IMG/VR virus record: IMGVR_UViG_3300043436_004687
Coordinates: 1-64,000 of that record
DNA length: 64,000 nucleotides
Direction: 5' to 3' (one strand)
Shown here: positions 1 to 64,000 of the stretch, piece after piece
How the letters are laid out: each line of letters begins with the position of its first letter
Numbering within the stretch: the stretch's first letter is position 1
Made by a program: the position numbers and the translations under genes
The notes under the pieces: generated by a model
Databases searched by the model: none
Seen by the model: the letters and a program-made list of their open reading frames with translations, nothing else
What the model was told of the DNA's origin: nothing

Positions 1-143
1 TAAAATAAACATTGCAATAAACACACGTCTTTCTTTAGTTTGATCATTTAATAAGTCAATTATCACACAAGATAGGATAAACCCTATCAATAAAACATAT
101 GTTGTTAAAAAAAATCTATCCATAATTTATTTATTTATTTTAA

Positions 144-3100
144 TTAATGCCAATACCACCAAGAGCCGTAAGTTTGTTTTAAAGAATTTATTTTTACTTT
201 AACACGTTCTACCACCAATGGATGTTCTTTAGCTAATTTTAATTCTTTGGTGATTCTTTTAGTGATTTCTCTAACCCTCTTACCATATTTAGTAATATTA
301 GATTTTTCACCATTTCTTTGAATGTCTGAAAGCATCTTTCTATACTTAGGAATTTTAATTACTTCCTCTTCAGATAATTTACTTTCAGACATAATTTGTC
401 TTAAAAGTTTAGCTTCATCTTTATTACGAATATGTTTAGTTTCCTTACCAATCATATCATTGTAATTAATCAACCTTTCTTTTTTACTTAATGTAAAATC
501 TATTTTAGGTTCGTAGAATCCTGGAATTTTACTTGCATCTGGTTTAATATGTTGTAACATAAAAATGGTTTTTAAAAATTAACATTACAAAGATATAACA
601 TTAATTTCTAAAAACCAAATTTATTTATTAAAAAATGTATTAAGAGTTTAAGAATGTTTTATATTCTTGTAACTTAACTACCTCAGCTTTATATGTTTCA
701 ATTTGACTCGATACTTTACCACTTTCTAATTTATTTTGATGTAATTTCTTTTCAACTTCTCTAACAGAACTTAACCAAGTTTGAACATCGAGATTATTTG
801 GAACTGAAAATTTTGCATTATTCAATTCTTTATTCAAATTAGTTTCTTCAGAGGTTAATTTTTTTAATTCCAATTCCAGCAATGGAATAAGATTAGTTTC
901 CCTAGTAACGATTTGAGTCTCTAGTTCAATACTTGCTCTTTCCACAAATTCATCAACCCTTTCAGAAAATAAGTCTTCTGGTGATTTTTTTGAATTTTTA
1001 ATTACCGTTTTTTTAAATTTTGATACATTCATTTTTATAAAATTTTAAATTAATATTAGTTTCTTTTATTGTTTGTTCTATTTTTGGGATGAAAATCTCG
1101 AACAATTTGTTTTCATTACTTTCCCCACCATCAAATTCATTATCAATTAGAGAATAGTAACCACAATCACTACAATCTTGTTTACAACCTTCCCGATATT
1201 CGTTTAAACCATAACCATTTGTATTGGTACATTCAAAATCATTATCATCAAATGATGGAATATATTGAATTAAATCATTTAACTCAAATTCAAAAACGTG
1301 TTTTCTTTGGATATTTAATTCCTCTACATTAATAAACCACATTCTTCCTTCATTCCATAAAACCCCAATTGAATTACTATTATAAGAACCAATTTCTTTA
1401 AAATTTTCTTGTAAATAATTTATTAATTTTTTATTTAAAGATAAACAATAACCACTAGTTGGAAATTGATTATCCTTTGATGGAAAGACTTTTTCTTGTA
1501 TAGAATCTAAAGATATAGAATACCCTCTGTTAGATACTATAGTTTCTTTTGGTTGACATATGAATTTTTCTAATTGTTTAATATCAAAATTCGGTTTACT
1601 AGAATTGTTATGTTCCAATACAAACCAAAAAGTTTTATAATTCCAAGCGATAGTTTTTGCTTTACCCTTATTTTCTAAACTACTATATTCCCTATGATTT
1701 TTTAGGTAAGTAATTAGTTCTGGTGTATGATAACATTTACCTTCATTAGGAAAGACATTTAAATTTCTATACTCTTTAAATAATTCAATATCTAAAAAAT
1801 TATCATCTTGTAATGGAGTTTCTGTTTCTTCTAAATTATCAACATATAAAGAGTATTCACTTTTATAAAATTTAAACATTACTAAGCAATTACATTTAGA
1901 AGTAAATTTATTAATAACAGAACTCCATTTTGAATTTTTGACTAATCTACTATTTCTTAATAGATCAAATTCTTCTTCATTTTTAACCCAAATTTTTTTA
2001 TTTAGTAAATCCATTATTTTTGAAGTTTAAATTGTTCAAACCAATATTTTTTTGCTACTTCTGATTTAACACAATATTTAAAAACAGACTCTATCCAAGT
2101 TCTATTATAATCTTTTACAGCACCACTTTTAATTAATTCATTACCATATTTTACAGATTCATCTTCAACAAATTCATTGTTAAGTTTTATTTCTAAATCA
2201 CTATGAATACTTTGCGATATTGAAAAATTAATATTTAATCTTAATAATATATTAGCAAAATAATTTAAAAAGATTTCGCTACAATTTTCTAATTTAATGG
2301 TTTTTAACCACCATTCACTATGGGATTTAAAATCATCAGTATGAACAATCTTATCGTTTACGATGTAACCATTTGGAAATTCCATTTCTATTTTATTAAC
2401 CTTATCAATAAAATTCCAAATCTCTTTTTCAATGAGAAGTTTTTTAACTTCATCTTCTGAAACTGATTTACCATCGAAATATTTTTCATCTGAATTATTA
2501 CTAATTACTTTATAACCTCGATTGTTTTTTGTTATTTCTAGTCCCATAATTTAATTTAAACCATTTTTTAAGATTCGAAGTTTCTCTTCCAATTCCTTAA
2601 TTTCTTTCTCTTTTTCCGCTTTGATTTTTTTCTCTTTATCCTCAAAATCAATAATTTCATTTGAATTGGATTTTTCTATTTTAAAAGCGTATAAATCTAA
2701 TTCATTATGGTCACAATGCCAATCACAAATCACATAATTCCCACCAATTTTTTTAAACTCTTCTAATTTTGATATTAAAGAATCTATTTTTATTGTACCA
2801 GAATCATAATTATTATGGTTATTATTACCCAAAATTTGAAATGTTCTGAAAGTATTGCCATAATCAAAACCAAAATCTTCTAACACCATAGAATCTATAT
2901 ATTCCTTTGCAACTAAATTTGATGTAATATATAATGTTTTTTTCATATTATTTTATTTTAAAATGAATATCATACATATAGTTAAAACCTTCACATTCAC
3001 GAAAATGTTGATTATCGACTAAAGTTATTTTAAATATTTTCTCAATTTCAATTGTTTTGAATTTAAATAAATATTTTCTCAATAAATTTTCATTTAATTT

Positions 3101-3247
3101 TTTATTAACCATTAAATGAATTGTTTTATTAAATGGATTATTACTATCAAACCATTTATACCAAAACTCATCTAAGTCTAAATTAAATAAATCATAACCC
3201 AATTGGATGATTTCTAATTCTATTTCTGGTTTAGCTATATGTTTCAT
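144..3247 (-). CDS. Block of six co-oriented hypothetical phage ORFs (144-560, 640-1032, 1013-2014, 2014-2547, 2551-2946, 2948-3247)
   Basis: Tightly packed or overlapping minus-strand ORFs with A-rich starts; no motif recognised. Confidence 0.7.
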
Positions 3248-3299
3248 GTTATCTTAAATTAATTATACAAAGATAAGACTTTATTTTAAATAAAAAAAA

Positions 3300-4268
3300 T
3301 TATTTATTAATTTCTTTTTTAATTATTTCACTAAAATCATCATTTAATATTTCATTAATTTCATTAAGATCTATTTTTAAACATTCAGTATAACCATTAA
3401 AAATGGTTAAAGGAATATACTTATTATTTATAAATTTATTTAAGTAATATCTTTCCAAATAAATAGAATTATATAATGATGTTTTATATTCCAATAATAT
3501 TTTCACATTATATGGAAATTGTTTCCCAGAAAACCTATATTTAGTTTCTTCTTTTTTAGTAATACCTATTTTATAAAATAATTCATTATTATTACTACAT
3601 TCCACTAAATAAAATTTTGCATTTATTTTATTCCATAATAACTTATTTCTTTTGGCTAAAGTTATTGTATAACCACCAGTTAAATTTTCAAATGAACATT
3701 TAGGACACCCATTACTTTGTAAATGAAATCTTGGGGATATAGAGAATTCCCCATGTTTTTTACATGTAATATTTATTTTGCTATACCAATCAACAAAAGA
3801 ATCTGAATTATAAACATAAAGATTATTAAATTTCTTATTGGCTTTTAAACAAAAACTTTTAAAATCATTTTTATAATTTCTATTAATAACACTACATTTT
3901 TTACAACCTTGACCATTTATATGATTACGTACATTTTGATTGAAATCACCATGAATTTTACAAGTAATTATAACTTTATCAATCATTTTTTTATACTTAA
4001 ATTTATCATAAGTATAAAAGTTATTATGGATTTTATTAAAAATTTTTATAAAATATTCTTCTTTATTAATTGCTGACCCAATTCCTATTTTCGTATTATT
4101 TAACAATAGATTTGGTCTAACTTTACATAAACCAAATTTATTTTTAACTATTATTTTAATATTACTTTTTACATAATTACTTTCCACAGTAAATAATTTA
4201 TTTTTATAATCACCATTTTTTATTAATAACAATTTAATAAATTCCGAATGCGTAAGTTTTTTATTCAT
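3300..4268 (-). CDS. Putative free-standing homing endonuclease (DUF723-like CxxHG..CxxC repeats, C-terminal GIY-YIG/T5orf172-like domain)
   Basis: Repeats CKIHGDF..GCKKC and CKKHGEF..GCPKC; C-terminal FYLVEC..YKIGITK..RF; directly downstream of thyA. Confidence 0.7.
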   Translation of the reverse strand: MNKKLTHSEFIKLLLIKNGDYKNKLFTVESNYVKSNIKIIVKNKFGLCKVRPNLLLNNTKIGIGSAINKEEYFIKIFNKIHNNFYTYDKFKYKKMIDKVIITCKIHGDFNQNVRNHINGQGCKKCSVINRNYKNDFKSFCLKANKKFNNLYVYNSDSFVDWYSKINITCKKHGEFSISPRFHLQSNGCPKCSFENLTGGYTITLAKRNKLLWNKINAKFYLVECSNNNELFYKIGITKKEETKYRFSGKQFPYNVKILLEYKTSLYNSIYLERYYLNKFINNKYIPLTIFNGYTECLKIDLNEINEILNDDFSEIIKKEINK

Positions 4269-4273
4269 TAAAA

Positions 4274-5602
4274 TTAATTTGATAAGGGAGTTTTTATAGC
4301 AGAATGAGATTGATAATTTTCTAATTTAAAATCACTAGGGGTACAAGATTCTAATAACTCATCAATAGTTCCATCAAACTTTATATTATCATTAAATCTT
4401 AATGTTGGTAGAGGAAATGGTTGTCTATGAGTTCTTAGTTTAATAATTTGTTTATCTCTAATTTGACCCGCCTTTTTATAATCCTTATCTTTAAGTAATT
4501 TATTTTTTTCTTCTTCTAATTCTAAATCAATTCCTAAATGTTCATTTACTGCATCAATTTGATTATCATAAATATGACAATCACCTATATTACCAATCAA
4601 GTCTTCTGGAATCATATTACACATCTTACCTAAGATGCATAATAAGGCACCATAAGATGCTATATTGAAGGGAATGCCAAGTGGGAAATCTGCTGATCTT
4701 TGATTCCATAATAATGAGATTGTTCGTTTAGGGACATTAATATCCTTTTCATTCATTAAATCTTCAAAGAATAAATCACCATCAGATAATTTATAGCCAT
4801 TTTCACTAACGGTGTCATTATCATAATGAGGGTGATGGTATTTTTCAGAATTATCAAAATAAAATTCTCTTCTTTCTTCCAAACTTAACTCTCTTGTATA
4901 AATTTGAAAATCAGTATGACATGGTGGTAATATAGCATCATCAATTTCACTAGGATTCCAAGCTGTTACCTTAAGCCTCCTTGAATCTGGGTTTGCTTTA
5001 ATTTCGTTGATTAAATCTTGAATTTGATCTATTGGGTATTGTTCTATTATTTGAGAAACATCATTTTCATAATTATATTTCCTCCAACCTCTCCATTGAG
5101 CACCATATATCCTACCAAGATTTCCCCATTTATTAGAAAATTCATCATCAGTTTTTATTTTGTTGATAAATTCTTCTTCTGTATAAGGTCTAAATTCACC
5201 TTTAGAAATAGTTCCACTAACAGTTCCATAAATATCTATTGATTTTGAATCAAATCCTTTAATAGTTATTACTCCATTCCCTCTACATTGAAAATTGTCA
5301 AAAGATAAATCTTTGGTTTGATTAAAATACTTCTTATAAGCATCCCCCACCCAAATAAAACAATTGTTATCAACCAAATATTTTAAATCAGTTCTACCAC
5401 TTAAAAACCAATGTAATTCGGTCATAATAGTCTTGAAACCCATTTTTTTTGTGGTTAAAATTGGAAATTTACCATCTTTAAATTTATATCTAATAGTTCT
5501 ACCAAATAAACTTCTTACACCACCATTTCTAGTTTCTTTCTTATGACCATTATCTAAAATATCTCTTAATATTTCTAAATAATCTTTATCTAATTTATTC
5601 AT
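4274..5602 (-). CDS. thyA: Thymidylate synthase with insertions
   Basis: ETRNGG, FPILTTKK, WNP..LPPCH, QRSADFPLGIPFNIASY, GDCHIY motifs. Confidence 0.97.
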   Translation of the reverse strand: MNKLDKDYLEILRDILDNGHKKETRNGGVRSLFGRTIRYKFKDGKFPILTTKKMGFKTIMTELHWFLSGRTDLKYLVDNNCFIWVGDAYKKYFNQTKDLSFDNFQCRGNGVITIKGFDSKSIDIYGTVSGTISKGEFRPYTEEEFINKIKTDDEFSNKWGNLGRIYGAQWRGWRKYNYENDVSQIIEQYPIDQIQDLINEIKANPDSRRLKVTAWNPSEIDDAILPPCHTDFQIYTRELSLEERREFYFDNSEKYHHPHYDNDTVSENGYKLSDGDLFFEDLMNEKDINVPKRTISLLWNQRSADFPLGIPFNIASYGALLCILGKMCNMIPEDLIGNIGDCHIYDNQIDAVNEHLGIDLELEEEKNKLLKDKDYKKAGQIRDKQIIKLRTHRQPFPLPTLRFNDNIKFDGTIDELLESCTPSDFKLENYQSHSAIKTPLSN

Positions 5603-6721
5603 TTATTCTATTATATGAGGTAAAAACCTACTTGTATTATTTGTTATATATTCTGAACTTTCTCTAAAACCAATTCCAACTGATTCTTGACCAATTACCC
5701 AACTACCTATCAATACCTTATTACCATCAAATTCAGGCAACTTAAATAACTCTTGATATATAAAACCCTCTTCACCATATTCACCATCAGTAGACTCTAC
5801 CAACATATCATTTTCAAACAACTCAACATTAGCACCCTCTCTAGATAAAAAAGGTTTCTTAACATAATTTCTTAAATTACGTTTTTCAAAATAACATTCT
5901 AATAAGCTTTCGTGATTTGGAAACAATTCCCATAAAATTGGTAATATCGCTTTATTGCTTAATATCATTTTCCAAGAGGGTTCAATCCAAAGTGTATCTG
6001 TTTTGATTATATTTTTACCAAACTCTTCATTAACAATCCATTCCCAAGGATATAATTTAAATATATTTTTAATTGGGTTTTCATCTATATCGGTGAATTC
6101 ATTTCCATTCCAACCTATTTCATCGATATATATTAATTTGGTTTCAATTCCACCTTGAATAGCACAATCTCTCATATATTCAACTGTGGTTAAATCTTCT
6201 AATGATTCTCTAACACAAGTAAAATATAAAACACCATCATTAAGATATTCTTTTAAAACACCCCAATATTCAACAAGACGTTCATGCACAGAACTAAATT
6301 GATCTTTATTAGGGAATAAATCATTCATCCAATTCCATTGAACAACACCACATTCAAACAACGAAGTTGGTGTATCTGCATTGAATTCCAATAATTTTAA
6401 TTTACCATCCTTCATTACAAAATCAAATCTACCATAAATTGATGGTACATCGTTTTCCCAACTATCAATTATATGTTGATGCATATAATCTGGAATTCCA
6501 AAGCTACTTAATAAATTATTATCAATAACATGTTGAACGGCTTCTAAAGACATTGACCATAATTCATTGGTTGCTTTATATATTTGCTCACTTTCCTCTT
6601 TGGAAATTGAATAATAAGCACTCTCATCCCAATATGGTGTATCTGTAGAATGGAAACCAAAACCAATTTCTTCTAGTTTTGATTCCCAATCTTTTCTTTT
6701 ATTTATCTTTATTCTTTTCAT
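5603..6721 (-). CDS. Glutathionylspermidine synthase-like ATP-grasp ligase (YgiC/YjfC family)
   Basis: YGRFDF, LLEFNADTPTSLFE, KLYPWEW, LSNKAILPILW, SREGANV motifs. Confidence 0.92.
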   Translation of the reverse strand: MKRIKINKRKDWESKLEEIGFGFHSTDTPYWDESAYYSISKEESEQIYKATNELWSMSLEAVQHVIDNNLLSSFGIPDYMHQHIIDSWENDVPSIYGRFDFVMKDGKLKLLEFNADTPTSLFECGVVQWNWMNDLFPNKDQFSSVHERLVEYWGVLKEYLNDGVLYFTCVRESLEDLTTVEYMRDCAIQGGIETKLIYIDEIGWNGNEFTDIDENPIKNIFKLYPWEWIVNEEFGKNIIKTDTLWIEPSWKMILSNKAILPILWELFPNHESLLECYFEKRNLRNYVKKPFLSREGANVELFENDMLVESTDGEYGEEGFIYQELFKLPEFDGNKVLIGSWVIGQESVGIGFRESSEYITNNTSRFLPHIIE

Positions 6722-7075
6722 TTAAGATGCTGAAGAAGAATGAGAACTACTACCAAACCCACCTCTTGATGAAACAACACTTCTTGAAGAAGAAATAGAA
6801 GTTTTATGAGAATTAGTCCCTATATTTGAATTGTGTGAAATAGAGGGACTATACATTCCACCATAATGATAAGAACCACCATAATATCCACCATAAGGTC
6901 TAAATGCAAGATACCACAATAAAAGATTGTTACTATGATGAGTTTGTTCATAAGAAGCCGTATTATCGCCTCTCATGTAAACTTTTTGTTCATCTTCATT
7001 CCATTCTTTTTCTTTATGACATGAAGCTAATAATGCTGTAATTAGCACCAACGAAACTATTTTTGACTTTCTCAT
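6722..7075 (-). CDS. Lipoprotein with Gly/Ser-rich tail (YgiB/DUF1190-like partner of the GSP-synthase-like gene)
   Basis: Lipobox LLASC; tail SSRGGFGSSSHSSSAS; abuts the ATP-grasp gene as in ygiB-ygiC. Confidence 0.65.
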   Translation of the reverse strand: MRKSKIVSLVLITALLASCHKEKEWNEDEQKVYMRGDNTASYEQTHHSNNLLLWYLAFRPYGGYYGGSYHYGGMYSPSISHNSNIGTNSHKTSISSSRSVVSSRGGFGSSSHSSSAS

Positions 7076-7077
7076 AA

Positions 7078-7389
7078 TTATTGAACAGTTACAAATATTG
7101 GAAATTTAGCTTCATGATTGATTACTTTCATTTCACCATTCTCATCTTCAATAGTGTCATTTACATTTGGTAAATTGGGTGTTTTAGTGGTAAAAGTTTC
7201 TTGCATTAATACATTATTCACCCAAAACTTTTGGGTAATAATATGCAATGTTGAATCTTTTTGTACTACACAAGAAAGTAATACTTCTCGGCTACCTTTT
7301 TTATCAGGTTTAGCAGTTTCTTGCTCTGTTGTTTCTTTACAAGAAACAAGGGTAATTGTCAAAGCAATTACAAATAATAATTTTTTCAT
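7078..7389 (-). CDS. Predicted lipoprotein
   Basis: MKKLLFVIALTITLVSC signal/lipobox; promoter box at 7413-7420. Confidence 0.65.
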   Translation of the reverse strand: MKKLLFVIALTITLVSCKETTEQETAKPDKKGSREVLLSCVVQKDSTLHIITQKFWVNNVLMQETFTTKTPNLPNVNDTIEDENGEMKVINHEAKFPIFVTVQ

Positions 7390-8103
7390 ATTTATATAAA
7401 ATTTAATTAGTGCAAATATAATAATTAATATTATATCTTGCAAGTTTTTAGATTACTTTTAAAAAACCAAATTCAATCCAACGAAATATAAAATCTGTTG
7501 AATATTCATTCAAATCAGTAATAATAGAACCTTTAACTCTATCATTAGAAGCTTTTATAATTGTTTCAGTTCTACTTTTAAATTCTAATTTATCACCTTT
7601 CTTTAGTTTCATTATAATCTTTTTAAAATTAATTCAAGTGCTTCCACATATTCAAATTTATCTTGAGTTATTTCTTCCTTTCTATCATATGAATGACAGC
7701 CAGCACTTTCTTCGAATCCACGATAAAATTTACCATCTTCTTCAAAAACCCAATTTTTCCAACCAATTTCTTTTTCAATTAATTTCTTAATAACGTCCTT
7801 TGGTTCTATTTGAACCTTTTGACTAAAATTTCCATATACTTGCATATTTATTATTTTTATTCGTTATACCCTCTTCCATTCCAACCTTGACCATTAGCAA
7901 TTACTCTAGCTGATGGATCAACATAAATTCCACCATATTCACATAATTCACCATTTACTGTAATGGTTGCCGCCCCAGATATGATTACGTTATGTGCAGT
8001 TAAATAAGTATAAATTGCCATTGCAACTTCAGAACCAGTTAAATCTATTTGAACCCCTGGACCATATTCTGTTTTTCCCTTTCCAAATGATATTTCCATA
8101 ATT

Positions 8104-8529
8104 TTATTTTTTAGTTGCTTCTCTTAATATATTCAGAATTGATTCCTTATTTTGTTTATATAGACCAATATTTCTTTTAGATGGGTGAATTAATTCAAAT
8201 ATTTCAGTGTTGCATGAATATGTTTTATCTTTACTATAAAAATAATCTCTAGCAACATTACCCAATAAAATGATTTTATCAGCCAATTGGACTTTAAATT
8301 CTAATGAGCGTTCCCAATATTCATCCATTTGAAATCTACTTGGTTTTAGATGTCCACCATTTTCATCAAAACCTGGGAACTTATCATAAACCGCATCAAA
8401 GGTAAATAAATTCTGAGCTTCTTCTTTAGAAATACCTATTTCACTTAACCAATCATATAATTGAGTAGTGTCATAAGGATAAGTTTGCTTTTGATTTGCT
8501 GGCGCTTGACCAATAATTAGTGTTTTCAT
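8104..8529 (-). CDS. Uracil-DNA glycosylase superfamily protein
   Basis: LIIGQAP and LIHPS motifs. Confidence 0.7.
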   Translation of the reverse strand: MKTLIIGQAPANQKQTYPYDTTQLYDWLSEIGISKEEAQNLFTFDAVYDKFPGFDENGGHLKPSRFQMDEYWERSLEFKVQLADKIILLGNVARDYFYSKDKTYSCNTEIFELIHPSKRNIGLYKQNKESILNILREATKK

Positions 8530-9984
8530 TTATTCTAAATTAAATTGTGGAATTGTTGATTGATTTTTAGACCAAACATTTATAATATCATTTCTGAATT
8601 CGGAAAATTCATTATAAAAAAATTTAAATGTATCAAGTTCAGTGTATCTACAATTTATGTCCGCTATATTCATTTCAAATCTTCGTTTAATTCTAATTTT
8701 TCTCTCTGGGCCATTTAAAAATAAAATAGTAAAGGCGAAATCAAATTCCACTTCAGTTATTGGTTCAAATTTATGAACGTAACCATCTGTATGGAAAATA
8801 TCACTAATACTATAAATTTTAGTTACATCAACTAAATCACCATTTATCGCTATAATCATCTTTTTAATTTTATAATTAATATTTTAATTGAATAATACAA
8901 CAAAAATATTGGAATTAGTATTATTTTTAATAAACGTTTTATAAATAACATACCTCTAATGTTCCTTTATTAATTCTTCCTTGTATTTTGACTCACCTAC
9001 CTTAACTGAATGTGTTCTCCAAGAAGTAACATTCTCTGGTTTAACTGGTAACACCAAAATTTTAATTGGGTTACCACCACCCTTTTCTTTTACTTCTTTA
9101 TATAATTCCTCTAATTGGTTAAGAGTTAATTGTAAACCAACTCTACCACTGGGTAAATCTAATAGATTACCATAACCTATATATCTTTCAGTATTTTTAT
9201 AATCACCCATATTTATTCTTCTAATTTTATCCAACCTTTATTTATTAAATCTTCCACTGAATAATCCATATAAGGAACTGCATAACCCCTTGAACGTAGA
9301 AAATCGATTATCTTAACAACATTAACAATTTTTTCCTTTTCATTTGTAGCTCTTGATAAACAAAATAAGCTAATATCGTAAAAATTACTAAAATTAATCA
9401 TATAATCTTGACGATCACCACAAAAATCTTGATGTTTGAAAGAAATTCCAAAATCTCTTTTAACATAATTTGTTATTTTTGGTTTTAAATCATAGATAGT
9501 TGAATTACCAAAACCTAATTTAGCAACTTCTATCGCATCTTCGTCTGTAATTTTAGACAATGATTTCAATTTAAGATAATCTATAGAGCAAGATATATAT
9601 TCATCATTAACTTCATATAAAGATTGATTAACAATACAATAACCAATTTTTTGATTCCAATATTGTACATAGAATTTATGTCTATTTAATTCTTTCATAA
9701 TATTATTTTTTTATTACTTCTTCTATTAATAAAACCCACTTTTCATCCATTTCATCAGCTGACCAATCTTTACATTCTATTTGATCTCGCATCCAATTTC
9801 TTATAGACATACCCTCTCTAAAATGAATAGGGTGAATTGGAATACCCTTTCTTTTAACATTTAAATTTAATACTGGTGAAACTTCACCCGTTAAACCTTT
9901 TAAATGAGAAAAGAAACTAATTCCTTCTGTCCCTAACCAAACTTTGGCTTTATCAATTAATCTTGTATTAATCATAATTTAAAT

Positions 9985-10231
9985 TTATTTTTTTCAAACC
10001 ATTCATCTAAAGTAAAAACATATTTATCAATATTTTCAAAATAATCTTCTTTGTATATATGTCCCTCATCCACTTGAAATTGATGAACTGTAATACCTAT
10101 TTGATTAAGTAACATGGGGGTTTCTAAAACATCAAGTATAAACTTTCTCTTGACTCGTATTCAAATGGAATATTCCATTCCCAACATTCGGGTTCGGAAC
10201 AATATGTATAATCAAACACTAGTTTTTTCAT
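9985..10231 (-). pseudogene. Small gene broken by a 1-nt frameshift near 10145 (or a sequencing error)
   Basis: MKKLVFDYTYC..YESRE continues as KFILDVLETPMLLNQ..EWFEKK* if one A is added at GAA(A)AG. Confidence 0.4.
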
Positions 10232-13041
10232 AAATTTGATTTTTATAAGTTGTTTTTGCAGCTTCTTCAATTGTTGGTTTATACCCTAGAATTTTTTTTG
10301 TTCTCTTGAAACAATTATCCCAGATTACATCCAACGTATTTTCTTTTAAATGTTCAATGGAAGCATGGGCAAGATGTAAAACACCCTTAAAACCGACTTT
10401 ATAGTAATATCTTTTTGGTAGTTTAACGCAAAATAACAATTCAGCTATTGGTGCTTGTCTTGTTTTTACATGTGAATCTGGTCCAAAATATTGTACCCAA
10501 GAAACTCCATTTTTACCTTTATATCTTAATCCAGTGGTATTTTTAGATGTAATATCTAAATACATACCTTGATTCAAAGCCCAATCTAAAACTTCTTCTT
10601 TTGTTTTATCTTCAAAAATAAAAGAAACAATTTGCGACTCTTCTTTATAAGATAAGTCAATTGGATTGGTAATACGTTCCCAATTTGATTTAATAATATC
10701 CCTTGATAAAATAGTTGCAAAGACACAACCAGTTTTACCTTGCCTAATAAAATGTAGATTTTTATCTATCATTTTCTTTTATTTATAGTTGTTATTGAAA
10801 ATAACATAATTAATATAAAGCAAATGACAATAAACCCTAATGATATCAATGAAAATAAAAATTTCATTATAGATAACATTATTATTAGTATAATAATCCA
10901 AGTTAAAGGTTTTGTATATTTTTCCATTATAATTTATATTTTAAACAAAATTAAACATTATTTTCCATTAAAACAAATAAAATGAGCATTATTTTCCATT
11001 AATTAAGAAATTAGATCTATATAATTATTAACTGTATTTTCACTCAACCCCAATAAATCAAACCAATTTAAAAAATATTGTTCTAAAATATCACTTTTAG
11101 CATGTATTCCTTTATGATGAACCATAAAATCTTTATAATTTTGTATTTTATCAGCTATAAGCATCAATTTAATGTCAATGTTAGTAAATCCAACAAAATT
11201 ATTAATGTCCATATAAGATAAATAACTATTAGCTACTCTACGATATTCACAAGCTAAGATAATTGATTCACTTGAAATATTATTATAATCTAAGGATTTA
11301 TTTTTATTGAATTCATCATCTGATTGCAATAATGGATGTAAATAATAAGCATCTTTAACATTATTAGAAGCTTTCAAATGATTTAAAATAGTACCACCCT
11401 CATCAATGTGGTAAATAAATGGGACTTTACTTCTCTGACTTTTTAAATCGCCATAATAATTTTGTATCAATTTATAGGCTTGACTATGTTTTAATTCTAA
11501 ATGATTACATTTTATTTTTTTCAAATAAGAAGTTATCCCACATTCTTCTAAAGTTAAAATTGCAATTTGATATTGTTGAACTCTTTTAATGAAAACTTGA
11601 TTACCTCTATATTGTTTTAAAACATAAACCGAACCATAATGTGGATAAGTTGGGTAATTGTATAAAGTTACGATAGAATCACCACAATCTATTTCTTTGA
11701 TAACAGAAACCCCAAATTTTTTTAATTGCTTATATCTATATTTTAAATATTTTTTAGCATCCTCAATAGTTTCAGCGTCATAATTGATTTCAAATTCAGT
11801 CATCTTAAATTATTTTTTTACGTTCAATATTGAATATTGGTGCACAATTCTTTAATTTAGCCCACCTAACTATTTCTAAGGTTTTAGGGTTTATTAATTG
11901 ACCTTGAGGATAACCACTATAACTTATTGTATGATAATAAACTCTACCCCAATGATAAACTAAAATAAGATTTCCAAGATATTCTTTACCCTCTATTTTA
12001 TGATATGGAATATCTTTACCTAATATGTAATTATCCGAAATAGAACTATTTTTAGCTTCAAAATTAGGTAATTTTTTAAAATTATTATAATCAAATTGCC
12101 ATTGATGTTTGGGCAAATCTCTGAAGTATTCATTCATTAATTGACTAAATTTATCTCTCTTTATTTCAATTGTATTTAAATTATTGAAATCTTCTTGAGA
12201 TATTCTAGTATCAATTTTTTCAATGTTGTTTCTTAATTTATAAATTTTTGTTTCTAAATTAAATTGAATTAATTTATTATCACCCGATTTATAATACTTA
12301 CAATTACTTTTCATAAATTACTTATATTTTAAATTAATAAAACCACCCATAGTAGTACCCTTTATAAAACCATTATCAAATACCTCATAAAAGCCAAAAG
12401 GATAATCATTTACCCGTTCAATAAGATTGCCTTCAATTATTTCTTTAATCTTCTCACATTTAATGTAATTATAATAGTAATAACCCATCCAAGTAAAAAC
12501 CTTAACTTTTTTATTTTTATAATATTTAATTGCTTCTTCTTCAGTCATCTTTTTATAATTTAAATTAATCCCATTTTCTGTAGAAATCCTCTGTTGGTTT
12601 TTCCAAATACTTAGGTGTATGTGGGTATTGATGTTCATTAAAATCATCATCAGATGTGATTTTTTTATCTGAAAATAAATAACCATATGCTTTAATTAAA
12701 AGCATAATTAAAATAGAAACAAGGATAACAAAAATATTTATAATATTCCCTATAATACCAAATAATTCAAAAAATGAAATAGTATTTGCAGTTGAATTCT
12801 GAGCTGAATTTAAAGCACGAATCCAATGAGCTGCTTCCAAATCATAAGAAAGTATTGTTTTTGATGAATTATCAATTGGTCTAAAATTCATTTTATTTGA
12901 TTCCATATCAATATATTGTTATTGTTCTTTTTAAAATTTATATTACAAAGATAAGACAATTAATTTAAATAACCAAATTTTATTTATCTTTTATTAAATT
13001 TAGCTATATTTATAATGAAGTAGTCTATTAGACTTAAATAT

Positions 13042-14250
13042 ATGCAATTAGTTGAATCACATATAATCAAACAAAATAACCCATTTTATTCTGAATGTAA
13101 TTCACTATGTTTTAACTCTAAAAACCTATATAATAGTTGTTTATATAAAGTAAGGCAAGCATATATAAATGATAATGTAAACATATTATATGATTTACAC
13201 CATCTTATGAAAGATACTGAACAATATAAAGCATTACCAGCTAAAGTGTCTTCTACTGTTCTACTAATGGTACAGAAAAATTTTAAATCATACTTTAAAG
13301 CAAATAGTGACTATTATAAAACACCATCTAAATATAAAGGCAAACCCAAATTACCTAAATATTTAAACACAACTAATGGTAAATTTTTTGTTTCTTATAC
13401 CAATCAAGCAATATCTAAAAAAGTATTCAAGAAAACAAATAAAATTAAATTATCTGGAAATAATATAGAATTTAAAACAAAAATAACCGATTTTAATCAA
13501 ATTAATTGTATTAGAATTATACCCAAATTAGGGTATAATGTAATTGAAGTTGTTTATACAATATCAGATGTGACTAAATTAGAAAATAATGATAAGTATT
13601 GTAGTATTGATTTAGGTGTTAATAATTTAGCTACCATAGGTAGTAATACTATTACACCATTTATAATAAATGGTAAACCTTTAAAAAGTATAAATCAATA
13701 CTATAATAAAAAATATGCTTATTATAAAAGCATATTAGAAAAGAGAAATAATAAAAAAACAAGTAACTATTTACATAAATTAAATTTAAAAAGAAAAAAT
13801 AAAATAGATAATTATTTACATAAAGGAAGCAAAGAAATTGTTAATATATGTAAAATAAATAATATTAATACACTTGTAATAGGTAAAAATGATGGATGGA
13901 AACAAGATATTAATATAGGAAAACAAAATAATCAAAATTTTGTTAATATACCTCATAGTAGATTTATAGATATGTTAAACTATAAATGCGAAAGAGAAGG
14001 TATAAATGTTATACTACAAGAGGAAAGTTATACTAGTAAATGTAGTTTTTTAGATGATGAGAGTATTAAAAAACATGATGTTTATAAGGGTAGCAGAATA
14101 AAAAGAGGATTATTTAAGAGTGCCAAAGGCACACTTATAAATGCTGATTTAAATGGTAGTTATAACATACTAAAAAAAGCAATCCCGAACGCTTTCGCTA
14201 ACGGGATAGAGGGTGTAGGAGTACATCCAAAGGTAATTACTTTAAAGTAA
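13042..14250 (+). mobile_element. tnpB: Solo IS200/IS605-family TnpB RNA-guided nuclease, inserted antisense; omegaRNA-like hairpins overlap its 3' end
   Basis: RuvC motifs IDLGVNNLA, QEESYTSK, NADLNGSYNI; ATCCCG/CGGGAT hairpin ~14182-14207; no tnpA. Confidence 0.92.
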
Positions 14251-14842
14251 GGTATATATTTCTATATTTTATGTAACTCTAAATCCCATTTTATTTTATT
14301 CTTATAAAGAAATCACACCGTTTTCAATCCTATACCCATAAGATTTGGTTGCATCATCAAAGAGTTTTTCTGAGTCTAAATTATTATCATGCATGAACAT
14401 TTCTTCTTCGTTATCTGTGATAAATTTTGTTTGAAATGTTAAAACTAATTCGTTCATAATTTCCCCCAAACTATTTTGCCCATATTTAGATAAACCATCA
14501 ACAACATTCTTTTTACCTTTATCAAACCTAATTAATCCTTTATTACCATCTTTCGATATATAAGTTTTCCCATTTTCTTCTATTATTTCAAAACCTTCTT
14601 TTTTTAAATTGTTAAGTTCTTCTTGGGTTTTAACATAAGATTTAATTAGGATTGATGAGTTATTTTTAACCATCCAGTATTCCCCATCTTTTTCTTCAAT
14701 TTGTATTGATGTTTTATTTTCAACATCTTCAATTGTAAACTCTTTTTGAAATGTAATTTCTAATGACATATTATTTATTGTTATTTAATTTATATTGCAA
14801 ATATAACAATAAATTCTATTAAAACCCATTTATTTTAAATAA

Positions 14843-15601
14843 ATTATTATTCCTTTACGGATTAAAATAAATACTACAATAGAATTTTATCAACGTGTTG
14901 ATACTGTATTGTGATTCCCTTACGGATTAATATAAATACTAACTATAGTTTTTGGACAATCAGCAACTGATGCATTGTGATTCCATTTCAGATTAGGATA
15001 AATACTACAGTCAAAGTTTATTATGGGTCAAATAAAACATTGTGATTCCATTACGGATTAAGATAAATACCAATTGTATTAGCGAACGTTTCTCAAATGG
15101 AACGGTTGTGATTCCCTCACGGATTAGGATAAATACCAATTTATATGCTTCATATTGTTCCAACCTATCGGTTGTGATTCCCTCACGGATTAGGATAAAT
15201 ACCAATTCAAAAATGGTCCCAAAGAAAGATTGGTAGGTTGTGATTCCCTCACGGATTAGGATAAATACCAATAACTGAAACTGAATCAATGCTTTGTACT
15301 TAGTTGTGATTCCCTCACGGATTAGGATAAATACCAATATTAATATTTATGATATTACTTATTGGTTTGTTGTGATTCCCTCACGGATTAGGATAAATAC
15401 CAATGTATTCCCAACTATATTTAAAGAGATTAGGTTGTGATTCCCTCACGGATTAGGATAAATACCAATTATAATAATTTCAGATATGCAAGTTAATGTG
15501 TTGTGATTCCCTCACGGATTAGGATAAATACCAATTTATGAAGCTTTATAACAAGCTGTATGATAGTTGTGATTCCCTCACGGATTAGGATAAATACCAA
15601 T
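14843..15601. CRISPR. CRISPR array: 12 repeats of 36 nt (GTTGTGATTCCCTCACGGATTAGGATAAATACCAAT), 11 spacers of 29-30 nt
   Basis: Identical repeats start at 15105, 15171, 15237, 15303, 15369, 15434, 15500, 15566; degenerate copies at 14843, 14908, 14974, 15039, so the likely active/leader end faces cas6. Confidence 0.98.
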
Positions 15602-15714
15602 TGCTCTTTGTAAACTCCAATAATCATTGGAGAAAATTACCAATTTTACTAATGGGAAATGAGTATTTTTAAATCTATTTAATATAATTAGCCTCATTTT
15701 TTTAATCCTAGTGT

Positions 15715-16410
15715 TTAACGATAAATTGATTTATTTTCACTTTTATATATTGTACCAAAACCAGAACCTGTTGATTGACCAATTCCTATATTATATAATA
15801 ACTCAGCAATTTTCTTATTGGTATAAATATTAATATGACATGAATTGGCGATATTAAGAACATTTTTAACCATAACCTTGCTAGTTTTATGGTTAACATG
15901 CTTAGGTATTTTAACATCAAAATTACTCAAATCTAAAGATGGGTTAATCTTACTTATCTTATTAATCAAATAATTCTTCAATGTAATTTGAAATTCTATG
16001 TCCTTCAAAGTATGAAAACTATAGTCTTTTTTAGATGAATATTTTTTAATGATAAATGGGGATAAAGTAACAAAATGGTTCCACCCATTATAAAATTTCT
16101 CATCAACAAACTCAATACCAATAACCTTTATATCACCATAAAAAGGTGTCGAATATAATCTAATTAAAATCTTATTGATGAATTTTTCATCTAAGCTTGA
16201 TATTGTTATATAACCTCCATTTTTAAATGATATGTTTTTAGTACCTTTTATCCAAGTACCACCTTGTAAAGATGAAATAGAATAATCATTCTTAGCGTCA
16301 TGGAATTCATTATCACTACCTAACACTCTATGTATAAATGAATTAACCAAATCTTGATGATTTATTCTTAATTCATCATTTGTTCCAGATAACAATATTT
16401 TTAGTCTCAT
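15715..16410 (-). CDS. cas6: Cas6 endoribonuclease (not Cas6f-like)
   Basis: C-terminal G-rich loop GIGQSTGSGFG; FVTLSPFI; adjacent to the array. Confidence 0.93.
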   Translation of the reverse strand: MRLKILLSGTNDELRINHQDLVNSFIHRVLGSDNEFHDAKNDYSISSLQGGTWIKGTKNISFKNGGYITISSLDEKFINKILIRLYSTPFYGDIKVIGIEFVDEKFYNGWNHFVTLSPFIIKKYSSKKDYSFHTLKDIEFQITLKNYLINKISKINPSLDLSNFDVKIPKHVNHKTSKVMVKNVLNIANSCHINIYTNKKIAELLYNIGIGQSTGSGFGTIYKSENKSIYR

Positions 16411-16429
16411 TTTTATATTTTTTTAATTA

Positions 16430-17302
16430 TTAATATTTTTCTTCGGAAATTTCTGACATGAGAACAAAATTTTCAGTGTCATTTAATTCGTCTTCATAAA
16501 AGATGCCTTCAATTTTAACATAACCACCATCTAAAATATTGGTTGAGTTTTTCGATAATTTATCGACAAACCATTGTTCATAAGGTACTAAAATTTCACC
16601 ATTAAAAATATTGATGTAATCAACACCAGAAATAATTGTTTCACCTAGTAAACCATTTTTTGTTATTTCTGACCTATCTGGAGCTTCTTTGGTTAGAAAA
16701 TTAACTATTGGTGTTTTATTTTTTTCTAATAAATATTTAACAACACCATCTAACTTTGTACCTTCAATTCTATAAATATTTAACAATAATTCAAAAGGTT
16801 TTTCGGTTACATCATAACCTAATGATCCATTAATGATTTGAATAAATTCATCGTAATATTCACCCATGTATCTTTTAATCTTAAACCATTGAATGCTTGG
16901 AGCTTTGGTCCATGAATCCGATGCTGATTTATTTACCTTTGTAAATTCATCAATATACGATTCAAAAATCTCATTTTTTCTAGTTTTATTAACTTTAGGT
17001 GAATTAATTTTTAAATATGATTTATTTGCTAAATTAAAAATTAACTCATTTTTATCATAAAAAGTTTTTCTAAAGCTTGGGGCTGGTCTTTCACCAATAA
17101 GTGTATGTAACATATTGGATATTTGATGTACTGTGATTGGTTCTTTAAATGAGGTTATTTCATTTAAAGATCTACTAGACCTATTGAAATATAAATTACC
17201 TTTAGAATTAACACCAATGACAGTAACAAAATCCTTAGTTTTAACATTTTTGGGGAAAAGCTTAGCATTTTTAAAACTAAGCTTTATATATTTATTACTC
17301 AT
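16430..17302 (-). CDS. cas5: Cas5-family subunit, Cas5fv (type I-F2)-like with a helical insertion
   Basis: PITVHQISNMLHTLIG resembles the Cas5/Cas5fv N-terminal helix (recalled, not searched); C-terminal NILDGG; lies between cas7 and cas6. Confidence 0.7.
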   Translation of the reverse strand: MSNKYIKLSFKNAKLFPKNVKTKDFVTVIGVNSKGNLYFNRSSRSLNEITSFKEPITVHQISNMLHTLIGERPAPSFRKTFYDKNELIFNLANKSYLKINSPKVNKTRKNEIFESYIDEFTKVNKSASDSWTKAPSIQWFKIKRYMGEYYDEFIQIINGSLGYDVTEKPFELLLNIYRIEGTKLDGVVKYLLEKNKTPIVNFLTKEAPDRSEITKNGLLGETIISGVDYINIFNGEILVPYEQWFVDKLSKNSTNILDGGYVKIEGIFYEDELNDTENFVLMSEISEEKY

Positions 17303-17349
17303 AATTATTAATTCTAAATGGTTTCATCTGTTGTTTCTTCACCATATTT

Positions 17350-18390
17350 TTAGCTGGTTTTTTTTAGTTTTTTTGCATCAGCAGTTTTTTTTGTTTCTTC
17401 TTTAAGAGCTTTTTCGATAATCGCTCTTTGTTCTTTAGCATTAGATTCATCAGCCAAAACATAACTTTCTTCAACATCAAAATTTAAATTATCGATATCT
17501 TCATTAGAATTAATATCAACCCAAATATTCTTTTTTGAATCCAATGGGTCCATAACTAATTCAACTGTTAACGACTTAATTTTAGCATATGCTGTTGCTC
17601 TATCAATACGAATTTGTAACATTCGTTTAAGTGTTTCTTTAATAAGAAATACAATTTGTTCATTGGTAAGTTTTAACCCATATTCAGCAACATCAATCAC
17701 TGAAGTTTTTAATGTATAATAACCCAACTCACCATCAAAATTTGGTAGGGTATGTATCAAAAACGTTTTTAATATTTCATAATCATCGGAATTAAATGAA
17801 TATCTATCAAAAATTGGATCACCACTTAAAAATTCTAATGATTGGAGATTAATAAAACCTTCAGCGATGTATGTAATATCACCAATAGTTTCCTTATTGA
17901 ATATGGTGGTATCTGATTTATCAGAATCATCACCAACTTTTTTCCCACCACTTCTAGAATAAAATTCCATATATGATTCACTATTATTTGTTTGAATAGC
18001 TGATGTAATTGTCAATGGACTTTTTCGTTTAAGTGTTTCTTTTTTTCCAGCAAACATGTATCCTCTAACAAGACCCATTGTACTTCCAATAAATGAATTT
18101 AAAAGAGATTTGTGGTGAGTTATTGATGGATTAGTAGCAATCGCATCTCCTTTAAAAATAGCATTTCTAAGAGCATCAGATGATATTTTAATTTTATAAC
18201 CCAAAACCCCATCTTCTCTTCTAAAATAATACTTCTTAGCATACATATTATTGTTATCACCAGAAGTAAATTTATTTTTATTCCCTTCTTTACTTTCTCT
18301 ATTCCAAAGATATTTTTGATCACCTGAATCATAATTTACAATTCCATTACCTTCTAATTCAATTTTAAAATTTACATGTTTTACTTTCAT
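17350..18390 (-). CDS. cas7: Cas7 backbone subunit, Cas7fv (type I-F2)-like
   Basis: VNFKIELEGNGIVNY, GLVRGY..KRKSPL, FNKETIGDITYIAEG, LEFLSGDPIFDR match my recollection of Cas7fv motifs. Confidence 0.82.
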   Translation of the reverse strand: MKVKHVNFKIELEGNGIVNYDSGDQKYLWNRESKEGNKNKFTSGDNNNMYAKKYYFRREDGVLGYKIKISSDALRNAIFKGDAIATNPSITHHKSLLNSFIGSTMGLVRGYMFAGKKETLKRKSPLTITSAIQTNNSESYMEFYSRSGGKKVGDDSDKSDTTIFNKETIGDITYIAEGFINLQSLEFLSGDPIFDRYSFNSDDYEILKTFLIHTLPNFDGELGYYTLKTSVIDVAEYGLKLTNEQIVFLIKETLKRMLQIRIDRATAYAKIKSLTVELVMDPLDSKKNIWVDINSNEDIDNLNFDVEESYVLADESNAKEQRAIIEKALKEETKKTADAKKLKKTS

Positions 18391-18418
18391 TTTTTATTTA
18401 TTAAGTTATTTATTGGTG

Positions 18419-18455
18419 CAAATATATGTTTTAATTCTTTTAATATACAAAGATA
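18419..18455 (-). promoter_or_regulatory. Two Bacteroidota-type -7 boxes (TAnnTTTG) ahead of cas7-cas5-cas6
   Basis: caaatata 18419-18426 and caaagata 18448-18455 on + (TATATTTG, TATCTTTG on -). Confidence 0.6.
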
Positions 18456-18457
18456 AT

Positions 18458-20692
18458 TTAATTATTTTTTACAACACCTAATTCATCATCATAATATCTA
18501 TCATAAACAATATATGGGGTATTCGATTTTTTAGCCATTTTTCTAATGGTATCAATAGTTTTATACTTCTTATCATCAATAATGTCATTATATTCAAAAA
18601 GTTGATTATTTGAATTTCTAATTTTTTCCATAGTTTTAAACATTCTATTTAATGTTTTTGAGTTCTCATTAAATTCTACATCAAAACCATTTAATATTTG
18701 TTTATTAAATGGACCAACCCAATCTTTACCATTTTTATGTTGAACAATATAAAATATTTCATTATTAATACTTCTTAATTTATTTGAACCAGCTGTTAAG
18801 ACATTTTTATTTCTCTTGTTATTAAATTTTATTGGGTAAATATTTGATAATCTAATTTTACTTATATCAAAACTAGTAGTAACAAATTGTTTAATTGCTT
18901 TATCATTTAATTTATTGAAATTGTTATAAATAACATAGATTTCATTTAATGTTAATTTTTTATTATTATAGGGTAATAAAAATTCAAACCAACTATCAGA
19001 TAAATTTCTTGTGTATAATAAATTTTTTATCGTTGACTGTGAACTAATATATTTTTTATTGATATCACCATTAGGTATTTCTTTTATTATTGTAATTTCC
19101 GAGTCTCCAATACTATTACCAAATCTATCACATCTACCTATTCTTTGTAGTGTTGACTGTGGGGAGAGTACATCTTCAAATAAATTTTTAAAACTTATAT
19201 CTAACGAAGCTTGTAAAATATGAGTACCAATTATATTAGGTTTAATTTCAGAAATTAATGACTTTTTCCCATACATTTCAACTAATTGATTAAAATCCTC
19301 ATCTTTTTTTTCTTTGATAAACTCATTATGTAATAATAAATCATATTTACCTTTTAATTTTTCTTCTTGTGCTGAAGAAATTGTGTTTTTAACTACTAAT
19401 GAATTACTATTAAATTTTATGTTTGGTCTTTTATTAAGTAGTTTAATTAAATATTTTTTATCATGAATTGCATTATAATGTGATTCATGATTTGGTAATA
19501 TAGTTGTTTGATTATTTAAAGAATCCCACAAAAATTCACAACTAATTTGAGTTGCCGATAATAACAATGTTTTACTTTTTGTTAATCTATGCCTTACTCT
19601 CATTATATTAACAAATAGTGACATAAAAGCAGCTTCACTTATTAATTCATGATATTCATCAAAAACTACATTACAACCAAAAATTAAACTGGACGAATCC
19701 ATAATTTCATTTTTAAATGATGGTGCTAAAAAATTATCAATATTTGTTATAATAATATCAGAATCAAATATCTTTCTTGAATCAGCATTTGTTTTCTCAA
19801 TATCACCACCAAGAATTAATTGAACCGAAGGAGAAATAGATAAACTTTCTATTTCTTCTAATACTGAATTAAAAACTGATTCTGCTACTGCATTTCTAGG
19901 GGTTACCCAAACCAATTTTTTATTATTTTTTAAACCCCATAATAAACCCATTATAGTTTTACCAAAACCAGCGGGTGCTTTTATTATTGTAGTTTTATCT
20001 GTCTGTTTTATTATATTTTTCTGTTCCTCATATCTAACTGTATTATCATATTTACAATTAGTAATTATATGTTTATTTTGCGTTGACATATATTGCTCAA
20101 TTAAAGTAGGAGAAACTTCTGTTAACTCATTTAAATTTGAAGAGATTCTATCAGCAGTAATCACTATTGATCTTAAAAAAATTAAATATTCTAATGATTT
20201 ATCATTCTTAGGATAAAATAATGGTGTTGTAACTGAATCAAAATATTCTATATTTTCATTTACATTTTCAACACCAACTATTTCAATTAAAAAATTTAAC
20301 ATATTATTTATTGAGATATCATCTAATAAATTTAAAATTTCAATATCAGTATGTTTTTCAATTTGGTTTGAAATTCCATGATGCCAATAAACAATATTTA
20401 AAATCATTGATTTATTTGGAAATTCATCTTTTAAATATTTAGATAAAAAAGCCCACCCTATTTCATTATGTCTAAATTTTAAATTTGGTTTTTTGTTACT
20501 GTTTAAAAGTTCTTGAAATTTAGTGGTTCCTTTACCTATGTCATGTAATAAAGATGAAAACTTTATTATTTCATTAAATCTATTAACAATATCACCATTA
20601 CTCATTTTATCAAATAATAATTGAGCCGTTTTAGATACTATTAATGAATGAGTCATTAAAATTAACCCATTACTTTTAGCTATTATTTTCAT
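18458..20692 (-). CDS. cas3: Cas3 HD nuclease-SF2 helicase, no Cas2 fusion
   Basis: THS, LLHDIGK, RHN, WHHG, TAD (HD); APAGFGKT, FDEYHE, SAT, QRIGRCDR (helicase). Confidence 0.96.
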   Translation of the reverse strand: MKIIAKSNGLILMTHSLIVSKTAQLLFDKMSNGDIVNRFNEIIKFSSLLHDIGKGTTKFQELLNSNKKPNLKFRHNEIGWAFLSKYLKDEFPNKSMILNIVYWHHGISNQIEKHTDIEILNLLDDISINNMLNFLIEIVGVENVNENIEYFDSVTTPLFYPKNDKSLEYLIFLRSIVITADRISSNLNELTEVSPTLIEQYMSTQNKHIITNCKYDNTVRYEEQKNIIKQTDKTTIIKAPAGFGKTIMGLLWGLKNNKKLVWVTPRNAVAESVFNSVLEEIESLSISPSVQLILGGDIEKTNADSRKIFDSDIIITNIDNFLAPSFKNEIMDSSSLIFGCNVVFDEYHELISEAAFMSLFVNIMRVRHRLTKSKTLLLSATQISCEFLWDSLNNQTTILPNHESHYNAIHDKKYLIKLLNKRPNIKFNSNSLVVKNTISSAQEEKLKGKYDLLLHNEFIKEKKDEDFNQLVEMYGKKSLISEIKPNIIGTHILQASLDISFKNLFEDVLSPQSTLQRIGRCDRFGNSIGDSEITIIKEIPNGDINKKYISSQSTIKNLLYTRNLSDSWFEFLLPYNNKKLTLNEIYVIYNNFNKLNDKAIKQFVTTSFDISKIRLSNIYPIKFNNKRNKNVLTAGSNKLRSINNEIFYIVQHKNGKDWVGPFNKQILNGFDVEFNENSKTLNRMFKTMEKIRNSNNQLFEYNDIIDDKKYKTIDTIRKMAKKSNTPYIVYDRYYDDELGVVKNN

Positions 20693-20905
20693 CACCATTT
20701 AATTTTTAAATTAATAAAAGGCAAGTTAAATATATCTGAAACATTGAAGTCAATTATCACAAACATAATTAACCAAATTAATGAAAACCAAAAAGATAAA
20801 TATATTGAAAAGAATATATCTGTTTCTTTATACCCATAGATTTTAAAAATTAATAAAACACCAATAACCCAAAACAATAAATCTAATAAATGAAATTCCA
20901 TAATT

Positions 20906-21325
20906 TTATAAATTAATTAATAAATAATAAGTTAAAAATAACTGAGCATAATGAAGTACTTGATCAAATCCAACCATACTGAAAAAACCAAAAACTGGTA
21001 TTCTACTTCCAAAATTACCATTTTCATACATTTTACTAGTAATCTTAGATGTATAATAATCCGTTATAGTATGAAAAATAAAAGTAATCGGTGGAAATAA
21101 AAATATTAAATTAATACATTGTGTATTAGTAAAATATGCCGTATCAACATCGGAAGATGTAATTCTACAAATTAAACCTATTGAGACAAACCAAACAAAA
21201 GTATACATTGTTGTATGTGCTAATAATGGTTTCACACTTTTACTCTTATTTACGGCCCAATCACCATCTTGAAAGATAAAATCTGCAATATAGTGAATAA
21301 CAATAATAATAAATGCTTCTAACAT
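20906..21325 (-). CDS. DUF3307-like membrane protein
   Basis: HYIADFIFQ and GFDQVLHYAQL motifs. Confidence 0.75.
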   Translation of the reverse strand: MLEAFIIIVIHYIADFIFQDGDWAVNKSKSVKPLLAHTTMYTFVWFVSIGLICRITSSDVDTAYFTNTQCINLIFLFPPITFIFHTITDYYTSKITSKMYENGNFGSRIPVFGFFSMVGFDQVLHYAQLFLTYYLLINL

Positions 21326-21380
21326 ATTTTTATTTTTTTAAATTTATATTGCAAATGTACAAAACTTATTTTAATAAAAC

Positions 21381-21412
21381 AAAAAAAACTTAAATATTTC
21401 TATTTAAGTTTT
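21381..21412 (-). terminator. Intrinsic terminator
   Basis: AAAACTTAAATA/TATTTAAGTTTT stem followed by a U-run on -. Confidence 0.6.
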
Positions 21413-22121
21413 AAAATTTTTTATAATCTTTTATTAAATTAGGTGGGATGTTGTTTAAAACATATATCCCATTAATTGGTAGGTTAGGATCAACATAGAA
21501 TTTAAACTTATCTTTTATTTGAGAAATATCAATTGATAATAATATTGGATTTTCTATATCGAAATTAATATTATCTACTAAACCATTAGCATCATCAGTA
21601 TTTTTTAAAAGATATATTCTTTCTGGATGGTAACTAATTTTATTTTTATGTGTTGGTTTTAACCCTATTGATTTTATACCATTTAAATATTTCTCGTCAG
21701 TTACATGATAAAGTATATCAGGTAAATTTTCTGAACTTATTTCCTCACCAAATTTAGGTTCAAATATCAATTTACTTATCATATCATCTTCATCCCACCC
21801 ATTAGATTCAATAGTTTCTAAGTTAAAGGATAAATCATTTTTAAATTCATCCACATTACTATTGATTGGCTCATGAAAATCTTCTTGATAACCAGCTAAA
21901 TACCAACCAAATATAGTCTCCATTTTCTTTATCATTGGAATTACTATATCTTTATATTTAAGTTTTAACTCGAAATTTATTTTACCATCATTATAATAAA
22001 TATCATCTGGGGAAATATTCAAACTTTCCAATTTTTGAATTAATTTTTCACCATTAATACTTTGGGTTAAACCCTCTAAAATTATATTTAATTCTTCTCT
22101 GAGTTTATATTTGATGTTCAT
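21411..22121 (-). CDS. Hypothetical protein with C-terminal ART-fold/Tpt1-like domain
   Basis: LYHVTD..IKSIGLKP..RIYLL pattern. Confidence 0.5.
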   Translation of the reverse strand: MNIKYKLREELNIILEGLTQSINGEKLIQKLESLNISPDDIYYNDGKINFELKLKYKDIVIPMIKKMETIFGWYLAGYQEDFHEPINSNVDEFKNDLSFNLETIESNGWDEDDMISKLIFEPKFGEEISSENLPDILYHVTDEKYLNGIKSIGLKPTHKNKISYHPERIYLLKNTDDANGLVDNINFDIENPILLSIDISQIKDKFKFYVDPNLPINGIYVLNNIPPNLIKDYKKF

Positions 22122-22463
22122 AGTTTATTTTTTCTTACCAATAGATTTTCTAATTTGACTTGAAAAATTCATCAAAGCATTGCTGATTTTAGTTAATTCT
22201 TCATCACTAAAACTATAAACACTACCACTATCGTTAGGTTCTCTTTCTAATTTTTTTCTAAATAAACTTCTATTTGAAGCTTCTTTATCACCTAAAACTA
22301 TTTCACAAATAGCTGCGGTGTTAATAATATCATTTTTTAAGATAGCAGCTATTTTATCATAATTAGAACCACCTACTTCATTATTTGGTTTATCCGTTTC
22401 TAGCTCATTTAAACTCTTGTTTAACAATTCACTAATTAACAATTTATTCATAGAATTTGTTTA

Positions 22464-23348
22464 CTAATAAATAGTCATTATTTTTTTTAATTTGATTAAA
22501 TTTTTTTGCTTTATCTGTCTAACACCCTCCTTGGATAAATTCATTTTTTCAGCAACTTCTCTTATGGAATGAACTTTATTACCATTCAATCCAAACAAAT
22601 AAATGAAAACTTCTTTATTTCTATCATCTTTAATATTAGATAATAGTTTATCAACCAAAGCAATGGTATCTTCATTATTTATATTATCATCAGCCCTACC
22701 ATAAACATTATCTTCTAATAATTCAATTCTAGAATATGAATTATTTTCATTATCACTTATTTGTTTATCTAAAGAATATGAATTTTCAGTTTCGTGTTCA
22801 AAATAAAATTCAATTTGTTCTTTGGTATATTCACCCCCACAATATTCCATTAGCTCATTTATGTTTGGTTGTCTCTCCAAAATTTGTTCCATTAGACAAG
22901 CCTTTTGCCTAATTTTACTAATCATAGATAACTTATTAATTGGTAATTTTACAGACCTAGCATTTTTAGCTATAAAAGATAACATATCCGCCCTAATCCA
23001 CCAAACAGCAAAAGTAATGAATCTGAAACCCTTTGTGGGATCAAATTTTCTGGCAGCTCTTATTAAACCGTGATTACCCTCGTTAATCAAATCTTCCAAT
23101 GAATTTTCAACAGAAACATATTGCTTAGCTACACTAATAACAAATCTTAGATTTTTATTAACTAAAATCATCAACGCTTCTTCACGCTCTAATTCTGATA
23201 AATTAGGGTTGGTAGCCTTTAAAGCAATTTCAAATTCCTCATCTGGACTTAAGACTTCGGTGCTTCTAACCTCATCTAAATATCTATTAAAAGAATTAGA
23301 AACTAAAAGCCGATTATTCATTTTTTGGTGAAGCCTAAAATTTTTCAT
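22464..23348 (-). CDS. RNA polymerase sigma-70 factor (short RpoD/RpoS-like)
   Basis: YLDEV..LSPDEE, NLRFVISVAKQY, DLINEGNHGLIRAARKFDP, FITFAVWWIR, region 4 HTH. Confidence 0.93.
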   Translation of the reverse strand: MKNFRLHQKMNNRLLVSNSFNRYLDEVRSTEVLSPDEEFEIALKATNPNLSELEREEALMILVNKNLRFVISVAKQYVSVENSLEDLINEGNHGLIRAARKFDPTKGFRFITFAVWWIRADMLSFIAKNARSVKLPINKLSMISKIRQKACLMEQILERQPNINELMEYCGGEYTKEQIEFYFEHETENSYSLDKQISDNENNSYSRIELLEDNVYGRADDNINNEDTIALVDKLLSNIKDDRNKEVFIYLFGLNGNKVHSIREVAEKMNLSKEGVRQIKQKNLIKLKKIMTIY

Positions 23349-24286
23349 TAATTTTTTTTGTGTGGGTTAAAAATTATTTTTTTGGAAATGTGAAAGAAAT
23401 ACATAATATTTGAATAAATACCACATAATAAGTATGCTGTATTGCTAGTGGTAAAGCCCAATCATCTACACTCCAATTAATCTCAATACCATTATTGAAA
23501 CGAACGAAGCCGTTAGAGAAGCAAATATATTTCTTTTTAATTTTCATCTACTCTCCAATTAATTCAACATTATGGGAAAAAAAAGCTTTAATTATTGAAT
23601 ACATTGATTCCGTTTTTTCAAGCTTTTGTTGATATCTGAAGTTAAATTTAACAATTATATAATTTTCCCCAGTTTCATAAATATTGCACCAATTATCATT
23701 TTGACCACTAACCAATTGATAACGTTTATTACCACCAGTTTCTTCATAATGCCACCATCTCCCACTCATTAATGGATTTTCCATTTCATGTTTATGTGGA
23801 ATAGAACCACGAAGACAAATAAGAGTTGCTACATTTAAAATGTCTTCTAAAGCAGTATTAAATTGGTGTTTAGTTTCTCCGAAAATTTTAAGTTTCATAA
23901 TTTTATTAATTGATTAATTGATTAAACTTTTTTCTAATAATGCAGATATGAAATCTAAAGTTTTACCGCTTTTAAAACTTATTTGAACTTTATATTCAAA
24001 AACTTCAACTACACGACCTTTACCAAATTTAGGGTGATTAATTTCTTCATTAACTATAAATTCTCTTTTTGATTTAATTTGTTTAACTACTTTTGGTCTT
24101 CTAGTCTTTTTTAAAAGTGTTAACGGAAAAGCGCCATATTTTCCAAATGCGTGAGGTACACTTGCAACATTTTTCATTTCCTCAATTTCAAATTGCATTT
24201 GAATCGCAAATGGAGATGAATAACAAGTCGTGACATAATCACCTAACGTTAAATTTTTACCCATAATTTTTATTATTTTAAATTAG

Positions 24287-24359
24287 TGCCCCCAAAAGGA
24301 TTTGAACCCTTAACAACCCCTCCGTAAGGGGCCATTTTATCCAGTTAAACTACAGAGGC
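24287..24359 (-). tRNA. tRNA-Arg(ACG)
   Basis: Cloverleaf; anticodon arm GCCCC-TTACGGA-GGGGT; T-loop TTCAAAT; several G-U pairs in the acceptor stem. Confidence 0.85.
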
Positions 24360-24435
24360 AAAAATTTCTGTTGGCGTACTATTTATTCTTTCGACTTTAA
24401 AATTAGGCGTTGCCCCTCCTAATTACCATTAAGAA

Positions 24436-24867
24436 TTATTTGTGAGAATAAATACCACCACATTTTCTACTACAACAGATTTTTTTATTTAAATGTAATG
24501 CTTTATAAGAATTTTTTTTACTCCTATTAAAAACTTTTTTACATATAGGACATTCAAATTCAATTAAAATTTCTGTCAAATTATAAAAAGCATTTTTTTT
24601 AATGTTATTATCTTTTGATGATAAAATTTGTAAATTTTCTATAACATCATTTAATTTATTATTATCTATATGATCAACATGTTCTTCAAGTTTTAAATAT
24701 CTATTTAAATGAACAGCCATTATATATCTAGCATATGCTGTTGAAGTTTTAGTCCCATCATTCCTGATTAATAATAAAGTTCTACGAGGTTCTTTATTTA
24801 TATTTAAATAACCTATTTTAAAATCTTTATTATATGGTGATTTTAATTCTATTTTTGTATTATTCAT
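24436..24867 (-). CDS. HNH homing endonuclease in a tRNA cluster (start likely 24867)
   Basis: EHVDHIDNNKLNDVIENLQ; C-terminal CPIC..CCSRKC. Confidence 0.85.
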   Translation of the reverse strand: MNNTKIELKSPYNKDFKIGYLNINKEPRRTLLLIRNDGTKTSTAYARYIMAVHLNRYLKLEEHVDHIDNNKLNDVIENLQILSSKDNNIKKNAFYNLTEILIEFECPICKKVFNRSKKNSYKALHLNKKICCSRKCGGIYSHK

Positions 24868-24869
24868 AG

Positions 24870-24946
24870 TGGTCTTGGACAGAATCGAACTGACATGTGA
24901 CCAATTACCCTTTCTACGCATTATGAGTGCGAGGAGATACAAGACC
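24870..24946 (-). ncRNA. Atypical tRNA-like RNA with CAT anticodon loop and no D-arm in the canonical position
   Basis: Perfect acceptor GGTCTTG/CAAGACC+A, T-arm GTCAG-TTCGATT-CTGTC, CGCA-CTCATAA-TGCG only 9 nt after the acceptor. Confidence 0.7.
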
Positions 24947-25630
24947 ATTTGATTACCTTAAAACTCAGTTGCAATACACCCAAGAAAACTAATAATCCGA
25001 AGTTTATTTAACAATCTAAAAAAAATTATTTCTTTAACATTTTTAATAATTCCTCATCAGAAACAGTTGTAATTTTTTCTTCTTTTCTTCTAGCAATTTC
25101 AGCAAGAATTTTTTCATTGTGTTCTTTAACACTCTTAGCATTTTTCAATACTTCATTCTCCTCAACTTTAGTGGTAAGAATATCAACCACAATATCAAAT
25201 CTTAATTTTGTAGTTTTATCTTTTTCAGATTTTTTAACTAAGAAAGATTTTTTTCCAGAATCTTTATATTCCGTTTCTAATTTTACAGCTAATTCATCTA
25301 ATTCAGGTAAATCTAATTCCCATAATTGTTCAGTTGATAACAAACCTCTATTAGTTTGAAATCTTAATTTTTGTCTTAATGCCTCTTTAAAATCGCTCAT
25401 AATTCTTATTTATTTTAATTGTTATTATTCTTTATTTAAAAATGGATTACTTTATAATTCTTATTTATCTCCCGTAATGTAGCATATTCGACTCACTCGC
25501 TTCGTCTTATATAAAGCCCCTCACGATTGGGTTTACCCATTTAAATTTACTCATCTTTAAGCCTCTCAGTTTTCGTTCTGTTAGAGTTGAGGCAATTAAA
25601 TAACTAGGCGACCAAGCACAATGTATTTGT

Positions 25631-25707
25631 GGGGAAAAAGGAGACTCGACTTCCCTTACCTATCCCTACAAGATACTTATTAAAGTTACTCATAGTACAT
25701 TCTTCCC
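25631..25707 (-). pseudogene. Possible degenerate tRNA (Tyr, GTA loop)
   Basis: GGGAAGA/TTTTCCC stem, TATC-TTGTAGG-GATA arm, decayed T-loop AGTCGAG. Confidence 0.3.
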
Positions 25708-25848
25708 ATTTTAAATTAGGGGGGGCAATTTTGCTTACTATTATTCCACAATTATTAAACATCACTAACTATATTATAGAAATTATTTAACATCCCCCAT
25801 TTTATTTATGCAAATATAAAGTAAAAATCTTATATTAACAAACTTATT

Positions 25849-27978
25849 TTAATTAAAATTAACTTTTATTGTTCTTTTAAAATTACCACCCAATTTTAGT
25901 ATTACAGAATCTTTAACCGTACTATTAAAACCTAACCCCGATAATTGTTTATCAGTAGTTTCAATCATATTAGTATTACCTAACACTTCCATAACTCTTT
26001 TATGTTGGATAAGTTCATCATTTAAATTCTCATTATGAAAACTTCTAATACTTGTAGGTGCTTTACAACCCTCTAACATGAAGAAAAAATGTTTATTCCC
26101 AATATTATTATCACCCCAATGATTTGGTGAAAGACTGATAAGATTTACCTTATGGAACTGATTAGTTTCAAGAGAATAAATTTCTTTATTCACACCCACA
26201 CCCTCAGTAGCTGGGATTAAGTGTTTTATTGAAAATTCACCATCTTTAAGGGTAACCTCAGCAATATGTAAATCTCTGGTTACATAGTTACAATAATCAT
26301 ATGTATAAATTTGATTATTAAATTCAACCTCAGCTTTAAAACCTTGATTATTACCACCGTCATAATTTCTGATGAAGAATTTATAAACACCATCTTTCAT
26401 TTTAGATTGATCATCCCAAACAATATTTTCAACACCTAATTTACCAGGTCTAATCATATCAACATCTAAATTACCTGACATACTAGTTTTATTACCTTTT
26501 CCTTTATAAGAACCATAATATATTTCTGTTCTGTTTGGTTCAATTGTATGAGCATCAAAATCTAAAATATCCCTTCCATCCTCATTCCAAGTAATTGAAA
26601 ATCTCAATACACCATCAATCTTACCACCAGCAGTTTTAACAGCTTCTTTTATTTGAGACTTACCAGCTAAATTACCATTAAATGTCCATGAAAAATTATT
26701 TTTCCATTTAAAAATAGGTTTACTATCTGGGATGTTAGCAGTAGTTAATGAAACAAAATTACCTTCATGTCTATTTTCTAAATAAGCTTCTACAGAAGTA
26801 CAACTTGGTAATATATCTTTCATGAATTTATCAATTGAGACTTCTTCAACACCTTCAAACTCGTTCTTTTTGTGTTGGCTTTTTGTTGCTTTTACACCAT
26901 CAAATATTGAAACTGTTTTAATGCCATCTTTACCAATATTACTATGTAGAATTTCAGATACTTTTATATCATTCATTGTTGCAAATCTTCTATCAAAAGA
27001 TTCAACATAACCATTATCTTCAACAAATTTTCTAGCCTCTTCAATTTGTTTTGTTGTAATAGGTGCTGTAACTTTCATATAATTTCTTGGGTCTACTCTT
27101 TTGTTCCAATCTTGGCACGCTTTATTTATTTCTAACCCTAGTGATAAATCTGAACATAAAACACCAATTAATTCATTTTTAAATTTAGCAAAAGGTAAAT
27201 TGTATGAATTAATCCAACACCAATTATCTCTTTCTTTAGCAGACAAAGCATCATATTGTGTTTTAAGTGGAATAAATTGTTCAACCTTATATAAATGAGT
27301 TTGACCATCTAACAACGAACCTTGATTGATTAAATCTCTAACCAAATTTAAAGTATCTAACGAAATTTCTTCCATAGCTCTTTGAAATACATTTTTAGCG
27401 TCTCTATAACCACCCATTAATGATTCAACTGATTTTCCACTTACATCAACAAAATTTTTATTTAAGAAAACATGGAAATGATTGAAGACATAAATATCTT
27501 TAGTATTCACCACACCAAATTTATCAACTTCTTCTTGCGTATATTGTTTGTGATTCTTCTCATGACCTAATTGAAATTTAGTTTGTGTTTTAGAACACTT
27601 TTCATAAGGTAGTGAATTTAATTCATCAAATGTCTCAAAAAAAACTTCACTTACTTTAGATTGAGAAATTAACAATTGAACATTTTTGATGGCATCCTCA
27701 TAAGTAGTACCTTCCACATCAATATCAAACATAGAAATGATTTTAGATTCTGGAGTAATAGCCACAACATTACCATATCTTCTAATGAAGTTTTTATCAT
27801 TGTTACAATTAGCTTCAGATGAAGCTGGGTCTCTAAATATAGGGTTTTGACCAGGTTTAAAACCACCTAAATAAGCATCCCAGATTTGTTGACCAGTAGC
27901 TTCTAATCTAAACAATTTGTATTGTTGCATAACATCAAATTGTTTCTGTATTCTTAAATTTAATTCTTTAAAATTCAT
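25849..27978 (-). CDS. Large conserved phage protein with a TerD/YfaP-like beta domain
   Basis: FSITWNED..LDFDAH..LDVDM..GVENIVW segment; assignment from recollection. Confidence 0.5.
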   Translation of the reverse strand: MNFKELNLRIQKQFDVMQQYKLFRLEATGQQIWDAYLGGFKPGQNPIFRDPASSEANCNNDKNFIRRYGNVVAITPESKIISMFDIDVEGTTYEDAIKNVQLLISQSKVSEVFFETFDELNSLPYEKCSKTQTKFQLGHEKNHKQYTQEEVDKFGVVNTKDIYVFNHFHVFLNKNFVDVSGKSVESLMGGYRDAKNVFQRAMEEISLDTLNLVRDLINQGSLLDGQTHLYKVEQFIPLKTQYDALSAKERDNWCWINSYNLPFAKFKNELIGVLCSDLSLGLEINKACQDWNKRVDPRNYMKVTAPITTKQIEEARKFVEDNGYVESFDRRFATMNDIKVSEILHSNIGKDGIKTVSIFDGVKATKSQHKKNEFEGVEEVSIDKFMKDILPSCTSVEAYLENRHEGNFVSLTTANIPDSKPIFKWKNNFSWTFNGNLAGKSQIKEAVKTAGGKIDGVLRFSITWNEDGRDILDFDAHTIEPNRTEIYYGSYKGKGNKTSMSGNLDVDMIRPGKLGVENIVWDDQSKMKDGVYKFFIRNYDGGNNQGFKAEVEFNNQIYTYDYCNYVTRDLHIAEVTLKDGEFSIKHLIPATEGVGVNKEIYSLETNQFHKVNLISLSPNHWGDNNIGNKHFFFMLEGCKAPTSIRSFHNENLNDELIQHKRVMEVLGNTNMIETTDKQLSGLGFNSTVKDSVILKLGGNFKRTIKVNFN

Positions 27979-27984
27979 ATTTTT

Positions 27985-28482
27985 TTATTTTAATTTATTT
28001 GGATTTATTCTTACTATTTCTTTATTTTTACTTTCAGCATATTTAACACAATTACCAGTTCCACCAGGGGTTCCATCCCATACTGCTATAACTAAATCAG
28101 ACTTATCGCACATCCACTCATTTCTAACTTGCATTAAATACGGTTGATATTCTTCATCACTTACTAAAACCACTTCATCACTATTATCACAAATATATTG
28201 CCACTCATTTTTACTTGCTTGTGGCCATCTATTTGGATGATTTCTACAAGGAATTGCTGAAATAAGTTTTATATGTGGGTATTTTTCTTTTAGTTTTATA
28301 ACTATCTTAGCAGACCACATATCAACCCCTAAAGCCAAACCATTAATAAAGGTGGTCACACCCCTATTTTCTATTAAATTTACAACTTCATTGTGAATAC
28401 CCCAAAGTAATTTTTTATTATCTTTGGCATTATAACCATTTAATTTATTTGGGCGATGTCCTGTGAAACAAGCTGTTAACAT
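27985..28482 (-). CDS. SLOG-family protein (YspA/DUF1273-like)
   Basis: CFTGHRP, GLALGVDMW, RNEWM..LVIAVWDG..GGT. Confidence 0.88.
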   Translation of the reverse strand: MLTACFTGHRPNKLNGYNAKDNKKLLWGIHNEVVNLIENRGVTTFINGLALGVDMWSAKIVIKLKEKYPHIKLISAIPCRNHPNRWPQASKNEWQYICDNSDEVVLVSDEEYQPYLMQVRNEWMCDKSDLVIAVWDGTPGGTGNCVKYAESKNKEIVRINPNKLK

Positions 28483-30019
28483 ATTAATTTTATTAAAACT
28501 AATTTTAATGAGCAGAAAAATTAGTAAAACAGCAAAAGCCTACGTTCTTTTATACGAGTGTAAACATATAGTGACACTAACCCTGTTGTTTGTTAACCTC
28601 CCTACAACTCAGACTTTATCAAAAACATTTTTAATATATTAAAATATTGGTATTTAAGTAAAATTTGGTGATGATTAATTCATTCTTACACCAAAAATCG
28701 TTTTTCGTCCAACATCGAGTATTAACCTTTCAATGGTAAATTATTCCACTTCGATATATTTTAATATAAATCTTCACTAAATAATCTTTCTCCCCTACAA
28801 TTATTTAAATCCAATATTTGATTTTCTCTTTTAGCTATTTCAAAAGCTTCATATCTATCAACAAATCTGTTTTTAGATGTTAAAAACCCTTCAACTTCCT
28901 TATCTTGTAATTCCCTACCTTCATTAGTATATGGAAACCCAACTATTTGACTGAATGTAAAAATGCAATTGTGATGACGATGACCAGTAACAACAAAACC
29001 AGTTTTTATATTTTTACAATTATGAACATATGTTTTACCATCATCATAATAATTTGCCGCACATAAAATTCTCTCATTAGTTTTCATATTATCCGAAAAT
29101 AAAATCAATAGTACAAACAAAACCTATTATTGCAAATACAATAATCACTAACTCCATTAATTCATTATCATCATTCATATAGCTTATTTTTTTTAAATTT
29201 CTTTTAACCAATGAGTTACTATTTGATTAGACACATTAAAATGTACTTTACCATTTGTAATGGAAACTGAACATTGTAATTCATGTTTATTATTATACTT
29301 TGTTAAAGTTTTAACAATATATTTACCCTCTTTAGTTGGTAACTCATCTTTAACATCTACAAATTTGAATAGATTATTCATAATTATTTTAATTTTAATC
29401 TAGCTTTAAATGAACTAGCTTTAACTTTTTCTTTTACTTCTAATATTAAATTTCTATTATTGGAAAGTATTTCTTGTTTGTATAACTGCCTTATTTTTGA
29501 TAATTCAGTGCTGACCTTATCAATAATTTTATTCACTACTTCAGTTTCTAAATCACCTAAATTAGGAAAATCATGGTTAGTTACAATTACTTTAGTTTTA
29601 GTAATCACGATATGATAACCCAACTCATCTAATTCGATAATCATATCACTTGTTTTCAAATCACAAAACAACTTGCTATTTGGGTGATGAAGAGTTAATA
29701 AAACTATTTTATATATTTCTATTGATTCTTTTGAAATAGGTTTTTTAAATTTATTAAAAACTCTATAACCAATTTTCTTAAATATTTTAAGCATCTTTTA
29801 ATTTATTAATTATTCAACAAAGATAAAATAAAATTTTAACTTAACCAAGAAAAACACCAATTTTTTAACAAAAAATATTTTCTTTTTCCAATTCTTTGTG
29901 AAAATGTTAAACTATACTTATTTAAGTTTTTAATAGATAAGCCTTTACCAAATATTCTAAACCAACCCGAACCATTTGAATAATAAAAACATAGGATTAA
30001 AGAACTATAAGAATAGAAT

Positions 30020-30562
30020 TTATCTTGCAAATATTTCATTACTCCCTTGTTTTATGTGATTAACTTTTACTTCTGCACCAATTATTTTACCCCAAGATTC
30101 AAACATTTCAACATGTTCTGGTCTATCTTCAAATAGTTCAACTTCTTCCACATGTGGGAATTCTTCTAACAATTTATCTAACGTTTTGATTTTACAAGAA
30201 AATGTCTCACCACCAGTATTGTAGTAATATCTATGAAATTTTAAATTATGTTTTTCAAGTATCAATTCAACTTCTTTAGATAATACAGTTCTTCTGCCAG
30301 TCATCATAATACAAAGAGTATTTTCTCTTTGGAATTCTCTTTTATAAAAATTAAAAGTTTCTTCAATAAGTTCATTATCAAATATATTGACATCCAAAGA
30401 TTCTGGCTTACCCCACCAGCCAATATGTGGCCAATCTAATCCAGTTTTTTCTTTATATTTAATTTTACCAGTTTCGGGTAATTCAGTTGAAATTAAAGTG
30501 CCATCAAAGTCAAAAACACTTATTTTAATTATTTTTTCATTTATATTTCCAGACATATCCAT
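30020..30562 (-). CDS. HAD-family phosphatase (Swiss-Army-Knife RNA-repair-like)
   Basis: VFDFDGTL, WWGKPESL, MMTGR, FEDRPEH. Confidence 0.82.
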   Translation of the reverse strand: MDMSGNINEKIIKISVFDFDGTLISTELPETGKIKYKEKTGLDWPHIGWWGKPESLDVNIFDNELIEETFNFYKREFQRENTLCIMMTGRRTVLSKEVELILEKHNLKFHRYYYNTGGETFSCKIKTLDKLLEEFPHVEEVELFEDRPEHVEMFESWGKIIGAEVKVNHIKQGSNEIFAR

Positions 30563-31220
30563 ATGCTTGTTTTGTTTTATTTCTTAAATTAGCACTAATG
30601 TTTTTTCTACTTAACCCTATTTCAATTTCAACATCTTTAGCACTCTTCCATTCTTTGATGAAATTACCTTCTTTATCATATTGTAAAATAGGTTTTTTAA
30701 CACTTTCAGCATTATTTCTCACCCACTCTTCCGATTTATTTATTTTACGTCCTTTTAATTTATCAATTGCTATTTGATGTGCTAAAGTTTTACCAGTTTT
30801 TTTTCGGCTTTCTGAAATTAATTTTTTAGTTTCTTCGCTATGTTTTTCACGTACCCTATTTCTATTAAAATTTCTTATTTTTTCTTTATGCTCCTCACTA
30901 ATTTTTCTACCAAAACCACCATCGCCTCCAAGAGTTAAATTCATTCCATTTTTATTATTTAAATAAAATGAATTAAAAAAACCAATAAGGTATATTTCTA
31001 TCTCGTTTAATTCTTTTAAGTTATTTTCACCCTCATAAATAATATCAATCGTGTGAGCACTAAAACCATATTTTAATAATGAATTATAAATTAATGGTTG
31101 TTTTTTACAATTTAATCCTTTATAATTACTAATCCTTTTATTTATATTACTACTTTTCCCAATATAAATTTTACCTGTAGGAGAGGTGATTTTATAAATG
31201 TATGAGTATTTCTTTTCCAT
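30537..31220 (-). CDS. GIY-YIG homing endonuclease with NUMOD3/NUMOD1 domains
   Basis: YIYKITSPTGKIYIGKS..R; KHSEETKKLISE; KPILQYDKEGNFIKEWKS..YGYVWKY. Confidence 0.9.
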   Translation of the reverse strand: MEKKYSYIYKITSPTGKIYIGKSSNINKRISNYKGLNCKKQPLIYNSLLKYGFSAHTIDIIYEGENNLKELNEIEIYLIGFFNSFYLNNKNGMNLTLGGDGGFGRKISEEHKEKIRNFNRNRVREKHSEETKKLISESRKKTGKTLAHQIAIDKLKGRKINKSEEWVRNNAESVKKPILQYDKEGNFIKEWKSAKDVEIEIGLSRKNISANLRNKTKQAYGYVWKYK

Positions 31221-31265
31221 AAGTGAGTTTAACTATAAATAGCTCACTTTTTATCGAAATCAAAA

Positions 31266-31322
31266 TTATTTTAAAGTACCATCTAAATCAAAAACTGATA
31301 TTTTAGTTATTTTTTTATTCAT
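31266..31322 (-). pseudogene. Orphan original N-terminus of the HAD gene (MNKKITKISVFDLDGTLK*)
   Basis: Duplicates KIIKISVFDFDGTL of the 30020-30562 ORF on the other side of the GIY-YIG gene. Confidence 0.75.
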
Positions 31323-32019
31323 GATTTTTATTTTTACCACCCATAAAAAACCATTTGATTTCTTTTCCAATCAAATGTTTTATAGATATTTACTAATTCA
31401 AATACAGCATATTCATATTTCCAACTTGTAGTTACTTCAGTTCCACCATTTAAAGAATAAGGTCTTTTATTTGGGAAACATGAACTATTCCATTCATCAT
31501 TCATGGATTTTACATGTTTAAACATCTTTATTATTTGTACATTTTGATCTTCTGTTAAATCACTGAAATTCCCAATTGTTTCATATTCATAATCTTCTTT
31601 AGAATATCTATGTTTTGTATCTTTAAATAATGTACTTGTATCTCTATCATCTTCATCAAAAAATGGTTCTAACATATTTGAATAAATTTTTCTAACCTTA
31701 TTAGAATAATATTCAATCAAATATTCTAAATATTCTTTGGTAACAATTTCAAAATCATATTCCTCATAATATTCTTTCATAACACATTTCTTAAAAAATG
31801 GTTTATGAGATTTTTTTGGTGGTTCAAAATCAGTATATTTACCAAAATTATATAAGCTTTCAACTATCTTATAATTACTAATTTTATCATGATTATCATC
31901 AAAATCTTCATGATCCTCATCAACTAAATTAAAATATTCTTTAAATTGTTTCACATCTAAAGATTTAATTTTATTATATTCTCTTTTCGTAATAAAACCA
32001 ATATAAGTTCTATAACCCA

Positions 32020-33006
32020 TTATTTTAAATTATTTAAATTTTCAATACTTAAACCTTTATCAATTGCTATTATACCCTTTGATATTTGTTTGTAAAGTGA
32101 TATTATTTTAATTTTATTACCTTCTATTACATTAAGACTATTCGAACAAAGAAAAGCTTCTAATTTAGAATTATTGATAGTATCATATGCGTTACCCGAT
32201 AAGACACCATGAGTTACAATTGCTTTAACTGATTTTGCTTTACCTTCATCAAGCAATACACCAGCACCCTTGCAAATAGTACCACAAGTATCAGCTAAGT
32301 CATCAATTATGATAACATCTTTACCTTCAACATCACCAATTATAATCATCTTGTCAACAACATTAGCTTGACTTCGAGTCTTATCCATGAATACTATTGG
32401 TAATTCTATATTATATTTTAATTTAATTAAATCTCTATAATGTTTCACTCTTTTTCCACCACCCGCATCAGGAGCTGCTAACACAAGATTATTTAAACCA
32501 CATTCTTTAATGTATGATTCAAATAAATATTTACCATGCATATGAATAACTGGAATTTGAAAAAACCCTTCTATTTGTTCTGCATGTAAATCAAATGTTA
32601 TTACAGATGTTGCACCTAAAAATTCTAATTTAGAAGCAATTACTTTGGCTGAAATAGAACCACGAGGATAATCCTTTTTATCACTTCTAGCATAAGCAAA
32701 ATAAGTAATTATTGGTATTATTTCTTTAGCACCAGCTCTACGTGAAGCATCAATAGCAAATTCCAACTCAAGAATTTTATCTGAATTAGACAAATTAGTT
32801 AATAAAAATACTTTTTTACCCCTAACTGATGTTTCAAGATCTACTGAAATTTCACCATCTGAAAATTTTTGATAGTTAGTTGTTCCAAAATTATTATGTA
32901 AATTATAAGAATGGAATTCATTTAAATGTTTTTTCACTTCATTATAAAGAATTTCAGTACCACTTAGACCAAAAATTATGCTATTATTTTTCATGTTGTT
33001 AAGCAT
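32020..33006 (-). CDS. prs: Ribose-phosphate pyrophosphokinase (possibly NARP1 Adps-like)
   Basis: FSDGE, YFAYARSDKK, DLHAEQI, APDAGG, IIDDLADTCGT. Confidence 0.93.
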   Translation of the reverse strand: MLNNMKNNSIIFGLSGTEILYNEVKKHLNEFHSYNLHNNFGTTNYQKFSDGEISVDLETSVRGKKVFLLTNLSNSDKILELEFAIDASRRAGAKEIIPIITYFAYARSDKKDYPRGSISAKVIASKLEFLGATSVITFDLHAEQIEGFFQIPVIHMHGKYLFESYIKECGLNNLVLAAPDAGGGKRVKHYRDLIKLKYNIELPIVFMDKTRSQANVVDKMIIIGDVEGKDVIIIDDLADTCGTICKGAGVLLDEGKAKSVKAIVTHGVLSGNAYDTINNSKLEAFLCSNSLNVIEGNKIKIISLYKQISKGIIAIDKGLSIENLNNLK

Positions 33007-33011
33007 TTAAA

Positions 33012-33431
33012 TTACCAATTTAAAGGTTTAATTATGTTAGGTGGTAAATCTAATTGAAAATAAGGGATCATTTCTTCTTCCGTAAATCCAGCAATACCAC
33101 AACCAACTTTAGTTAATAAAAATACCTTAGTTGGGTTTTCTAATGCACATTCAATTAAATTATCAACATAATCTTCTAAATCAAACCAGCCAATTCTTTC
33201 CATTTCTTTATCTAAAGTAGGGAATGCGTATGATTGTCCTTGTAAACCTTCTCCTTGGCCCATAATAGCTCCAAATTTAAGTAATGCTAACTTTGCCGCA
33301 CCACCAAAATGATTACCCCTTAAATTACTCCCAAATACAAATACTTCATATGGCTCAAGCTCAGTTATTTCATCTGGCGTAAATGGATATGCTTTTTTTA
33401 TTAAAGCATTGATTAATTTTTGTTTTTTCAT
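33012..33431 (-). CDS. A1S_2505-like phage non-structural protein
   Basis: EVFVFGSNLRGNHFGGAA..GQGEGLQGQSYAFPT..TKVGCGIAG. Confidence 0.75.
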   Translation of the reverse strand: MKKQKLINALIKKAYPFTPDEITELEPYEVFVFGSNLRGNHFGGAAKLALLKFGAIMGQGEGLQGQSYAFPTLDKEMERIGWFDLEDYVDNLIECALENPTKVFLLTKVGCGIAGFTEEEMIPYFQLDLPPNIIKPLNW

Positions 33432-34020
33432 AAATTTATTTTTTTTAATATTAGATGAAAATTATTTTCTTCTGTAATACATTTATCAATGTAAGGATAA
33501 TCAATTGCTATATCCATACAATCTTTCATACAATTAAAAGTATTTTCAGCTTTAGAAGAAAACCCATCACTTATTTTAAATTCAAAAGTCTCTTCTTTTT
33601 GTTCAGCTATTAATAAATTTCCGTATTTTTTAAGGTTTTCTATACATTTAAGTTTCATAATACAAAGATATAACTTATTCTTCTAATTTCCAAATTTTAT
33701 TTTTAAATTTTCTTTTATATTTACCAGGTTGAAACTTTTCAACACAAGTAACAATTTCTAAAGCAGTTGGAAGCTCCTCATAAAAAATAATGGCGTTGGA
33801 AACTTGTTCATTGGTGTATAAAATAGAATCTTCCATAGGGTTGAAAGGTTTATCAGGTTTACCGTAGATAATAGAACCTAAATCTTCAACAAGATTTGTC
33901 CCACCAAATGGACTTTCATTAGTATCCATCTCAAACAAATATTTTATGTTTTCATTCCAAACTAAAGCTTTGATTAACATCAAATGTTCTTTTTTAAGCT
34001 CAAATCTAACTATACTCATA

Positions 34021-34761
34021 TTATAATTCTTTAATTAATTCTAAAAATTTTTTCATCCCTTCAGTAGCAGTTTTTCTAATATAAATTGGGTTTAAATCAT
34101 CTAAATCCATTGCTGGATTAGGATCTATATAATAGACTTTAGTATCTTTTTTTATTTTTCTTAATAAATCATGCGTATAACCTATTGGTAGGCTAGTGCC
34201 GATAATTAATAATACATCACAATCTTTTAAAGCATTTATAGAAGAATTAACATTAAAGGGATATTCACCAAATAAAACTGTATGGGGTCTTAAACTCACA
34301 CCATTTTCATTTTTATCACCCCAATTTAAATCACCCAAACAATCATATAATTTAACACTTTTATCTGAAATGTCAGCAAAAACATTTAATTCTTTATTTT
34401 CCCTAGATTTATATATTTCCCCATGTAAATGTAGTATATTTTTACTACCAGCCAATTCACTTAAATTGTCAACATTTTGAGTTATAATAACAACATCATG
34501 CTCTTTTTCCAATTCTACTAAAGCAAAGTGTGCTGAATTTGGCTTTTTATCCTTACATTTTTCCCTAAGCATATTATGGAAGTCCATAACTAACTGAGGA
34601 TTTTTTTTCCAACCTGAATGTGTTGCCACTTTATCAACCTCATAATTATACCAAAACCCATCTTTTATATCCCTAAAAGTGTGAATTTCACTTTCAGCAC
34701 TTAACCCAGCGCCACAAAATACAACAATTTTACTTTTCACCATAATTTTAATTTTCCACAA
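34021..34761 (-). CDS. Sir2/CobB NAD-dependent deacylase
   Basis: GAGLSAES..FRD, TQNVDNL, HLHGE, IGTSL. Confidence 0.92.
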   Translation of the reverse strand: MWKIKIMVKSKIVVFCGAGLSAESEIHTFRDIKDGFWYNYEVDKVATHSGWKKNPQLVMDFHNMLREKCKDKKPNSAHFALVELEKEHDVVIITQNVDNLSELAGSKNILHLHGEIYKSRENKELNVFADISDKSVKLYDCLGDLNWGDKNENGVSLRPHTVLFGEYPFNVNSSINALKDCDVLLIIGTSLPIGYTHDLLRKIKKDTKVYYIDPNPAMDLDDLNPIYIRKTATEGMKKFLELIKEL

Positions 34762-34858
34762 ATATATAATTTATTTTCTTATTAACCAATATTTTTAACA
34801 CATTAATTGTTTTTTTATTTTATTCACTATATTTATAAGTATATAAAATAATACACTT

Positions 34859-35035
34859 ATGAAAAAAACTAGAGAAAGATCATTAAACAATAAAAAAGAA
34901 AAGGTTGAAGTGATGATATTCCGTATAGAACCAGAATTAAAGGGACAATATTTAAATTATTGTGAAGAAAATGGGTTTTCTTATGGTAAAAGATTACGAT
35001 TATTGATTAAAAATGATTTAAATAATGGGAAATAA
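34859..35035 (+). CDS. Small ribbon-helix-helix-like DNA-binding protein (58 aa, not in ORF track)
   Basis: MKKTRERS..VMIFRIEPELKGQYLNYCEENGFSYGKRLRLLIKND; overlaps the start of the 35025 ORF. Confidence 0.6.
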   Translation: MKKTRERSLNNKKEKVEVMIFRIEPELKGQYLNYCEENGFSYGKRLRLLIKNDLNNGK

Positions 35036-36119
35036 TTTTATAGAAAAAGCTAAAATAATGCATAAAGATAAATATGATTATTCATTAGTTAAATATGTAA
35101 ACGCTAAAACAAAGATAAAAATAATTTGTCTTATACATGGTGAGTTTATGATATCACCAGAAAAACATTTATCTGGTGGTCAATGTCAAAAATGTTCTGG
35201 TAAATATAGACCAACCACTAATGAATTTATTGAAAGAGTGAAGTTAATACATAAAGATAAATACAATTATTCTACAGTAGACTATATTAACTCAAAGACA
35301 AAAATAAATATAATATGTCCATTACATGGTAATTTTAAACAAACACCTAGTACACATATATTAGGTAAAGGTTGTAATAAATGTGGTATAGAATCAACTA
35401 TAAATTTATTAAAAAAAGATAAAATTAATTTTATTAGTGAATCTAATATTATACATAATAACAAATATGATTATTCATCAATAGAATACGTTAATAGTAA
35501 AACTAATATAAAAATTGTGTGCCCAATACATGGAGAATTTAACCAAAGACCAAATAATCATTTAAAGGGTAAAGGGTGTAAACAATGTGCTAGTGATAAA
35601 CAAGCTAATAAATTAAATATAGGGTTAAAAGAGTTCATTAAAAGAGCTAAAGTTTTACATGGTAAAAAATATGGTTATGATTTAGTTCTATCATATAAAA
35701 ATAATAGAACTAAATTAGAAATTAAATGTGAAAAACATGGAGTTTTTAAACAAACACCGCAAAAACATTTAAAGAATCAAGGTTGCCCTAAATGTAAAGA
35801 GTCAAAAGGTGAAAAGGAGATAACTAATTATTTAAATGAGAATAAAATAAATTTTATCCCCCAATATAAATTTTTGGAATGTAAAAACTTATTGCCATTA
35901 CCTTTTGATTTTTACCTACCAAATTATAATATTTGTATCGAGTATGATGGAGAACAACATTTCAATAAATTTAGATTTGAAAAAAATGAAATGGGATTAT
36001 TACGAAGACAGAATAATGATAAGATAAAAACGAATTATTGTTTAAATAATAACATATATTTATTAAGAATAAAATATAATGAATGTATTATAAAAGCATT
36101 AAAAACATTTTTTAATTAA
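35025..36119 (+). CDS. Endonuclease: five DUF723-like CxxHG..CxxC repeats plus PD-(D/E)xK (Vsr/DUF559-like) domain
   Basis: YDYS.V.Y.N.KTKI.I.C..HG.F repeats; LPFDFYLPNYNICIEYDGEQHF. Confidence 0.85.
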   Translation: MGNNFIEKAKIMHKDKYDYSLVKYVNAKTKIKIICLIHGEFMISPEKHLSGGQCQKCSGKYRPTTNEFIERVKLIHKDKYNYSTVDYINSKTKINIICPLHGNFKQTPSTHILGKGCNKCGIESTINLLKKDKINFISESNIIHNNKYDYSSIEYVNSKTNIKIVCPIHGEFNQRPNNHLKGKGCKQCASDKQANKLNIGLKEFIKRAKVLHGKKYGYDLVLSYKNNRTKLEIKCEKHGVFKQTPQKHLKNQGCPKCKESKGEKEITNYLNENKINFIPQYKFLECKNLLPLPFDFYLPNYNICIEYDGEQHFNKFRFEKNEMGLLRRQNNDKIKTNYCLNNNIYLLRIKYNECIIKALKTFFN

Positions 36120-36723
36120 AAATGCAACTATTTTCATACTTTATAATTTTATAATGCAAATATAGAATAAAAAAAATAACTTAACAAATAAATGTTAAGT
36201 TATTTCATAAATTTCTTTCAATAAGCCTAAAGTTGGTTCCCAATCCTCCTCAGCATCAAAACCAGCTTTATCATCAAATAAAACTGAAATGTATGGTTTA
36301 TCATCATAACAACCATAACCATTTTTATCTGTTTGTACTTCTGGATTTTTATTTACATATTGAAAATAAATATCATTTTTCCTAAAAAAATTAAGATATA
36401 AATCTATTTCTTTTGGGTGAGAACAAGTATATAAAATAAGTTTAATTCTAGGATTTAACTTACTCATATATTGTAGAGTTTCTTTTGCAAATGGATAAAA
36501 CTCAGTTGGGATTGATTTTGAGTCGTAATTTGATTTTACTATTGTTGAATGGATATCAACAAAATAATAACTTCTATCAAAATTTCTTTCTAAACACTTT
36601 TTTTGATCTTCTTTAATCGCTTTTAATATTCCTACCATATTTTTTTATTTTGAAATTTCTATAATATGTGAAATTGCACATTGATTTTCATTGTAAATAA
36701 TGAATTCATTATTTTTCAAATCA

Positions 36724-38571
36724 TTAAAAAGTCATTATATCGACCAATTCCAAATCTTTATATTTAGCATAAGAGTGTAAAGTACTAGGAACGTTAAACG
36801 AATTAGCCGCTTCAAAATCTAAACTAACTATTGTGTATTCATTATCATCAAATATTTTACACTCTTTTGGTTTAAAAGTTAGTGGATGTGAACAAACTTT
36901 TTCTGATTCTGAACAAATTTTATTAATAATTAACTTAATCTCTATTTCTGTCAACCCATGTTTTGTGTTGTAAAATTTTACAGGATTACCACCATAATCA
37001 ACTACATCTTTTAAACAATCAAACTTTATTTTCGTATCTTTAATAAAAACACCACCCTTTAGTTCTTTATACTTCTTATATAATTTTATGGCATCAAATT
37101 TTAGCGAAATTAAATCTTCTTTTTTACCACCATATTCAACAAATATAGATTTAGCATTTCTTAATTTATCAACAAAAACTTCATCATTTGATAGATATGT
37201 GTTGAAATAGGTAACATAATTATATTCGACATGTTTCTCACCCTCAAATACATATTTAACATCATCTATAACTAAATTAAATGGTTTAGCGGTCTTCTCA
37301 TATTCTTTTGATACTAAACCAATTTGAAGACAACTCATTCTCCATCCTTGTGTTGGTATTTCCAACCTTGTGTATTCACCATTCTTTTCAAAAAGTCGGA
37401 CAAGAGTATCAGGTTTTACATCATAAAACAAATTCATACTAACCTTTTCTCTATTATCACTATTTAAACATAAGTTAACAGCAATAATTGTGTCAGTATT
37501 TTCCTTTAAGTCAACATACGTATAAAAATTTTTATCTTTATATAAATCACTTAAATTTGTTTTCTTAGTACATGATATAACCAACATCGACAACACTAAA
37601 ATTAATAATTTTTTCATTTTATTTAATTATTTAATTTATTAAAACTTTTATTTGAAACATCATAGTATAACCATAACACACCAACCCCAATAACTGTTGT
37701 ACCATCAACATTAGAGTATTGTCTTTTAGCTATTGAAAATAAATAATAATTATCAGTAGTAACTGCAATATCAATTATTCGGTCAACACTAGTTTCTAAA
37801 ATGTTTTGAAAATACGTTGGTAAGTCGACACCAGATGTTGCGTTAGCTGAATAAGATTTTGCGTGTTCTTTAGCAGTTTTTTCAAATTTTTCTTGATTAG
37901 GATTTCCAACCAAGAAAAGCACTATCAATACACCTAAAGAAGTTAATATTTTTTTGTGAATAGTTTTCATTTTATTTAATTTTATATTTATTTTTTTCTA
38001 ATTGAACCCAATCAACTTTTGTTGATATTGATTTATTATATGCTGACATAAACTCAGCAGCATCTTTTTGTATTTTTAACTCTTTTGGTTTTTCACCAAC
38101 TACTTGTAACGTTACTTTCTTAGCGTTTTTCATTTCATTAATTATATAGGCATCAAAACTACCACCTATATGTTTCATATAAGCTTTAGTATATTTTGGA
38201 AAAGAAGCAGATTTATTTCCAGTTATTGCATTTGAAGCATCTTTAAACCCAGAACCACTTCCATCATGATATTTTTCATAATATAGTTCTTTACCATCAA
38301 TGGTAAGTCTATAGTCTTTACCTAAAGGTACATTAAATTCCAACTTAGAAAACCAAGTATTATCAATCATTTTAGAAATATTGTATGAAAACACATAATC
38401 TTTTGTTACTAACTCATATTCGATTTCAGTAGAATATTCAAATAATGTATCATAAGTAATTTCTAAATATTCTTTTTCAACTATTTTTTCTTTTTTAGTA
38501 TTGACATCATTTTTACACGAGTTTAAGGTTAAGATAAAAATTAATGTTAACCCAATTAAATAATTTTTCAT
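36724..38571 (-). CDS. Three exported/lipoprotein genes (36724-37617, 37623-37970, 37972-38571)
   Basis: N-terminal signals MKKLLILVLSMLVISC and MKNYLIGLTLIFILTLNSC. Confidence 0.65.
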
Positions 38572-38681
38572 TTTTAATGTTTTTAAATTAGAGTACAAAG
38601 ATACGCATTTATTTCAGTTCTCACAAACTTTTTGATATTTATTTTCAAATTATTTTACATATATTTATAATAAAAGATATT

Positions 38682-38813
38682 ATGAGAAAAGAACAAAAAA
38701 TAATTAACGTTGTTATAACACCAGAAATGAAACAAAAATTAGAGGAAAGTGGATATAATAAATCAAAATTAGTTAACTCACTACTCGAAAAATATTTTAA
38801 AAAAAACTCTTAA
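38682..38813 (+). CDS. Small RHH-like protein (43 aa, not in ORF track)
   Basis: KIINVVITPEMKQKLEESGYNKSKLVNSLLEKYF; TATTTATA at 38662. Confidence 0.55.
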   Translation: MRKEQKIINVVITPEMKQKLEESGYNKSKLVNSLLEKYFKKNS

Positions 38814-38877
38814 ATTTAAGTCTTTTTTACTTTTTCTAGATATTTATAGATATAACAATTACTTAAATTCAAATATC

Positions 38878-39030
38878 ATGAGAAGAAAAACAAAAACAAT
38901 AGAAGAGAAAAAAAGTAAAATATCTTTTTCAATCACAAAAGACATGCACGATAAACTATCTGAGTCAAATATGAATAAATCACAATTAATCAATTGGTTA
39001 TTAGAACAGCATTTTAATTCTTTGAAATAA
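38878..39030 (+). CDS. Small RHH-like protein (50 aa), paralog of 38682 ORF; stop overlaps the GIY-YIG ATG
   Basis: KISFSITKDMHDKLSESNMNKSQLINWLLEQHF; TATTTATA at 38841. Confidence 0.6.
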   Translation: MRRKTKTIEEKKSKISFSITKDMHDKLSESNMNKSQLINWLLEQHFNSLK

Positions 39031-39932
39031 TGGATAATTTTACAATTTATAGTATTAGTAGTGAGGGTGAAATTTTTTATATTGGTAGGACTTGTGATTT
39101 AAAACGTAGAAAAAACGAACACATGTCTGAAAATAAAGGAAACACTTATAAGTCAAATAAAATAAAAAAGTTAAGAAGAGAAAATAAAGAAATTAATTTT
39201 AATATTTTACATGAAAATCTTACATATGAACAATCAATTGAATTAGAAATAAAGGAAATTAAAGAACATAAAGAAAAAGGTTATATACTAGCTAATTTAA
39301 CTGATGGTGGAGAAGGAACTTTTGGTCATAAACCTATATTTACTGATGAATGGAAAAATAATCTTAAAATGGCTAGAAAACTCTTATTTAATGATGGTTA
39401 TGAAGTTGCCAATAAAGGTAAAACATTAGAGGAATTAATTGGAAAAGAAAAAGCTAAAGAACAGAAAGAACGTATTGGTAAAAAGATTAGTGATGGAATA
39501 AAATCTGGATTAATAAAACATAATAAAGGAAAAAAGTTAGAAGAATTAGTAGGTATTGATAGAGCAACTGAACTAAAAGAAGAAATTAGGGTTAGAGCTA
39601 AAAATACCTTTACTGGGATAAAACAAAATAATAGCCACATTAATAAACGTATTAGTAAACAAATTGAAACTAAATCTAATTGGTCAATTGAAAAACGTGA
39701 AGAAATTAGACAGGCTAATAAATTAAATGGTGCTAAAGCACATAAAAATTATAACTTTATTGTTGATGGGTTTAATCATTATGGTACTTGGAAAAGTTTA
39801 TCTCCAGCACTAAGAGAAGAACAAGGAATAATAGTTAGTCCCGATTCATTAAGTCAATTTTATAGAGGAAAAATTAAAACCTTAAAATGTGGAATTAAAA
39901 CAATTAAAATTCAACCTCTATTAAATGACTAA
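39030..39932 (+). CDS. GIY-YIG endonuclease, antisense insertion overlapping the PARP 3' end
   Basis: IYSISSEGEIFYIGRT..RRKNEH; LANLTDGGEG; repeated NKGK.LEEL.G. Confidence 0.85.
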   Translation: MDNFTIYSISSEGEIFYIGRTCDLKRRKNEHMSENKGNTYKSNKIKKLRRENKEINFNILHENLTYEQSIELEIKEIKEHKEKGYILANLTDGGEGTFGHKPIFTDEWKNNLKMARKLLFNDGYEVANKGKTLEELIGKEKAKEQKERIGKKISDGIKSGLIKHNKGKKLEELVGIDRATELKEEIRVRAKNTFTGIKQNNSHINKRISKQIETKSNWSIEKREEIRQANKLNGAKAHKNYNFIVDGFNHYGTWKSLSPALREEQGIIVSPDSLSQFYRGKIKTLKCGIKTIKIQPLLND

Positions 39933-41175
39933 TAGTCGTTTGTTGTGATTTATATATAATATACTCATCTTTTCGTAAATCAATACCTTTATGAGCATGA
40001 ACACTATCATAACCACCAGCTTCAACTTCTTTACTAATTTTATAACATGACGAATCATGTTTATATTTATTTAATTGTTTACCAACATGAACATCAAATA
40101 ATCCCAAAAATACTTTATTATTTCTAGAACCACCTGCCCACCTACCACCATCAGTATAACCTAACGATTTATCTGAATCTGATGCAAAATAAATCCCATC
40201 ATCCCACATACTACCAGTATGAATTGCCCCAGAAGGTCTGATTAATAACCCAGTTTGTAAGATATTGAACCAATTTTGGTTTCTAGAACCATGCCAATAA
40301 AGTCTTCTTTTCTTAACTTTAGCTAATTCAAAATTATTATCAAATATTCTTTGTGTTTTCTTATTAATCACTTTGAATACTTTTCTAATTTGATGAGCAT
40401 TATGACCCATAAGTTTTTTAATTAAATCCAATTTTTCATTGTCAGTTTCAATCTCAACTTTTAAACCTAATTGATCTAATATGGTTAAATCTTGTTTTAT
40501 ATCTTCACTATTATTTGAATCTTCTTTTTGTTTTTTCAATAATTGAACTTGACCCGCCATTACATCTAGGGTTTCTTGCTCGCTATTAATAAATTCTTTA
40601 GCTTTTTCTAAATCTTGTTTATTATTAATAGGTTTTAATAAATAATCCTTTACATCTTTCATGTTTCTAGGGATTATTGTATATAATTTCAATAACAATT
40701 CATTTAAAACTTTAACATCTGATTTTAAATTTAAAGTACTAGAAATTTGATTTAATATTTCTTGAGCAGAATTAATTTGTAATTCAGTTACCGAACTTTG
40801 AGTTACCTTATAATTCTTTTGGATAGATTTATTAGCATAGGCCATTAAATCATCAATAAGTTGTTTAACTACTTTATCTTCAATTTCTTTTATGGTTGAA
40901 CTAGAAGCGTTGTCTATTTCAGTTTCAATGAACATTTCGGTAACATCGGTATAACCCTTAGTTTTAGAAATTTTTTGTTTATAAACAGAATTCCATTTTG
41001 AAATATCTTTATATTCTGTTGCTAAATTATTACCAACTCTACCATATTGACACTTAATTTTACCATCACTTTGTTCCTCCATAATGTAAACCTTATTGGA
41101 ATTTGACGTTAAACCATTGTCGATTGATACATGAATTAATTTAGCATAACGTAAACCATTCTCCTTTATAATCAT
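39904..41175 (-). CDS. PARP-like ADP-ribosyltransferase (WGR, regulatory, catalytic domains)
   Basis: WGR-like NKVYIM..QYGRVG; LYTIIP; WHGSR..ILQTGL; GIYFA; DEYIIY (H-Y-E triad). Confidence 0.88.
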   Translation of the reverse strand: MIIKENGLRYAKLIHVSIDNGLTSNSNKVYIMEEQSDGKIKCQYGRVGNNLATEYKDISKWNSVYKQKISKTKGYTDVTEMFIETEIDNASSSTIKEIEDKVVKQLIDDLMAYANKSIQKNYKVTQSSVTELQINSAQEILNQISSTLNLKSDVKVLNELLLKLYTIIPRNMKDVKDYLLKPINNKQDLEKAKEFINSEQETLDVMAGQVQLLKKQKEDSNNSEDIKQDLTILDQLGLKVEIETDNEKLDLIKKLMGHNAHQIRKVFKVINKKTQRIFDNNFELAKVKKRRLYWHGSRNQNWFNILQTGLLIRPSGAIHTGSMWDDGIYFASDSDKSLGYTDGGRWAGGSRNNKVFLGLFDVHVGKQLNKYKHDSSCYKISKEVEAGGYDSVHAHKGIDLRKDEYIIYKSQQTTISHLIEVEF

Positions 41176-41423
41176 TTTATTTTTTAATTAATTTATGGTG
41201 AACTCAGTTATTTTTGTTTTTATCTCTGGTGATACAAGTTCACCTTTAATTATCATTATATCCCCTCCCCAATAATTAGTATCACTATCTTTTGGCAATT
41301 CATTCATGTAATTAGGAAATGAACCATAATGCTCATCATTAATTCTCTCTAATAACACTTCTTTAGTAACACACTCAACATGAGTATCACCATCACTATT
41401 TGTAATTATGAAATATTTGTCCA

Positions 41424-42653
41424 TTATTTATTTGGGGCGTATTTATGTAACAATTCTAATTTAACTGACATTATCTCATCACTAGCTGGATAATTATTAT
41501 TAGTTGAAGTTTCTAATGATAATGGCATGTATTTCATTTGATTGGTTTTTAATGCTTTAATATCTAAAAAATTATCATCTTGTGCAGAACCAAATGGTTC
41601 CCATATATTAGTACCATCAAAATAGGTTTCTAACATATCCTCACCATCTTCATGAGCAAACAAAATTGTTTTTTTATTTGACAACGCTTCTGATGTGCGC
41701 ACAACTTTAAATGGACCAGGTAAAGTTCCTTTACCAAGAGTTTCACTAAATTTAACAACTGGAATATCTTCTTCACCAACACTTGCTAATGCATATTTAG
41801 CAGAAAGATTATCTCGTTTTAGATTGTTTCTAAGTCCTCCACCTTGACCAAATAATCCCCAAGTATAAAAAGCATAGCCCTTGTCTAAAAGAGCATCCAT
41901 TTCATCAAGAATATCTTCAAATGATTTACCATCACCATCTAAAAAATGAAATAAAGTACCACATTTCCAAACACCAGTTTTAGTTGTAATCTCAGTAAAC
42001 AATCCATTTTCAACACTTAAATCACAAATTTCAATAATTTGATCTTTAGTTGTATAACCATCTTTTGAAGAATCTGGTCTAGCAACAACTACTTTACCAT
42101 TATTTTCATTTTTACTTCTTAACGCTAATGGTAAAAGATAATTTCTCACAGCATTTTTAGCATCATAACAATCATCCACCATACTTGCTATCTCATCATT
42201 TCCACAACTATTATAAATTGCTTCATAACAATCTTTTTCATTTTCATATGATTGTACATTTCTATGTGCCAAAGCATTTACACTAGAGAAAATACCCACC
42301 GATTCATCTGAATTTTTCCAAGCTTGATAAGCACCTGAAAACGTATCAGTCCCACCAAATGTATATAAATGAACCATCCCTAATTCTTCAGATTCTTGAC
42401 TACATATACCAGCTCTATCTCCAAAATCAGTAATCATTATACTTGCCCAGAAACTTAACATTTCTTCTGACATATCAGGATCTACACGTAAAATTCTTTT
42501 TTTAATTTCTTGTAAAAAATGCTCATCTTGTGTAACTCTTTCTGTAGTGGACCAAACTTGAAGTAATTTTGATTCAAACCAAGCACCTAATACGCCAAAA
42601 CCTTTTACATCAGATGTAATTTCAATAACTGGCTCATTTGGATAACAAATTGA
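41424..42653 (-). CDS. nadV: Nicotinamide phosphoribosyltransferase-like protein, exon 2
   Basis: SICYPNEPVIEITS, TDFGDRAG, TDT, VARPDS, GGGL; in frame with exon 1 after splicing. Confidence 0.85.
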   Translation of the reverse strand, partial: SICYPNEPVIEITSDVKGFGVLGAWFESKLLQVWSTTERVTQDEHFLQEIKKRILRVDPDMSEEMLSFWASIMITDFGDRAGICSQESEELGMVHLYTFGGTDTFSGAYQAWKNSDESVGIFSSVNALAHRNVQSYENEKDCYEAIYNSCGNDEIASMVDDCYDAKNAVRNYLLPLALRSKNENNGKVVVARPDSSKDGYTTKDQIIEICDLSVENGLFTEITTKTGVWKCGTLFHFLDGDGKSFEDILDEMDALLDKGYAFYTWGLFGQGGGLRNNLKRDNLSAKYALASVGEEDIPVVKFSETLGKGTLPGPFKVVRTSEALSNKKTILFAHEDGEDMLETYFDGTNIWEPFGSAQDDNFLDIKALKTNQMKYMPLSLETSTNNNYPASDEIMSVKLELLHKYAPNK

Positions 42654-43621
42654 CGTTTATATTCCACTCAACTCGCAACTGTTGAATGCGTTCTCTAAGG
42701 AACTGCTTTATCTCTCAATAAAGACTAGACTATATCAAAACCCTATTTACTAGGGTCAAAACCATTTCCAGAACCATTAGCTTGTTCTGTACTCCCTTGC
42801 GGGATAGTCGTTGAACGTTTTTCTAAAATATTTTTATAAATATTATCAATTAAATTTAAAAAATCATCATGGTCTAGTGTCATTTTAGCGGTATTACATA
42901 GTCCACAACATGGGACAACATTTTCATTCGTATAACCAATAGAATTTATTAATCTATCAATACCGTTTCTTTTAAACTCTAAGCCACTTTTATTTACTAA
43001 TTCATCACTAGGATTATTTCTTGGTTCAGAACCACAATAATAACAATTAGAAAAAATTAATTCTCTGAATTTTTCTTCAGATATTAAAAATTCATATTTT
43101 CTGTTTTTTGCAGCTCTTTTATAATTTCTGAAAACTCTTTCAATAATAGTTGCGTTTTCTGGTCTTATTCTTTTTTCAGCATTTTTTTTTAAAACGCATT
43201 TTGGACACATAGTACGTTTACCGTTATTCAAATGATTAGTTCTGACAGTTGCGGTGTTTCCACAATCACAATCACAAATCCAACAATTTTCTTTATAGTT
43301 TTCATATTCCCTAGAAACAAATTCTTTAGCAACTAAGTTACCAAATCTTTTATTTTTTAAATCAATGAACAATGGTGATTCAACACCTTTTTTATAATTT
43401 CCCATATTAAAGCATTTATTAATAAATATCTAAAACTTTTAAAAAAGCTTTAATTAGGTAAAAATATTTTAGAAACTTCGCTGCTGATTTCCCAATCCTT
43501 TATCTTTTCAAACATTCACGCTTGATATTACTATCTACGTTGTAGTGTTAAAGGCTCTAAGGGGTTTCCAGCAATTAGATTTCTTTAGACATACTATTAC
43601 TAGTATGAATGGCTACTAATA
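42654..43621 (-). mobile_element. Group I self-splicing intron (968 nt) carrying an HNH ORF
   Basis: 5' splice site after U (GGT|) with P1 U-G pair; terminal G; core P AATTGCTGGAAA, Q AATCAGCAGC, R TCAACGACTA, S GATATAGTCT; splicing restores REG-SICYPNEP. Confidence 0.93.
42743..43405 (-). CDS. Intron-encoded HNH/His-Cys homing endonuclease
   Basis: WICDCDCG (AP2-like), CYYCG, NGIDR..GYTNENVVPCCGLCN. Confidence 0.88.
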   Translation of the reverse strand: MGNYKKGVESPLFIDLKNKRFGNLVAKEFVSREYENYKENCWICDCDCGNTATVRTNHLNNGKRTMCPKCVLKKNAEKRIRPENATIIERVFRNYKRAAKNRKYEFLISEEKFRELIFSNCYYCGSEPRNNPSDELVNKSGLEFKRNGIDRLINSIGYTNENVVPCCGLCNTAKMTLDHDDFLNLIDNIYKNILEKRSTTIPQGSTEQANGSGNGFDPSK

Positions 43622-44026
43622 ACCTTCTCTAAAACCCCTAACTTTAATTGGTGGTCTACCATTGAATTCATCCACAACTCGTCTCCAAATTTCTTCTGGG
43701 AATTCATATTCAGCAAAACCTTTAGTAGTAACTTTAGCATGAGCTAAAAAACGTTTAGTTTCATCAATTTCTTCATGTGTAATAGGTTCATAGAATAATC
43801 TTTCTAAAATTCTTTGTAACCCTATGAAAACTATTCTATTATCTTCTTTAGAATAAATAGAATTATTTATCTCATGTAATCTACGTCTAAATGTAATATA
43901 ATAAACTGATTTTTCTTTAGCTTTTAAACTTTCAAATTTATTAGACCCTATTGTATAAGCATCACCTAACAATAAACGAGGTGTTTTATATATTTTACGT
44001 TTTGGTAGTTTTACTATCTTTTCCAT
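43622..44026 (-). CDS. nadV: NAMPT-like protein, exon 1
   Basis: LLLGDAYTIGS, FIGLQRIL, PIKVRGFREG. Confidence 0.85.
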
Positions 44027-44028
44027 GA

Positions 44029-44670
44029 TTATTTATATTTTATGTTATTATTTTTAAAATCAAAATAAAAATCAAATTGATTTATATTAGCGTATTTATT
44101 TTTAATTAGGTTGATAGTCCTATTAGGTTTATTTAACCAAAAACAAAAAAAGTATTTTGCTTTTTCTAAAAATGTAAATTTATCTTTTATAGTTAAATCA
44201 ATAAAAATGTCAGCTTTTTGCATTTTATTTAACGAAGTACCCACTAATTTAGTACCATTTAAATCTTTAACATGTTGATTGCTAATTAAAACGATAAATT
44301 TTTGTTTTAATTTCTCAACAAATTGAAAACTTTCTTTTTTTATTACATGTGAATCATCAAAAATAATTACATCAAAACCACTTTTTATAATTTCATCATA
44401 TAATTTATTATCTAAATTGTCATATTTTGTAATAGTTAAATAAGGTAATTTACCATAAAACAAAGGATCTAACTTCACCCTAGTTTTATCTCTAATAGTA
44501 TTTACAGAACATTCATTTGTTAAAAATAAAACCCTTTTACCTTCATTATGAAATTCAGCAGAAATAAAGCATAATAAATTGGTCTTACCAACACCGCATT
44601 TAGAATTTAAAACTGCTAATAATTTTGAACTAAAAGTTAACCCTAATTTATCAATTAATTTTTGTTTCAT
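44029..44670 (-). CDS. P-loop ATPase, RecA/DnaB-like
   Basis: Walker A SKCGVGKTN, Walker B VIIFDD. Confidence 0.6.
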   Translation of the reverse strand: MKQKLIDKLGLTFSSKLLAVLNSKCGVGKTNLLCFISAEFHNEGKRVLFLTNECSVNTIRDKTRVKLDPLFYGKLPYLTITKYDNLDNKLYDEIIKSGFDVIIFDDSHVIKKESFQFVEKLKQKFIVLISNQHVKDLNGTKLVGTSLNKMQKADIFIDLTIKDKFTFLEKAKYFFCFWLNKPNRTINLIKNKYANINQFDFYFDFKNNNIKYK

Positions 44671-44671
44671 A

Positions 44672-45607
44672 TTAATTAGTTTTGGTGGTTAGAAATTTTA
44701 TCAATTTTTTCATCATATCTCTATGTTCTTCAACGATATTTAATACAATAAACCCATCATTAAATTTTTCAATATCAAAATACTTCAACTCTTCAATATC
44801 ATCACTTGCTATTGGTCTACCCATTTGATCCCAATCATAAGTTAAAAACAAGGTAGTTAAGATACCACTTTCTTGACCTCTATATCTCCAATCTTCAACT
44901 TTTTGACTCAACACATAGTGCATAGTTAAAGCACTCAATTTACTTTCCTCATATAATTCTCTACGAGCAGCCATTTCTAAGCTTTCATCACTTCTATCAA
45001 CAAACCCACCAATAAATCTAAATTGTTCTTCATTAGGTTTTCTAGCTAGTAATATTTTATTACCACTAACCACAACCACATCAACAGTTGGGTAAGTAAC
45101 TGCTCTATTTTTATATGTTTGAAAAATGACACCATTCCTAAAATCTTTAGAATTAATTTCATTCTTGGCAATTTCATTTCTTAAATCAGATGCGTTAAAA
45201 TATTCATTTTCACTTTCTAACTCAATGGTTTTAAAAATTCCATTATAACTAGGGATAAAAGAATCTCTACAACCATATAAAACAACACTTTTATTATCGC
45301 TAACACTTAATATTGATTTATCTAAATCATTAGACCAGATAGAATCAAATCTTTGATCTAAAAGTGGTAAAATAATGATATTAGGGTATAATTCTTGAAT
45401 CATATTCTTCCTCATTGAAAATGATAAAGGATTCTTTTTAGTGTTTTGTATTTTAGCAACGCCTATAAATAAAATTACTTTTTTATGCTTTGAGGAAACA
45501 TAATCTATTAACCCTAAATGACCTTCATGTAATTCATTTATTTGAAATCTTCCAATGATAACACCAGTTTCAAATAGATTAGAATCTAAATTAGTTTTAT
45601 TCTTCAT
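44672..45607 (-). CDS. Bifunctional NMN adenylyltransferase / Nudix hydrolase (NadM-Nudix)
   Basis: IIGRFQ..HEGH, NPLSF..R; Nudix GGFVDRSDESLEMAARRELYEE. Confidence 0.92.
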   Translation of the reverse strand: MKNKTNLDSNLFETGVIIGRFQINELHEGHLGLIDYVSSKHKKVILFIGVAKIQNTKKNPLSFSMRKNMIQELYPNIIILPLLDQRFDSIWSNDLDKSILSVSDNKSVVLYGCRDSFIPSYNGIFKTIELESENEYFNASDLRNEIAKNEINSKDFRNGVIFQTYKNRAVTYPTVDVVVVSGNKILLARKPNEEQFRFIGGFVDRSDESLEMAARRELYEESKLSALTMHYVLSQKVEDWRYRGQESGILTTLFLTYDWDQMGRPIASDDIEELKYFDIEKFNDGFIVLNIVEEHRDMMKKLIKFLTTKTN

Positions 45608-45612
45608 ATTTT

Positions 45613-46011
45613 TTAATTTAAAATTTCTTTTACAATATTACTCAATGATTTACCATCATACAAACCATCATAATTTGTTTTAAAATGGGCCATTATTTTA
45701 CCCATATCTTTTGGTGAATTCCAACCTTCAGTATCTTTAACTAAATTAATAGCTATCTTCATTTCATTATCTGACATTTGTTTTGGAATATACTTTTCTA
45801 AAACTTTAATTTCAAATTCATTATTGGTAGTTTCTACAACACCCTCAATTAATTTTTTAACTAATTTTACAATATCAGCATCAGTCAATTCCACCTTACC
45901 TTTATTTCTTTCGATTTCACCCTTTAACACTTTAAGAATATCTCTAGTAATATAATCTTTTGCAATAATTGCTTTTGTAATATCGTAATTTATTAATTCT
46001 GTTAAGTTCAT
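45613..46011 (-). CDS. GatB/YqeY-domain protein
   Basis: LEKYIPKQMS, PKDMGKIM, DGKSLSNIVKEIL. Confidence 0.85.
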   Translation of the reverse strand: MNLTELINYDITKAIIAKDYITRDILKVLKGEIERNKGKVELTDADIVKLVKKLIEGVVETTNNEFEIKVLEKYIPKQMSDNEMKIAINLVKDTEGWNSPKDMGKIMAHFKTNYDGLYDGKSLSNIVKEILN

Positions 46012-46646
46012 ATGTTTATTATTTTTAATTATTGAGCAAATTTATTAAAAATATTTCAAATATCCTAATTATAATTTAAAATAATAGTGAAAATTTTTAT
46101 TTTCTTCTGTATCAAAGGCTAAATAAGCCCATTGTATTTTCTTTTCTTGAATTAACTTAGAAAGTTTATTATATTCCTCAAGGGATTCATCTTCCGCAAT
46201 TCTAATATAAGTTTTATCTAATAAATTTTTTGTTTTTGCTGGTCCTATTCTAGATGAAACTGGTAATAATTTAACAGAAGATTTAATTCGTTTAATAACA
46301 TTCTTTTTAATTATCTTATTGCTAATTTTAGATGTGGTAACAGAAGCAGTTTTACTTGGAGCTTTATTTAAACCTATTTTCTTTTTCACTAATTTCCAAT
46401 TTAATTAAATCTTCTCTTAATCTATTTTTTAAACTTTCTTCCCCATCATCACCACCAAAAAATTTATATAATCTATTGGAATAAATTTCAGCTATTTTTA
46501 ATATTTTAGAAGCTTCGTTTAAAATTTCAATTGTTTCACTAGAATAAATTTCATTAAATTCTTTATTCTGAATACCCTCAATTTCTTTTCCTTGATTATC
46601 TATATTTTCTTGAATATTTTCATAAAGCTCTTTAATAATATAACTC

Positions 46647-47165
46647 TTATTCATTTTTTAATTTTAAATAATCGTTAAACCTTTCTTTTGAAGCATATTC
46701 TTCAAACCTATAATCTAAATTATCTTCATTATAAGGTCCATCAAACTTCAATAAAACCCAATTTTCATTTATCAAACCATCAACAAAAATATCACCATCA
46801 ACTTCATTAAGAATGTTGGTTAAATATAGTTTATCAGCTAAATTAAATGATTGTTTATATATTTCCGCACCCCCAATAATGAATAATTCCTCACCAACTT
46901 TATCAAATTCTTTAATTGCTTCAATTAAATTATTTCTAATCTCACAACCCTCTGCTTTAAATTCAGTATTTCTTGTTATAACAACATTTATTCTGTTGGG
47001 TAAAGGTCTGTATGGCAATGAATCCCAAGTATTTCGCCCCATAATGATTGTTTTACCTGAAGTTACTTTCTTAAAGTTTTTTAAATCGGTTGGTAAGTTC
47101 CAAGGTAAATCATTTTTTTTACCAATAACACCATTTTTAGACATCGCTAATATAATACTTATCAT
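46647..47165 (-). CDS. folA: Dihydrofolate reductase
   Basis: NGVIGKKNDLPW.LPTDL, IMGRNTW, PLPNRIN, IIGGAEIY. Confidence 0.96.
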   Translation of the reverse strand: MISIILAMSKNGVIGKKNDLPWNLPTDLKNFKKVTSGKTIIMGRNTWDSLPYRPLPNRINVVITRNTEFKAEGCEIRNNLIEAIKEFDKVGEELFIIGGAEIYKQSFNLADKLYLTNILNEVDGDIFVDGLINENWVLLKFDGPYNEDNLDYRFEEYASKERFNDYLKLKNE

Positions 47166-47167
47166 CC

Positions 47168-47725
47168 TTATTTGTTTTTAAAATTATAATATTTTTCAGA
47201 ACCATCTGCTTTCGAATAAATTATCCTAGTAGCAGTTAATTTTATAGGATTATCTAAGTTTCTAATATAATCTTTACCTTTACCTCCCTTTACAAAAGCT
47301 ATGGTTGCATGGGCCTCATACTTAGGAAAATCACTCTTAAAAGGCAATTCTTTTAGTTTTTTATTCATATCCTTTAATGATTTATCGTTGATGTTGAATT
47401 TAACTACATCAATATCATCATTTTCAAATATATCTATTTTATCAAAGGTAATTTCTGGAGCTACAAATTCACAAACAATTTTTTTAAGTTCACTATCTTT
47501 AATACTAGGTAATAACCCATAAAGTAAAGTAATGTGAAAATTAGTTTCCCTACCTGATTTCCCATCAATATCAGAAACATCTTCATCCTTAATAGCATCT
47601 TGTAATTCTTTCATTTTATCTTTGGGTAAGTTAAAATCAAGCATCACACAACCATATTTATACTTTACCCCAGCTATTTCATTAAGCCTCATTCTTAACG
47701 ATTCTCTAATCAATTCCTTTCTCAT
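47168..47725 (-). CDS. 2H phosphoesterase (Acb1/gp57B-like)
   Basis: Two HxT motifs: HITLLYG and HATIAF. Confidence 0.75.
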   Translation of the reverse strand: MRKELIRESLRMRLNEIAGVKYKYGCVMLDFNLPKDKMKELQDAIKDEDVSDIDGKSGRETNFHITLLYGLLPSIKDSELKKIVCEFVAPEITFDKIDIFENDDIDVVKFNINDKSLKDMNKKLKELPFKSDFPKYEAHATIAFVKGGKGKDYIRNLDNPIKLTATRIIYSKADGSEKYYNFKNK

Positions 47726-48488
47726 TCTTACAATATATTAAATGTTCGTCATTATTATATAAATCAGTTAACAAATCACTTTGCCAATATTCTTTGGTGT
47801 CTACATCCATTATGGTTAACCTACCGTTAGAACCACCACCAGTATCTAAATTCCAAAGATTATAAAAATTAAGTGGTTGGTCTGTTGCAAACATAAGTGT
47901 GGGTGTATGACCTATAAAAATTTCTTTATAATTATTCAATCTTTTAGGTCTATACCTAATTAAATCCTCTATATTATCTTTATGCTGATGACTAACCGTA
48001 TAGGCTGCATCTAAAAGACTTCTATCCCAATATAATGTAGATAATTGGAACTCATCTCTGACTCCTTTAGGTGCCTTAAAACCACCATGTACGAATAATC
48101 TATTTTTATTATCAATGTAGTAATAATCTAACTGATCAATAAATTTTCTATGTTCATTTAAATCATATGTTGTTTTCCTATATGAATTTAATGTGGAATG
48201 CCCACCATTATTTAACCAATTAAAATTTACTACACCAAATACTAAGTATTCCCTTAACCATGCATCATGATTACCAAGTATAAAGATGGGTTTAAAATCA
48301 CATTCATTTTTTAACTTTATTAAATAATCTATAGTTTCAACAGCTGTTGCAAAACCATCTACATAATCCCCCAAGAAAATTAATTGATCTTCTTTTTTAT
48401 TAAAATTACATCTTTCCAAAACTTGTACTAATGCTAAATAACCATTATGTATATCTCCTATTACAAGCGTTCTTTTAATTTTAATCAT
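47706..48488 (-). CDS. Metallophosphoesterase (Ser/Thr phosphatase-like)
   Basis: IGDIH, FLGDYVD, LGNHD, FVHGG, IGHTP, LDTG. Confidence 0.9.
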   Translation of the reverse strand: MIKIKRTLVIGDIHNGYLALVQVLERCNFNKKEDQLIFLGDYVDGFATAVETIDYLIKLKNECDFKPIFILGNHDAWLREYLVFGVVNFNWLNNGGHSTLNSYRKTTYDLNEHRKFIDQLDYYYIDNKNRLFVHGGFKAPKGVRDEFQLSTLYWDRSLLDAAYTVSHQHKDNIEDLIRYRPKRLNNYKEIFIGHTPTLMFATDQPLNFYNLWNLDTGGGSNGRLTIMDVDTKEYWQSDLLTDLYNNDEHLIYCKNEKGID

Positions 48489-49169
48489 TTATTTAAATTT
48501 AAATTTATAACCATGTGTATGTTTTCTTTCTTCTTTACAAACCCTAGAAATCATTTTATAACTAATACCAGTTTCATTTGATGCTATTCTACCCGAAGAA
48601 AATTCTTTAATGAAATTATCATTTAAATCTAATTGAATAACTGGTTTTTCACCATTACAACTAATTAATTTATAAGGAAATTTTTCAAATTTTTCAAATA
48701 GCCATAAAAAACCACCAGCCGAATTAATTCCATTTTCATTACTTTTTTTACATGCTCTTAAAATATTACTATCTGGAATTTTAAATTCAATACCTGCATG
48801 ATTAGAATTTTCAAATGTTTTAATAAACTCACCATTTAAAGAATATTGATGGACTAACTTACCAACTTTTACTAAACCTAAACAATTATCCCAAGAATTT
48901 GTTAAATTATAACGTTTCATTAATTTTCTCATAAAAGTTTTTTCAATTTTTATTGATTCATCAATAGTACATACTTCATGATAAATTACATCTAATATTG
49001 GGTCACATTTTAAACTTCTAATCCAATTACATTTATGACTTTTACAATCACCTTTAGATTCTTTAATATGACATCTTAATCTATTTTTTGGGTTTAAAGT
49101 TCTACCAAAATATTTAATTTCATTTGTGTTTGGATTGCGTAATACATAAAAGTAACATTCTCGTTTCAT
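48489..49169 (-). CDS. GIY-YIG homing endonuclease with two NUMOD1 domains
   Basis: FYVLRNPNTNEIKYFGRT..RLRCH; VHQYSLNGEFIKTF; VIQLDLNDNFIKEF..HGYKFKF. Confidence 0.85.
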   Translation of the reverse strand: MKRECYFYVLRNPNTNEIKYFGRTLNPKNRLRCHIKESKGDCKSHKCNWIRSLKCDPILDVIYHEVCTIDESIKIEKTFMRKLMKRYNLTNSWDNCLGLVKVGKLVHQYSLNGEFIKTFENSNHAGIEFKIPDSNILRACKKSNENGINSAGGFLWLFEKFEKFPYKLISCNGEKPVIQLDLNDNFIKEFSSGRIASNETGISYKMISRVCKEERKHTHGYKFKFK

Positions 49170-49214
49170 CTTTTTATTTTAAGATAAACATGAAATATTA
49201 TTTTTAAATATTAT

Positions 49215-49262
49215 TTAATCAATATAATCACCTATAACAAGCGTTCTATTTGGGTTTAACAT
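49215..49262 (-). pseudogene. Orphan original N-terminus of the metallophosphoesterase (MLNPNRTLVIGDYID*)
   Basis: AGAACGCTTGTTATAGGTGAT versus AGAACGCTTGTAATAGGAGAT in the intact gene. Confidence 0.75.
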
Positions 49263-49796
49263 TTATTCTTTAATTTTAATATATTTTGATGGTACTTCTT
49301 CAGTTAACCAAACATTATTTTTAGACTTATAAAATTTATAACCATCTTTAAGCATTGATTTAGAATCAACTATCAATATAATTGGGTTACCTCTTCTGGA
49401 ACCTACATTGGTAGCAGTATTCAGATTATCACTTAAATGAACATGATTTCTATTCATTGGTTTTAACCCCTCTTTAAGAATTGGTTTTATGAATTTTTCA
49501 ACTGTTCCATGATACAATGTGATTGGTGGGATAGAAATTTTTAAATCAAGATCAACATTTATAGAATGGCCTTGATTTGCTCTAATTTTAGATTTATCTT
49601 CATTAAATGTAAATCGTTGTTTATCATTAGAAAAAACAATTTCATCTAATTCTTTTTTGGTAATATGATAATCTTTTAATGAACATTTTTCCAATAATTC
49701 ATCAACGCCAACCCAACCATTTTTATCTAATTTGATATTTATTGTTTCTGGTTTATGTCTTAAGATAAGACTAAGAAATTTACTATTATTTTTCAT
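49263..49796 (-). CDS. kptA: RNA 2'-phosphotransferase (Tpt1/KptA)
   Basis: LSLILRHKP, DKQRF, IRANQGHS, LYHGT, RNHVHLS. Confidence 0.95.
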   Translation of the reverse strand: MKNNSKFLSLILRHKPETINIKLDKNGWVGVDELLEKCSLKDYHITKKELDEIVFSNDKQRFTFNEDKSKIRANQGHSINVDLDLKISIPPITLYHGTVEKFIKPILKEGLKPMNRNHVHLSDNLNTATNVGSRRGNPIILIVDSKSMLKDGYKFYKSKNNVWLTEEVPSKYIKIKE

Positions 49797-50208
49797 TTTA
49801 TATATTTTAACACCAACGCATCATTTTATTACAATTAGGGCATTTTAAGTAATGATAAGTATCAGTACCCCCACCATAAGGTTCATTTTCCACTTTTTTG
49901 TCTACTTCATTCTCAAAATATTCTATTACTGCACCACAAGATGAATGAGTTCTTTGTTTAGCTTTTGATTTATCAATTTTTAAAACTTTTGCCATAATAC
50001 TTTGTTTTTAATTTATTGCAAATATAAGATTTTATATGCAAACTTCCAAATTATATTTTATTTATCTGAACCATAAATTAAAAGTTTATTGCATCACCTT
50101 AATGCTTTAGGGTTAATTACACACCAACCCCTTAGCCATTTAAGGGGTTGCTACCACTTCTTTATTTTTAATTTATTTATCATTTTATTTATTTTATTTG
50201 TTTTATTG

Positions 50209-50284
50209 TCGGGATAGCAGGGATCGAACCTGCGTGAATGTCCTACTCCCAAAGTAGGCGACTTACCAATTAGTCCATATCCCG
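50209..50284 (-). tRNA. tRNA-Pro(TGG)
   Basis: CGGGATA/TATCCCG acceptor; CCTAC-TTTGGGA-GTAGG; T-loop TTCGATC. Confidence 0.95.
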
Positions 50285-50292
50285 TGTTATTG

Positions 50293-50375
50293 TGGTGAGA
50301 TGAGGACTCGAACCTCTCCATTTTAATGACTAGATTTACAGTCTAGCTGCCATATCCAAATGACTTTATCGCACC
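50293..50375 (-). tRNA. tRNA-Tyr(GTA)
   Basis: CTAGA-CTGTAAA-TCTAG; long variable arm; T-loop TTCGAGT. Confidence 0.92.
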
Positions 50376-50388
50376 AATTTAATATAAT

Positions 50389-50428
50389 AAAAAAAACCCA
50401 GTTTAGATTTTTAATTCTAACTGGGTTT
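50389..50428 (-). terminator. Attenuator terminator A (upstream of tRNA-Tyr/Pro)
   Basis: AAACCCAGTTAGA/TCTAAACTGGGTTT stem plus U-run. Confidence 0.85.
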
Positions 50429-50465
50429 ATATTTTGTGGTTATAATTAACCAAAACTTAATATAT

Positions 50466-50558
50466 TTATGTGAAAATTTTTCCCATACCCAGTTTACCAT
50501 AAGGTCTATAACCTTTAGGTGTTTGCTGTTTTTGTTGATATGTGAAATTTGTATTCAT
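50466..50558 (-). CDS. Leader peptide A, MNTNFTYQQKQQTPKGYRPYGKLGMGKIFT
   Basis: 30 codons; 3 Tyr, 2 Pro, 4 Gln; contains antiterminator AAACTGGGT (50487-50495). Confidence 0.75.
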   Translation of the reverse strand: MNTNFTYQQKQQTPKGYRPYGKLGMGKIFT

Positions 50559-50640
50559 AGTTTTTATTTTTAATAAAATTTAGCGTGGTTTATTCAAAAC
50601 TCAAGGTTTATTGTATTTAACTCACAAATTTATAATCTCC

Positions 50641-50753
50641 TAATTTTATTGTTATTAATATATATATTGCAAATATAAGACAAAGTTTTATAATATACAA
50701 GCTTTTTTTAATTTATTTTTAAATTATTTTATAACTAATTGATAATCAAGTTA
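50641..50753 (-). repeat. Promoter block (TTG-N20-TATATTTG) repeated at 61201-61312
   Basis: About 110 nt near-identical to 61201-61312; both blocks precede leader-attenuator-tRNA units. Confidence 0.85.
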
Positions 50754-51126
50754 ATTAATTTTTCTTTTCCTTAAAATTTTTTCAGTAATTTTACCACCAT
50801 TTAAAATTTTCATCTTGGTGATTAATAAATTATTCAGATGTTGATATAAGGTGTCTTCTAATTCTAATTTTTCTTTTAATGAAATTAAACGATTTTTAGA
50901 TTCTAAATAGAGTAAATTAGATATGTGTTTTTTAAATTCACTATCTTCAACATTTTCCAATTTTTTAATAAGATTTGAATATGAAAAAATTAATTTAGAG
51001 ATTGGTTTAATTAAACTTTTATTTTCATTTAATTTATCCACAATATAAGGAAGCATAGAAAGAGTATTTCTATCTCCAAAGGTACCAGTTTCAATTAATT
51101 TAATTTTCATCTTAATATTATATTAG

Positions 51127-51196
51127 TATAGATTAAGGGATTCGAACCCTTGGTTATCAAAGTATTGGTTCAGCAAAACCACTCTGCCAAACCCAT
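51127..51196 (-). pseudogene. tRNA-Ser(GCT)-like sequence lacking the 3' half of the D-arm
   Basis: ATGGGTT/AATCTAT acceptor, TGGCAGAGTGG, TGGTT-TTGCTG-AACCA, AAGGG-TTCGAAT-CCCTT. Confidence 0.6.
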
Positions 51197-51199
51197 GTC

Positions 51200-51905
51200 C
51201 TTTACTTTGAATTTAATGCTTAATCAAAGTTTCTTATAACTCATTATATCTAGTTGATCAAACCAATAAAAAGTTAAGTTCAATTTTATATTTCAAGTCA
51301 AAATTGTAAAAACATAGAGTATTTTATAATAAAATACTAAATCAATTGTTATTTTAAGTTCACCAATAAAGAACTGCATTTAGCACCCTCTTGTCTTATA
51401 ATAGCACTTTCGACAATTTGTCAGCTAACAAGAGTAGGGTCAGTAGTTAATCAAGACATTTTATAATATGCTACCACGTATTTCTTTGGTTCACTTATTA
51501 ACTATTTTGCTGAGAACTTCTCATGGTTTATAGATACATATCTCATACATTATCATCCATGGATTACATTACTATAATCTTCTAATTAAAGTTGGTAGAT
51601 TTCAACTTATTTTAAATAAACACATCCATCAAGATTGGGAGAACTATACCCGAATTTTACTGGGACGATTTTACTCACTGACTACGGCAAATCCCAAATT
51701 TCTCATACTCCACAAACATAACACTTCTTGATAATGTTGTAATAAAACTCAGCTTACTTCTACCTTAGCTTTTGATAAGTAACTGATTCTCACAGTTTTT
51801 AATTTTAATTACTTGTTTGTCTTTCTATGTGCTTATTTTTAAATTAAAGGAGAAGAGGCTTTACAAACGCACTTTAAACTATTTTGTTACGTTCTCCTTT
51901 AATTT
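51200..51905 (-). ncRNA. Candidate large structured ncRNA
   Basis: About 700 nt without a long ORF after a promoter (~51910); helices 51841-51854/51892-51905, 51388-51394/51428-51434 and others. Confidence 0.45.
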
Positions 51906-52652
51906 CTTTGCAAATATAAATTAAAAATTCAATACTTGCAAATTATTTTTTAATTAATTTAAAACTTTCTAAAAGTCCCTTTTCTAAAGCCTCTTCATAA
52001 GTTTTGTATTCATTATTATCACCAAAACTATAAGTACCATCCTCAATGAAATCATTTAAAACATCTCTTTTATTAGGATCCCCCATATATTTTTCAGATA
52101 AATTAAATTTTAACGCTTGTACACACCAATTAGTCCCGTTTAAATAATGCTCTGCCCAAACTTTAATTTCAATATTGTGAACCTCTCTAAACCATTTCTG
52201 AAGGAAAGATTGAGTTGGTGCAGAAATGTATCCATCGTTCAAACCAGAACCCATAAACCCATAATTTGCATAATAACAATATTTACCAACATTGCTATAT
52301 AAAGAAGCTTCATGTCCATATCTTTGGATGATAGAGAACCCATAATTTTTAGCTAATTGAGCAACTTCAAAGCTTACTAATTGTTCTACCATAAATTATA
52401 AAAAATTTAAAAATAAAAATTTCCCAATATAAAACCAAGATATTGCACAAAAAGCAAATACAAATGGTTCAGCGGCATTAAATAATTTTTCCAATTTTGC
52501 TTCTAACTCTGGATTAATAAAATTATCCTTATCTGCCATTGCTAAATCTTCAATATTTGAATTTATAAGTATTAATATAGTTATAATAATCCAAAATATA
52601 AACATAATTGGTTTAATAGGAAGAATGAATATGTTAAAAACCAACTGTTTCA

Positions 52653-55600
52653 TTAGAAACCAATAGTAACATTAGGTGTAATGTAATCTATCCCGTCCCA
52701 ATTTGTATAACAAACGCCATAAGTAATTTTACCCACCGAATAACTAATTCCAGAACCATATTCAATGAAACCATTACCAACTTGGTTGTTAAAATAACTA
52801 CCAGCACCAAATATAATATTAGCATTAACAGCACCCAGAGGGAATGATGGGACTACTTTTACTTCCCAGTAGTAATTACCTATAGAGTCAGATGTATATA
52901 TTTTATCACCATTTTTATAATCATAAGGACATGCTGTGGTTTCATCCAGTACTTGTTCATAATTACCAGAAAAATATTTTCTACTACCTAAACCTCTAAG
53001 ATTTCCACGCCCTAAAACAAAACCTAATGATAGGTTATCACGAGAAACACCAAATTCTAAACTAGGGTATGCAGCATCTCTAAATTCATATGAATTTGAG
53101 TTGTCACCATAATCATTACCATTTGAAATCGATAAATTTAAAGCAACATATTTAGACCATTTTGGTTTGTCTGTTTTAACAGAATCCACTGAAGTAGAAT
53201 CAACATTTACGGAAACCGCTTTTGTGTGATGTACACCAGCATGTCTTTTTTGACTAAAAGAAAGAATAGTAAATAATAATGTAATAAATAATAATTTTTT
53301 CATAATTTTATATTTTTAGTTAATAATTAAAGTACAAAAATATAACAAAAATTTATACTTTCCAAATTTATTTTAAGATTTTAATAAATAAATTTATCTT
53401 TAAGTTTAAATGATTTACTATCATATGTAAAAGAACCATGTAATTCACCTGGAACACCATAACTATTAGACGCATTAAAATATATCGACATATAAAAATC
53501 TTTTTTGTCACCAAATTTTGGATAAATCGAAATTGATTTTGGGTTAAATGTTTCTGGGTTATTACATGAATATTTACATTCGATTAAAGCAGAATTAATA
53601 AGTGATTTTAATTTTCCACTATTTGGTAAAGTAGATAGTTCATTTTTTTGAATAGGAAGAATATCAATTGTAGTGCTATCCGAATCTTTATTATAATCTA
53701 ATTTAATTTTTTTATTTAAACCCCATAAAGTGTCTTTAGTTTTTTTAAAGTCTGAGACTATTTTCCAATCTTCTTTATGGAAATAACCTGAACATTCATA
53801 ATTTAATTCTGGTTGACAGCTTACAAAAGCCAATGTGCTCAATAGTAGTAGAGTTCCTAATAACAATTTTTTCATTTTTAATGTTTTTAAATTAGAGTAC
53901 AAATATATAACAAATATTTGTATTATCAAAATTTATTTTAAGATTTTAATAAAATTTCTTTTATTTCTTTGGTTTATAAATTACTATTATTTTAACAATG
54001 TAATATTATTTTGAAGTACAATTGATAGTTTAATCGCATTTGCCTTAGAAATTAAGATATATGCACCATCTAAATCCTCAAGATAAATATTATTAGAGAA
54101 ATCGTATAGATTAATATTAAAACCATCCCCATGGTCTCTTATATTAGATTTAGGTGGGATTTTACTAAAAACTTTTAATTTATCAATTAACATTTGTAAA
54201 CCTTCTTTATTACCAATAAAAATAGTACCAACATCATAAATATAATTATATTTACCATTTTTAAATTGAAAAATGAAATATGTTGTTTCAACCCCATTTT
54301 CAACATCTTTTTGTATCTTCCAATTATATTCCACACCTTTTGCTAGTGTTGTTGTAATTATTTGTTGACTAAATGTTGTAAATGCGCTCAATAATAGTAG
54401 AGTTCCTAATAATAATTTTTTCATTTTATTTTTATTTAGAAATTGCCATTATAATTGCAGCACCAACCCATAATCCAATTATTGAAAGAATTATTATACC
54501 TATTGTCTTCAATATTTTACCACCTTGTTTTTGTTCTGCTTCTCTTTTTGCACCCCTATCTTTAAAATCATCATTTGGATTTTGAATAATGTGACTAATA
54601 GCTTCAAAAATTGATTGTAATCTGCTATTAGATGCACTTATTTCACTAGGTTCATCGATAGCACCAATTTGTTTCTGAATTTCAACTGTTATTTTAGTTT
54701 TACCGCTATCACCTTCAATTACATCAATAATTATTCGATACATACCTGCAAATAACCCAGTTGTAAATTTGAATTGACCTAATAATTCATCATATGATTC
54801 TAACGTATATGATGGTTCATAATTGTTAAGTTTTTTAATTGCTAACACAACTTCAAAAATCGATTTAGATACTTGAATATCCCTTTTAATAATTTGATTC
54901 ATTTTATTTATTTTTAAATTAGAATACAAAGATAATACAAATATTTGTATTATCAAAATTTATTTTAAGATTTTAATAAAATTTCTTTTATTAAGTAAGT
55001 AATGTTTTTTAATTTTACTATTTAATAAATTTCATTAATTCCTTTTTAATATTTTCATATTCTTCTTGAGTAATTACACCCAAGTCTAGTTTTATTTTTG
55101 TTTTCTGTAATTCAGCTAGTGCTTGGTCGCTTGTTATTGATGCTTTTGGGTTTATTAATTCCCCATATTGTAGTGCAAGGTCTAAATTTAAAACAGTAAT
55201 ATCCATTCCAGGATTATCAAATATAACCATTACACCTGCGTTTGTTGCTTTCTTTCCATTTTTGACAAACTTTATATCCTCAATTTCTACTTCACTTCCT
55301 TTAAACGCATCGGGTAAATAAGTTATACCACTTAATATCGCACTTCCCATTCTGCCCAACATTAAATAACTAAAAATATTTACATTTTGGTTCGACGAAC
55401 CAAAAATTCCTGGTGTTTGTTGATTTGATGTATTAGTTCCACTTGGTTTCCCTAACAACATTTTATCACCAATTTGTAAAGTCGAACCATCTACAAAATT
55501 TAAATATTTAAATTTTGTAGAATTCGAAATTGATTTTACCCATTCTGTGTCATTTAATTTTGATATGAATAATGTATCGGCTAATTGGGCTGATGTTGAA

Positions 55601-55974
55601 ATACTAAACCCTAAAAAGAGTAATAAAATCGTTTTCTTCATTTTATTTGTTTTTGATTAAGATAAGAAGTTAAATATTATATTTGAACCAATAGAATATT
55701 AATATTCTATTGAGTTTCCTACAACTAGATTAACTGGTTGGAATAATACATTCATTCCATTAATTAAAGTAATTGTAACATTTTTAGTATTACCAGAACA
55801 GACATCTACCAATGTTAAATTTGTTTTTGTAATAGTTTGGTTGCTAGAACTAATACTAGTCACAGTTTCACCAATACTAGTTATCTTACCTATTAAACAA
55901 TCATTAGGCTCATTCTCACAACTTGTTAATGTTAGCATTAGCATTAACACTAATAATGTAATATTTTTTTTCAT
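52653..55974 (-). CDS. Array of mostly exported/lipoprotein genes in repeated promoter cassettes (52653-53303, 53381-53875, 53987-54424, 54432-54902, 55018-55641, 55699-55974)
   Basis: MKK-hydrophobic signal peptides; shared upstream repeat; SHOCT-like C-terminus in 55018-55641. Confidence 0.7.
53876..53965 (-). repeat. Promoter/leader cassette repeat; copies near 38572-38605, 53330-53385, 54903-54992, 55975-56005
   Basis: ttttaaattagagtacaaa(t/g)ata and caaaatttattttaagattttaataaaatttc shared. Confidence 0.8.
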
Positions 55975-56098
55975 CCTTAATATTTTAAATTAGAGTACAA
56001 ATATACTATTTTATTTTTACATAACAAATAAAATACCAAAATTTATTCCGTTAAATAATACTAAACTAATGAAACCCAACCTATCTTCAATATTAATT

Positions 56099-56836
56099 TT
56101 ATATTTTTTCATCAATCTTTTTTTTTAAATCTTCTTTAATTTCATTTAATTGTTTTGATAATTCTTCAATAGTATCAATACTAGCATTATTATTTCTTTC
56201 TTTATCGGTGAAAAAATTAGAAACATATCCAACTAAAGCACCAAATAAACCGATTCCAGAAATCATAAGTAAAATAGAAACTATTCTACCACCCTCAGTA
56301 ATAGGAAATTTATCACCATAACCAACTGTTGTAATTGTACAAACAGCCCACCACATTGCATCGTATGCGTTTTTTATATTACATTCTGGTAAAACTTCAA
56401 ATTGCATTATTGAAATTGTTGCAAATGTGACTAATAACACCCCAAATACTAACATTGATTTAAACGCTGAATTTATGCTTTCTAGCACAAACTCTATTGT
56501 CGTTTTAACACATCTAATTGTCACACCAACAGTTAACCAAGATAACGAATAAAATGGTAAACAAAGAAATATATCAACCCAACTGATTTTTAAAAATTTT
56601 ATTTTGTTCTTAGATAAATAAAATCTATAACCAAAATCAGCTAAGAAAAAATAACAGACAACATGTAACATTTCATTCAACTTAGGACCAGATAATATTG
56701 TGTCAACTAATAAAATTAGCAAACATAATATTGAAAATGTAATCCTAACATAATGATATCGACCTTCAACAACCTCATCATTTAAATATTCTTTAAATGG
56801 GGATGTTAAATTTTCTTCTTTTCTTTGTACAAACAT
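56099..56836 (-). CDS. Potassium channel (Kv/MVP-like)
   Basis: Pore helix and filter [17 protein letters not shown]; multiple TM helices; C-terminal coiled coil. Confidence 0.93.
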
Positions 56837-57201
56837 TATCTTCTACTTGACGAACTTTTACTACTTGAACTACCAAAAGAGGATTTACTTCTATTAGAAG
56901 ATGAATTACTAGTTGTAGTATTTTTATTACCACCAAAACCAGTTGTTTTAGGTTTTGAGTTAGATGGTGTTGTTTTGGTAAATGATTTTTGACTTTTTGT
57001 TGGTTTTGAAATTTCCTTAGCTCTACTTGTTACTGCTGATGATACCTTATTAGAGTTAGGTGATTTGATATTACTTTTCACACTAGCTTTAGAATTTACA
57101 ACAATTTCAGGTTGATTAACTTGGATGTTTGAACTAGTTTGTTGACTATCTTTACAAGAAAATAGTGCGAATAACAAACTAAAAATTATTAATTTTTTCA
57201 T
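56836..57201 (-). CDS. Lipoprotein with Ser/Thr/Gly-rich tail
   Basis: LFALFSC lipobox; [19 protein letters not shown]. Confidence 0.65.
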
Positions 57202-57264
57202 AATTTGTGTTTTTAATTGTTAATATTGAGGCAAATATATAACAAATAATTTTAATAACCTAAT

Positions 57265-58338
57265 TTATTTTAAATTATTTTTATAATTATTAATCTCACT
57301 AATTAAATTTTCTTTTATTTCAAGTGGAGCTTTCTTTTTATTACCCTTAGTCTGAAATTGTAATAACCTATAATTACCACCATCAATACCTAATTCAAAT
57401 GTGCCCCTAATTTTTAATTCTAAATTATGATATTTATAAATTAAACTTTGCCCATATTTACATTTTTCCCAATAACCAGACCCACCAACACAATGTCTCA
57501 TTTCTTGCCCCTCATAAACCAACCCAAATTTTGAAGTTAATAATGTAGAATGATTAAATGTTGGATAATCCACGTTCGGATCTAAAAATTCATTTTCCTC
57601 AGATAAAAGCTTTTTTTCTCTAATTTGATGTGACCAATTATCGTGTTCTAACTTAATCCTTTTAAGACTCCATTTCATATTTACTTTATAACCTAAATTA
57701 GGTGCATCAATAAACATATCCACAAGATTCATTTTCTTTAATTTGTGAATATGTTTAAAAAACATTGTTTTATCTAAACAATGGTTTAGATAATAGTATA
57801 TTGGTTGGTAACGAGAAACTTTATTTTGCCAATGAATTACCTTAACACTAAGACAATTTTTGAAAGCAGACATTGGAAAATTTTCAAGTGGGACTTGGTT
57901 ATTTATTAAATTTAATTTTATAATATCTGTAGGTGTAGTATATTTTTTAAATACACAATCCAAAAATACTTTAAAATCTAATTTGATATAGTGATTAACA
58001 TCATTAATACATTCATCCAACAAAAATTCTAATCCTAAATAATTTAATAACTTAGAATCTTTCCAACAACCATAAAAATTAATAAAATTTGTTAATTTTT
58101 TATTAATCAAATCAACCTCAAACAAACCTAACGTTATAAAATTACTTTCAGAAAAATTATATAAAGAAAAATTTAATCTTCTATATTCAACATATATTCT
58201 AGTCTCATTTTTCTCAATATAATAAAAATAACAGCCACCAGTATCGTAATCACTATCATTTTTAAATTTTAACCTAATGCTTTTTAATTGATTTTTTTTA
58301 CTATAATTTTTAGCAAAAATTCTAAAACCTTTTTTCAT
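57265..58338 (-). CDS. PcfJ-like domain protein
   Basis: LVYEGQEMRHCVGG..SLIYKY..TFEL..LLQFQTKGN. Confidence 0.7.
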   Translation of the reverse strand: MKKGFRIFAKNYSKKNQLKSIRLKFKNDSDYDTGGCYFYYIEKNETRIYVEYRRLNFSLYNFSESNFITLGLFEVDLINKKLTNFINFYGCWKDSKLLNYLGLEFLLDECINDVNHYIKLDFKVFLDCVFKKYTTPTDIIKLNLINNQVPLENFPMSAFKNCLSVKVIHWQNKVSRYQPIYYYLNHCLDKTMFFKHIHKLKKMNLVDMFIDAPNLGYKVNMKWSLKRIKLEHDNWSHQIREKKLLSEENEFLDPNVDYPTFNHSTLLTSKFGLVYEGQEMRHCVGGSGYWEKCKYGQSLIYKYHNLELKIRGTFELGIDGGNYRLLQFQTKGNKKKAPLEIKENLISEINNYKNNLK

Positions 58339-59122
58339 TAATTTCTATTAAAGGGTTATACAAATTTTCTAAAGCTATTACTAATTTTTGTAAGTCTCCC
58401 TTATAAAATCCACTACAATTAATACAATTTATTTCAACCATTTTCCAACCATCTGGTGTTAAGCAAATATCCATCACAAAACATTCAGCTACTTGGTATA
58501 AGTCAACCATTTTTTGAGCAAATTCTAAACCCTCTGGTTCAACATTTTCTTCATAAGCAACATATTGGCCAAATCTATAATATGAACTAGTGACTATCTT
58601 ACCACCAACAATCCAAATTCTAGCTTCCTTATATATTGTTTTAGGTTTACCAATTTGAATTAACTGAGGTTCTACTAATTTAGTATAATTAACATTTAAT
58701 TTACGTTGTTCAATTAAATCATCCCATTTAGTTTTGGTAAATAATTGACCATTAAATAACTTAGAATCTTTACAAGGTCTTATGAATTTAGTTTCATTGT
58801 AATCCCATTCTATAGGGTCAAGAAATTCTTTAATCTCACTATCATAATTTAAAAGATTTTCTTTATAAAATTTAGAATAAATTGAATAATCATGATTCCC
58901 ACCAAAGAATGAACCAGGATACCAATCTTTTTCAGCAGCTAATTTTGCCATTCTAATTGAACCGAATGTGAATACATCTTTACGTTTAGTTTTTACTTGA
59001 AAATCATCGGAATTAGGTAAACAAGTGATAACCTCAAACTCCAAATTTAATTTAGTTAAAGTGTCAAATATAAGATTATAATTTACTTCCCTGAAAACAT
59101 TTTCTTGGATTACGTAGTACAT
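58322..59122 (-). CDS. ATP-grasp domain protein (DUF4343/R2K-like)
   Basis: FIRPCKDSKLFNG, EARIWIV, FVMDI..WKMVEIN..SGFY. Confidence 0.75.
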   Translation of the reverse strand: MYYVIQENVFREVNYNLIFDTLTKLNLEFEVITCLPNSDDFQVKTKRKDVFTFGSIRMAKLAAEKDWYPGSFFGGNHDYSIYSKFYKENLLNYDSEIKEFLDPIEWDYNETKFIRPCKDSKLFNGQLFTKTKWDDLIEQRKLNVNYTKLVEPQLIQIGKPKTIYKEARIWIVGGKIVTSSYYRFGQYVAYEENVEPEGLEFAQKMVDLYQVAECFVMDICLTPDGWKMVEINCINCSGFYKGDLQKLVIALENLYNPLIEINEKRF

Positions 59123-59685
59123 ACTTTATAAGTTGAGTTTGTTTTTTTAATTTTATTTATTTCTTCAGTTTCATCTAAAATATATTCCTCAAATTCATTA
59201 TGATTTAGTAAAAGTTTTTCATTTTCTTCCAACTCAAACATTTTTATTAAATTTTCATAATGGCGTGAATTATCTATAGGTTCGACCAAATCTAAATGAA
59301 TTTTAATACTTCCAGTAAACAAATCATCCAGTTGTTGACGAAGTTGCTTATCAGCCTCTATCTTATAGAGTTTAACTGCTTCTTGATACTCATCCTTATG
59401 TTTTTGATAATTCTCTTTTATTTTTGAAATTATATTTTCTTTGCTAATTGTAGTTTTCATAATTAATCATTTATTTAGTGCAAAGATAGTAATTAAAAAT
59501 TAATTGAACAAATTTATTTTTCTAAAAGTTCAATTATTTTTTTCTTGAAGTCTAAAATAACTTCATTGGCACTTTCCTCATCAAAAGTCGAAGTTATTAA
59601 TGAAATTAATTCTGAATCATCAAATATAAACTGTAGTTCTAGTAATTTTTTTTCTAATGTCATTTTAAATTAATTTATTTATTTG

Positions 59686-59757
59686 TACTCCCGAAGGGAA
59701 TCGAACCCTCCTTCCCAGGCTGAAAACCTGATGTCCTAACCGATAGACGACAGGAGC
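59686..59757 (-). tRNA. tRNA-Glu(TTC)
   Basis: GCTCCTG/CGGGAGT; TCAGG-TTTTCAG-CCTGG; T-loop TTCGATT. Confidence 0.95.
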
Positions 59758-59766
59758 ATAAAAATT

Positions 59767-59880
59767 AATCAAAAAGTCTTCGTCTCTCCTAGCTGGCCCA
59801 CTTGAGGATAAATCCTCGTGCCCGACTCGAACGGGAATGCTAGCGACTCAATCCAGCTTGCCATTTTCATGGTTTTGATT
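59767..59880 (-). ncRNA. GC-rich structured RNA with a T-loop, between tRNA-Asp and tRNA-Glu
   Basis: AATCAAAA/TTTTTGATT closure, AGCTGG/CCAGCT, CCCG-TTCGAGT-CGGG, GAGGA-TTTA-TCCTC. Confidence 0.6.
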
Positions 59881-59886
59881 AATTTA

Positions 59887-59961
59887 TGGCGGTCCTAGAG
59901 GGAATCGAACCCTCATCATGCCCGTGACAGGGGCGTATCCTAGCCATTGAACGATAGGACC
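59887..59961 (-). tRNA. tRNA-Asp(GTC), CCA encoded
   Basis: GGTCCTA/TAGGACC+G+CCA; GCCC-CTGTCAC-GGGC. Confidence 0.96.
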
Positions 59962-59963
59962 TT

Positions 59964-60797
59964 TTATTTTAACCATTTTCTTATAGCATTATCACTAACA
60001 CCATATTTCCTACCAGTTGCAGAATAACCTAATTGATCAACTTCTTTTAATAAAATCTCTTTACTAGGTCTATCTTTAACTTTTCTTAATTTAGTTGAAC
60101 TTTCGATTTGTTTATTAGTCCTCGCATTATTAATTAATTTTTCAGAATTTAATAATATTTTATCTTCATTTAATTTTTCAATCTTAACATATTTTATTTT
60201 TAATCTATTATGACCAATACAATGAGTTTTTGTTTGACTATGACAATTTGGGCATAAATATCTTAAATTTTCCAACCTATTATCACTATTATCACCATTA
60301 ATATGATCAATTTCTAATTTAATTTTATTTCCACACCAAATATCTATTATGCTACAATTTATATTACTACATTTATAAGATAATAATTTATCTTGAATAA
60401 TTCTTTTCTTTACTACATTTTTACTAACACTAGAATTTAAAATAAATATTTCATTATTAGTTAATATTCTACTGTATTTATTACCTCTATTATATTTATA
60501 TTTTAATATTGAAACATCAATTCCATATAACAAACAATATTTATCTAATGTTTGAAAATTCCCAGATTTTAATGTTATATTTAAATTTCTTAATACATCC
60601 GATTTACATTCTGATTTAGATATTGCATTAAGTAAATTTTCTTTAGTCCAATTATGTGTTCTTTTATAACCACTAGTATTTAAACCAAATTTTGTTAAAT
60701 TATATCTTATTTTACCCTCACTAACCTCAAAAAAGTTACTTAATTTTTTAATTGTATAACCCTCTTTAATTTTTTCTTTTAAAATTTCTATATCCAT
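59964..60797 (-). CDS. HNH homing endonuclease within a tRNA operon
   Basis: LEIDHINGDNSDNRLENLRYLCPNCHSQT; HTH-like ends. Confidence 0.9.
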   Translation of the reverse strand: MDIEILKEKIKEGYTIKKLSNFFEVSEGKIRYNLTKFGLNTSGYKRTHNWTKENLLNAISKSECKSDVLRNLNITLKSGNFQTLDKYCLLYGIDVSILKYKYNRGNKYSRILTNNEIFILNSSVSKNVVKKRIIQDKLLSYKCSNINCSIIDIWCGNKIKLEIDHINGDNSDNRLENLRYLCPNCHSQTKTHCIGHNRLKIKYVKIEKLNEDKILLNSEKLINNARTNKQIESSTKLRKVKDRPSKEILLKEVDQLGYSATGRKYGVSDNAIRKWLK

Positions 60798-60889
60798 ATC
60801 TTTTATTATAAATATAGAAACTTTAAAAAAAGTAAACTAAGTAAAGATAATAATTTAAATAACCCTATTATTACATAATTTACACTAAG

Positions 60890-60962
60890 TGAGTTCTATG
60901 GTATTCGAAACTATTCCCAATGCTCTTCAGGCATTTGTGCGCACCAGCTACACCAAAAACTC
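60890..60962 (-). tRNA. tRNA-Phe(GAA)
   Basis: GAGTTTT/AGAACTC; AATGC-CTGAAGA-GCATT. Confidence 0.9.
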
Positions 60963-60968
60963 TTTTTG

Positions 60969-61042
60969 TGGAGGATAACAAGATTCGAACTGTTGACCCC
61001 TTGCGTGCAAGGCAAGTGCTCTACCAACTAAGCTAATCCCCC
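60969..61042 (-). tRNA. tRNA-Ala(TGC)
   Basis: G3-U70 identity pair; CTTGC-CTTGCAC-GCAAG. Confidence 0.95.
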
Positions 61043-61051
61043 ATTTTATTC

Positions 61052-61088
61052 AAAAAAAAAAACTCAACCTAATTAAAAGTTGAGTTTT
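61052..61088 (-). terminator. Attenuator terminator B
   Basis: AAAACTCAACTT/AGGTTGAGTTTT stem plus long U-run. Confidence 0.88.
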
Positions 61089-61110
61089 ATAATTTATAAA
61101 TGTTTTACAT

Positions 61111-61200
61111 TTAACTAAATTCCATACTCAACTTACCAAAGCCATAATCTTCAGCTATTGCTTCAAAAGCAAAATCAAATATGTTATTAAGTGTTTTCAT
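61111..61200 (-). CDS. Leader peptide B, MKTLNNIFDFAFEAIAEDYGFGKLSMEFS
   Basis: 29 codons; F/D/A/E are 11 of codons 8-21; antiterminator AAGTTGAGT at 61126-61134. Confidence 0.8.
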   Translation of the reverse strand: MKTLNNIFDFAFEAIAEDYGFGKLSMEFS

Positions 61201-61309
61201 AGTTTTTATTGTTATTAATATATAGTGCAAATATAAGATAAAGTTTTATAATATGCAAGTTTTTTTTAATTTATTTTTTAAATTATTTTATAACTAATTG
61301 ATAACCAAG

Positions 61310-61525
61310 TTACTTTTTACGCATTTTAGCTTGAAAAGTTTCCAATTTTTTAATCATTTGACCATCTGTTTTATCAAATACTGACCAAATTCCAGAGACC
61401 ATTGCCATAAGGGCACCACTAAGAGTTAAAAATGTTGCGGAATCTAAAACACCATAAGTTGTTAAAAATACACCAAGTGCTGTAAGCACATATCTAATTA
61501 TCGATAAAATTTGTTCTTTGTTCAT
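61310..61525 (-). CDS. Putative holin (two TM helices, basic C-terminus)
   Basis: EQILSIIRYVLTALGVFL..SGIWSVFDK, resembling Pam3-gp28-type holins. Confidence 0.6.
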   Translation of the reverse strand: MNKEQILSIIRYVLTALGVFLTTYGVLDSATFLTLSGALMAMVSGIWSVFDKTDGQMIKKLETFQAKMRKK

Positions 61526-61578
61526 ATTTAAATAGTTTATTAATAAATATATTTAAAAAATTAAAAAATTATTTTATT

Positions 61579-61650
61579 TGGTAGTGAAGGTGGGATTCGA
61601 ACCCACAAACTCCCTGTTTCTAAGACAGAATACTCTACCGCTTCTTAAAT
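61579..61650 (-). pseudogene. 3' part of a tRNA (TAG anticodon, short variable loop, CCA) whose 5' acceptor strand lies at 63081-63087
   Basis: GCGGTAGAGT, TCTGT-CTTAGAA-ACAGG, GTGGG-TTCGAAT-CCCAC, CTTCACT-A-CCA; complementary GGTGAAG only beyond the tnpB element. Confidence 0.7.
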
Positions 61651-61751
61651 AATATACATTTCTGTACATAACTCAATTCCTAATTCAACAAATAAACTAA
61701 TGTTCATTCTCCAAAGGCTTATATTCCCCATTGCGGATGGGTATATTATTT

Positions 61752-62894
61752 TTATTTTAATCCTAATAACCTAATTCCTTCATTCTTTATATTGATAGCT
61801 GCATTCAAATCCCTATTAATACTCAAATTACATTCACTACAATTATATAACCTATGTTTCAATTCTAAATCTATTTTTTTATTCCCACAACAACTACATA
61901 ATTTACTACTAGCAAACCATCTATCAATATCAACTAAATCCCTACCATACCATTCAGATTTATATTTAAGTATATTCTTAAATCTATTTAAACTCAATTC
62001 TTGTATAGATTTAGCTAATTTATGATTCTTCATCATACCACTTACATTTAAATTTTCAATTACTATAACTTGGTTATCATTTAGTAATTTATTTGCTACT
62101 TCATGTAAATAATTTTCTTTTTTATTAGTTAATTTTTCATTAAATTTAGCTAATTTTATTCTAGCTTTTTCTTTATTTTTACTACCATTTTCTTTTTTAC
62201 TTAAATTCTTATGTAATTTAGCTAACTTGTTTTTGTTATTTCTAATTATTTTTAAGTTATCATATTCTACACCATTTGAATCAACTATAAATGTTTTTAT
62301 TCCTAAATCAATTCCTACTATATTATTTTTAGGCGTATCTAATTCTAATAATTCATTTGAATCAACTAATATACTTAAAAAATATTTGTTTGATTTAGTT
62401 TTAGATAGTGTAGCTGATTTAATTCCTTCTTTATATTTGTTAAGATAATTAACATACTTATCTGACGTTCTAAATTTAATATCTTTTAATTGACTTGTAA
62501 GTGTTAACTTATTTGATAAATAATTATTTTTCTTAGATATTGCTTCTAATGGAAATCTACAACTTTGTATATTATCATGTTTTGATTTAAAATTAGGAAA
62601 CCCACTTCCATTTATAAAAAATCGTTTATAGCTATCTAACAAATTAATTACAGATTGTTTCAATACTTTGGTATTATGATTAGTTAACCAAATATAATCT
62701 GAATTTTTAGTTAGAGTTTGATGAAAATAGTTACCCAATTCTTTCAACCCCAAATTGCTTTTATCTTTTAAATAAGATTCTTTTTTAAGGGATAAGCAAT
62801 TATTAAATACGAATCGATAGCTACCAAACAAATCATTTAAATATGATTGTTGTGTAGTATTAGGGTATATACGTATTTTAATTGATTTTAACAT
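61752..62894 (-). mobile_element. tnpB: Solo IS200/IS605-family TnpB (HTH, RuvC, Zn finger) with downstream omegaRNA-like region
   Basis: KIRIYPN, GIDLGIK, VIENLNV, CSCCG..CSEC, RDLNAAINI. Confidence 0.95.
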
Positions 62895-63095
62895 AAAATT
62901 TTATGGGTATATTAATACCCTGTTATTATAAATATAAGAATAAATTTAAAAAGTTCAATATTATTATGTTAAATTTAGTTAAAATTATACATTATGGTTT
63001 TAAATCTATTTAATTGTTTATGTTTGTATAAGATTGTTTAGATAATTAGTTTCTGTTACTAACCCTTCGTTTTAATAGCACTTCACCATATTTTG

Positions 63096-63179
63096 TAACC
63101 CTGACAAGATTCGAACTTGCAACCCATTGAGGGACAGCATTCTAAGTGCTGCGTGTATAGCCATTTCCACCACAGAGCC
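63096..63179 (-). tRNA. tRNA-Leu(TAG)
   Basis: CAGCA-CTTAGAA-TGCTG; long variable arm; GCAAG-TTCGAAT-CTTGT. Confidence 0.92.
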
Positions 63180-63185
63180 TTCCTT

Positions 63186-63485
63186 TTATTTTAACTTAAT
63201 AAAATCTTCTTTTTCAATTGCTTTAGTAATCCATCTTATGAGTTCACTTCCTTTAATTTCACTATGAAACTCAGTTAAACCCAAATCCTCACTTAAAACA
63301 AGTGTATTGAAAGTTTCGGTTTGAAATGAATTGGAAACTTTTTTATGTTCAACTGTTGATATAGGAAATTGGAATGTTCCGTTAGATAAATCTATATTAT
63401 AAAATAACTTTCCATTATAATAATGAGAAAATTTAGCTAATGTTTTTAATTTGTATAATTCTTTTTTTATTTCTGTTGCATTCAT
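63186..63485 (-). CDS. Hypothetical protein inside the tRNA operon
   Basis: 99-aa ORF from the track, A-rich start. Confidence 0.65.
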   Translation of the reverse strand: MNATEIKKELYKLKTLAKFSHYYNGKLFYNIDLSNGTFQFPISTVEHKKVSNSFQTETFNTLVLSEDLGLTEFHSEIKGSELIRWITKAIEKEDFIKLK

Positions 63486-63515
63486 TTTTTTTTATGTATT
63501 TAATTTATTAATTAG

Positions 63516-63601
63516 AACTGGAAGTAGGATTCGAACCTACGGTGCACTTTTCAGTAATTAGGGTTGCAATCTAATGAATTCGACCACTTTTCTATTCCAG
63601 C
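63516..63601 (-). tRNA. tRNA-Cys(GCA) with an unusually long variable arm
   Basis: GCTGGAA/TTCCAGT, U73, loop TTGCAAC, 16-nt variable region, GTAGG-TTCGAAT-CCTAC. Confidence 0.85.
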
Positions 63602-63611
63602 ATTTGTTTAA

Positions 63612-63648
63612 AATAAAAAATCCGATTAAGTTTTAATTAATCGGATTT
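63612..63648 (-). terminator. Attenuator terminator C
   Basis: AAATCCGATTAA/TTAATCGGATTT stem plus U-run. Confidence 0.85.
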
Positions 63649-63670
63649 AAAATTGTTTTATAATTATTTC

Positions 63671-63775
63671 TTAATGAAAATAATTTATTTCAAATTCCGA
63701 TTCTTCCAACCCTAATAGGATCAGTGAAGTTAAACATAAGTTAAGCGCCAATTTGAATTTATTTACTACTTTCAT
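63671..63775 (-). CDS. Leader peptide C, MKVVNKFKLALNLCLTSLILLGLEESEFEINYFH
   Basis: 34 codons; 8 Leu (five different codons) and 1 Cys in codons 9-23; antiterminator AATCGGA at 63696-63702. Confidence 0.75.
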   Translation of the reverse strand: MKVVNKFKLALNLCLTSLILLGLEESEFEINYFH

Positions 63776-64000
63776 ATTTTTAATATTAGTTCTTTATTAA
63801 TATATAGTTTATTTTTCAAAAAAATAAATATTATTTATTAATTTTATTTAAAATTTGTATTGAATTTGATATTGTTGCTTCATTGGTGCTGTTTTCTAAC
63901 AACCAATTAACATAATTTATTAAATCAAATTTATTTATCTCATCAATTTTTTTATAATTATATTTACCACTAATGACATAAAATGTGTTGTTAGCCTTTC

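Follow-up and report, generated by a model that had tools for sequence, protein, structure and literature searches.

Among described CRISPR-Cas systems, type I-F2 (I-Fv) of Shewanella putrefaciens (PDB 5O6U, 9G44; PMC12956352) comes closest to the effector considered here. The Cas7 proteins are related, neither system has Cas8 or Cas11, there is a weak structural match for Cas5, and the gene order cas3-cas7-cas5-cas6-array is common to both. Canonical I-F2 loci contain 27-bp repeats (27-28), 32-bp spacers, Cas6f, a Cas2-Cas3 fusion, Cas1 and a GG PAM (PMC12956352). The phage locus, by comparison, has 36-nt repeats, 29-30-nt spacers, a classical Cas6, an unfused Cas3 and no Cas1.

CRISPR-Cas systems without adaptation genes are known from huge phages, and use of the host's Cas proteins has been proposed where the phage repeats resemble those of the host (Al-Shayeb et al., 2020, PMC7162821). 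The present phage shares with these phages a genome of more than 200 kb, an interference module, a compact array and the absence of Cas1, Cas2 and Cas4, but the type I example given there is an I-C variant that lacks Cas6 and has another helicase (PMC7162821). The type I-F system of Vibrio phage ICP1 is also a compact, phage-encoded type I system, which is used against a competing element (PMC10161043). ICP1, however, has Cas1 and Cas2/3 and acquires spacers itself, and its small Cas8f and 28-nt I-F repeats are unlike those of the phage here (PMC10161043).

Loading of an array by a Cas1 encoded elsewhere has precedents. In F. columnare the type II-C Cas1 loads a type VI-B array in trans (Hoikkala et al., 2021, PMC8092290). 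The II-C and VI-B arrays of this bacterium both have 36-bp repeats and a leader-distal GTTGT, and in both of them new spacers face the leader with their PAM end; the II-C PAM is N5-TAAA, and similarly placed poly-T/poly-A tracts occur in the two leaders, for which a role in integration has been suggested (PMC8092290). The VI-B array is like the phage array in having no Cas1-Cas2 of its own, in its 36-bp/30-nt geometry, in its GTTGT end and in transcription from the leader, which is predicted for the phage. There, however, both arrays lie on one chromosome and the reader is Cas13b, whereas in the present case a phage carries the array, a class 1 Cascade with Cas3 would read it and the loading is proposed from sequence. 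Experiments have also shown that the arrays of IV-A3 plasmids are loaded by the Cas1/2 of a host I-E system (Benz et al., 10.1101/2023.06.23.546257). These plasmids, too, are mobile elements with an effector and an array, and the host integrase there acts on matching repeats and leaders; donor and recipient are both class 1, whereas the donor proposed here is class 2 and the carrier a lytic-type jumbo phage. No description of an I-F2-like family with II-C-style arrays was found in the literature searched, and what appears to be new is a specific, family-wide match of a phage class 1 array and leader to host-type class 2 arrays.

The record analysed is a complete virus genome of 339,635 bp with direct terminal repeats, from a lake phage; the window, that is, the whole stretch of DNA presented, is its first 64 kb (64,000 nucleotides), with about 25% G+C and nearly all genes on the minus strand. 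Nine tRNA genes, a thymidylate synthase, a glutathionylspermidine synthase and a PRPP synthetase are encoded in it. Upstream of cas3 (window 20906-23348) lie a DUF3307-like gene, a Tpt1/KptA-like RNA 2'-phosphotransferase and a sigma-70 family factor, with a PARP-domain protein further on (window 39904-41175). The phage sigma factor gave the only lead, a weak one, toward Bacteroidota as host; homologues of the TnpB and the PRPP synthetase, searched as a host clue, were nearly all metagenome proteins and indicated no host. Among cultured or deposited phage genomes, none gave a match to Cas7 or to the array. TnpB homologues are common on other very large metagenomic contigs. An assignment of the array to the neighbouring TnpB/Cas12f-like gene was considered and rejected, as polarity, leader and the whole family of related loci tie the array to cas6. 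The features are listed in Table 1.

Table 1. Features of the phage CRISPR-Cas locus and of the compared bacterial loci (window coordinates unless a locus is named).
Feature	Position	Strand	Remarks
CRISPR array	14843..15601	-	12 repeats x 36 nt and 11 spacers x 29-30 nt
Four decayed repeats, old leader-distal end	14843..15074	-	10, 6, 8 and 4 mismatches
Eight identical 36-nt repeats, young leader-proximal part	15105..15601	-	0 mismatches; 0 expected in shuffles
Spacer 7	15141..15170	-	perfect 30/30 to the phage's own RNA ligase gene, genome 275118-275147
Spacer 5	15273..15302	-	perfect 30/30 protospacer in a 445-nt non-array contig, lake-water metagenome
Spacer 2	15470..15499	-	last 24 nt match in a 16.6-kb contig, another lake-water run
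Leader, between cas6 stop codon and first repeat	15602..15714	-	
cas6, 231 aa	15715..16410	-	TIGR01877 4.5e-19, above cut-off; PADLOC Cas6b 8.6e-35; P. furiosus Cas6 structures 3e-4
cas5fv-like gene, 290 aa, Cas5 position	16430..17302	-	weak structural match
cas7fv-like gene, 346 aa, backbone subunit	17350..18390	-	NF040577, 5o6u_C, PF28157
cas3, 746 aa	18458..20698	-	HD nuclease from residue 12, DEAD helicase, Cas3 C-terminal domain
TnpB (IS605 OrfB / Cas12f-like) gene 1	13042-14250	+	adjoins decayed array end
TnpB (IS605 OrfB / Cas12f-like) gene 2	61752-62894	-	
REP-associated tyrosine-transposase-like gene	L041:13739-14374, L042:12277-12909, L043:12390-13001		

The array and leader under study belong to a minimal type I CRISPR-Cas system that is carried by a phage and lacks adaptation genes. 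The type I locus claimed in the preliminary description was confirmed by a minus-strand operon of four genes beside the array, cas3, cas7fv-like, cas5fv-like and cas6, with no gene for a Cas8 (large) or Cas11 (small) subunit; the same holds in its relatives. Cas7 is a relative of Cas7fv and not an equivalog, judging from its sequence matches: NF040577 (Cas7fv) was found at 1.2e-26 with 93.8 bits against a cut-off of 200, the PDB Cas7fv chain 5o6u_C matched at 2e-16 over residues 3-278, and the precomputed Pfam family is PF28157, 'Cas7fv-like'. The 290-aa protein in the Cas5 position, conserved across the family, matched no known family and no PDB sequence. Its AF2 model has a pLDDT of 70.6, and the top two Foldseek matches in the PDB, 9g44_B and 5o6u_F, both weak (E ~0.01, TM 0.25-0.27), come from the I-F2 and I-Fv Cascade entries; a protein like Cas5fv, which in I-F2 reads the PAM with an alpha-helical domain, is weakly suggested by this structural evidence. 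Cas6 is of the classical Cas6/Cas6b type rather than the Cas6f of I-F2, and Cas3, in which the HD domain starts at residue 12, carries no Cas2 fusion.

Type I-B systems combine Cas8b with Cas7b and Cas5b and have repeats of about 30 nt that end in ATTGAAAx. The preliminary description had held that I-B-type repeats would speak against a borrowed adaptation module. A type I-B assignment was rejected, given that Cas8b is missing, Cas7 best matches Cas7fv models, only Cas6 is Cas6b-like, and the 36-nt repeat, which is not I-B-like, ends on the minus strand in ATCACAAC. Type VI-B was also considered, and the window holds no ORF of more than 746 aa that could be a Cas13b. Overall, the effector resembles type I-F2 in its Cas7fv-like and Cas5fv-like proteins, its Cas3 and the absence of Cas8 and Cas11, but it has a classical Cas6; since several defining features of I-F2 are missing, the system is better regarded as a new variant carried by phages.

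The phage genome as a whole contains no other array, and the predicted reading of this one on the minus strand follows from the position of the leader and the direction of the cas genes. Its coordinates in the preliminary description proved exact, as did the account of a weakly structured repeat: on either strand, folding was no better than that of shuffles (z = 0.17 and -0.45). The conserved copies do lie, as had been noted, at the 3' end of the GTTG strand, where the eight identical repeats occupy the high-coordinate end. The decayed copies had been said to end in TACTACA, which holds for two of the four and fails for the other two. Searches for the repeat among the Rfam CRISPR-DR families, and for its exact sequence in IMG/VR, gave no match. 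A tracrRNA anti-repeat was sought across the whole phage genome, where no 13-mer of the repeat occurs on either strand outside the array and no near copy of its last 20 nt was found, a search that a short imperfect anti-repeat could escape. Promoters inside the repeats, firing towards the leader, are known from type II-C arrays. TAAAT is present in each repeat on the plus strand, and consensus scans for promoter-like sites in the leader and repeat region were at chance level. A 108-aa ORF with a TTG start that lies wholly within the array (window 15011-15337, minus strand) is a repeat artefact and no gene.

No adaptation gene was found in the phage. Profile searches of the complete genome for Cas1 (PF01867, TIGR00287, TIGR03639), Cas2, Cas4 and Cas9 were all negative, Cas1 and Cas2 HMMs made from the loci compared here recovered only their positive controls, and nowhere in the genome do cas9, cas1 and cas2 stand adjacent as they do in II-C loci. 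Cas1 and Cas2 were equally not found in 738 kb of loci from the related phage family. Effector genes and an array without Cas1, Cas2 or Cas4 are thus present, as in the adaptation-less CRISPR-Cas systems of huge phages.

The locus belongs to a large family. More than 200 close relatives of the phage Cas7 were found in metagenomes, the homologues forming 601 clusters at 50% identity, and all loci examined via Cas7, which represent a few of these clusters, contain the four-gene module followed by a 36/30 array; a pattern search for Cas6 in IMG/VR gave no relative. Throughout the family the polarity is the same, with conserved repeats adjoining cas6 and decayed copies farther off. On the cas-sense strand the family repeats have 36 nt, start with NYTGK and end in GGGAATCACAAC or a one-base variant of it. 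A metagenome scan for two such repeat ends one period apart returned 100 arrays, many of them on contigs of 100-450 kb; among the 80 arrays listed, a Cas6 homologue was found at 49, Cas7 at 28, Cas3 at 25, and Cas9 and Cas1 at none. The 47 distinct family repeats contain only pyrimidines at positions 18-20 and GGG at positions 25-27, with a GNRA-type loop at positions 21-24 in 40 of them, so that the layout is a small CC-GNRA-GG hairpin followed by AAUCACAAC. A hairpin followed by a handle is the usual layout of a Cas6 substrate, and the next crRNA would keep a 5' handle of 8-9 nt. The window repeat is family-specific, moving with the Cas6/Cas7fv-like module, and is not a borrowed host repeat.

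Spacer length in the family is tightly defined, 80% of the 650 unique spacers being 30 nt and 12% being 29 nt long. Two arrays, L075 and L126, have 13 trailing spacers in common and differ in the two nearest the leader, and the pairs L091/L097 and L085/L089 show a similar difference at the leader end with some internal exchange. As close relatives keep the old spacers and differ at the cas6-proximal end, spacers are still being added. In other arrays with one common repeat the order of the spacers is mosaic, so recombination also plays a part. Nine arrays (L044, L070, L075, L084, L086, L098, L101, L126 and L129) have one repeat and the same spacers in different orders, and their repeats vary by 1-3 bases from copy to copy; the reordered spacers and varying repeats suggest frequent recombination between the arrays of co-infecting relatives.

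The likeness of these arrays to bacterial ones was assessed in Bacteroidota. A search of 400 Bacteroidota genomes with the 9-nt repeat end at the right period revealed three bacterial arrays, each combining 36-nt repeats with 30-nt spacers and each adjoining cas9, cas2 and a type II cas1; the phage-type repeat itself occurred in no bacterial array of these 400 genomes and only on a phage-like contig of one MAG. When the 9-nt end used for selection is left out, 8-11 of 27 positions of the window repeat agree in register with the repeats of these three loci (p = 0.06-0.36), which is not significant. Because this search had selected by sequence, a second II-C set was drawn by Cas1 alone. Type II Cas1 was present in 67 of 401 sampled Bacteroidota genomes, and the set comprised 30 such loci, with arrays downstream of cas1-cas2.

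In the Cas1-selected loci, spacers are about 30 nt long, and repeats are 46-47 nt in most and 36-37 nt in a minority. A count of II-C spacer lengths gave 30 nt in 37/42 and 29 nt in 5/42. On the cas-sense strand the II-C repeat ends in ...TGAAAGCAAWTCACAAC (also given as ...GAAAGCAAWTCACAAC and ...AAWTCACAAC). Over its last 20 nt the window repeat agrees with the II-C consensus at 13 positions and the family consensus at 14, compared with 11-20 (mean 15.7) for II-C repeats among themselves. The differences amount to about four bases, TT to CC and CA to GG, and these are the bases that form the phage-specific CC-GNRA-GG hairpin ahead of the 8-9-nt handle. Polarity is also the same: in both groups the leader faces the cas genes and decayed repeats lie at the far end, which in a II-C array is the end distal to cas2. 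The layout published for the II-C and VI-B arrays of F. columnare is in accord with this (PMC8092290). The window array thus has the repeat length, the spacers of about 30 nt, the GTTG-type leader-distal end and the opposite leader of a II-C array.

A further likeness was observed in the leader. A run of at least five T at -60..-52 from the first repeat is present in 23 of 39 distinct phage-family leaders, such runs being almost absent elsewhere in the leader, and a T-run between -67 and -50 occurs in 21 of the 26 Cas1-selected II-C loci in which a script detected an array, one of which (L167) is not a credible array. Two of the three first-found II-C loci have it at -58..-53. A T-run preceding the first repeat by about 56 nt is common to both groups; it need not be a signal for integration and could instead belong to a promoter or terminator. 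Several observations stand against a II-C donor: most Bacteroidota II-C repeats have 46-47 nt and not 36 nt, the T-run of the window leader is itself interrupted (it reads CATTTCCC at -60..-53), and the three first-found bacteria with 36-nt II-C repeats have a GC content of 40-47%. The spacers of these three bacteria gave no match on this phage. In three Bacteroidota II-C loci with 36-nt repeats (L041, L042 and L043) a REP-associated tyrosine-transposase-like gene (~205 aa) is conserved between cas9 and cas1.

Given a phage without loading genes of its own and an array and leader of II-C type, the Cas1-Cas2 of the infected cell is the likeliest loader. We assign a probability of about 0.55 to the reading, drawn from sequence comparison, that a host II-C Cas1-Cas2 loads the array in trans and the phage Cascade reads it. 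The array would be transcribed from the leader on the minus strand, and Cas6 would cut after the CC-GNRA-GG hairpin, at a site predicted from the repeat layout, to leave an 8-9-nt 5' handle (A)AUCACAAC. The short Cascade would then take the 30-nt guide to the DNA of competing elements, which Cas3 would degrade. New spacers would be inserted in trans by the Cas1-Cas2 of the infected cell, most likely a type II-C module, whose 30-nt ruler, repeat ends and leader layout the phage array would mimic. In II-C integration the spacer is expected to be inserted with its PAM end facing the leader; as this is the end where a type I Cascade reads the PAM, spacers would arrive in a usable orientation.

The essentials of this reading, with a host class 2 module writing and the phage Cas6/Cascade reading, had been put forward in the preliminary description. 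They were borne out in part: they gained from the absence of cas1, cas2, cas4 and cas9 in the phage, including the cas1/cas2 that had been named as an argument to the contrary, from the gain of spacers at the leader end and from the II-C likeness, whereas a bacterial array with the exact repeat and a consistent PAM were not found. The point that the geometry is II-C-like rather than type I-like was itself strengthened by the Cas1-selected loci, in spacer length, polarity, repeat end and T-run. A wider picture can be offered tentatively: in a freshwater and saline jumbo phage lineage of wide distribution, a minimal class 1 effector may have been fitted to arrays that are tuned, in repeat ends, 30-nt ruler and leader, to the class 2 (II-C) Cas1-Cas2 of Bacteroidota hosts, the host writing the guides used against rivals and a self-directed spacer remaining as a footprint. 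Adaptation would in that case cross both CRISPR class and replicon.

The spacers could also come from another integrase that acts in trans and measures 30 nt, belonging to a co-infecting mobile element, to an unsampled family member with cas1-cas2 or to a non-II-C system of the host, and the II-C likeness would then reflect shared repeat ancestry and not present use. What is seen directly is the absence of adaptation genes and the turnover of spacers, whereas the donor is inferred, and the contexts available, parts of large related contigs, cover few of the 601 Cas7fv-like clusters, both of which leave room for such a source. It is nonetheless considered rather unlikely, since the 738 kb of family loci contain neither Cas1 nor Cas2 and since leader T-run and repeat tail match II-C specifically. 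A Bacteroidetes MAG with a family member (L020; G001:C107:1-6772) does have a Cas1 of its own, beside an array with 37-nt repeats, a 73-nt period and 36-nt spacers; this array belongs to another CRISPR type, has no relation to the phage repeat and cannot explain 30-nt spacers. In an alternative that needs no integrase today, the arrays would be passed on by descent, and recombination and the loss of spacers among co-infecting relatives would be their only sources of diversity. The mosaic spacer order among arrays with one repeat fits this, as do the internal blocks swapped between L091 and L097, the interrupted T-run of the window and the decay of a third of its repeats. The spacers must have entered at some time, however, and 650 unique spacers of tightly ruled length, array pairs that differ only in leader-proximal spacers and eight identical window repeats, which argue for recent duplication by integration, make an account by recombination alone improbable.

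It is also conceivable that the array was made for a class 2 effector of the host, Cas9 or Cas13b, as a decoy or a hijack, and not for the phage Cascade, its repeat ends, 36/30 geometry and polarity being of the II-C/VI-B kind. Throughout the family, however, the array is accompanied by a full type I interference module, the family-specific base changes create a hairpin and handle suited to Cas6, and neither an anti-repeat nor a solitary repeat was found in the phage genome. In its inner half the repeat is furthermore unlike that of II-C and would therefore pair poorly with a host tracrRNA, so that this explanation appears very improbable.

Spacer targets were sought as a route to a PAM, as the preliminary description had proposed, and this succeeded in part: it yielded one self match and two lake-water protospacers (Table 1), whereas spacers 2, 5, 6 and 8 gave no match in IMG/VR, deposited phage genomes contained no target, and the three protospacers have no PAM in common. 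Their type I-style flanks at the leader-facing end are AAT (self), TTA and TCA. On the GTTG strand TAAA is located at +6, +10 and +5 of the three protospacers, and only the self protospacer fits N5-TAAA, the II-C PAM of F. columnare, a single case in AT-rich DNA. The RNA ligase gene targeted by spacer 7 (genome 275027-276337; L149:3028-4338, minus strand; phrog_968 2e-60) and the array copy were each confirmed in their sequence contexts by contigs of three lake-water runs. In crRNA sense, the three bases after the self protospacer (ATT) are also the first three of the next repeat, and the identity thus spans 33 nt. This perfect self-matching spacer may have arisen incidentally, when a host integrase sampled the infecting phage. 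Two kb from the RNA ligase gene lies a homologue of the anti-Gabija protein Gad1 (PF25705, 4e-75; genome 272836-273960). A match of a related array's spacer to this phage (24/30 nt, AT-rich) was dismissed as chance.

Phage CRISPR systems that lack Cas1-Cas2 raise the question of where their spacers come from, to which this locus and its approximately 100 relatives offer a concrete and testable answer. The array appears to copy the ends, ruler and leader layout of II-C, with about four base changes making the repeat a substrate for Cas6 and Cascade. If this is correct, the integrase of one CRISPR class can feed the effector of the other, a virus can exploit the adaptation machinery of its host, and an 'integrase part' can be told apart from an 'effector part' within a repeat. 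For tool builders the four-gene effector may be of interest too, being compact and using a 30-nt guide.

Two further kinds of array were observed in the course of the survey. Mini-arrays at L048, L052, L103 and L113 contain 2-4 copies of a 36-nt repeat that starts with GTTGG and ends in GGGGAATCACAAC. The contigs around them are AT-rich and show no recognisable cas or defence genes in the vicinity, so these may be orphan virus-borne arrays that depend on a system located elsewhere. At L148:6380-8310 (also in L147) a divergent Cas7fv-like operon includes a gene for a Cas6e-family protein (PF08798). In L148, more than 30 units of about 21 nt come after this operon at intervals of about 50 nt, each consisting of a CCCT-loop-AGGG hairpin with a variable loop and ATTGAAAG; the repeats there appear to be reduced to hairpin and handle.

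Follow-up and report, generated by a model that had tools for sequence, protein, structure and literature searches.

A putative phage tRNA with a rearranged D arm

A tRNA-like element that standard searches miss

The 77-nucleotide element at positions 24870-24946 (- strand) of a jumbo phage genome has well-preserved acceptor and T arms, but its anticodon arm lies where the D arm is normally expected, and a D-loop-like segment follows it. Is this a tRNA gene that has been scrambled and is decaying, or an intact RNA in which the parts of a tRNA are joined in a different order? The window analyzed here is the first 64,000 nucleotides of a 339,635-bp IMG/VR virus record (IMGVR_UViG_3300043436_004687) that has direct terminal repeats and 26% G+C and comes from lake water; all positions are those of the window unless stated otherwise, and element position i equals 24947 minus the window coordinate.

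Read on the - strand, the element starts with the 5' strand of the acceptor stem (GGUCUUG, 24940-24946, element positions 1-7), which forms 7/7 Watson-Crick pairs with CAAGACC (24871-24877), followed by the discriminator A (24870), with no CCA encoded. The acceptor strand is followed by U8 A9 (24938-24939) and six further bases (UCUCCU), which include CUC (24934-24936, positions 11-13). The anticodon arm (24917-24931) consists of the stem CGCA/UGCG, four Watson-Crick pairs plus a flanking U.U, and the loop CUCAUAA, with U33, A37 and the anticodon CAU at 24923-24925. Next come the linker UAGAAA (24911-24916, positions 31-36), GGG (24908-24910, positions 37-39), the D-loop-like segment UAAUUGGUCA (24898-24907, positions 40-49), which contains analogs of A14, R15, G18, G19 and A21, and the connector CAU (24895-24897). 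The T arm (24878-24894) consists of the stem GUCAG/CUGUC, with four pairs and one U.U, and the loop UUCGAUU. The element lies in a small tRNA cluster: a canonical tRNA-Arg(ACG), detected by ARAGORN and by the Rfam model (49.8 bits), is located downstream on the same strand (24286-24359). An open reading frame (ORF) of 143 amino acids (24436-24867, - strand) that encodes an HNH endonuclease (Pfam HNH_3, E=1.3e-5) starts with an ATG at 24867, 3 nucleotides after the discriminator base.

These observations bear out an earlier note, made from the sequence alone, that described preserved acceptor and T arms, a CAU arm ahead of a D-loop-like segment, and additional pairing that extends the anticodon hairpin. 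However, the anticodon arm starts 8 nucleotides after the acceptor stem, rather than 9 as stated there, and the proposed pairing of UAUCUCCU with AGAAAGGGUA holds only for the 3-bp core CUC/GGG (C-G, U.G, C-G), which is the part that covaries in relatives (see below).

ARAGORN predicts 9 tRNAs in the window and 13 in the complete genome but not this element. The Rfam tRNA model (RF00005) aligns with it end to end, with a score of 28.8 bits (E=0.0015 in 1.4 kb) against the gathering threshold of 29 bits; in this alignment, the D arm is deleted, with 15 model positions replaced by 4 nucleotides, and 18 nucleotides are inserted in the variable region. Folding of the single sequence yields an energy not significantly better than that of shuffled sequences (z=-1.24), a megablast search of the 2-kb neighborhood against GenBank phages yielded no match, and a scan for promoters and terminators around the element detected nothing above chance. 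The sequence alone cannot tell a working RNA from a wreck, and the case rests on comparison.

A large family with covariation in every helix

A search with a pattern derived from the anticodon arm and the T loop initially identified two more copies in viral contigs, with acceptor and T stems that differ from those in the window but still pair. After removal of seven hits that represent a coding repeat, the family, which could not have been recognized from the single sequence, included more than 110 copies in phage contigs and 73 distinct sequences that align over 77 columns without a single gap; one copy with a truncated acceptor strand was left out of the alignment. A covariance model built from the family scores the window copy at 89.3 bits (E about 1e-18), within the family range of 84-100 bits, compared to 24 bits or less for every other tRNA in the 339,635-bp genome.

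We assessed the pairing in this alignment for a structure defined by us, consisting of the acceptor stem (1-7/70-76), a 3-bp helix (11-13/37-39) enclosing the anticodon stem (16-19/27-30), the T stem (53-57/65-69), and one tertiary pair (42-52). Altogether, 96.7% of the cells are paired, compared to 67% after shuffling and 38-46% when the partners are slid by 1-3 columns, although the sequences are related by descent, so that the shuffle statistics overstate the significance. All 7 acceptor pairs, all 4 anticodon stem pairs and 4 of the 5 T stem pairs show double changes; the U.U at the second pair of the T stem is shared by 8 of the 73 members. In the enclosing helix, pair 12-38 is U-A in 43 sequences, C-G in 24, G-C in 4 and U.G in 2, with no mismatches; further members add A-U at pair 12-38 and either A-U or U-A at pair 11-39. 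Pair 42-52, which joins the purine after the A14-like base and the base immediately before the T stem, is A/U in 55 sequences, G/C in 12, G.U in 1 and other in 5, a pattern that matches the Levitt pair R15-Y48. The column pairs with the highest mutual information are exactly these pairs, and RNAalifold predicts the enclosing helix de novo. U8 and A9, which lie outside the search pattern, and A77 are invariant. The linker is invariant as well, apart from A or U at position 32, and a scan requiring a base other than A at position 36 found no true member, only two chance matches. However, much of the core (positions 31-51) was fixed by the search pattern, so that its invariance is partly by construction; only positions 38, 42 and 48 were free in this region, and the partners of positions 38 and 42 (12 and 52) lie outside the pattern.

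The nearest relative of the window copy differs from it by compensated changes in the acceptor and T stems. The closest relatives of this phage, as judged by a neighboring 709-aa protein, have no syntenic copy next to that gene, but the closest one carries a GAU member beside tRNA-Trp in a different tRNA array. Only DNA runs, from lake water, were found to contain this phage; inspection of contigs showed no variants but did show that other contigs in the same lake carry the same core with different arms. Among 185,579 species genomes of cellular organisms, the pattern was detected only on 9 contigs, all from MAGs; eight of these were confirmed by the covariance model, and the five that were inspected lie beside tRNA genes. 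These are presumably phage contigs or prophages.

Anticodons and genomic context are consistent with a role in decoding

All members found have NAU anticodons, with 105 UAU, 12 GAU and 7 CAU copies, and two scans that required a different anticodon next to the same core found no true member, the one match being a chance occurrence in a coding sequence. Most copies lie 3-8 nucleotides from a neighboring tRNA on the same strand within phage tRNA arrays. In the cultured crAss-like phage Kehishuvirus tikkala, the element exactly fills an unannotated 90-nucleotide gap between tRNA-Trp and tRNA-Met. Furthermore, the anticodons complement those of the canonical tRNA-Ile in the same arrays. In the 20 loci where a UAU element has a canonical tRNA-Ile nearby, that tRNA is always GAU, never UAU; with a GAU element, it is UAU in 5 loci and GAU in 2. 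Some arrays of 13-20 tRNAs contain no other tRNA-Ile.

In the long ORFs of the genome analyzed here, ATA accounts for 33.5 per 1000 codons (38% of the Ile codons and nearly twice the frequency of ATG), and no other tRNA-Ile is detectable in the genome. The window CAU copy is probably a tRNA-Ile2, in which C34 would be converted to lysidine by the host TilS so that AUA is read; given that the rest of the family is isoleucine-type and that the phage needs AUA decoding, we consider this somewhat more likely than not. The less likely but possible alternative is an elongator tRNA-Met, because MetRS reads CAU directly, one locus carries two different CAU members, and the genome encodes another CAU tRNA (genome positions 224906-224977). 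Ile2 cannot be distinguished from Met by sequence alone.

An arginine-type family with the same topology

A descriptor scan of the collected loci, followed by one more scan of the sequence collection, uncovered a second, 80-nucleotide family. All parsed anticodons in this family are those of arginine (UCU 26, ACG 8, UCG 3, GCG 1, CCU 1), and ARAGORN misses 41 of 47 of these elements. Here, the nesting is explicit: two bases after U8 A9 pair with two bases after the D-loop-like UAAYUGGA, and this 2-bp outer D stem covaries, with pair 10-48 being GC in 22 sequences, AU in 13, CG in 3 and UA in 2, and pair 11-47 being CG in 28, AU in 5 and UA in 4. The anticodon hairpin, extended by pairs 12-38 and 13-37, sits between the 5' strand of this stem and the D loop. 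The chain order is therefore D-stem strand, anticodon hairpin, D loop, D-stem strand, connector, T arm. In the isoleucine-type family, the equivalent outer pair might be U10-A49, but both bases are invariant.

The D-loop-like segment retains the amino-acid-specific base after GG. In the canonical phage tRNAs from the same loci, this base is A in 97 of 112 tRNA-Arg, U in 46 of 50 tRNA-Ile, and A in only about 5% of other tRNAs. The arginine-type elements found without that constraint all have GGA, whereas the isoleucine-type elements have GGU, as in the window copy, or, rarely, GGC. A blastn search found matches to the arginine-type family in 286 Vibrio phage records, 6 Pseudomonas records, 2 records of Microbacterium phage Pumpernickel and one Maribacter phage record; none of the listed matches has an annotated feature under it, and only the copy in Vibrio phage D419 was read through. 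None of ten elements of either type in eight loci other than the window reached the Rfam tRNA threshold, whereas 79 canonical tRNAs in these loci did.

Predicted structure and alternative explanations

The sequence comparison shows a three-way junction that includes the normal 7-bp acceptor stem, the normal T arm, and a long hairpin in which the anticodon stem-loop is extended by the 3-bp helix, with the bases that normally form the D loop (UARUUGGUNA) displaced to the 3' side of this hairpin, just before the T arm. We infer that the 3-bp helix stacks on the anticodon stem in the place of the D stem and that the displaced D-loop bases still make the usual core and elbow contacts (U8-A14, R15-Y48, and G18/G19 with the T loop). 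In the core of a canonical tRNA, such as yeast tRNA-Phe, residue 9 appears to lie against pair 12-23 and residue 45 against pair 10-25, with A21 and residue 48 next to the 8-14 and 15-48 layers. The three new chain joins would therefore link residues that are already neighbors in space, and the stack from the junction to the anticodon loop would have about the canonical number of layers. An L shape that RNase P, the CCA-adding enzyme, a synthetase, EF-Tu and the ribosome can use is thus plausible but remains an inference. In the absence of data on expression, processing, CCA addition, modification or charging, the comparative evidence nevertheless makes us fairly confident that this is a functional decoding tRNA with a non-canonical chain topology, in agreement with the non-canonical Met/Ile2 tRNA that was the first option offered in the earlier note. 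The U.U in the T stem and the U.G in the enclosing helix of the window copy somewhat weaken the case. Our leading guess as to why phages keep this topology, for which there is no evidence, is escape from host tRNA-targeting nucleases or other host factors that depend on the D arm.

Other explanations appear less likely. A tRNA mimic or decoy that folds like a tRNA but, instead of decoding, soaks up a host anticodon nuclease, another tRNA-targeting defense or a modification enzyme is not excluded, although we consider it unlikely. The unusual core could make the RNA a poor substrate for translation while keeping the anticodon loop and the acceptor and T arms, tRNA-cleaving defenses exist, including one that cuts a variable loop (PMC13096335), and the element lies next to a homing endonuclease gene. 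However, a decoy gives no reason for the anticodon to complement the canonical tRNA-Ile in the same array or for the element to be the only isoleucine-type tRNA in arrays of 13-20 tRNAs; the discriminator A, U33, A37 and the perfectly covarying acceptor stem are what charging and EF-Tu binding need; and the D-loop-like segment keeps the Ile- and Arg-specific base after GG. A cis-acting role, as a tRNA-like 5' structure involved in the processing or translation of the endonuclease mRNA or as the homing site itself, is suggested by the HNH start codon located 3 nucleotides after the element, with no Shine-Dalgarno sequence in between. This role is improbable because, in the other members inspected, the downstream neighbor is another tRNA or an unrelated sequence; HNH genes scattered among phage tRNA genes are commonplace, and Kehishuvirus has one elsewhere in its array, so that the adjacency in the window looks incidental.

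The failure of ARAGORN to detect the element, the Rfam score just under the threshold, the unremarkable folding of the single sequence and the presence in the same genome of other degenerate tRNA-like pieces (61582-61639 and 51127-51196) might suggest a tRNA-Met/Ile pseudogene scrambled by deletion or insertion, perhaps, when the HNH gene inserted. This possibility is contradicted by the more than 110 copies in unrelated contigs that keep the same layout, with compensatory changes in every helix, by the score of the window copy, which is like those of the rest of the family, and by the GAU member in a relative of this phage; the diversity of the acceptor and T stems also argues against a very recent spread of a single mobile sequence. 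An ordinary D-armless tRNA or a class II tRNA, in which the 22 nucleotides after the anticodon arm would be merely a long variable region or arm, is how the Rfam alignment treats the element, but this reading is also improbable. The only possible stem of a variable arm requires position 41 to pair with position 48, which varies among U, C, G and A without compensation, whereas the segment is near-invariant and D-loop-like, its purine covaries with the base before the T stem, and its 5' flank pairs with bases upstream of the anticodon arm; in the arginine-type family, the covarying 2-bp stem closes the anticodon hairpin and the D loop together.

Relationship to known tRNAs and implications

With canonical bacterial and phage tRNA-Ile, including tRNA-Ile2 and phage tRNA-Ile(UAU), the family shares the 7-bp acceptor stem, the discriminator A, the 5-bp T stem with a UUCRANY loop, the anticodon loop CU-NAU-A, the D-loop bases A-R-UUGG-U-N-A, covariation of the R15/Y48 type, and a place inside phage tRNA arrays. 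It differs in that there is no D arm between position 9 and the anticodon arm, with only 6 nucleotides separating A9 from the anticodon stem, and in that the equivalents of the D-stem strand and D loop follow the anticodon arm, so that the junction is three-way rather than four-way. D-armless mitochondrial tRNAs, such as mammalian mt tRNA-Ser(AGY) and nematode mt tRNAs (PMC7609411), also lack a D arm in the usual place and have the anticodon arm after a short connector, but those tRNAs have lost the D-loop bases and are described as flexible, whereas this family keeps a conserved D-loop-like segment with GG and a full T arm. Moreover, it occurs in phages of bacteria, and all known bacterial tRNAs have been stated to have the canonical cloverleaf (PMC11551756). 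The allo-tRNAs from metagenomes with 8/4 or 9/3 acceptor/T branches and tRNA-Sec (PMC5389517) are likewise missed or mis-called by standard tools, but those change helix lengths and keep the order acceptor-D-anticodon-variable-T, whereas here the helix lengths are canonical (7/5) and the order is changed. In the circularly permuted tRNA genes of Cyanidioschyzon merolae, the acceptor halves appear to be internal and the precursor is probably circularized and re-cut to yield a normal mature tRNA; here, both acceptor strands are at the ends, so the mature RNA itself must have the new topology. We found no description of this topology in the literature searched, including a 2020 review of non-canonical tRNAs, although subscription journals were mostly not covered and an earlier description cannot be ruled out.

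It is somewhat more likely than not that phages of many lineages, including crAss-like phages, marine and lake phages, jumbo phages, and cultured Vibrio, Pseudomonas and Microbacterium phages, use a second, previously unrecognized tRNA architecture in which the anticodon hairpin is nested inside the D arm. On this view, at least two large families, isoleucine-type and arginine-type, cover the AUA and AGA codons that AT-rich phages use heavily, and, because standard tRNA finders mostly miss them, phage tRNA repertoires are systematically under-counted; the altered core may make these tRNAs resistant to host tRNA-targeting defenses, which would be a new counter-defense principle, or independent of D-arm-dependent host factors. 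If these RNAs are charged and used, the L shape can be built in nature from a chain topology other than the order treated as universal for cytoplasmic and bacterial tRNAs, with implications for tRNA evolution, for what synthetases, RNase P, EF-Tu and the ribosome actually require, and for the design of orthogonal tRNAs. Hundreds of phage genomes, including those of cultured carriers, namely, Kehishuvirus tikkala for the isoleucine-type and many Vibrio phages for the arginine-type, appear to carry Ile and Arg tRNAs that ARAGORN and the Rfam threshold fail to report, which affects analyses of codon usage and host dependence; for example, arrays that seem to lack tRNA-Ile apparently do not.

Related and aberrant tRNA-like genes

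The nested topology is not confined to the isoleucine-type elements. An 80-nt arginine-type family, with the anticodons UCU, ACG, UCG, GCG, and CCU, has the same topology, and its 2-bp outer D stem covaries. This family is represented in the loci L175-L291 (for example, L186:6491-6570, + strand, and L178:3917-3996, + strand) and in Vibrio phage D419 (OZ195672.1, about 65930-66010; 1168-1250 in locus L292). ARAGORN misses 41 of 47 of these elements; in the Vibrio record, the tRNA locus tags jump from 0009 to 0011 around the element. Longer Ile(UAU) variants of the same topology carry an extra hairpin, of about 17 nt, between the D-loop-like segment and the T arm; these were observed in four loci, namely, L035 (4368-4457, + strand), L172 (1610-1698, - strand), L171 (2165-2253, + strand), and L169 (5337-5426, - strand). 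The L035 contig holds at least five non-canonical tRNA-like genes within 1.2 kb.

Among the Ile-type members in the 73-sequence alignment (A2), 25 of 73, mostly from one large group of near-identical contigs, keep a pyrimidine-pyrimidine mismatch (mostly, U.U) at acceptor pair 6-67 (alignment columns 6 and 71; for example, in loci L039, L043, and L048). The crAss-like copies have two U.U pairs, 5-68 and 6-67. In the lake-water run (X4), two other contigs from the same lake, aligned to positions 24893-24939 of the window, carry the conserved core of the family, with 4 differences, joined to different T and acceptor arms. Several phages in that community therefore have the element.

The genome of this phage also contains other tRNA-like sequences. 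A 58-nt tRNA-like piece at 61582-61639 (- strand) of the window, with an Rfam score of 31.4 bits but not called by ARAGORN, has the loop CUUAGAA (anticodon UAG, Leu) but no D arm and no D-loop-like segment, and carries 3 extra bases between the T stem and the acceptor strand. This piece is probably a degenerate copy of tRNA-Leu(UAG), which is present intact at 63095-63179. At 51127-51196 (- strand), there is an Rfam tRNA hit at 34.7 bits that is not called by ARAGORN either; the D and T arms look fine, but the acceptor and anticodon stems do not pair well. This could be a pseudogene. Outside the window, at 91990-92061 (- strand) of the same genome (contig G000:C1), an Rfam tRNA hit at 42.6 bits has a CCA (Trp) anticodon and an aberrant T loop that lacks UUC; this sequence is also missed by ARAGORN.

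Neighboring protein-coding genes

The longest ORF for the HNH gene, at 24436-24948 (- strand) of the window, would start at 24948 and read through the whole tRNA-like gene. The real start is more likely the ATG at 24867, which has no Shine-Dalgarno sequence upstream. A 709-aa ORF at 25849-27978 (- strand) contains no Pfam domain but is conserved over its full length, with 31-65% identity, in 34 other viral contigs, several of which are longer than 200 kb. This protein, although its function is unknown, is a marker of a jumbo-phage lineage.

What the first reader, a model, noticed from the sequence alone, without database searches (positions are those of the whole stretch)
47706..49262. Second case of the same strategy: GIY-YIG-NUMOD1 duplicating the metallophosphoesterase N-terminus
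Stub MLNPNRTLVIGDYID* (49215-49262) precedes the endonuclease; the intact gene restarts MIKIKRTLVIGDIHNG right after it. The 21-nt duplicate differs only at two third positions. The same nuclease family and the same breakpoint type (first catalytic Asp motif) as at 30-31 kb indicate a recurring mechanism.
Basis: partly seen in the sequence, partly recalled or inferred. Interest (0 to 1): 0.62.

Follow-up and report, generated by a model that had tools for sequence, protein, structure and literature searches.

The report
Homing endonuclease with replacement gene start
A selfish endonuclease gene has landed inside the start of a phage phosphatase gene and brought a spare gene start with it, so the phosphatase stays whole and its old 15-codon start is left as a scar; the trick is known from fungal mitochondria, and I found no phage report of it.

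Summary
On the minus strand the order is Tpt1/KptA, a 15-codon stub (MLNPNRTLVIGDYID*), a 45-nt spacer, an intact GIY-YIG/NUMOD1 endonuclease gene, and a complete metallophosphoesterase (MPE) gene. The MPE ATG directly follows the endonuclease stop. Stub and MPE share 19 of 21 nt in the same codon register (p about 5e-5).

It is not an assembly artefact: contigs from four other lake-water runs bridge both junctions without a difference. It is not a group I intron. Two syntenic relatives are empty alleles, with Tpt1 running straight into the MPE.

Every relative of this endonuclease with at least 52% identity whose contig was read sits directly 5' of an MPE gene, behind different upstream genes. 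Six of eight distinct loci, the window included, keep an 'xxGD' remnant plus a conserved leader.

Three of the genome's six GIY-YIG genes, from different lineages, are flanked by a duplicated end of their target gene. In the longest case the displaced copy matches the endonuclease-free relative better, so it is the native end.

Best reading: homing by double-strand-break repair, with a cassette-borne replacement gene end. This is the phage counterpart of mitochondrial 'mobile ORF plus duplicated terminus' hybrid genes. The cleavage site and the origin of the two N-termini in this case are inferred, not shown.

The parts
49263..49796 (-). RNA 2'-phosphotransferase (Tpt1/KptA) gene. It is the native upstream neighbour of the MPE gene, and its TAA stop abuts the stub's ATG.
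   Evidence: Pfam PTS_2-RNA 1.5e-55. In the relatives L102 and L012 the same gene runs directly into the MPE gene.
49215..49262 (-). Stub: 15 codons plus a stop (MLNPNRTLVIGDYID*). It is read as the displaced original N-terminus of the MPE gene, and it stands where a native MPE start would stand.
   Evidence: Position argument from L102 and from P0145's contig. 19 of 21 nt match the MPE start.
49227..49247 (-). Upstream copy of the 21-nt duplicate (AGAACGCTTGTTATAGGTGAT, codons 6-12 of the stub, RTLVIGD).
   Evidence: It differs at 1 of 21 positions from the empty allele of L012.
49170..49226 (-). Cassette leader: the last three stub codons, the stop, and the 45-nt spacer. It carries GGTGAT-N6-GAT and an AT-rich box that are shared with the leaders of related endonuclease cassettes. 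It is a possible promoter or operator of the endonuclease gene.
   Evidence: Alignment A2. The motif recurs in L013, L015, L016, L019/L199 and L198. In the relatives the box is TAnnTTTG; in the window it is degenerate.
48489..49169 (-). Free-standing GIY-YIG / NUMOD1 homing endonuclease gene, 226 aa and intact.
   Evidence: Pfam. Y20, G22, R30, H34, E76 and N91 are invariant across 14 relatives. The C-terminal region resembles the DNA-binding part of I-HmuI.
47706..48488 (-). Complete metallophosphoesterase gene (lambda-phosphatase type). Its own ATG follows the endonuclease stop directly (TAAATG).
   Evidence: Pfam Metallophos 4e-17. Nearest solved structure is 1g5b, the lambda Ser/Thr phosphatase. 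Motifs GDIHNG, GDYVDG and GNHD are present. Sister to the endonuclease-free L012 in the tree.
48453..48473 (-). Downstream copy of the 21-nt duplicate (AGAACGCTTGTAATAGGAGAT, codons 6-12 of the MPE gene).
47168..47725 (-). 2H / LigT / Acb1-like phosphoesterase gene. It is the downstream neighbour and is also conserved next to the MPE gene in L012.
   Evidence: Pfam Acb1 4.2e-6 and 2_5_RNA_ligase2 5.1e-6, both at the cut-off. L012 gene table.
31266..31322 (-). First case: stub MNKKITKISVFDLDGTLK*, a duplicate of HAD motif I.
   Evidence: 45 nt, 84% identity, local E 9e-6.
30537..31220 (-). First case: GIY-YIG endonuclease gene with NUMOD3 and NUMOD1. It belongs to a different lineage from the 48-kb enzyme.
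   Evidence: Pfam. Pairwise comparison.
30020..30562 (-). First case: complete HAD_SAK_1 phosphatase gene, whose start overlaps the 3' end of the endonuclease gene.
   Evidence: Pfam HAD_SAK_1 8.4e-14..

Best explanation
A free-standing GIY-YIG/NUMOD1 homing endonuclease gene entered the 5' end of the resident metallophosphoesterase (MPE) gene of this 340-kb lake-water phage. It did so by double-strand-break repair.

The mobile unit is not the endonuclease gene alone. It is a cassette with four parts:
- a short left arm made of MPE motif-I codons (...IGD);
- a conserved leader;
- the endonuclease gene;
- a replacement MPE start, with its own ATG placed directly after the endonuclease stop.

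Proposed sequence of events:
1. The enzyme cuts an endonuclease-free MPE allele at or near the codons of the first metal-binding motif (RTLVIGD|IHNG).
2. The broken ends pair with the cassette's left arm and with the MPE body.
3. Repair copies everything between them.
4. The recipient's own start codon and first 12 codons are pushed upstream. They remain behind Tpt1 as a 15-codon stub that ends in cassette sequence (YID*).
5. The phosphatase is still made whole, from the cassette-borne start.

What is shown:
- the anatomy;
- the non-random duplicate;
- the empty alleles in syntenic relatives;
- the fixed link between this endonuclease clade and MPE 5' ends behind varied upstream genes;
- the conserved leader;
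- the recurrence of the pattern with two other endonuclease lineages in the same genome.

What is inferred:
- where the enzyme cuts;
- that the stub is native and the working start is foreign;
- how the resident copy escapes cutting.

The two direct repeats would also allow precise loss of the insert.
For: Anatomy and chance:
- Anatomy.
- Chance test: p about 5e-5, with both copies in the same codon register.

Real DNA:
- Contigs with 0 differences bridge both junctions in four further runs.

Empty alleles:
- L102 is a 43-kb contig with Tpt1 overlapping the MPE gene, then DHFR and YqeY as in the window.
- In L012 the 26 nt before the MPE gene read ...YIKIK*. That is the C-end of the 79%-identical Tpt1 P0145.

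Phylogeny:
- The window's MPE is sister to endonuclease-free L012 (support 99), inside a clade that also holds endonuclease-free L102.
- Other endonuclease-linked MPE genes fall elsewhere in the tree.
- Only 1 of 80 IMG/VR phage MPE loci carries this endonuclease.

Target fidelity:
- Relatives at 52-61% identity whose contigs were read sit directly 5' of an MPE gene. These are L013, L015, L016-18, L019-21/L199, L106/107/L201, L108 and L198.
- Their upstream genes differ: RNR, a phosphoribosyltransferase, small ORFs.
- Relatives at 42% identity or less sit in other genes.

Cassette boundary:
- Six distinct loci carry an MPE-like xxGD remnant: RTLVIGD, M*IIIGD, (I)NKKIIGD, INVFGD, LFGD, DLVGD.
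- In each it is followed by the conserved GGWGAT-N6-GAT...TATAT(T/C)TTG.
- The sequence is variable left of the junction and conserved right of it.

Position:
- The stub's ATG abuts the Tpt1 stop, as a native MPE start does in the relatives.
- The working start abuts the endonuclease stop, as in all the cassettes.

Generality:
- Three of six GIY-YIG genes in the genome, only 28-40% identical to each other over parts of their length, are flanked by a duplicated target end.
- At genome 321.7-322.8 kb the displaced DUF932 C-end shares 5 extra residues with the endonuclease-free relative L190. The working C-end shares none.

Precedent:
- Mitochondrial mobile ORFs with a duplicated gene terminus (PMC3630166).
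Against: - No cleavage or homing data exist, and no donor genome with the same working N-terminus was found.
- The native-versus-foreign test is blind in this case: L012 matches the stub at 29 of 36 nt and the working copy at 28 of 36 nt.
- No co-conversion mosaic is visible along the MPE protein.
- The working copy carries an intact motif-I sequence. Within the 21-nt core it differs from the presumed target only at two synonymous sites (and in codons 2-5), so its immunity is unexplained.
- A codon-based immunity signal was tested and rejected.
- Two of the eight distinct cassette loci (L106/L201 and L108) have no stub.
- In AT-rich DNA, short 'IIGD' or 'FGD' strings are weak evidence of coding ancestry. 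In L016 and L019 the TTTG of the Phe-Gly codons lies 21 nt before a TAnnTTTG box, so the element could simply be a Bacteroidota-type promoter.
- No reads or contigs with an empty allele of this same phage were seen.
Confidence: 0.7

Rival explanations
1. One ancient insertion followed by vertical descent. The 'stub plus leader' is kept because it works for the endonuclease gene, not because homing renews it. It would act as the gene's promoter, and perhaps as an operator that resembles the homing site, where the enzyme binds without cutting and represses itself, as I-TevI does. On this view the window's stub is an old scar and the differing upstream genes reflect rearrangement.
For: - GGWGAT-N6-GAT...TATAT(T/C)TTG is conserved among cassettes whose endonucleases are only 57-61% identical. 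Neutral DNA would not be conserved at that distance.
- The box fits the Bacteroidota -7 consensus TAnnTTTG. That consensus comes from my own knowledge. The genome's own roughly 50-fold intergenic repeat carries TATCTTTG.
- I-TevI's operator overlaps its promoter and matches its homing site at 15 of 20 nt (PMC2988022).
Against: - The window's stub keeps 19 of 21 nt, including G/C-bearing codons, a full 12-codon N-terminus and an ATG that abuts the upstream stop. That looks recent, not ancient.
- The window's MPE is nested among endonuclease-free syntenic relatives.
- The stub abuts a different upstream gene in every genome, which would need breakpoints exactly at its 5' edge each time.
- The window's own leader lacks a clean TAnnTTTG box.
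- This reading is partly compatible with the best explanation: a left arm can also serve as an operator.
Confidence: 0.2
2. The stub is exon 1 of a split or intron-containing MPE gene. The endonuclease gene lies in a group I intron, and the mature mRNA joins the stub to the MPE body.
For: More distant relatives of this endonuclease (38-42% identity) do lie in intron-like settings inside ribonucleotide reductase genes.
Against: - No Rfam family, group I introns included, matches 47500-49500 even at E up to 1.
- The downstream ORF has its own ATG and a complete N-terminus that repeats the stub's codons, which splicing would make redundant.
- The stub ends in a stop after three unrelated codons.
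Confidence: 0.02
3. The similarity is due to chance, to local slippage unrelated to the endonuclease, or to a chimeric assembly.
For: The DNA is 26% G+C and the match is only 21 nt long. AT-rich sequence gives many short matches.
Against: - Shuffle test p about 5e-5.
- The match is in frame, at the same codon offset, and covers the catalytic motif.
- Two further endonuclease genes in the genome show the same layout, with 45-nt and 97-nt duplicates.
- Independent runs reproduce both junctions exactly.
Confidence: 0.02

Closest known systems
Mitochondrial mobile ORFs that create hybrid genes with a duplicated terminus: Allomyces macrogynus atp6 + ORF360 (Paquin, Laforest and Lang 1994); Glomus atp6, atp9, cox2 and nad3; Rhizopus atp9; Mortierella cox2 (all as summarised in PMC3630166)
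   Same: An endonuclease ORF travels with a piece of its target gene. After insertion the gene is completed by the imported end, and the native end is displaced beyond the endonuclease ORF as a remnant. The displaced end is the one closer to endonuclease-free relatives, which is shown here for the DUF932 case.
   Different: - The host is a phage genome, not mtDNA.
- In this case the duplicated end is the N-terminus, so the cassette must supply a start codon (TAAATG coupling to the endonuclease stop).
- The endonuclease ORF is not fused in frame to the gene.
- The duplicate is very short (21 nt, 12 codons).
- The enzyme is GIY-YIG/NUMOD1.
Free-standing Seg (GIY-YIG) and Mob (HNH) endonucleases of T4-like phages: 'intronless homing' (PMC2988022)
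   Same: A stand-alone endonuclease gene sits beside the conserved gene it targets. Its distribution among related phages is sporadic. It is thought to spread by break repair with co-conversion of flanking DNA.
   Different: As described in PMC2988022, the T4 genes lie between genes or split a gene. I found no description there of a duplicated target end that keeps the gene whole.
Gene-splitting endonuclease insertions: mobE in nrdA of Aeromonas phage Aeh1, mobA in T4 gene 39/60, and seg in gene 43 of phage 25 (PMC2988022, PMC3045599)
   Same: The endonuclease gene is inserted inside the coding region of a conserved enzyme, at a functionally critical motif.
   Different: In those cases the two halves are both needed and reassemble as a protein. 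Here the downstream ORF is complete and the upstream piece is redundant.
I-TevI autorepression at an operator that mimics the homing site (Edgell et al. 2004, as described in PMC2988022)
   Same: A target-like sequence lies just upstream of the endonuclease ORF and overlaps what looks like its promoter.
   Different: Binding and repression have not been tested here. I-TevI's operator lies inside an intron and is not a remnant of the target gene's reading frame.
[quoted passage not shown]
   Same: An N-terminal gene segment is duplicated as a by-product of homing-type gene conversion.
   Different: That case is driven by an intron and occurs in a mitochondrion. I did not read the primary paper.

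Membership tests
GIY-YIG homing endonucleases (I-TevI / Seg type) | N-terminal GIY-YIG catalytic domain with the conserved Tyr, Tyr, Arg, His, Glu and Asn | tested here: met
   Pfam PF01541 scores 34.1 bits against a cut-off of 22.6. Y20, G22, R30, H34, E76 and N91 are invariant in 14 relatives.
GIY-YIG homing endonucleases (I-TevI / Seg type) | C-terminal modular DNA-binding region (NUMOD / helix-turn-helix) | tested here: met
   NUMOD1 4.4e-10 and I-HmuI_NUMOD-like 3.4e-5. Weak match to the I-HmuI chain 1u3e over residues 169-226.
GIY-YIG homing endonucleases (I-TevI / Seg type) | Present or absent at the same locus among related genomes | tested here: met
   L012 and L102 lack it between Tpt1 and the MPE gene. 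Only 1 of 80 IMG/VR MPE loci has it.
GIY-YIG homing endonucleases (I-TevI / Seg type) | Site-specific cleavage of the endonuclease-free allele, and one-way gene conversion in mixed infection | not testable with these tools
   This needs the purified enzyme, or co-infection; no cultured host is known.
Mobile-ORF hybrid genes with a duplicated terminus (Allomyces atp6 type) | Endonuclease ORF flanked by two copies of a terminal segment of one gene, with one copy continuous with the gene body and the other displaced | tested here: met
   for this case. for the two other cases in the genome.
Mobile-ORF hybrid genes with a duplicated terminus (Allomyces atp6 type) | The displaced copy is the native one (closer to endonuclease-free relatives) and the working copy is imported | tested here: inconclusive
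   - This case: 29 of 36 nt against 28 of 36 nt versus L012.
- HAD case: 12 of 15 residues each versus L195.
- DUF932 case: met, with 5 extra shared residues for the remnant and 0 for the working copy.
- Position also favours a native stub.
Mobile-ORF hybrid genes with a duplicated terminus (Allomyces atp6 type) | Endonuclease ORF fused in frame to the host gene (seen in some, not all, mitochondrial cases) | tested here: not met
   The stub and the endonuclease ORF are in the same frame, but two TAA codons separate them, and the endonuclease has its own ATG.
Group I intron-encoded endonuclease | Ribozyme core around the ORF, with exons that join to give the gene | tested here: not met
   No Rfam match at E up to 1 in 47500-49500. 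The downstream ORF is complete on its own.
Gene-splitting endonuclease insertion (Aeh1 nrdA type) | Two non-overlapping gene pieces, both needed for function | tested here: not met
   The stub's 12 codons are repeated in the 260-aa downstream ORF, which holds all the phosphoesterase motifs.
Calcineurin-like metallophosphoesterase, lambda-phosphatase type (the target gene) | Motifs GDxHG, GDxxDRG and GNH[ED], plus the later His motifs | tested here: met
   GDIHNG, GDYVDG and GNHD are present, and the positions are invariant in alignment A3. Best solved match is 1g5b at 2.1e-8.

The most novel reading that the evidence does not exclude
The short target remnant plus the conserved leader is a working part of the element, with two jobs.
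- It is a portable left homology arm. This would let the cassette home into any phage genome that carries an MPE gene, whatever lies upstream. That would explain why one endonuclease clade sits at MPE starts behind RNR, phosphoribosyltransferase, Tpt1 and small-ORF neighbours.
- It is also the endonuclease's promoter and operator, built from degenerate motif-I codons (GD-x-x-D-N-x-x-Y-L against GDIHNGYL). The enzyme would bind there without cutting and so limit its own expression.

If both hold, this is a self-contained, synteny-independent homing cassette for protein-coding genes. It would need neither intron nor intein.
Probability: 0.3. Interest if true: 0.65.

Novelty: new member of a known kind. 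Interest (0 to 1): 0.45.

Why it matters
Homing endonuclease genes are usually said to survive inside genes only by hiding in introns or inteins, or else by sitting between genes. This locus shows a third route in a phage: the element carries a replacement gene end, so it can sit inside a conserved enzyme gene without harming it.

For annotation, short 'orphan' ORFs next to endonuclease genes may be displaced gene ends. The neighbouring gene's start or end may be foreign.

For phage evolution, this gives a way to exchange gene termini between unrelated phages. It also flags the first catalytic motifs of RNA-repair-type phosphatases (MPE, HAD_SAK) as homing targets.

For tool-building, an endonuclease clade faithful to one short, conserved coding sequence could serve as a source of site-specific nucleases.

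Tried and rejected
1. Immunity by synonymous change at the GD codons. In a first small sample, 6 of 7 endonuclease-linked copies avoided GGTGAT and 5 of 6 endonuclease-free copies used it. Among 72 endonuclease-free phage MPE genes only 13 use GGTGAT and 26 use GGAGAT. The signal was a sampling effect.

2. Co-conversion mosaic. Segment-wise identity of the window's MPE to L012, L102 and the cassette-linked MPE genes shows no 5'-to-3' switch.

3. Native-versus-foreign test of the two N-termini. It is inconclusive for this case (29 of 36 against 28 of 36 nt) and for the HAD case (12 of 15 residues each).

4. Empty alleles of the same phage in other samples. Contigs of runs X3-X6 show only the endonuclease-bearing form. 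The two 'joints' listed have 22-23-nt sides at low likeness and were not trusted.

5. Group I intron. There is no Rfam match.

6. Close relatives in GenBank phages. There are none; only Tpt1 and DHFR pieces at 65-68% identity turned up.

7. The metagenome scan for more endonuclease relatives gave one short contig.

8. The sigma-70 promoter and terminator scan gave nothing above shuffles.

9. The apparent 'broken MPE' next to the endonuclease in L020 is a 100-N scaffold gap.

10. The 59-nt blastn extension of the duplicate into the ends of Tpt1 and the endonuclease gene is AT-rich and of low complexity, so it was given no weight.
Full report
**What is there**

The window is the first 64 kb of a 339,635-bp virus record with direct terminal repeats and 26% G+C. 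All the features below lie on the minus strand.
- An RNA 2'-phosphotransferase gene (Tpt1/KptA, 49263-49796) ends in TAA.
- That stop is followed at once by an ATG that opens a 15-codon frame, MLNPNRTLVIGDYID* (49215-49262).
- After 45 nt comes an intact 226-aa ORF (48489-49169). It has a GIY-YIG domain and a NUMOD1 / I-HmuI-like DNA-binding tail.
- The TAA of that ORF is followed at once by the ATG of a 260-aa calcineurin-like metallophosphoesterase (MPE) (47706-48488). It begins MIKIKRTLVIGDIHNG.
- The nearest solved structure to the MPE is the lambda Ser/Thr phosphatase, 1g5b.
- Codons 6-12 of the stub and of the MPE share 19 of 21 nt. The two differences are both at third positions.

**Is it more than chance, and is it real DNA?**

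One of 20,000 shuffles of the 93-nt upstream stretch reached 19 of 21. Among 20,000 random 93-mers of the genome, 7 reached 19 or more. I take those to be the two copies themselves, but I did not check their positions.

The match is also in frame, at the same codon offset, and covers the first metal-binding motif.

Logan contigs of four other lake-water metagenome runs reproduce the stretch with no differences. They bridge both junctions. No Rfam family, group I introns included, matches the region.

**Empty alleles**

The MPE's nearest relative is P0002 (74% identity), on the 1,874-bp contig L012. It begins MKQPIRTLVIGDIHNG. The 26 nt before it read ...ATATTAAAATAAAGTAA, that is ...YIKIK-stop. 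This is exactly the C-end of P0145, the nearest relative of the window's Tpt1 (79% identity).

In P0145's own contig, the next gene starts right after the Tpt1 stop and stays open for 113 codons to the contig end.

A second relative, L102, is a 43-kb contig. It has Tpt1 overlapping the MPE gene, followed further on by DHFR and YqeY as in the window. It has no endonuclease gene.

So in this phage lineage the ancestral state is Tpt1 directly followed by the MPE gene.

A quick maximum-likelihood tree of 125 MPE proteins puts the window's MPE next to L012 (support 99). Both fall inside a clade that also holds L102. Other endonuclease-linked MPE genes fall elsewhere, some of them on long branches.

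**The endonuclease clade is faithful to MPE starts**

Relatives of the endonuclease at 52-61% identity were found on other phage contigs. In every contig that was read, the endonuclease gene lies directly 5' of an MPE gene. The upstream neighbour differs from contig to contig:

| Loci | Upstream neighbour |
|---|---|
| L013 | ribonucleotide reductase |
| L015 | a 65-aa ORF |
| L016-L018 | an 80-aa ORF |
| L019-L021, L199 | a phosphoribosyltransferase |
| L106, L107, L201 | a 423- to 530-aa ORF |
| L108 | a 107-aa ORF |
| L198 | not resolved (short contig) |

Relatives at 42% identity or less sit in other settings, apparently introns in reductase genes.

Among 80 phage MPE loci from IMG/VR, only one carries the endonuclease.

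**A conserved junction**

Six of the eight distinct loci, the window included, carry the same arrangement. It lies about 27 to 60 nt before the endonuclease ATG.

| Locus | MPE-like remnant before the junction |
|---|---|
| window | RTLVIGD |
| L013 | M*IIIGD |
| L015 | (I)NKKIIGD |
| L016 | INVFGD |
| L019 / L199 | LFGD |
| L198 | DLVGD |

- The remnant is followed by the conserved GGWGAT-N6-GAT(A/T)(A/G)T..TATAT(T/C)TTG.
- Left of GGWGAT the sequence differs from genome to genome, and it abuts that genome's own upstream gene.
- Right of it the sequence is shared between cassettes.
- In L013 the remnant begins ATG-TGA. In L015 it begins ATA, where an ATG would overlap the upstream stop. Both look like disabled starts, but this is my reading of the sequence, not a test.

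The shared box fits the Bacteroidota -7 promoter consensus TAnnTTTG. That consensus is from my own knowledge. The genome's roughly 50-fold intergenic repeat at 296-330 kb carries TATCTTTG. The box is degenerate in the window itself.

**Recurrence within the genome**

Six GIY-YIG genes are present. They are only 28-40% identical to one another, over parts of their length. Three of them are flanked by a duplicated end of the neighbouring gene.

| Case | Target gene | Duplicate |
|---|---|---|
| This one | MPE | 21 nt |
| 30-31 kb | HAD_SAK_1 phosphatase | 45 nt at 84% identity, over motif DxDGT |
| Genome 321.7-322.8 kb | DUF932 gene | 97 nt at 90% identity |

In the third case the endonuclease gene lies convergent at the 3' end of the DUF932 gene, and a full native-looking C-end is displaced beyond it.

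There, the endonuclease-free relative L190 (55% identity) shares five residues with the displaced copy that the working copy lacks. It shares none the other way round. This is the same logic that showed a foreign C-terminus in Allomyces atp6 (PMC3630166).

For the HAD case and for the present case the same test is blind. The HAD case gives 12 of 15 residues each. The present case gives 29 of 36 against 28 of 36 nt.

**Mechanism proposed**

The enzyme cuts endonuclease-free MPE alleles near the motif-I codons. Repair uses a cassette whose left arm is the short remnant and whose right arm is the MPE body. The endonuclease gene and a replacement start are copied in, and the recipient's own start is displaced.

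The anatomy, the empty alleles, the target fidelity, the junction pattern and the recurrence are shown. The cut site, the direction of transfer in this case and the immunity of the resident copy are inferred.

Two checks failed to add support. There is no co-conversion mosaic along the MPE protein. A supposed immunity codon proved to be a sampling effect.

The main rival keeps the same origin but holds that the remnant and leader persist because they serve as the endonuclease's promoter or operator. I-TevI's operator mimics its homing site in this way (PMC2988022). The two readings can both be true.

**Comparison with what is known**

The closest parallel is the mitochondrial mobile ORF that inserts together with a duplicated gene terminus and makes a hybrid gene. 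Examples are Allomyces atp6, Glomus atp6/atp9/cox2/nad3, Rhizopus atp9 and Mortierella cox2 (PMC3630166). An N-terminal duplication is reported for Tremella (cited in PMC8393795).

In phages, the review of T4-type elements describes endonuclease genes between genes, or splitting genes into two needed halves (PMC2988022, PMC3045599). My four literature searches found no phage report of a duplicated target end. That is not proof that none exists.

I therefore file this as a new member of a known kind. It is of moderate interest, and the conserved, possibly functional left arm is the part most worth testing.

Noticed in passing
genome 321,700-322,810 (outside the window; locus L006 1300-3152): Third case of the same layout. 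A GIY-YIG endonuclease gene with an I-TevI-type DNA-binding domain lies convergent at the 3' end of a DUF932 gene. A 97-nt, 90%-identical duplicate and a complete displaced C-terminus lie beyond it. The displaced copy is closer to the endonuclease-free relative L190.
   Followed up: partly
genome 296,000-330,700 (outside the window): More than 50 copies of an intergenic repeat of about 60 nt. On the minus strand it reads ...TTATTTTATATCTTTGTAGTGTATTAATCAA..., and it sits just upstream of minus-strand gene starts. It contains a TAnnTTTG box, so it is probably a phage promoter family and a hint of a Bacteroidota host. The best cellular homologues of the MPE and Tpt1 are from Flavobacteriia.
   Followed up: no
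window 53287-57286: Several copies of an intergenic repeat of about 100 nt, 80-94% identical, spaced 0.5-2 kb apart. They look like a second promoter or regulatory family.
   Followed up: no
window 14825-15603: Overlapping direct-repeat matches of about 100-190 nt, 71-75% identical, offset by about 0.5-0.7 kb. Their nature is unknown.
   Followed up: no
window 44672-50375: A cluster with an RNA-repair and nucleotide-metabolism flavour. In order: tRNA-Tyr and tRNA-Pro (50208-50375), Tpt1, MPE, a 2H/LigT phosphoesterase with a borderline Acb1 (anti-CBASS) Pfam hit at exactly the 27-bit cut-off, DHFR, a YqeY-like ORF (45613-46011, by synteny with L102), and a cytidylyltransferase-like + Nudix protein (44672-45607). 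The other endonuclease target, at 30 kb, is a HAD_SAK_1 'Swiss Army Knife RNA repair' phosphatase.
   Followed up: partly
window 31221-31265: The leader of the 30-kb endonuclease gene holds a 7-bp inverted repeat (AAGTGAG...CTCACTT) that ends right at the ATG. It may form a hairpin over the translation start, as is known for some T4 endonuclease genes.
   Followed up: no
genome 92434-93643 and 96118-97319 (outside the window): Two paralogous segments of 1.2 kb, 66% identical, lying 2.5 kb apart.
   Followed up: no
L013 2950-3006; L198 100-150: In these two relatives the MPE-like remnant runs in frame, with no stop, into the endonuclease ORF. This recalls mitochondrial endonuclease ORFs that are fused to the upstream exon. 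In the window the frames also agree, but two TAA codons intervene.
   Followed up: no

What the first reader, a model, noticed from the sequence alone, without database searches (positions are those of the whole stretch)
50209..63775. Phage tRNA operons controlled by codon-matched leader-peptide attenuators (three copies)
Seen: three tRNA clusters share one layout: 29-34-codon ORF, intrinsic terminator, tRNA genes (A and B also have a Bacteroidota-type promoter upstream). In each, a segment in the 3' third of the ORF copies the terminator's 3' strand, so it can pair with the 5' strand as an antiterminator. Each leader is enriched in codons for the tRNAs it precedes: Tyr/Pro, Ala/Phe/Asp/Glu, Leu/Cys. 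Leaders A and B are homologous (GGTAAACTGGGTATGGGA vs GGTAAGTTGAGTATGGAA), and their differences are compensated in both terminator strands (ACCCAGTT vs ACTCAACTT). Established: this is trp/his/leu-type attenuator logic, and host anticodon nucleases (e.g. PrrC, RloC, PARIS AriB) deplete tRNAs during infection. Inference: ribosome stalling on cognate codons allows read-through, so the phage makes replacement tRNAs on demand. I know of no report of translational attenuators governing phage tRNA genes.
Basis: partly seen in the sequence, partly recalled or inferred. Interest (0 to 1): 0.96.

Follow-up and report, generated by a model that had tools for sequence, protein, structure and literature searches.

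The report
Codon-sensing switches controlling phage tRNA genes
A huge phage of Bacteroidota puts a tiny test gene and a transcription stop signal in front of each group of its tRNA genes, the test gene is written in the codons those tRNAs read, and this would let the phage make tRNAs only when those codons are being read slowly, a control not described for tRNA genes in the literature I could search.

Summary
The window is part of a 340-kb phage genome with about 25% G+C. It holds three units on the minus strand. Each is a 29-34-codon ORF, then an intrinsic terminator, then tRNA genes with no promoter of their own. In each unit a segment at codons 20-27 of the ORF can pair with the terminator's 5' arm (duplex -9 to -13 kcal/mol; shuffles average -5).

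The same layout occurs in related huge phages of 24-33% G+C, including three published genomes (LR756500, LR756501, LR756502). Those add leaders for other tRNA sets: Lys/Phe/Ser/Trp/His, Arg/Ser, Glu/Tyr, Ile/Gly/Ala, Pro/Asp/Gln, His/Glu/Val/Trp/Leu and Arg/Thr/Val/Ala/Gly/Pro.

Across 11 units, none of 2,000,000 random re-pairings of leaders and tRNA sets matched as well as the true pairing. The match is specific to the ORF's reading frame (135 hits against 27 and 25). A frameshift variant keeps the control codons and the RNA segment but not the peptide tail. The antiterminator and terminator co-vary.

Nothing has been tested at the bench, and the link to host anticodon nucleases is conjecture. 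Eight literature searches found no prior report.

The parts
50650..50760 (-). Unit A promoter region. The -7 box TATATTTG starts at 50677, with TTG 17-23 nt upstream. About 110 nt are 89% identical to the unit B promoter region.
50466..50558 (-). Leader ORF A, 30 codons. Tyr codons at 7, 17 and 20; Pro codons at 14 and 19; also 4 Gln codons.
50526..50547 (-). Unit A segment 1. It pairs with segment 2 in the full-length minimum-energy fold (anti-antiterminator).
50486..50495 (-). Unit A segment 2 (AAACTGGGT), codons 22-25. It copies the terminator's 3' arm and pairs with the 5' arm at -13.0 kcal/mol.
50386..50428 (-). Unit A intrinsic terminator: 5' arm 50416-50428, 3' arm 50394-50407, then a T-run.
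50208..50375 (-). tRNA-Tyr(gta) and tRNA-Pro(tgg). They start about 10 nt after the T-run.
61210..61320 (-). Unit B promoter region. The -7 box TATATTTG starts at 61235, with an upstream TTG.
61111..61200 (-). Leader ORF B, 29 codons. Codons 8-18 read FDFAFEAIAED: 10 of 11 are Phe, Asp, Ala or Glu.
   Evidence: (called as a gene in L100)
61170..61188 (-). Unit B segment 1. It overlaps the first control codons and pairs with segment 2 in the full-length fold.
61125..61135 (-). Unit B segment 2 (AAGTTGAGT), codons 22-26. It pairs with the 5' arm ACTCAACTT at -11.0 kcal/mol.
61049..61088 (-). Unit B intrinsic terminator: arms 61077-61088 and 61059-61070, then a T-run.
59685..61042 (-). Genes gated by unit B: tRNA-Ala(tgc), tRNA-Phe(gaa), an inserted HNH endonuclease gene (59964-60797), tRNA-Asp(gtc) and tRNA-Glu(ttc). 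There is no promoter box inside.
63671..63775 (-). Leader ORF C, 34 codons. Codons 9-23 hold 8 Leu and 1 Cys.
63729..63757 (-). Unit C segment 1. It pairs with the segment 2 region in the full-length fold.
63695..63703 (-). Unit C segment 2 (GAATCGGAA), codons 25-27. It pairs with the 5' arm at -9.3 kcal/mol.
63610..63648 (-). Unit C intrinsic terminator: arms 63637-63648 and 63618-63629, then a T-run.
63095..63601 (-). Genes gated by unit C: tRNA-Cys(gca), a 99-aa ORF (63186-63485) and tRNA-Leu(tag).

Best explanation
Each unit is a ribosome-mediated (leader-peptide) transcription attenuator that gates a group of phage tRNA genes.

Proposed mechanism. Host RNA polymerase starts at a Bacteroidota-type promoter, or arrives from an upstream tRNA group. 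It transcribes a 24-42-codon ORF whose codons 5-20 are mostly codons read by the tRNAs encoded downstream.

If those codons are decoded quickly, the ribosome runs through the ORF. Segment 2 (about codons 20-27) is then covered or re-pairs with segment 1. The terminator hairpin forms, transcription stops, and no tRNA is made.

If any of those codons is decoded slowly because the matching charged tRNA is scarce, the ribosome stalls on segment 1. Segment 2 stays free and pairs with the terminator's 5' arm as it emerges. The polymerase reads through and the tRNA group is transcribed and processed. The new tRNAs relieve the stall, so the loop is negative feedback.

Shown by computation: the anatomy, the alternative pairings, their co-variation, and the frame-specific codon-to-tRNA match across many units.

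Inferred: that the ORF is translated, the direction of the switch, the coupling between transcription and translation, and the physiological trigger.
For: (1) Anatomy in the window: ORF, terminator and tRNAs with no intervening promoter.

(2) Segment 2 pairs with the 5' arm far better than shuffles do in 15 of 19 instances (p <= 0.05; 14 at p <= 0.024), always at codons 20-27. The leader's own arm is the best partner in 7 of 11 cross-tests. Six control terminators in front of tRNAs that lack a leader ORF have no match of 6 nt or more.

(3) Folding: full transcripts give 1:2 plus 3:4. Nascent transcripts give 2:3, in most units even with no ribosome placed and in all folded units with one placed on the control codons. 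Placing the ribosome at about codon 20 or later abolishes 2:3.

(4) Co-variation on three strands. A versus B has 3 changes. L103 versus L106 has GTTCGGA/TCCGAAC against GTTTGGA/TCCAAAC. L274 versus L278 has a split helix UGUCAU/AUGAUA against UGUUGC/GUAACA. The C family has GGGCTTT/AAAGCCC against GATGGGTT/AACCCATC.

(5) Codon match. Each leader is enriched for its own tRNA set (p from 1e-2 to 8e-8). The true pairing is the single best of 362,880 permutations for 9 units. For 11 units, 0 of 2,000,000 random permutations reach it.

(6) Frame specificity: 135 hits in the ORF frame against 27 and 25 in the other two frames.

(7) Tracking within a family. Unit C leaders have 2 Val codons where no tRNA-Val follows (window), 4 where one or two follow, and 8 where three follow. 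In unit B homologs, substitutions in the control run stay inside Phe/Ala/Glu/Asp.

(8) In L195 a 1-nt insertion after the control run changes the peptide tail but keeps the control codons and segment 2.

(9) Units in LR756502 lie directly after a tRNA, so they act inside operons.
Against: There are no expression, Ribo-seq or Term-seq data. Translation of the ORFs is inferred only from frame-specific codon content and conserved start and stop codons.

The ORF runs past segment 2 by 2-10 codons. A ribosome waiting at the stop codon therefore does not cover segment 2, unlike in trpL. Termination then has to rely on 1:2 re-pairing or on the ribosome sitting inside the 2:3 loop, and this timing is untested.

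In most units the nascent transcript is predicted to form 2:3 even without a ribosome. So the off state depends on kinetics that folding energies cannot show.

The match is imperfect in places. Window unit A is weakly enriched and rich in Gln codons. Window unit C uses mostly UUA/UUG Leu codons, which its tRNA-Leu(UAG) cannot read. LR756500 unit U7 has five Ile codons with no tRNA-Ile detected.

Unit C leaders are hydrophobic and resemble a lipoprotein signal, so taken alone they could be read as a small membrane peptide.

The significance of 1:2 pairing was not tested against shuffles.
Confidence: 0.85

Rival explanations
1. A translation-independent RNA switch. The leader RNA binds tRNAs directly through its codons, as a T-box does, or binds a protein, and that binding chooses between the antiterminator and the terminator. 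The ORF is incidental.
For: The alternative 2:3 and 3:4 pairings do not in themselves need a ribosome. Bacteroidota lack strong Shine-Dalgarno sites, so no ribosome-binding signal can be pointed to upstream of the ORFs.
Against: Every unit has an ATG, an open frame and a stop codon placed 15-37 nt before the 5' arm. The codon match is confined to that frame (135 against 27 and 25). Control runs hold 5-16 cognate codons for up to six amino acids, whereas a T-box uses one specifier codon. There was no Rfam T-box or other riboswitch hit. Synonymous changes and within-set amino-acid swaps are tolerated in the control run.
Confidence: 0.06
2. The attenuator reports general translation capacity or transcription-translation coupling, not the supply of particular tRNAs. 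In that case the codon content reflects only shared ancestry or composition.
For: The N-terminal module (M-K/R-N/T-..-N-I, DNA motif AACATAT) is shared by several leader families. That shows common descent, which could inflate apparent matches within a family.
Against: The permutation test used units with different control runs and still singled out the true pairing. Rare residues appear only where the matching tRNA follows, for example Trp and His in the Lys/Phe/Ser/Trp/His units. ATA codons precede tRNA-Ile(tat) in LR756502. The number of Val codons rises with the number of tRNA-Val genes.
Confidence: 0.05
3. The short ORFs are ordinary small-protein genes with their own terminators. The tRNAs are made by constitutive leak-through, and the codon match and the copied segment are chance.
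For: A gene caller did call leader B as a 29-aa gene. Unit C peptides look like a hydrophobic signal or lipobox.
Against: Chance is excluded. The peptide tail is not conserved and tolerates a frameshift. Three-strand co-variation shows selection on RNA pairing. The tRNAs have no other promoter.
Confidence: 0.03

Closest known systems
Multivalent leader-peptide attenuators of amino-acid operons (ilvGMEDA and thr leaders; also trpL, hisL, leuL, pheL of Proteobacteria). Recalled from established knowledge.
   Same: A short ORF with a run of control codons. Four RNA segments give mutually exclusive 1:2, 2:3 and 3:4 pairings. An intrinsic terminator lies just upstream of the regulated genes. In ilv and thr, several amino acids are sensed by one leader.
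   Different: The regulated genes here are tRNA genes, not biosynthetic enzymes. The signal that can be corrected is therefore tRNA supply rather than amino-acid supply, and the product feeds back directly on the sensor. The host of the element is a phage of Bacteroidota. Up to six amino acids are sensed in one leader. The ORF extends beyond segment 2. Some copies sit inside a tRNA operon. There is no sequence or Rfam similarity.
pheM leader of the E. coli pheST operon (phenylalanyl-tRNA synthetase). Recalled from established knowledge.
   Same: A leader-peptide attenuator in which stalling on cognate codons raises expression of a component of the decoding machinery for those same codons.
   Different: It regulates a synthetase, senses one amino acid and is chromosomal. 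Here the tRNAs themselves are regulated, in sets.
T-box riboswitches of Firmicutes (Rfam RF00230)
   Same: They sense the state of a specific tRNA and switch between terminator and antiterminator upstream of translation-related genes.
   Different: A T-box binds uncharged tRNA directly through one specifier codon and a conserved T-box sequence, without translation, in leaders of 200-300 nt. The present leaders are about 150 nt, hold an ORF with many cognate codons, and give no T-box match.
tRNA gene clusters of huge phages (Al-Shayeb et al. 2020, PMC7162821; van den Berg et al. 2023, PMC10264068)
   Same: The same kind of genomes; three of them (LR756500, LR756501, LR756502) carry these units. 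Phage tRNAs are discussed there as codon supplements or as replacements for tRNAs hit by host defences.
   Different: PMC7162821 was searched term by term and has no occurrence of 'attenuat', 'leader' or 'terminator'. PMC10264068 was seen only as a search hit and was not opened.

Membership tests
Ribosome-mediated (leader-peptide) transcription attenuator | A short ORF with a start codon between the promoter and the regulated genes | tested here: met
   ORFs of 24-42 codons starting with ATG in all 27 instances examined
Ribosome-mediated (leader-peptide) transcription attenuator | A run of control codons tied to the function of the regulated genes | tested here: met
   Enrichment in each leader; permutation tests; frame specificity
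Ribosome-mediated (leader-peptide) transcription attenuator | An intrinsic terminator between the ORF and the regulated genes, with no promoter after it | tested here: met
   Hairpins of -11 to -19 kcal/mol followed by a T-run, 8-40 nt before the first tRNA. No TAnnTTTG box downstream of it inside units A and B.
Ribosome-mediated (leader-peptide) transcription attenuator | An antiterminator that excludes the terminator and is exposed when a ribosome sits on the control codons | tested here: met
   Duplex energies against shuffles, masked folds, co-variation. These are predictions only.
Ribosome-mediated (leader-peptide) transcription attenuator | A 1:2 anti-antiterminator hairpin that overlaps the control codons | tested here: inconclusive
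   Present in every full-length minimum-energy fold, but not tested against shuffles or for co-variation
Ribosome-mediated (leader-peptide) transcription attenuator | Read-through shown to depend on translation of the leader and on supply of the cognate charged tRNA | not testable with these tools
   Needs reporter assays, Term-seq and Ribo-seq
Described leader families (Rfam Trp, His, Leu, Thr and Phe leaders) | A match to the family covariance model, and regulation of amino-acid biosynthesis genes | tested here: not met
   Only tRNA hits, and two chance-level hits, at E <= 1 in window 49000-64000. Only tRNA hits at gathering score in ten related loci. The regulated genes are tRNAs.
T-box riboswitch | A Stem I specifier loop, a conserved T-box sequence, and a match to RF00230 | tested here: not met
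   No RF00230 hit; the leaders are about 150 nt and contain an ORF

The most novel reading that the evidence does not exclude
Huge Bacteroidota phages run a multi-channel controller of tRNA supply. Each group of tRNA genes has its own codon-matched sensor, including sensors placed in series inside one operon. The phage therefore measures, codon family by codon family, how well the infected cell decodes, and tops up only the tRNAs that are short. One use would be as a built-in alarm and repair loop against host defences that cut or deplete particular tRNAs (anticodon nucleases). Such a design could also be borrowed as a portable sensor of tRNA availability in living cells.
Probability: 0.3. Interest if true: 0.97.

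Novelty: new variant of a known kind. Interest (0 to 1): 0.93.

Why it matters
Why phages carry tRNA genes has been argued for decades: codon supplementation, or replacement of tRNAs lost to host shut-off or host defence. How those genes are controlled has hardly been addressed.

A sensor written in the very codons that the downstream tRNAs read says what the phage is monitoring, namely the decoding speed of those codons. That makes the question testable with simple reporters. The grouping of tRNAs into separately gated sets also becomes a readable record of which shortages the phage expects.

For gene regulation, it extends leader-peptide attenuation in three ways: to RNA genes, to a direct product-feedback loop, and to Bacteroidota and their viruses, where few attenuators are known. 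The leaders share an N-terminal module but have exchangeable control runs, which gives a natural series showing how such sensors are re-programmed.

Tried and rejected
- Megablast of the region against GenBank phages found only tRNA-level matches.
- An exact-pattern search for the A/B leader core in IMG/VR found only the source contig, IMGVR_UViG_3300043436_004687.
- The 20-mer upstream of promoters A and B turned out to be a widespread Bacteroidota intergenic motif, not a marker of these units.
- Extending 10 kb beyond the window end found no more tRNAs.
- The MAFFT alignments of the C and K families put the pairing segments out of register, so I did not run the count of structure pairs on them. 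Co-variation was read per sequence instead.
- The simple duplex test failed for the 33% G+C unit B homologs (p 0.6-0.9). Folding showed that their antiterminator is a split helix that includes 6 nt upstream of the 5' arm.
- My automatic leader scan missed the unit in LR756501 because its T-run is interrupted. That unit was read by eye.
- A look for the layout in 104 bacterial or archaeal genome loci and 199 unrelated viral loci found none outside this clade. Those loci held only 13 and 31 tRNAs, so this says little.
- Chance, a small-protein gene and a T-box-like switch were considered and rejected; see the rival explanations.
- I did not test the anticodon-nuclease idea. The groupings of tRNAs did not visibly follow the target sets of nucleases known to me.

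Full report
**What is in the window.** The window has about 25% G+C and is transcribed almost wholly on the minus strand. It is phage DNA, with thymidylate synthase, helicase, polymerase, HNH endonuclease and TnpB-like genes. It is the first 64 kb of IMG/VR contig IMGVR_UViG_3300043436_004687, 339,635 bp. ARAGORN finds nine tRNAs. Eight of them lie in three groups at 50.2-50.4, 59.7-61.0 and 63.1-63.6 kb.

Upstream of each group, on the minus strand, lies a short ATG ORF: A 50466-50558, B 61111-61200, C 63671-63775. Each ORF is followed by a hairpin and a T-run, and the first tRNA begins about 8-15 nt after that. Units A and B have Bacteroidota-type promoters, TATATTTG with an upstream TTG at 50677 and 61235, inside a 110-nt stretch that is 89% identical between them. 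No such box lies between 61235 and 59628. Ala, Phe, the inserted HNH gene, Asp and Glu can therefore only be transcribed through the unit B terminator.

**Is the copied segment more than chance?** In each ORF, a segment at codons 22-27 can pair with the terminator's 5' arm. The duplex energies are -13.0, -11.0 and -9.3 kcal/mol, against a shuffle mean of about -5 (p 0.002, 0.006 and 0.024). Six terminators that precede tRNAs without a leader ORF have no complementary stretch of 6 nt or more within 140 nt upstream. These include the window's own tRNA-Arg at 24286. The leader-type terminators have 7-10 nt.

ViennaRNA folds the full transcripts as a hairpin between the control-codon region and segment 2, plus the terminator. 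When the 3' arm is left out, the 5' arm pairs with segment 2 instead. That pairing survives a ribosome placed on codons 5-17 and disappears when the ribosome is placed at codon 20 or later. This is the 1:2, 2:3, 3:4 logic of classical attenuators.

**Relatives.** Close relatives are absent from GenBank phages. A conserved neighbour (R2K-domain protein, window 58322-59122) and the 99-aa protein that sits inside unit C led to many related loci. Their hosts are Bacteroidota, judging by promoter type, a T9SS sorting domain in L274 and the prediction in PMC7162821 for the largest genomes.

In AT-rich relatives (L103, L195, L106, L107, L248, L234) a group of Lys, Phe, Ser, Trp and His tRNAs is preceded by a leader. 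Its codons 5-17 read SKHSKSFKSFWSH or a variant made of the same five residues. In phages of 29-33% G+C (L274, L278, L279, L280, L283, L284), homologs of unit B keep the run FDFAFFAAEED before Phe, Glu, Asp and Ala tRNAs. Homologs of unit C read VLLVLCLLLV or similar before Cys, Val and Leu tRNAs.

The published 642-kb genome LR756502 has at least five further units:
- Lys/His/Phe codons before Phe, His and Lys tRNAs.
- SSRSRSS before Arg and Ser tRNAs.
- A Glu/Tyr-rich run before Glu and Tyr tRNAs.
- An Ile(ATA)/Gly/Ala run before tRNA-Ile(tat), Gly and Ala tRNAs.
- A Gln/Asp/Pro run before Pro, Asp and Gln tRNAs.

The 462-kb genome LR756500 has a His/Trp/Glu/Val/Leu leader before exactly those tRNAs. 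The 735-kb genome LR756501 has a 42-codon leader rich in Thr, Gly, Ala, Pro, Val and Arg before fifteen tRNAs for those six amino acids.

**Statistics of the codon match.** I used one fixed region (codons 4-20) for every leader and background frequencies from long ORFs. Each leader scores best with its own tRNA set in 8 of 9 units, and the true assignment is the single best of all 362,880 permutations. With 11 units the own set is best in 10, and none of 2,000,000 random permutations reaches the observed score of 39.96; the best random score is 33.45. The signal is confined to the ORF frame: 135 hits against 27 and 25 in the shifted frames over 14 units.

Within families the leader follows the tRNA set. 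Unit C leaders carry 2 Val codons in the window (no tRNA-Val follows), 4 where one or two tRNA-Val genes follow, and 8 where three follow. Between the window and the 33% G+C phages, the unit B control run changes at three positions, E to F, I to A and A to E. All three stay within the set, alongside several synonymous changes.

**Selection acts on RNA pairing and control codons, not on the peptide.**
- L195 differs from L103 by a 1-nt insertion just after the control run. The peptide tail changes completely, while the control codons and segment 2 are kept.
- Segment 2 and both terminator arms change together in A versus B (three positions), in L103 versus L106 (C/T with G/A), and across the C family.
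- In the 33% G+C unit B homologs the antiterminator is a split helix. L278 carries two double compensatory changes in it relative to L274.
- The families share an N-terminal module (DNA motif AACATAT at codons 5-7). That motif forms the base of the 1:2 hairpin with a conserved TATG after segment 2. The control run is what differs.

**Mechanism and its weak points.** The best reading is a leader-peptide attenuator that gives negative feedback on decoding capacity: slow decoding of the control codons leads to antitermination and then to tRNA synthesis. Several points remain open. They are given in full under 'evidence against' in the best explanation:
- Translation of the ORFs is not shown.
- The ORF continues 2-10 codons beyond segment 2, so termination cannot rely on a ribosome parked over segment 2 as in trpL.
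- In most units the 2:3 structure is predicted even without a ribosome, so the off state must depend on kinetics.
- The significance of 1:2 pairing was not tested.
- The codon match is imperfect in window unit A, window unit C and LR756500 unit U7.

**Comparison with what is known.** The units work like the multivalent ilv and thr attenuators and like the pheM-pheST attenuator. They are not members of any described leader family: Rfam gave only tRNA matches. They are not T-boxes either. Eight full-text searches, plus term searches inside three papers, found no description of leader-peptide attenuators in front of tRNA genes in phages or cells. The library does not cover subscription-only journals, so an earlier report cannot be excluded.

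**Verdict.** It is a new variant of a known kind of regulation, applied to a new class of target and widespread in the largest known phages. Interest is high.

Noticed in passing
window 14905-15601: An array of at least eight tandem copies of a 66-nt unit (60-83% identical). It lies next to a TnpB-like gene at 13042-14250(+). Its function is unknown; possibilities include iterons, an origin, or a repeat-guided element.
   Followed up: no
window 61752-62894 (-) and 13042-14250 (+): Two IS605 OrfB/TnpB-like genes (PHROG 506; Pfam OrfB_IS605 and Cas12f1-like_TNB). One sits between attenuator units C and B. It may have displaced tRNA genes: unit C's leader keeps UUA/UUG codons, but no tRNA-Leu(taa) remains.
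   Followed up: partly
window 59964-60797 (-); also L103, L106, L107, L274, L278, L279, L280: HNH or GIY-YIG homing-endonuclease genes are inserted between tRNA genes inside the gated groups in many of these phages.
   Followed up: partly
window 51127-51196 (-) and 61582-61639 (-): Weak Rfam tRNA matches (34.7 and 31.4 bits) that ARAGORN does not call. They may be degenerate or unusual tRNAs. The second lies just downstream of the TnpB-like gene.
   Followed up: no
window 50721-50745 and 61280-61304 (-); L089-L099; L290-L369: The 20-mer ATCAATTAGTTATAAAATAA, often preceded by TTGATA, lies just after the upstream gene's stop codon in units A and B. It recurs in unrelated viral contigs and in about 100 genome loci, nearly all Bacteroidota (many Flavobacterium, and a Dokdonia MAG with many copies), in intergenic positions. 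This is an unexplained, widely shared motif.
   Followed up: partly
L103:7649-7783, L195:3652-3786, L274:13037-13159, L284:12499-12620: tRNA genes of 120-135 nt with long internal insertions. Rfam matches the whole tRNA model; ARAGORN misses them.
   Followed up: no
L274:11080-11164, L277:2820-2906, L278:11530-11618, L279:3480-3566; similar in L103:5100-5197 and 5365-5453: A conserved element of about 85 nt (AAAGATAGTTTCAGCAAA ... GGTTCAA.CC ... CTATCTTG) lies directly before tRNA-Leu(aag) or tRNA-Ser genes. It has a T-arm-like piece and closing inverted repeats. Nature unknown.
   Followed up: no
L132:140, L158:1141, L288:17166: tRNAs with anticodon CTA (ARAGORN labels them 'Pyl'). These are amber-suppressor-type tRNAs in relatives, hinting that some of these phages read TAG as sense.
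   Followed up: no
L274:16790-16937 and L278:17170-17321: A conserved, structured-looking stretch of about 150 nt lies between a strong promoter and a tRNA-Phe gene. It has no short ORF and no Rfam match, so it may be a different kind of leader.
   Followed up: no
L286:39449 and L285:575 (LR756502): Two attenuator units start directly after the 3' end of a tRNA, with no promoter. The gates are therefore chained inside one long tRNA operon.
   Followed up: partly

What the first reader, a model, noticed from the sequence alone, without database searches (positions are those of the whole stretch)
50209..50677. Attenuator A: Tyr/Pro-rich leader before tRNA-Tyr and tRNA-Pro, plus an orphan Gln run
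Leader 50466-50558 (..YQQKQQTPKGYRPYG..) has 3 Tyr and 2 Pro codons upstream of antiterminator AAACTGGGT (50487-50495). Terminator 50389-50428 follows, then tRNA-Tyr and tRNA-Pro. The QQKQQ run has no tRNA-Gln downstream here. Inference: a tRNA-Gln was lost from this unit. Y20/P19 lie so close to the antiterminator that stalling there might mask it, so the polarity of control may differ by codon.
Basis: partly seen in the sequence, partly recalled or inferred. Interest (0 to 1): 0.8.

Follow-up and report, generated by a model that had tools for sequence, protein, structure and literature searches.

The report
Codon-sensing switch before phage tRNA genes
A phage of flavobacteria puts a tiny "test" gene and a stop-transcription hairpin in front of its tRNA genes, and the test gene is written in the codons those tRNAs read, so the phage probably makes the tRNAs only when decoding slows; this way of controlling tRNA genes has apparently not been described.

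Summary
On the minus strand lie a Bacteroidota-type promoter (50670-50702), a 30-codon ORF (50558-50466), a hairpin with eight T's (50428-50389), then tRNA-Tyr 13 nt later and tRNA-Pro. ORF segment AAACTGGGT (50495-50487) repeats the terminator's 3' arm, so it can pair with the 5' arm.

The same plan recurs at tRNA-Ala/Phe/Asp/Glu (leader 61200-61111) and tRNA-Cys/Leu (leader 63775-63671). It also occurs in 21 further distinct units from metagenomic phages. Unannotated versions exist in the cultured phages Tenacibaculum Gundel_1 and Cellulophaga Calle_1/phi38:1.

In all 24 units of the window's group, the 5' arm pairs best with its own ORF at codons 18-27, although stem sequences differ. No shuffle of arms among units (0 of 20,000) matched this.

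Each leader is rich in the amino acids of its own downstream tRNAs. Only 1 of 40,320 reassignments across eight independent pairs scores as well.

Best reading: classical ribosome-mediated attenuation, here applied to tRNA gene arrays. No Rfam family and no paper found describes it. No expression data were examined.

The parts
50670..50702 (-). Unit A promoter: -33 TTG (50700..50698), 20-nt spacer, -7 box TATATTTG (50677..50670)
   Evidence: This is the Bacteroidota sigma-A type (TTG / TAnnTTTG; consensus from my own knowledge). TATATTTGCA occurs 9 times in the window, all on the minus strand, against 0.56 expected. All nine have TTG about 20 nt upstream. The extended box TATATTTGCA-N-TATATATTAATAACAA is shared with unit B and with relatives.
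50559..50669 (-). Unit A 5' untranslated leader, including an insertion of about 80 nt that the paralogous unit B lacks; A-rich stretch before the ATG
   Evidence: Comparison of the A and B upstream sequences.
50466..50558 (-). Unit A leader ORF, 30 codons plus stop: MNTNFTYQQKQQTPKGYRPYGKLGMGKIFT
   Evidence: It is homologous to MRNYTTYTKQYQPKGGKSQGQLSIRCSDITEF (L036/L080) and MTTVTTYTKQYQPKGGKPTVQLDMRYNKDTDW (L058).
50538..50543 (-). Segment 1 core, ACATAT (codons T6-Y7): candidate anti-antiterminator strand
   Evidence: It pairs with GTATG in minimum-energy folds. The same hexamer sits at ORF nt 16-26 in families A, B and D, in three different reading frames. Support is weak: duplex energies are no better than shuffles.
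50486..50495 (-). Segment 2 (antiterminator strand), AAACTGGGTA, codons 22-25; the conserved GTATG follows at 50488..50484
   Evidence: Best duplex with the terminator's 5' arm is -13.0 kcal/mol, 8 bp, P = 0.002 against shuffles. The truncated transcript folds into the 2:3 helix.
50416..50428 (-). Segment 3: terminator 5' arm AAACCCAGTTAGA
50389..50407 (-). Segment 4: terminator 3' arm TCTAAACTGGGTTT, with a run of 8 T (50396..50389)
   Evidence: -14.7 kcal/mol, z = -4.2.
50292..50375 (-). tRNA-Tyr (GTA), starting 13 nt after the T-run
   Evidence: Rfam scores it 26.8 bits, below the gathering score.
50208..50284 (-). tRNA-Pro (TGG)
   Evidence: 59.4 bits.
61226..61260 (-). Unit B promoter (TTG, spacer, TATATTTGCA); about 110 nt of upstream sequence is shared with unit A
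61111..61200 (-). Unit B leader ORF MKTLNNIFDFAFEAIAEDYGFGKLSMEFS; segment 2 TAAGTTGAGTA at 61135..61125
   Evidence: Residues 8-18, FDFAFEAIAED, match the downstream tRNAs Ala, Phe, Asp and Glu.
61052..61087 (-). Unit B terminator AAACTCAACTT / AGGTTGAGTTT with a run of 11 T
   Evidence: (-12.8 kcal/mol, z = -5.1).
59685..61042 (-). Unit B array: tRNA-Ala 61042..60968, tRNA-Phe 60962..60889, HNH endonuclease ORF 60797..59964, tRNA-Asp 59961..59887, tRNA-Glu 59757..59685
63671..63775 (-). Unit C leader ORF MKVVNKFKLALNLCLTSLILLGLEESEFEINYFH; segment 2 GAATCGGAA at 63703..63695
   Evidence: Homologues in L066 and L067 (MKTLVTLLCLCLLVLVTNASS...) precede Cys-Cys-Val-Leu arrays.
63615..63648 (-). 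Unit C terminator AAATCCGATTAA / TTAATCGGATTT plus T6
   Evidence: (-11.9 kcal/mol, z = -3.7).
63095..63601 (-). Unit C array: tRNA-Cys 63601..63515, 99-aa ORF 63485..63186, tRNA-Leu(TAG) 63179..63095

Best explanation
Unit A is a ribosome-mediated (leader-peptide) transcription attenuator that gates a phage tRNA operon. It belongs to a family of such switches in phages of Flavobacteriia.

Proposed mechanism:
1. Host RNA polymerase starts at a TTG/TAnnTTTG promoter and transcribes a 20-35-codon leader ORF.
2. The first 15-20 codons of that ORF are drawn from the codons read by the tRNAs encoded downstream.
3. If those codons are decoded quickly, the ribosome runs over or past segment 2 (codons ~18-27). 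The terminator's 5' arm is then free to pair with the 3' arm, and transcription stops at the T-run, a few nt before the first tRNA gene.
4. If any cognate charged tRNA is scarce, the ribosome stalls upstream. Segment 2 stays naked and pairs with the 5' arm as soon as that arm is made. The terminator cannot form, and the whole tRNA array is transcribed.

The result would be demand-driven negative feedback on phage tRNA supply, multivalent for up to about eight amino acids per array.

Shown here: the parts, their order, the covariation of the three pairing segments, and the leader-to-array correspondence.
Inferred: translation of the ORF, stalling, the direction of control, and the role of a 1:2 helix as against simple masking by the ribosome.

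In the window's unit A the array has shrunk to Tyr and Pro, while the leader still carries Gln, Lys, Thr and Gly codons of the ancestral array.
For: 1. Architecture. Promoter, A-rich start context, short ORF, hairpin with T-run, then 8-13 nt to the first tRNA, in three window units. There is no room for a promoter between terminator and tRNA.

2. Antiterminator. In 24 of 24 units of the window's phage group, the terminator's 5' arm finds its best partner in its own ORF at codons 18-27. The 2:3 duplex (-7.6 to -16.6 kcal/mol) is weaker than the terminator in 23 of 24 units. Stem sequences differ (ACTGGGT, GTTGAGT, ATCGGA, TGTCAGG, GGTCAAG, GATGAGT, CATCGAGCT, GTCGAG, GCGGGT and others). Stem registers 3-10 show 3-6 pair types in both helices. 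Own pairs average -10.9 kcal/mol against -4.7 for cross-family pairs, and 0 of 20,000 permutations reach the observed mean.

3. Leader-to-array match.
- TYTKQYQPKGGK precedes Pro Lys Thr Tyr Gln Glu Thr Gly.
- ISIIHIMSSINWRRNS precedes His Trp Ser Ile Leu Met Asn Ser Arg.
- FDFAFEAIAED precedes Ala Phe Asp Glu.
- LVTLLCLCLLVLV precedes Cys Val Leu.
Binomial P for the best-sampled unit of each family is 1e-3 to 3e-6 (range over all eight units tested: 0.03 to 3e-6). Codon-level matches reach 14/18, 15/20 and 16/18.

4. Independent lineages. Gundel_1 (one unit) and Calle_1/phi38:1 (three units, one per tRNA block) follow the same rule. Over eight independent leader/array pairs, each leader matches its own array best, and 1 of 40,320 permutations equals the observed score.

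5. Selection on codon content rather than peptide. Residue order in the sensing zone is shuffled among D-family members and the C-terminal tails and stop positions vary, yet WRRNS = TGG AGA CGT AAT TCT is invariant at the nucleotide level.

6. Ribosome-mask modelling. The 2:3 helix forms with the A site on codons up to about 17 and is lost for codons 19-29.

7. Negative control. The same scan finds no such unit in a T5-like coliphage tRNA region.
Against: - No expression, ribosome-occupancy or termination data were examined. Everything is sequence inference.
- The 1:2 (anti-antiterminator) helix is only weakly supported. ACAUAU:GUAUGU is invariant, so it shows no covariation, and 1:2 duplex energies are no better than shuffles in most units.
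- At equilibrium the free truncated RNA already prefers 2:3. Termination when translation is efficient therefore relies on kinetics or ribosome masking.
- The stop codon lies 3-13 codons beyond segment 2, at no fixed distance, unlike the trp leader. In Gundel_1 it does overlap segment 2.
- For unit A itself, only 3-5 of the 20 sensing codons are cognate to the two tRNAs that remain.
- Individual shuffle P values for the 2:3 duplex are modest in some units (0.05-0.27).
- Units within a family share ancestry, so counts of units overstate independence. The family-level and cross-lineage tests address this.
Confidence: 0.8

Rival explanations
1. Generic translation-coupling sensor. The leader and terminator report only whether ribosomes are following the polymerase at all (global translation capacity), not the supply of particular tRNAs. 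On this view the codon content of the leaders has no regulatory role.
For: The geometry (segment 2 inside the ORF, variable stop position, 2:3 favoured in free RNA) would also work as a general sensor of whether the ribosome has arrived. The 1:2 helix is weakly supported.
Against: It does not explain why each of eight independent leaders is enriched in the amino acids, and largely the codons, of its own array and not of the others. It also does not explain why the three units of one phage (Calle_1) carry three different codon sets that mirror their three tRNA blocks.
Confidence: 0.08
2. Unit A in this particular phage is a decaying relic. The switch family is real, but after losing most of its array this copy no longer regulates usefully.
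For: Only Tyr and Pro remain downstream, while 11 of the 20 sensing codons (Gln, Lys, Thr, Gly) fit the relative's larger array and have no tRNA gene in the unit. There is an insertion of about 80 nt in the 5' UTR relative to unit B. Mobile elements (GIY-YIG, HNH, TnpB) litter the tRNA region.
Against: Promoter boxes, start codon, reading frame and terminator are all intact. The 2:3 pairing (-13.0 kcal/mol, P = 0.002) is among the strongest of the 24 units. The positions that read GGKSQG or GGKPTV in relatives read GYRPYG here, which adds two Tyr and one Pro codon. tRNA-Tyr has no other visible promoter.
Confidence: 0.12
3. Independent small-protein genes. The short ORFs encode functional peptides (family C looks like a signal peptide) with ordinary terminators. 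The tRNAs are made by constitutive leak-through, and the internal repeat of the stem is a by-product.
For: Leaders of family C are hydrophobic and resemble signal peptides (MKTLVTLLCLCLLVLVTNA|SS). One leader is annotated as a hypothetical protein in phi38:1 (gp066).
Against: C-terminal tails, lengths and residue order are not conserved, whereas codon content is. Three-way covariation of segment 2, the 5' arm and the 3' arm has no explanation on this view. Nor does the leader-to-array correspondence. A hydrophobic leader is expected when the array is Cys/Val/Leu.
Confidence: 0.03
4. RNA-only or factor-dependent switch. On this view the leader RNA binds uncharged tRNA (as a T-box does) or a protein, and the ORF is irrelevant.
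For: Mutually exclusive terminator and antiterminator helices are also the core of T-box and protein-dependent attenuators.
Against: No Rfam family reaches its threshold on the leaders, and no T-box hit appears even at E <= 1. No conserved specifier or T-box sequence was found. The ORF is maintained, with ATG and an A-rich context, in every unit, and the conserved property is codon content.
Confidence: 0.02

Closest known systems
Multivalent leader-peptide attenuators of amino-acid operons in enterobacteria (thr: Thr+Ile codons; ilvGMEDA: Leu/Val/Ile; also trp, his, leu, pheA)
   Same: A promoter-proximal short ORF rich in regulatory codons. An intrinsic terminator before the structural genes. 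An ORF-embedded or adjacent segment that can pair with the terminator's 5' arm. Several amino acids sensed by one leader. (Mechanism from textbook knowledge; the architecture was tested here.)
   Different: The controlled genes are tRNA genes, not biosynthetic enzymes. Up to about eight amino acids are sampled, mostly once to three times each, rather than in runs. The stop codon lies well beyond segment 2 in most units. The 1:2 helix is not clearly supported. The elements are phage-borne and depend on Bacteroidota promoters. No Rfam leader family matches at threshold. The best sub-threshold hit is Phe_leader, 27.9 bits against a gathering score of 55, on the Gundel_1 unit.
pheST / thrS-type and T-box control of aminoacyl-tRNA synthetase genes
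   Same: Translation-apparatus genes are regulated by the supply of cognate (charged) tRNA through a terminator/antiterminator choice. pheST uses a Phe-rich leader peptide (my knowledge).
   Different: Here the product is the tRNA itself, so the loop is direct autoregulation of tRNA supply. T-box elements sense uncharged tRNA by RNA-RNA contact without an ORF, and no T-box signature is present.
Bacteroid-trp leader motif of Bacteroidota (Rfam; recalled from memory, not matched here)
   Same: It would show that leader-peptide attenuation operates in this phylum, which mostly lacks Shine-Dalgarno-led initiation.
   Different: It has a different sequence and target (trp biosynthesis) and is cellular, not viral. 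It produced no hit on the window.
tRNA gene clusters of T4- and T5-like coliphages
   Same: Phage tRNA arrays are interspersed with small ORFs and homing endonucleases.
   Different: The same scan found no unit of small ORF, terminator and tRNA with internal stem repeat in the T5-like phage TrudiGerster. Expression there is described as promoter- and processing-driven (my knowledge).

Membership tests
Ribosome-mediated (leader-peptide) transcription attenuators | Short translatable ORF in the 5' leader, downstream of the operon promoter | tested here: met
   A 30-codon ORF with ATG in an A-rich context lies about 110 nt downstream of the -7 box. An ORF of 20-35 codons is present in all 24 related units and in Gundel_1 and Calle_1. 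Translation itself was not tested.
Ribosome-mediated (leader-peptide) transcription attenuators | Intrinsic terminator between the leader ORF and the structural genes | tested here: met
   Hairpins of -11.9 to -14.7 kcal/mol (z = -3.7 to -5.1) followed by 6-11 T, ending 8-13 nt before the first tRNA.
Ribosome-mediated (leader-peptide) transcription attenuators | Antiterminator: an upstream segment that pairs with the terminator's 5' arm, mutually exclusive with the terminator | tested here: met
   Found at codons 18-27 in 24 of 24 units. Shows three-way covariation. 0 of 20,000 permutations reach the observed pairing energy.
Ribosome-mediated (leader-peptide) transcription attenuators | Regulatory codons cognate to the pathway controlled, placed so that a stalled ribosome leaves the antiterminator strand free | tested here: met
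   Leader-to-array matrix, codon-level match and ribosome-mask scan. For unit A alone the result is marginal: 5 of 20, P = 0.013.
Ribosome-mediated (leader-peptide) transcription attenuators | Anti-antiterminator (1:2) helix, or a stop codon placed so that a terminating ribosome blocks segment 2 | tested here: inconclusive
   ACAUAU:GUAUGU is conserved but invariant. Energies are no better than shuffles. The stop codon overlaps segment 2 only in Gundel_1.
Ribosome-mediated (leader-peptide) transcription attenuators | Read-through increases when the cognate charged tRNA is limiting | not testable with these tools
   This needs reporter assays, Term-seq or Ribo-seq.
Ribosome-mediated (leader-peptide) transcription attenuators | Controlled genes are amino-acid biosynthesis, transport or aaRS genes (all described members, to my knowledge) | tested here: not met
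   The downstream genes are tRNA genes. This is why I call it a new variant rather than a new member.
Curated Rfam leader families (Phe_leader, Thr_leader, His_leader, Leu_leader, Trp_leader, Bacteroid-trp and others) | Covariance-model score at or above the family's gathering threshold | tested here: not met
   Only tRNA hits on the window at gathering threshold and at E <= 1. On Gundel_1, Phe_leader scores 27.9 bits (gathering 55) and Thr_leader 23.1 bits (gathering 55).
T-box riboswitch | Match to the T-box covariance model (specifier loop and T-box sequence) | tested here: not met
   No RF00230 hit at E <= 1.

The most novel reading that the evidence does not exclude
Phages of Flavobacteriia, from 70-kb podoviruses to jumbo phages of over 300 kb, carry a previously unrecognised class of multivalent codon-sensing attenuators. 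Each acts as a "table of contents" for its tRNA array. Any one of up to eight cognate tRNAs running short in the infected cell switches on the whole array. Shortage could arise from codon-usage mismatch, host shut-off, or host defences that cleave or deplete tRNA. tRNA genes would then be autoregulated through decoding of their own codons. Leaders would also preserve a fossil record of arrays that have since been lost, as in the window's unit A.
Probability: 0.6. Interest if true: 0.95.

Novelty: new variant of a known kind. Interest (0 to 1): 0.88.

Why it matters
1. As far as I could find, this would be the first case of tRNA genes controlled by ribosome-mediated attenuation, meaning tRNA supply set by how well the cognate codons are decoded. 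Eight full-text searches found no such report. The papers describing the cultured phages do not mention it.

2. It offers a concrete, testable answer to an open question about why and when phages express their tRNAs. The answer would be on demand, which bears on codon-usage mismatch and on host defences that target tRNA.

3. It gives annotators a rule. A short ORF before a phage tRNA block lists the block's contents. At least one such ORF is annotated on the wrong strand in a model phage (phi38:1 gp067), and others are not annotated at all.

4. Mismatches between leader and array, as in unit A, reveal gene loss or turnover.

5. The units are compact natural multi-input sensors of decoding capacity, which could serve as reporters.

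6. Cultured phage-host pairs exist, so experiments are feasible now: Gundel_1 with Tenacibaculum sp. AHE14PA, and Calle_1 or phi38:1 with Cellulophaga.

Tried and rejected
- Motif search TWTGGTAARYTGRGTATGGRA (segment 2 region shared by A and B) in viral contigs. Apart from the window's own contig, it hit only a coding gene on the opposite strand in four unrelated contigs, with no tRNAs. These were chance matches.
- TnpB as a handle for relatives. It is mobile, so its 34 loci are not syntenic. It was useful only for identifying the source contig.
- MAFFT alignments (A1, A2) for column-wise covariation counts. Register shifts between subfamilies misalign the stems. I counted pairs in structural register in a script instead.
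- 1:2 helix significance. Duplex energies against shuffles are mostly non-significant, and RNAalifold finds only invariant pairs. I therefore do not claim the 1:2 helix as shown.
- blastn and tblastn of the jumbo-phage leaders against cultured phages found no homologues. The cultured examples were found through tRNA similarity and by inspection.
- The promoter pattern in 185,579 cellular genomes gave only five chance hits and no unit.
- Orthology of the window's Tyr and Pro tRNAs with those of L080 could not be shown. Identity is about 60% whichever pair is compared.
- The T5-like phage TrudiGerster yielded no unit.
- No toxin or effector gene was encountered.
Full report
**1. What is in the window**

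The window is the first 64 kb of a 339,635-bp viral contig, IMGVR_UViG_3300043436_004687. GC content is about 25%, and nearly all genes lie on the minus strand. Phage-type genes are present (thymidylate synthase, polymerase, helicase, homing endonucleases). It has no close cultured relative.

The finding lies in a tRNA region, 50.2-63.6 kb. Read on the minus strand, it consists of:
- a promoter with TTG at 50700..50698 and TATATTTG at 50677..50670;
- a 5' UTR of about 110 nt;
- a 30-codon ORF at 50558..50466;
- a 37-nt spacer;
- a hairpin, AAACCCAGTTAGA / TCTAAACTGGGTTT, with eight T's at 50428..50389;
- 13 nt further on, tRNA-Tyr and then tRNA-Pro.

TATATTTGCA occurs nine times in the window, always on the coding strand, against 0.56 expected. 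Each copy has TTG about 20 nt upstream. This is the Bacteroidota sigma-A promoter type (consensus from my own knowledge), which points to a flavobacterial host.

The hairpin folds at -14.7 kcal/mol (z = -4.2). Two of the three copies in the window lie 91 nt apart in this unit.

**2. The unit is not alone**

Two more units in the window have the same plan.
- Unit B: leader MKTLNNIFDFAFEAIAEDYGFGKLSMEFS at 61200..61111. The terminator ends 9 nt before tRNA-Ala. Then come tRNA-Phe, an inserted HNH endonuclease gene, tRNA-Asp and tRNA-Glu.
- Unit C: leader MKVVNKFKLALNLCLTSLILLGLEESEFEINYFH at 63775..63671. The terminator ends 8 nt before tRNA-Cys, followed by a 99-aa ORF and tRNA-Leu(TAG).

In each unit a segment near the 3' end of the ORF repeats the 3' arm of that unit's own terminator: A has AAACTGGGT, B has AAGTTGAGT and C has AATCGGA. 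Units A and B also share about 110 nt of promoter-region sequence, so they are paralogues.

**3. Relatives**

A KptA-based search and two DNA-pattern searches retrieved related phage contigs from viral and metagenome collections. Together with the window they give 24 distinct units in four leader families.
- Family A (the window's unit A, L036/L080, L058): TYTKQYQPKGGK, followed by Pro, Lys, Thr, Tyr, Gln, Glu, Thr, Gly.
- Family B: NIFENDFFAAEADF, followed by Asp, Asp, Glu, Phe, Phe and further tRNAs.
- Family C: LVTLLCLCLLVLV, followed by Cys, Cys, Val, Leu, Leu, Pro, Leu and further tRNAs.
- Family D (not seen in the window): ISIIHI.NS.NWRRNS, followed by His, Trp, Ser, Ile, Leu, Met, Asn, Asn, Ser, Arg.

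**4. The antiterminator is real**

In all 24 units the terminator's 5' arm finds its best partner in its own ORF at codons 18-27, just 5' of a conserved GTATG. The 2:3 duplex ranges from -7.6 to -16.6 kcal/mol and is weaker than the terminator in 23 of 24 units.

The stems differ widely. In structural register, positions 3-10 show three to six different pair types both in the terminator and in the alternative helix. Own pairs average -10.9 kcal/mol and cross-family pairs -4.7. No permutation of arms among units reaches the observed mean, whether over all 24 units or over ten units with distinct stems (0 of 20,000 each). The ORF segment, the 5' arm and the 3' arm therefore co-vary. That is the signature of two mutually exclusive helices.

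**5. The leaders list the contents of their arrays**

I took codons from 2 up to the pairing segment and counted those whose amino acid has a tRNA gene in the downstream array.

| Unit | Matching codons | Binomial P |
|---|---|---|
| L080 | 15/18 | 1e-4 |
| L048 | 17/20 | 8e-5 |
| L066-C | 12/17 | 3e-6 |
| Window B | 11/20 | 1e-3 |
| Window C | 9/23 | 3e-4 |

Against arrays of other families the match is far lower than against the unit's own. The exception is the Leu-rich family-C leaders, which also score about 0.5 on the Leu/Ile/Ser-containing D array. The match largely holds at codon-anticodon level: 14/18, 15/20 and 16/18.

Within family D the order of residues in this zone is shuffled and the C-terminal tails and stop positions vary. 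Even so, TGG AGA CGT AAT TCT is invariant. Selection therefore acts on codon content, not on a peptide.

**6. Independent lineages, including cultured phages**

- Tenacibaculum phage Gundel_1 (Pachyviridae) has an unannotated unit. Its leader is MKTKLYSYSCFSSWFKNRAG, and its segment 2 (AGCAGGAT, -13.8 kcal/mol) overlaps the stop codon. A hairpin with eight T's follows, and then come Thr-like, Trp-like, Phe, Ser, Cys-like and Ser tRNAs.
- Cellulophaga phage Calle_1 (Pervagoviridae) has three units, one per tRNA block:
  - KTIMNIATDIRTKGVK, followed by Lys, Ile, Gly, Met, Asp, Thr, Val, Arg.
  - TYNNFSWYSNCSFSSYN, followed by Ser, Ser, Asn, Trp, Phe.
  - LLHQEPLEQLRLP, followed by Pro, Gln, His, (undetermined), Leu, Arg.
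- The second of these leaders is 100% conserved in phi38:1 and phi40:1. In phi38:1 the only annotated CDS at that position is on the opposite strand.

Over eight independent leader/array pairs, each leader's best-matching array is its own. Only the true assignment reaches the observed score (1 of 40,320).

A T5-like coliphage tRNA region gives no hit with the same scan. The promoter-pattern search found no unit in cellular genomes.

**7. Mechanism**

The parts and their order match classical ribosome-mediated attenuation. I modelled a ribosome that covers -15 to +14 nt around the A site. The 2:3 helix forms when the ribosome sits on codons up to about 17, and it is abolished for codons 19-29.

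Stalling in the sensing zone should therefore give read-through into the tRNA genes. Unimpeded translation should give termination.

How the terminator wins when translation is efficient is not settled. A conserved ACAUAU:GUAUGU helix (segment 1 with the 3' flank of segment 2) is predicted in families A, B and D. The ACATAT hexamer sits in three different reading frames, which argues for an RNA-level constraint. However, this helix never varies, and 1:2 energies are no better than shuffles. Masking by the ribosome, or kinetic trapping, may suffice.

The logic would be negative feedback: scarce cognate tRNA leads to more phage tRNA. This direction of control is inferred, not shown.

**8.

*Tyr/Pro-rich leader.* In unit A alone the signal is marginal (5 of 20, P = 0.013). 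Both Pro codons are CCT, which strict wobble does not assign to a UGG anticodon.

*"Orphan" Gln run.* The homologous leader in L036/L080 shares the AAACCCAGTT stem and the promoter box, and has KptA downstream. It precedes an array that contains tRNA-Gln, Lys, Thr, Glu and Gly. Sixteen of the window leader's 20 sensing codons fit that set. The leader thus preserves the contents of a larger ancestral array. The window's two tRNAs are not clearly orthologous to the relative's, and the region holds GIY-YIG, HNH and TnpB elements. "Turnover" is therefore safer than "one deletion". Where relatives read GGKSQG or GGKPTV, the window reads GYRPYG, which adds two Tyr and one Pro codon. This may be re-tuning.

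*Y20/P19.* These would indeed mask segment 2. A starved ribosome meets Y7 or P14 first, so I expect little reversal of polarity (inference).

**9. Comparison with known systems**

The unit works like the multivalent thr and ilv attenuators, and like the pheST leader.

It is not a member of any curated family. No Rfam leader or T-box model reaches its threshold. The best sub-threshold score is Phe_leader at 27.9 bits, against a gathering score of 55, on Gundel_1. The controlled genes are tRNAs, unlike every described member that I know of.

Eight full-text searches found no description of leader-peptide control of tRNA genes. Three papers were also read. The library covers only part of the literature.

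**10. Verdict**

The finding generalises to a family of codon-sensing attenuators that gate phage tRNA arrays. I rate it a new variant of a known kind, and of high interest.

The main gap is experimental. No transcript-end, ribosome-occupancy or reporter data were examined. Cultured phage-host pairs and an existing RNA-seq time series for phi38:1 make the decisive tests practical.

Noticed in passing
window 61752-62894 (-) and 61582-61639 (-): A TnpB/IS605-type ORF (OrfB_IS605, Cas12f1-like TNB, HTH) sits inside the tRNA region. Just downstream lies a truncated tRNA-like piece (Rfam 31.4 bits; relaxed aragorn calls it Leu(tag)-like). It may be a remnant of a tRNA-Leu gene, or part of the element's guide-RNA region.
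   Followed up: partly
window 51127-51196 (-): A degenerate tRNA-like sequence (Rfam 34.7 bits) with a mispaired acceptor stem. ARAGORN finds it only at relaxed settings. It lies upstream of ORF 50751-51110 and of unit A, and is a possible tRNA pseudogene.
   Followed up: partly
window 47706-49796 (-): Just downstream of unit A lie an RNA 2'-phosphotransferase (KptA/Tpt1, 49263-49796), a GIY-YIG/NUMOD homing endonuclease (48489-49169) and a calcineurin-like phosphoesterase (47706-48488). This looks like an RNA-repair neighbourhood next to the tRNA genes.
   Followed up: partly
window 50128-50150 (-): A GC-rich hairpin, AACCCCTTAaatggcTAAGGGGTT, follows tRNA-Pro without a T-run and precedes the next promoter (50017-50026). 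It could be a processing or stability element, or the end of the unit A operon.
   Followed up: no
window 59758-59886 (-): The 129-nt spacer between tRNA-Asp and tRNA-Glu is unusually GC-rich and looks structured (..GGCAAGCTGGATTGAGTCGCTAGCATTCCCGTTCGAGTCGGGCACGAGG..). Neither ARAGORN nor Rfam types it.
   Followed up: no
L066 (array after the B unit), L069, L085: Related phages carry suppressor-type tRNAs: anticodon TTA (reads UAA) in L066 and L069, and CTA (reads UAG) in L085. Stop-codon recoding in part of these genomes is possible.
   Followed up: no
L061, L065, L071, L085, L086, L087: first 200 nt after the D-type terminator: A conserved ORF of about 55 aa (..VRKLGxEKL..FD..DKY..GYxGxLKFxKEKGK..FVELE) lies between the attenuator and the first tRNA-His. 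It would be co-regulated with the tRNAs. Its function is unknown.
   Followed up: partly
L036 3537-4400: A sigma-70-family ORF sits inside the family-A tRNA array, between tRNA-Thr(GGT) and tRNA-Gly. It has its own TATCTTTG box upstream.
   Followed up: no
L048 7410-7504; L093 5630-5773 and 5379-5452: Several phage tRNAs directly after the terminators are atypical. One has a long variable arm and is not typed by ARAGORN. Gundel_1 has Thr-like and Trp-like genes below the Rfam threshold, and its 'Undet' tRNA has a GCA anticodon with a mispaired anticodon stem.
   Followed up: partly
KC821614.1 36714-36845 (L095 3471-3602): In Cellulophaga phage phi38:1 the annotated gene gp067 lies on the strand opposite the conserved leader ORF (36744-36830, +). 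It is probably a mis-called ORF. In Gundel_1 and Calle_1 the leaders are not annotated at all.
   Followed up: yes
L093 (Gundel_1) about 5897-5915 on the minus strand; L094 about 5430-5447: In Gundel_1 and in Calle_1 unit 2 the leader ATG begins only 4-5 nt after the -7 promoter box. These leader mRNAs may be leaderless or nearly so.
   Followed up: no
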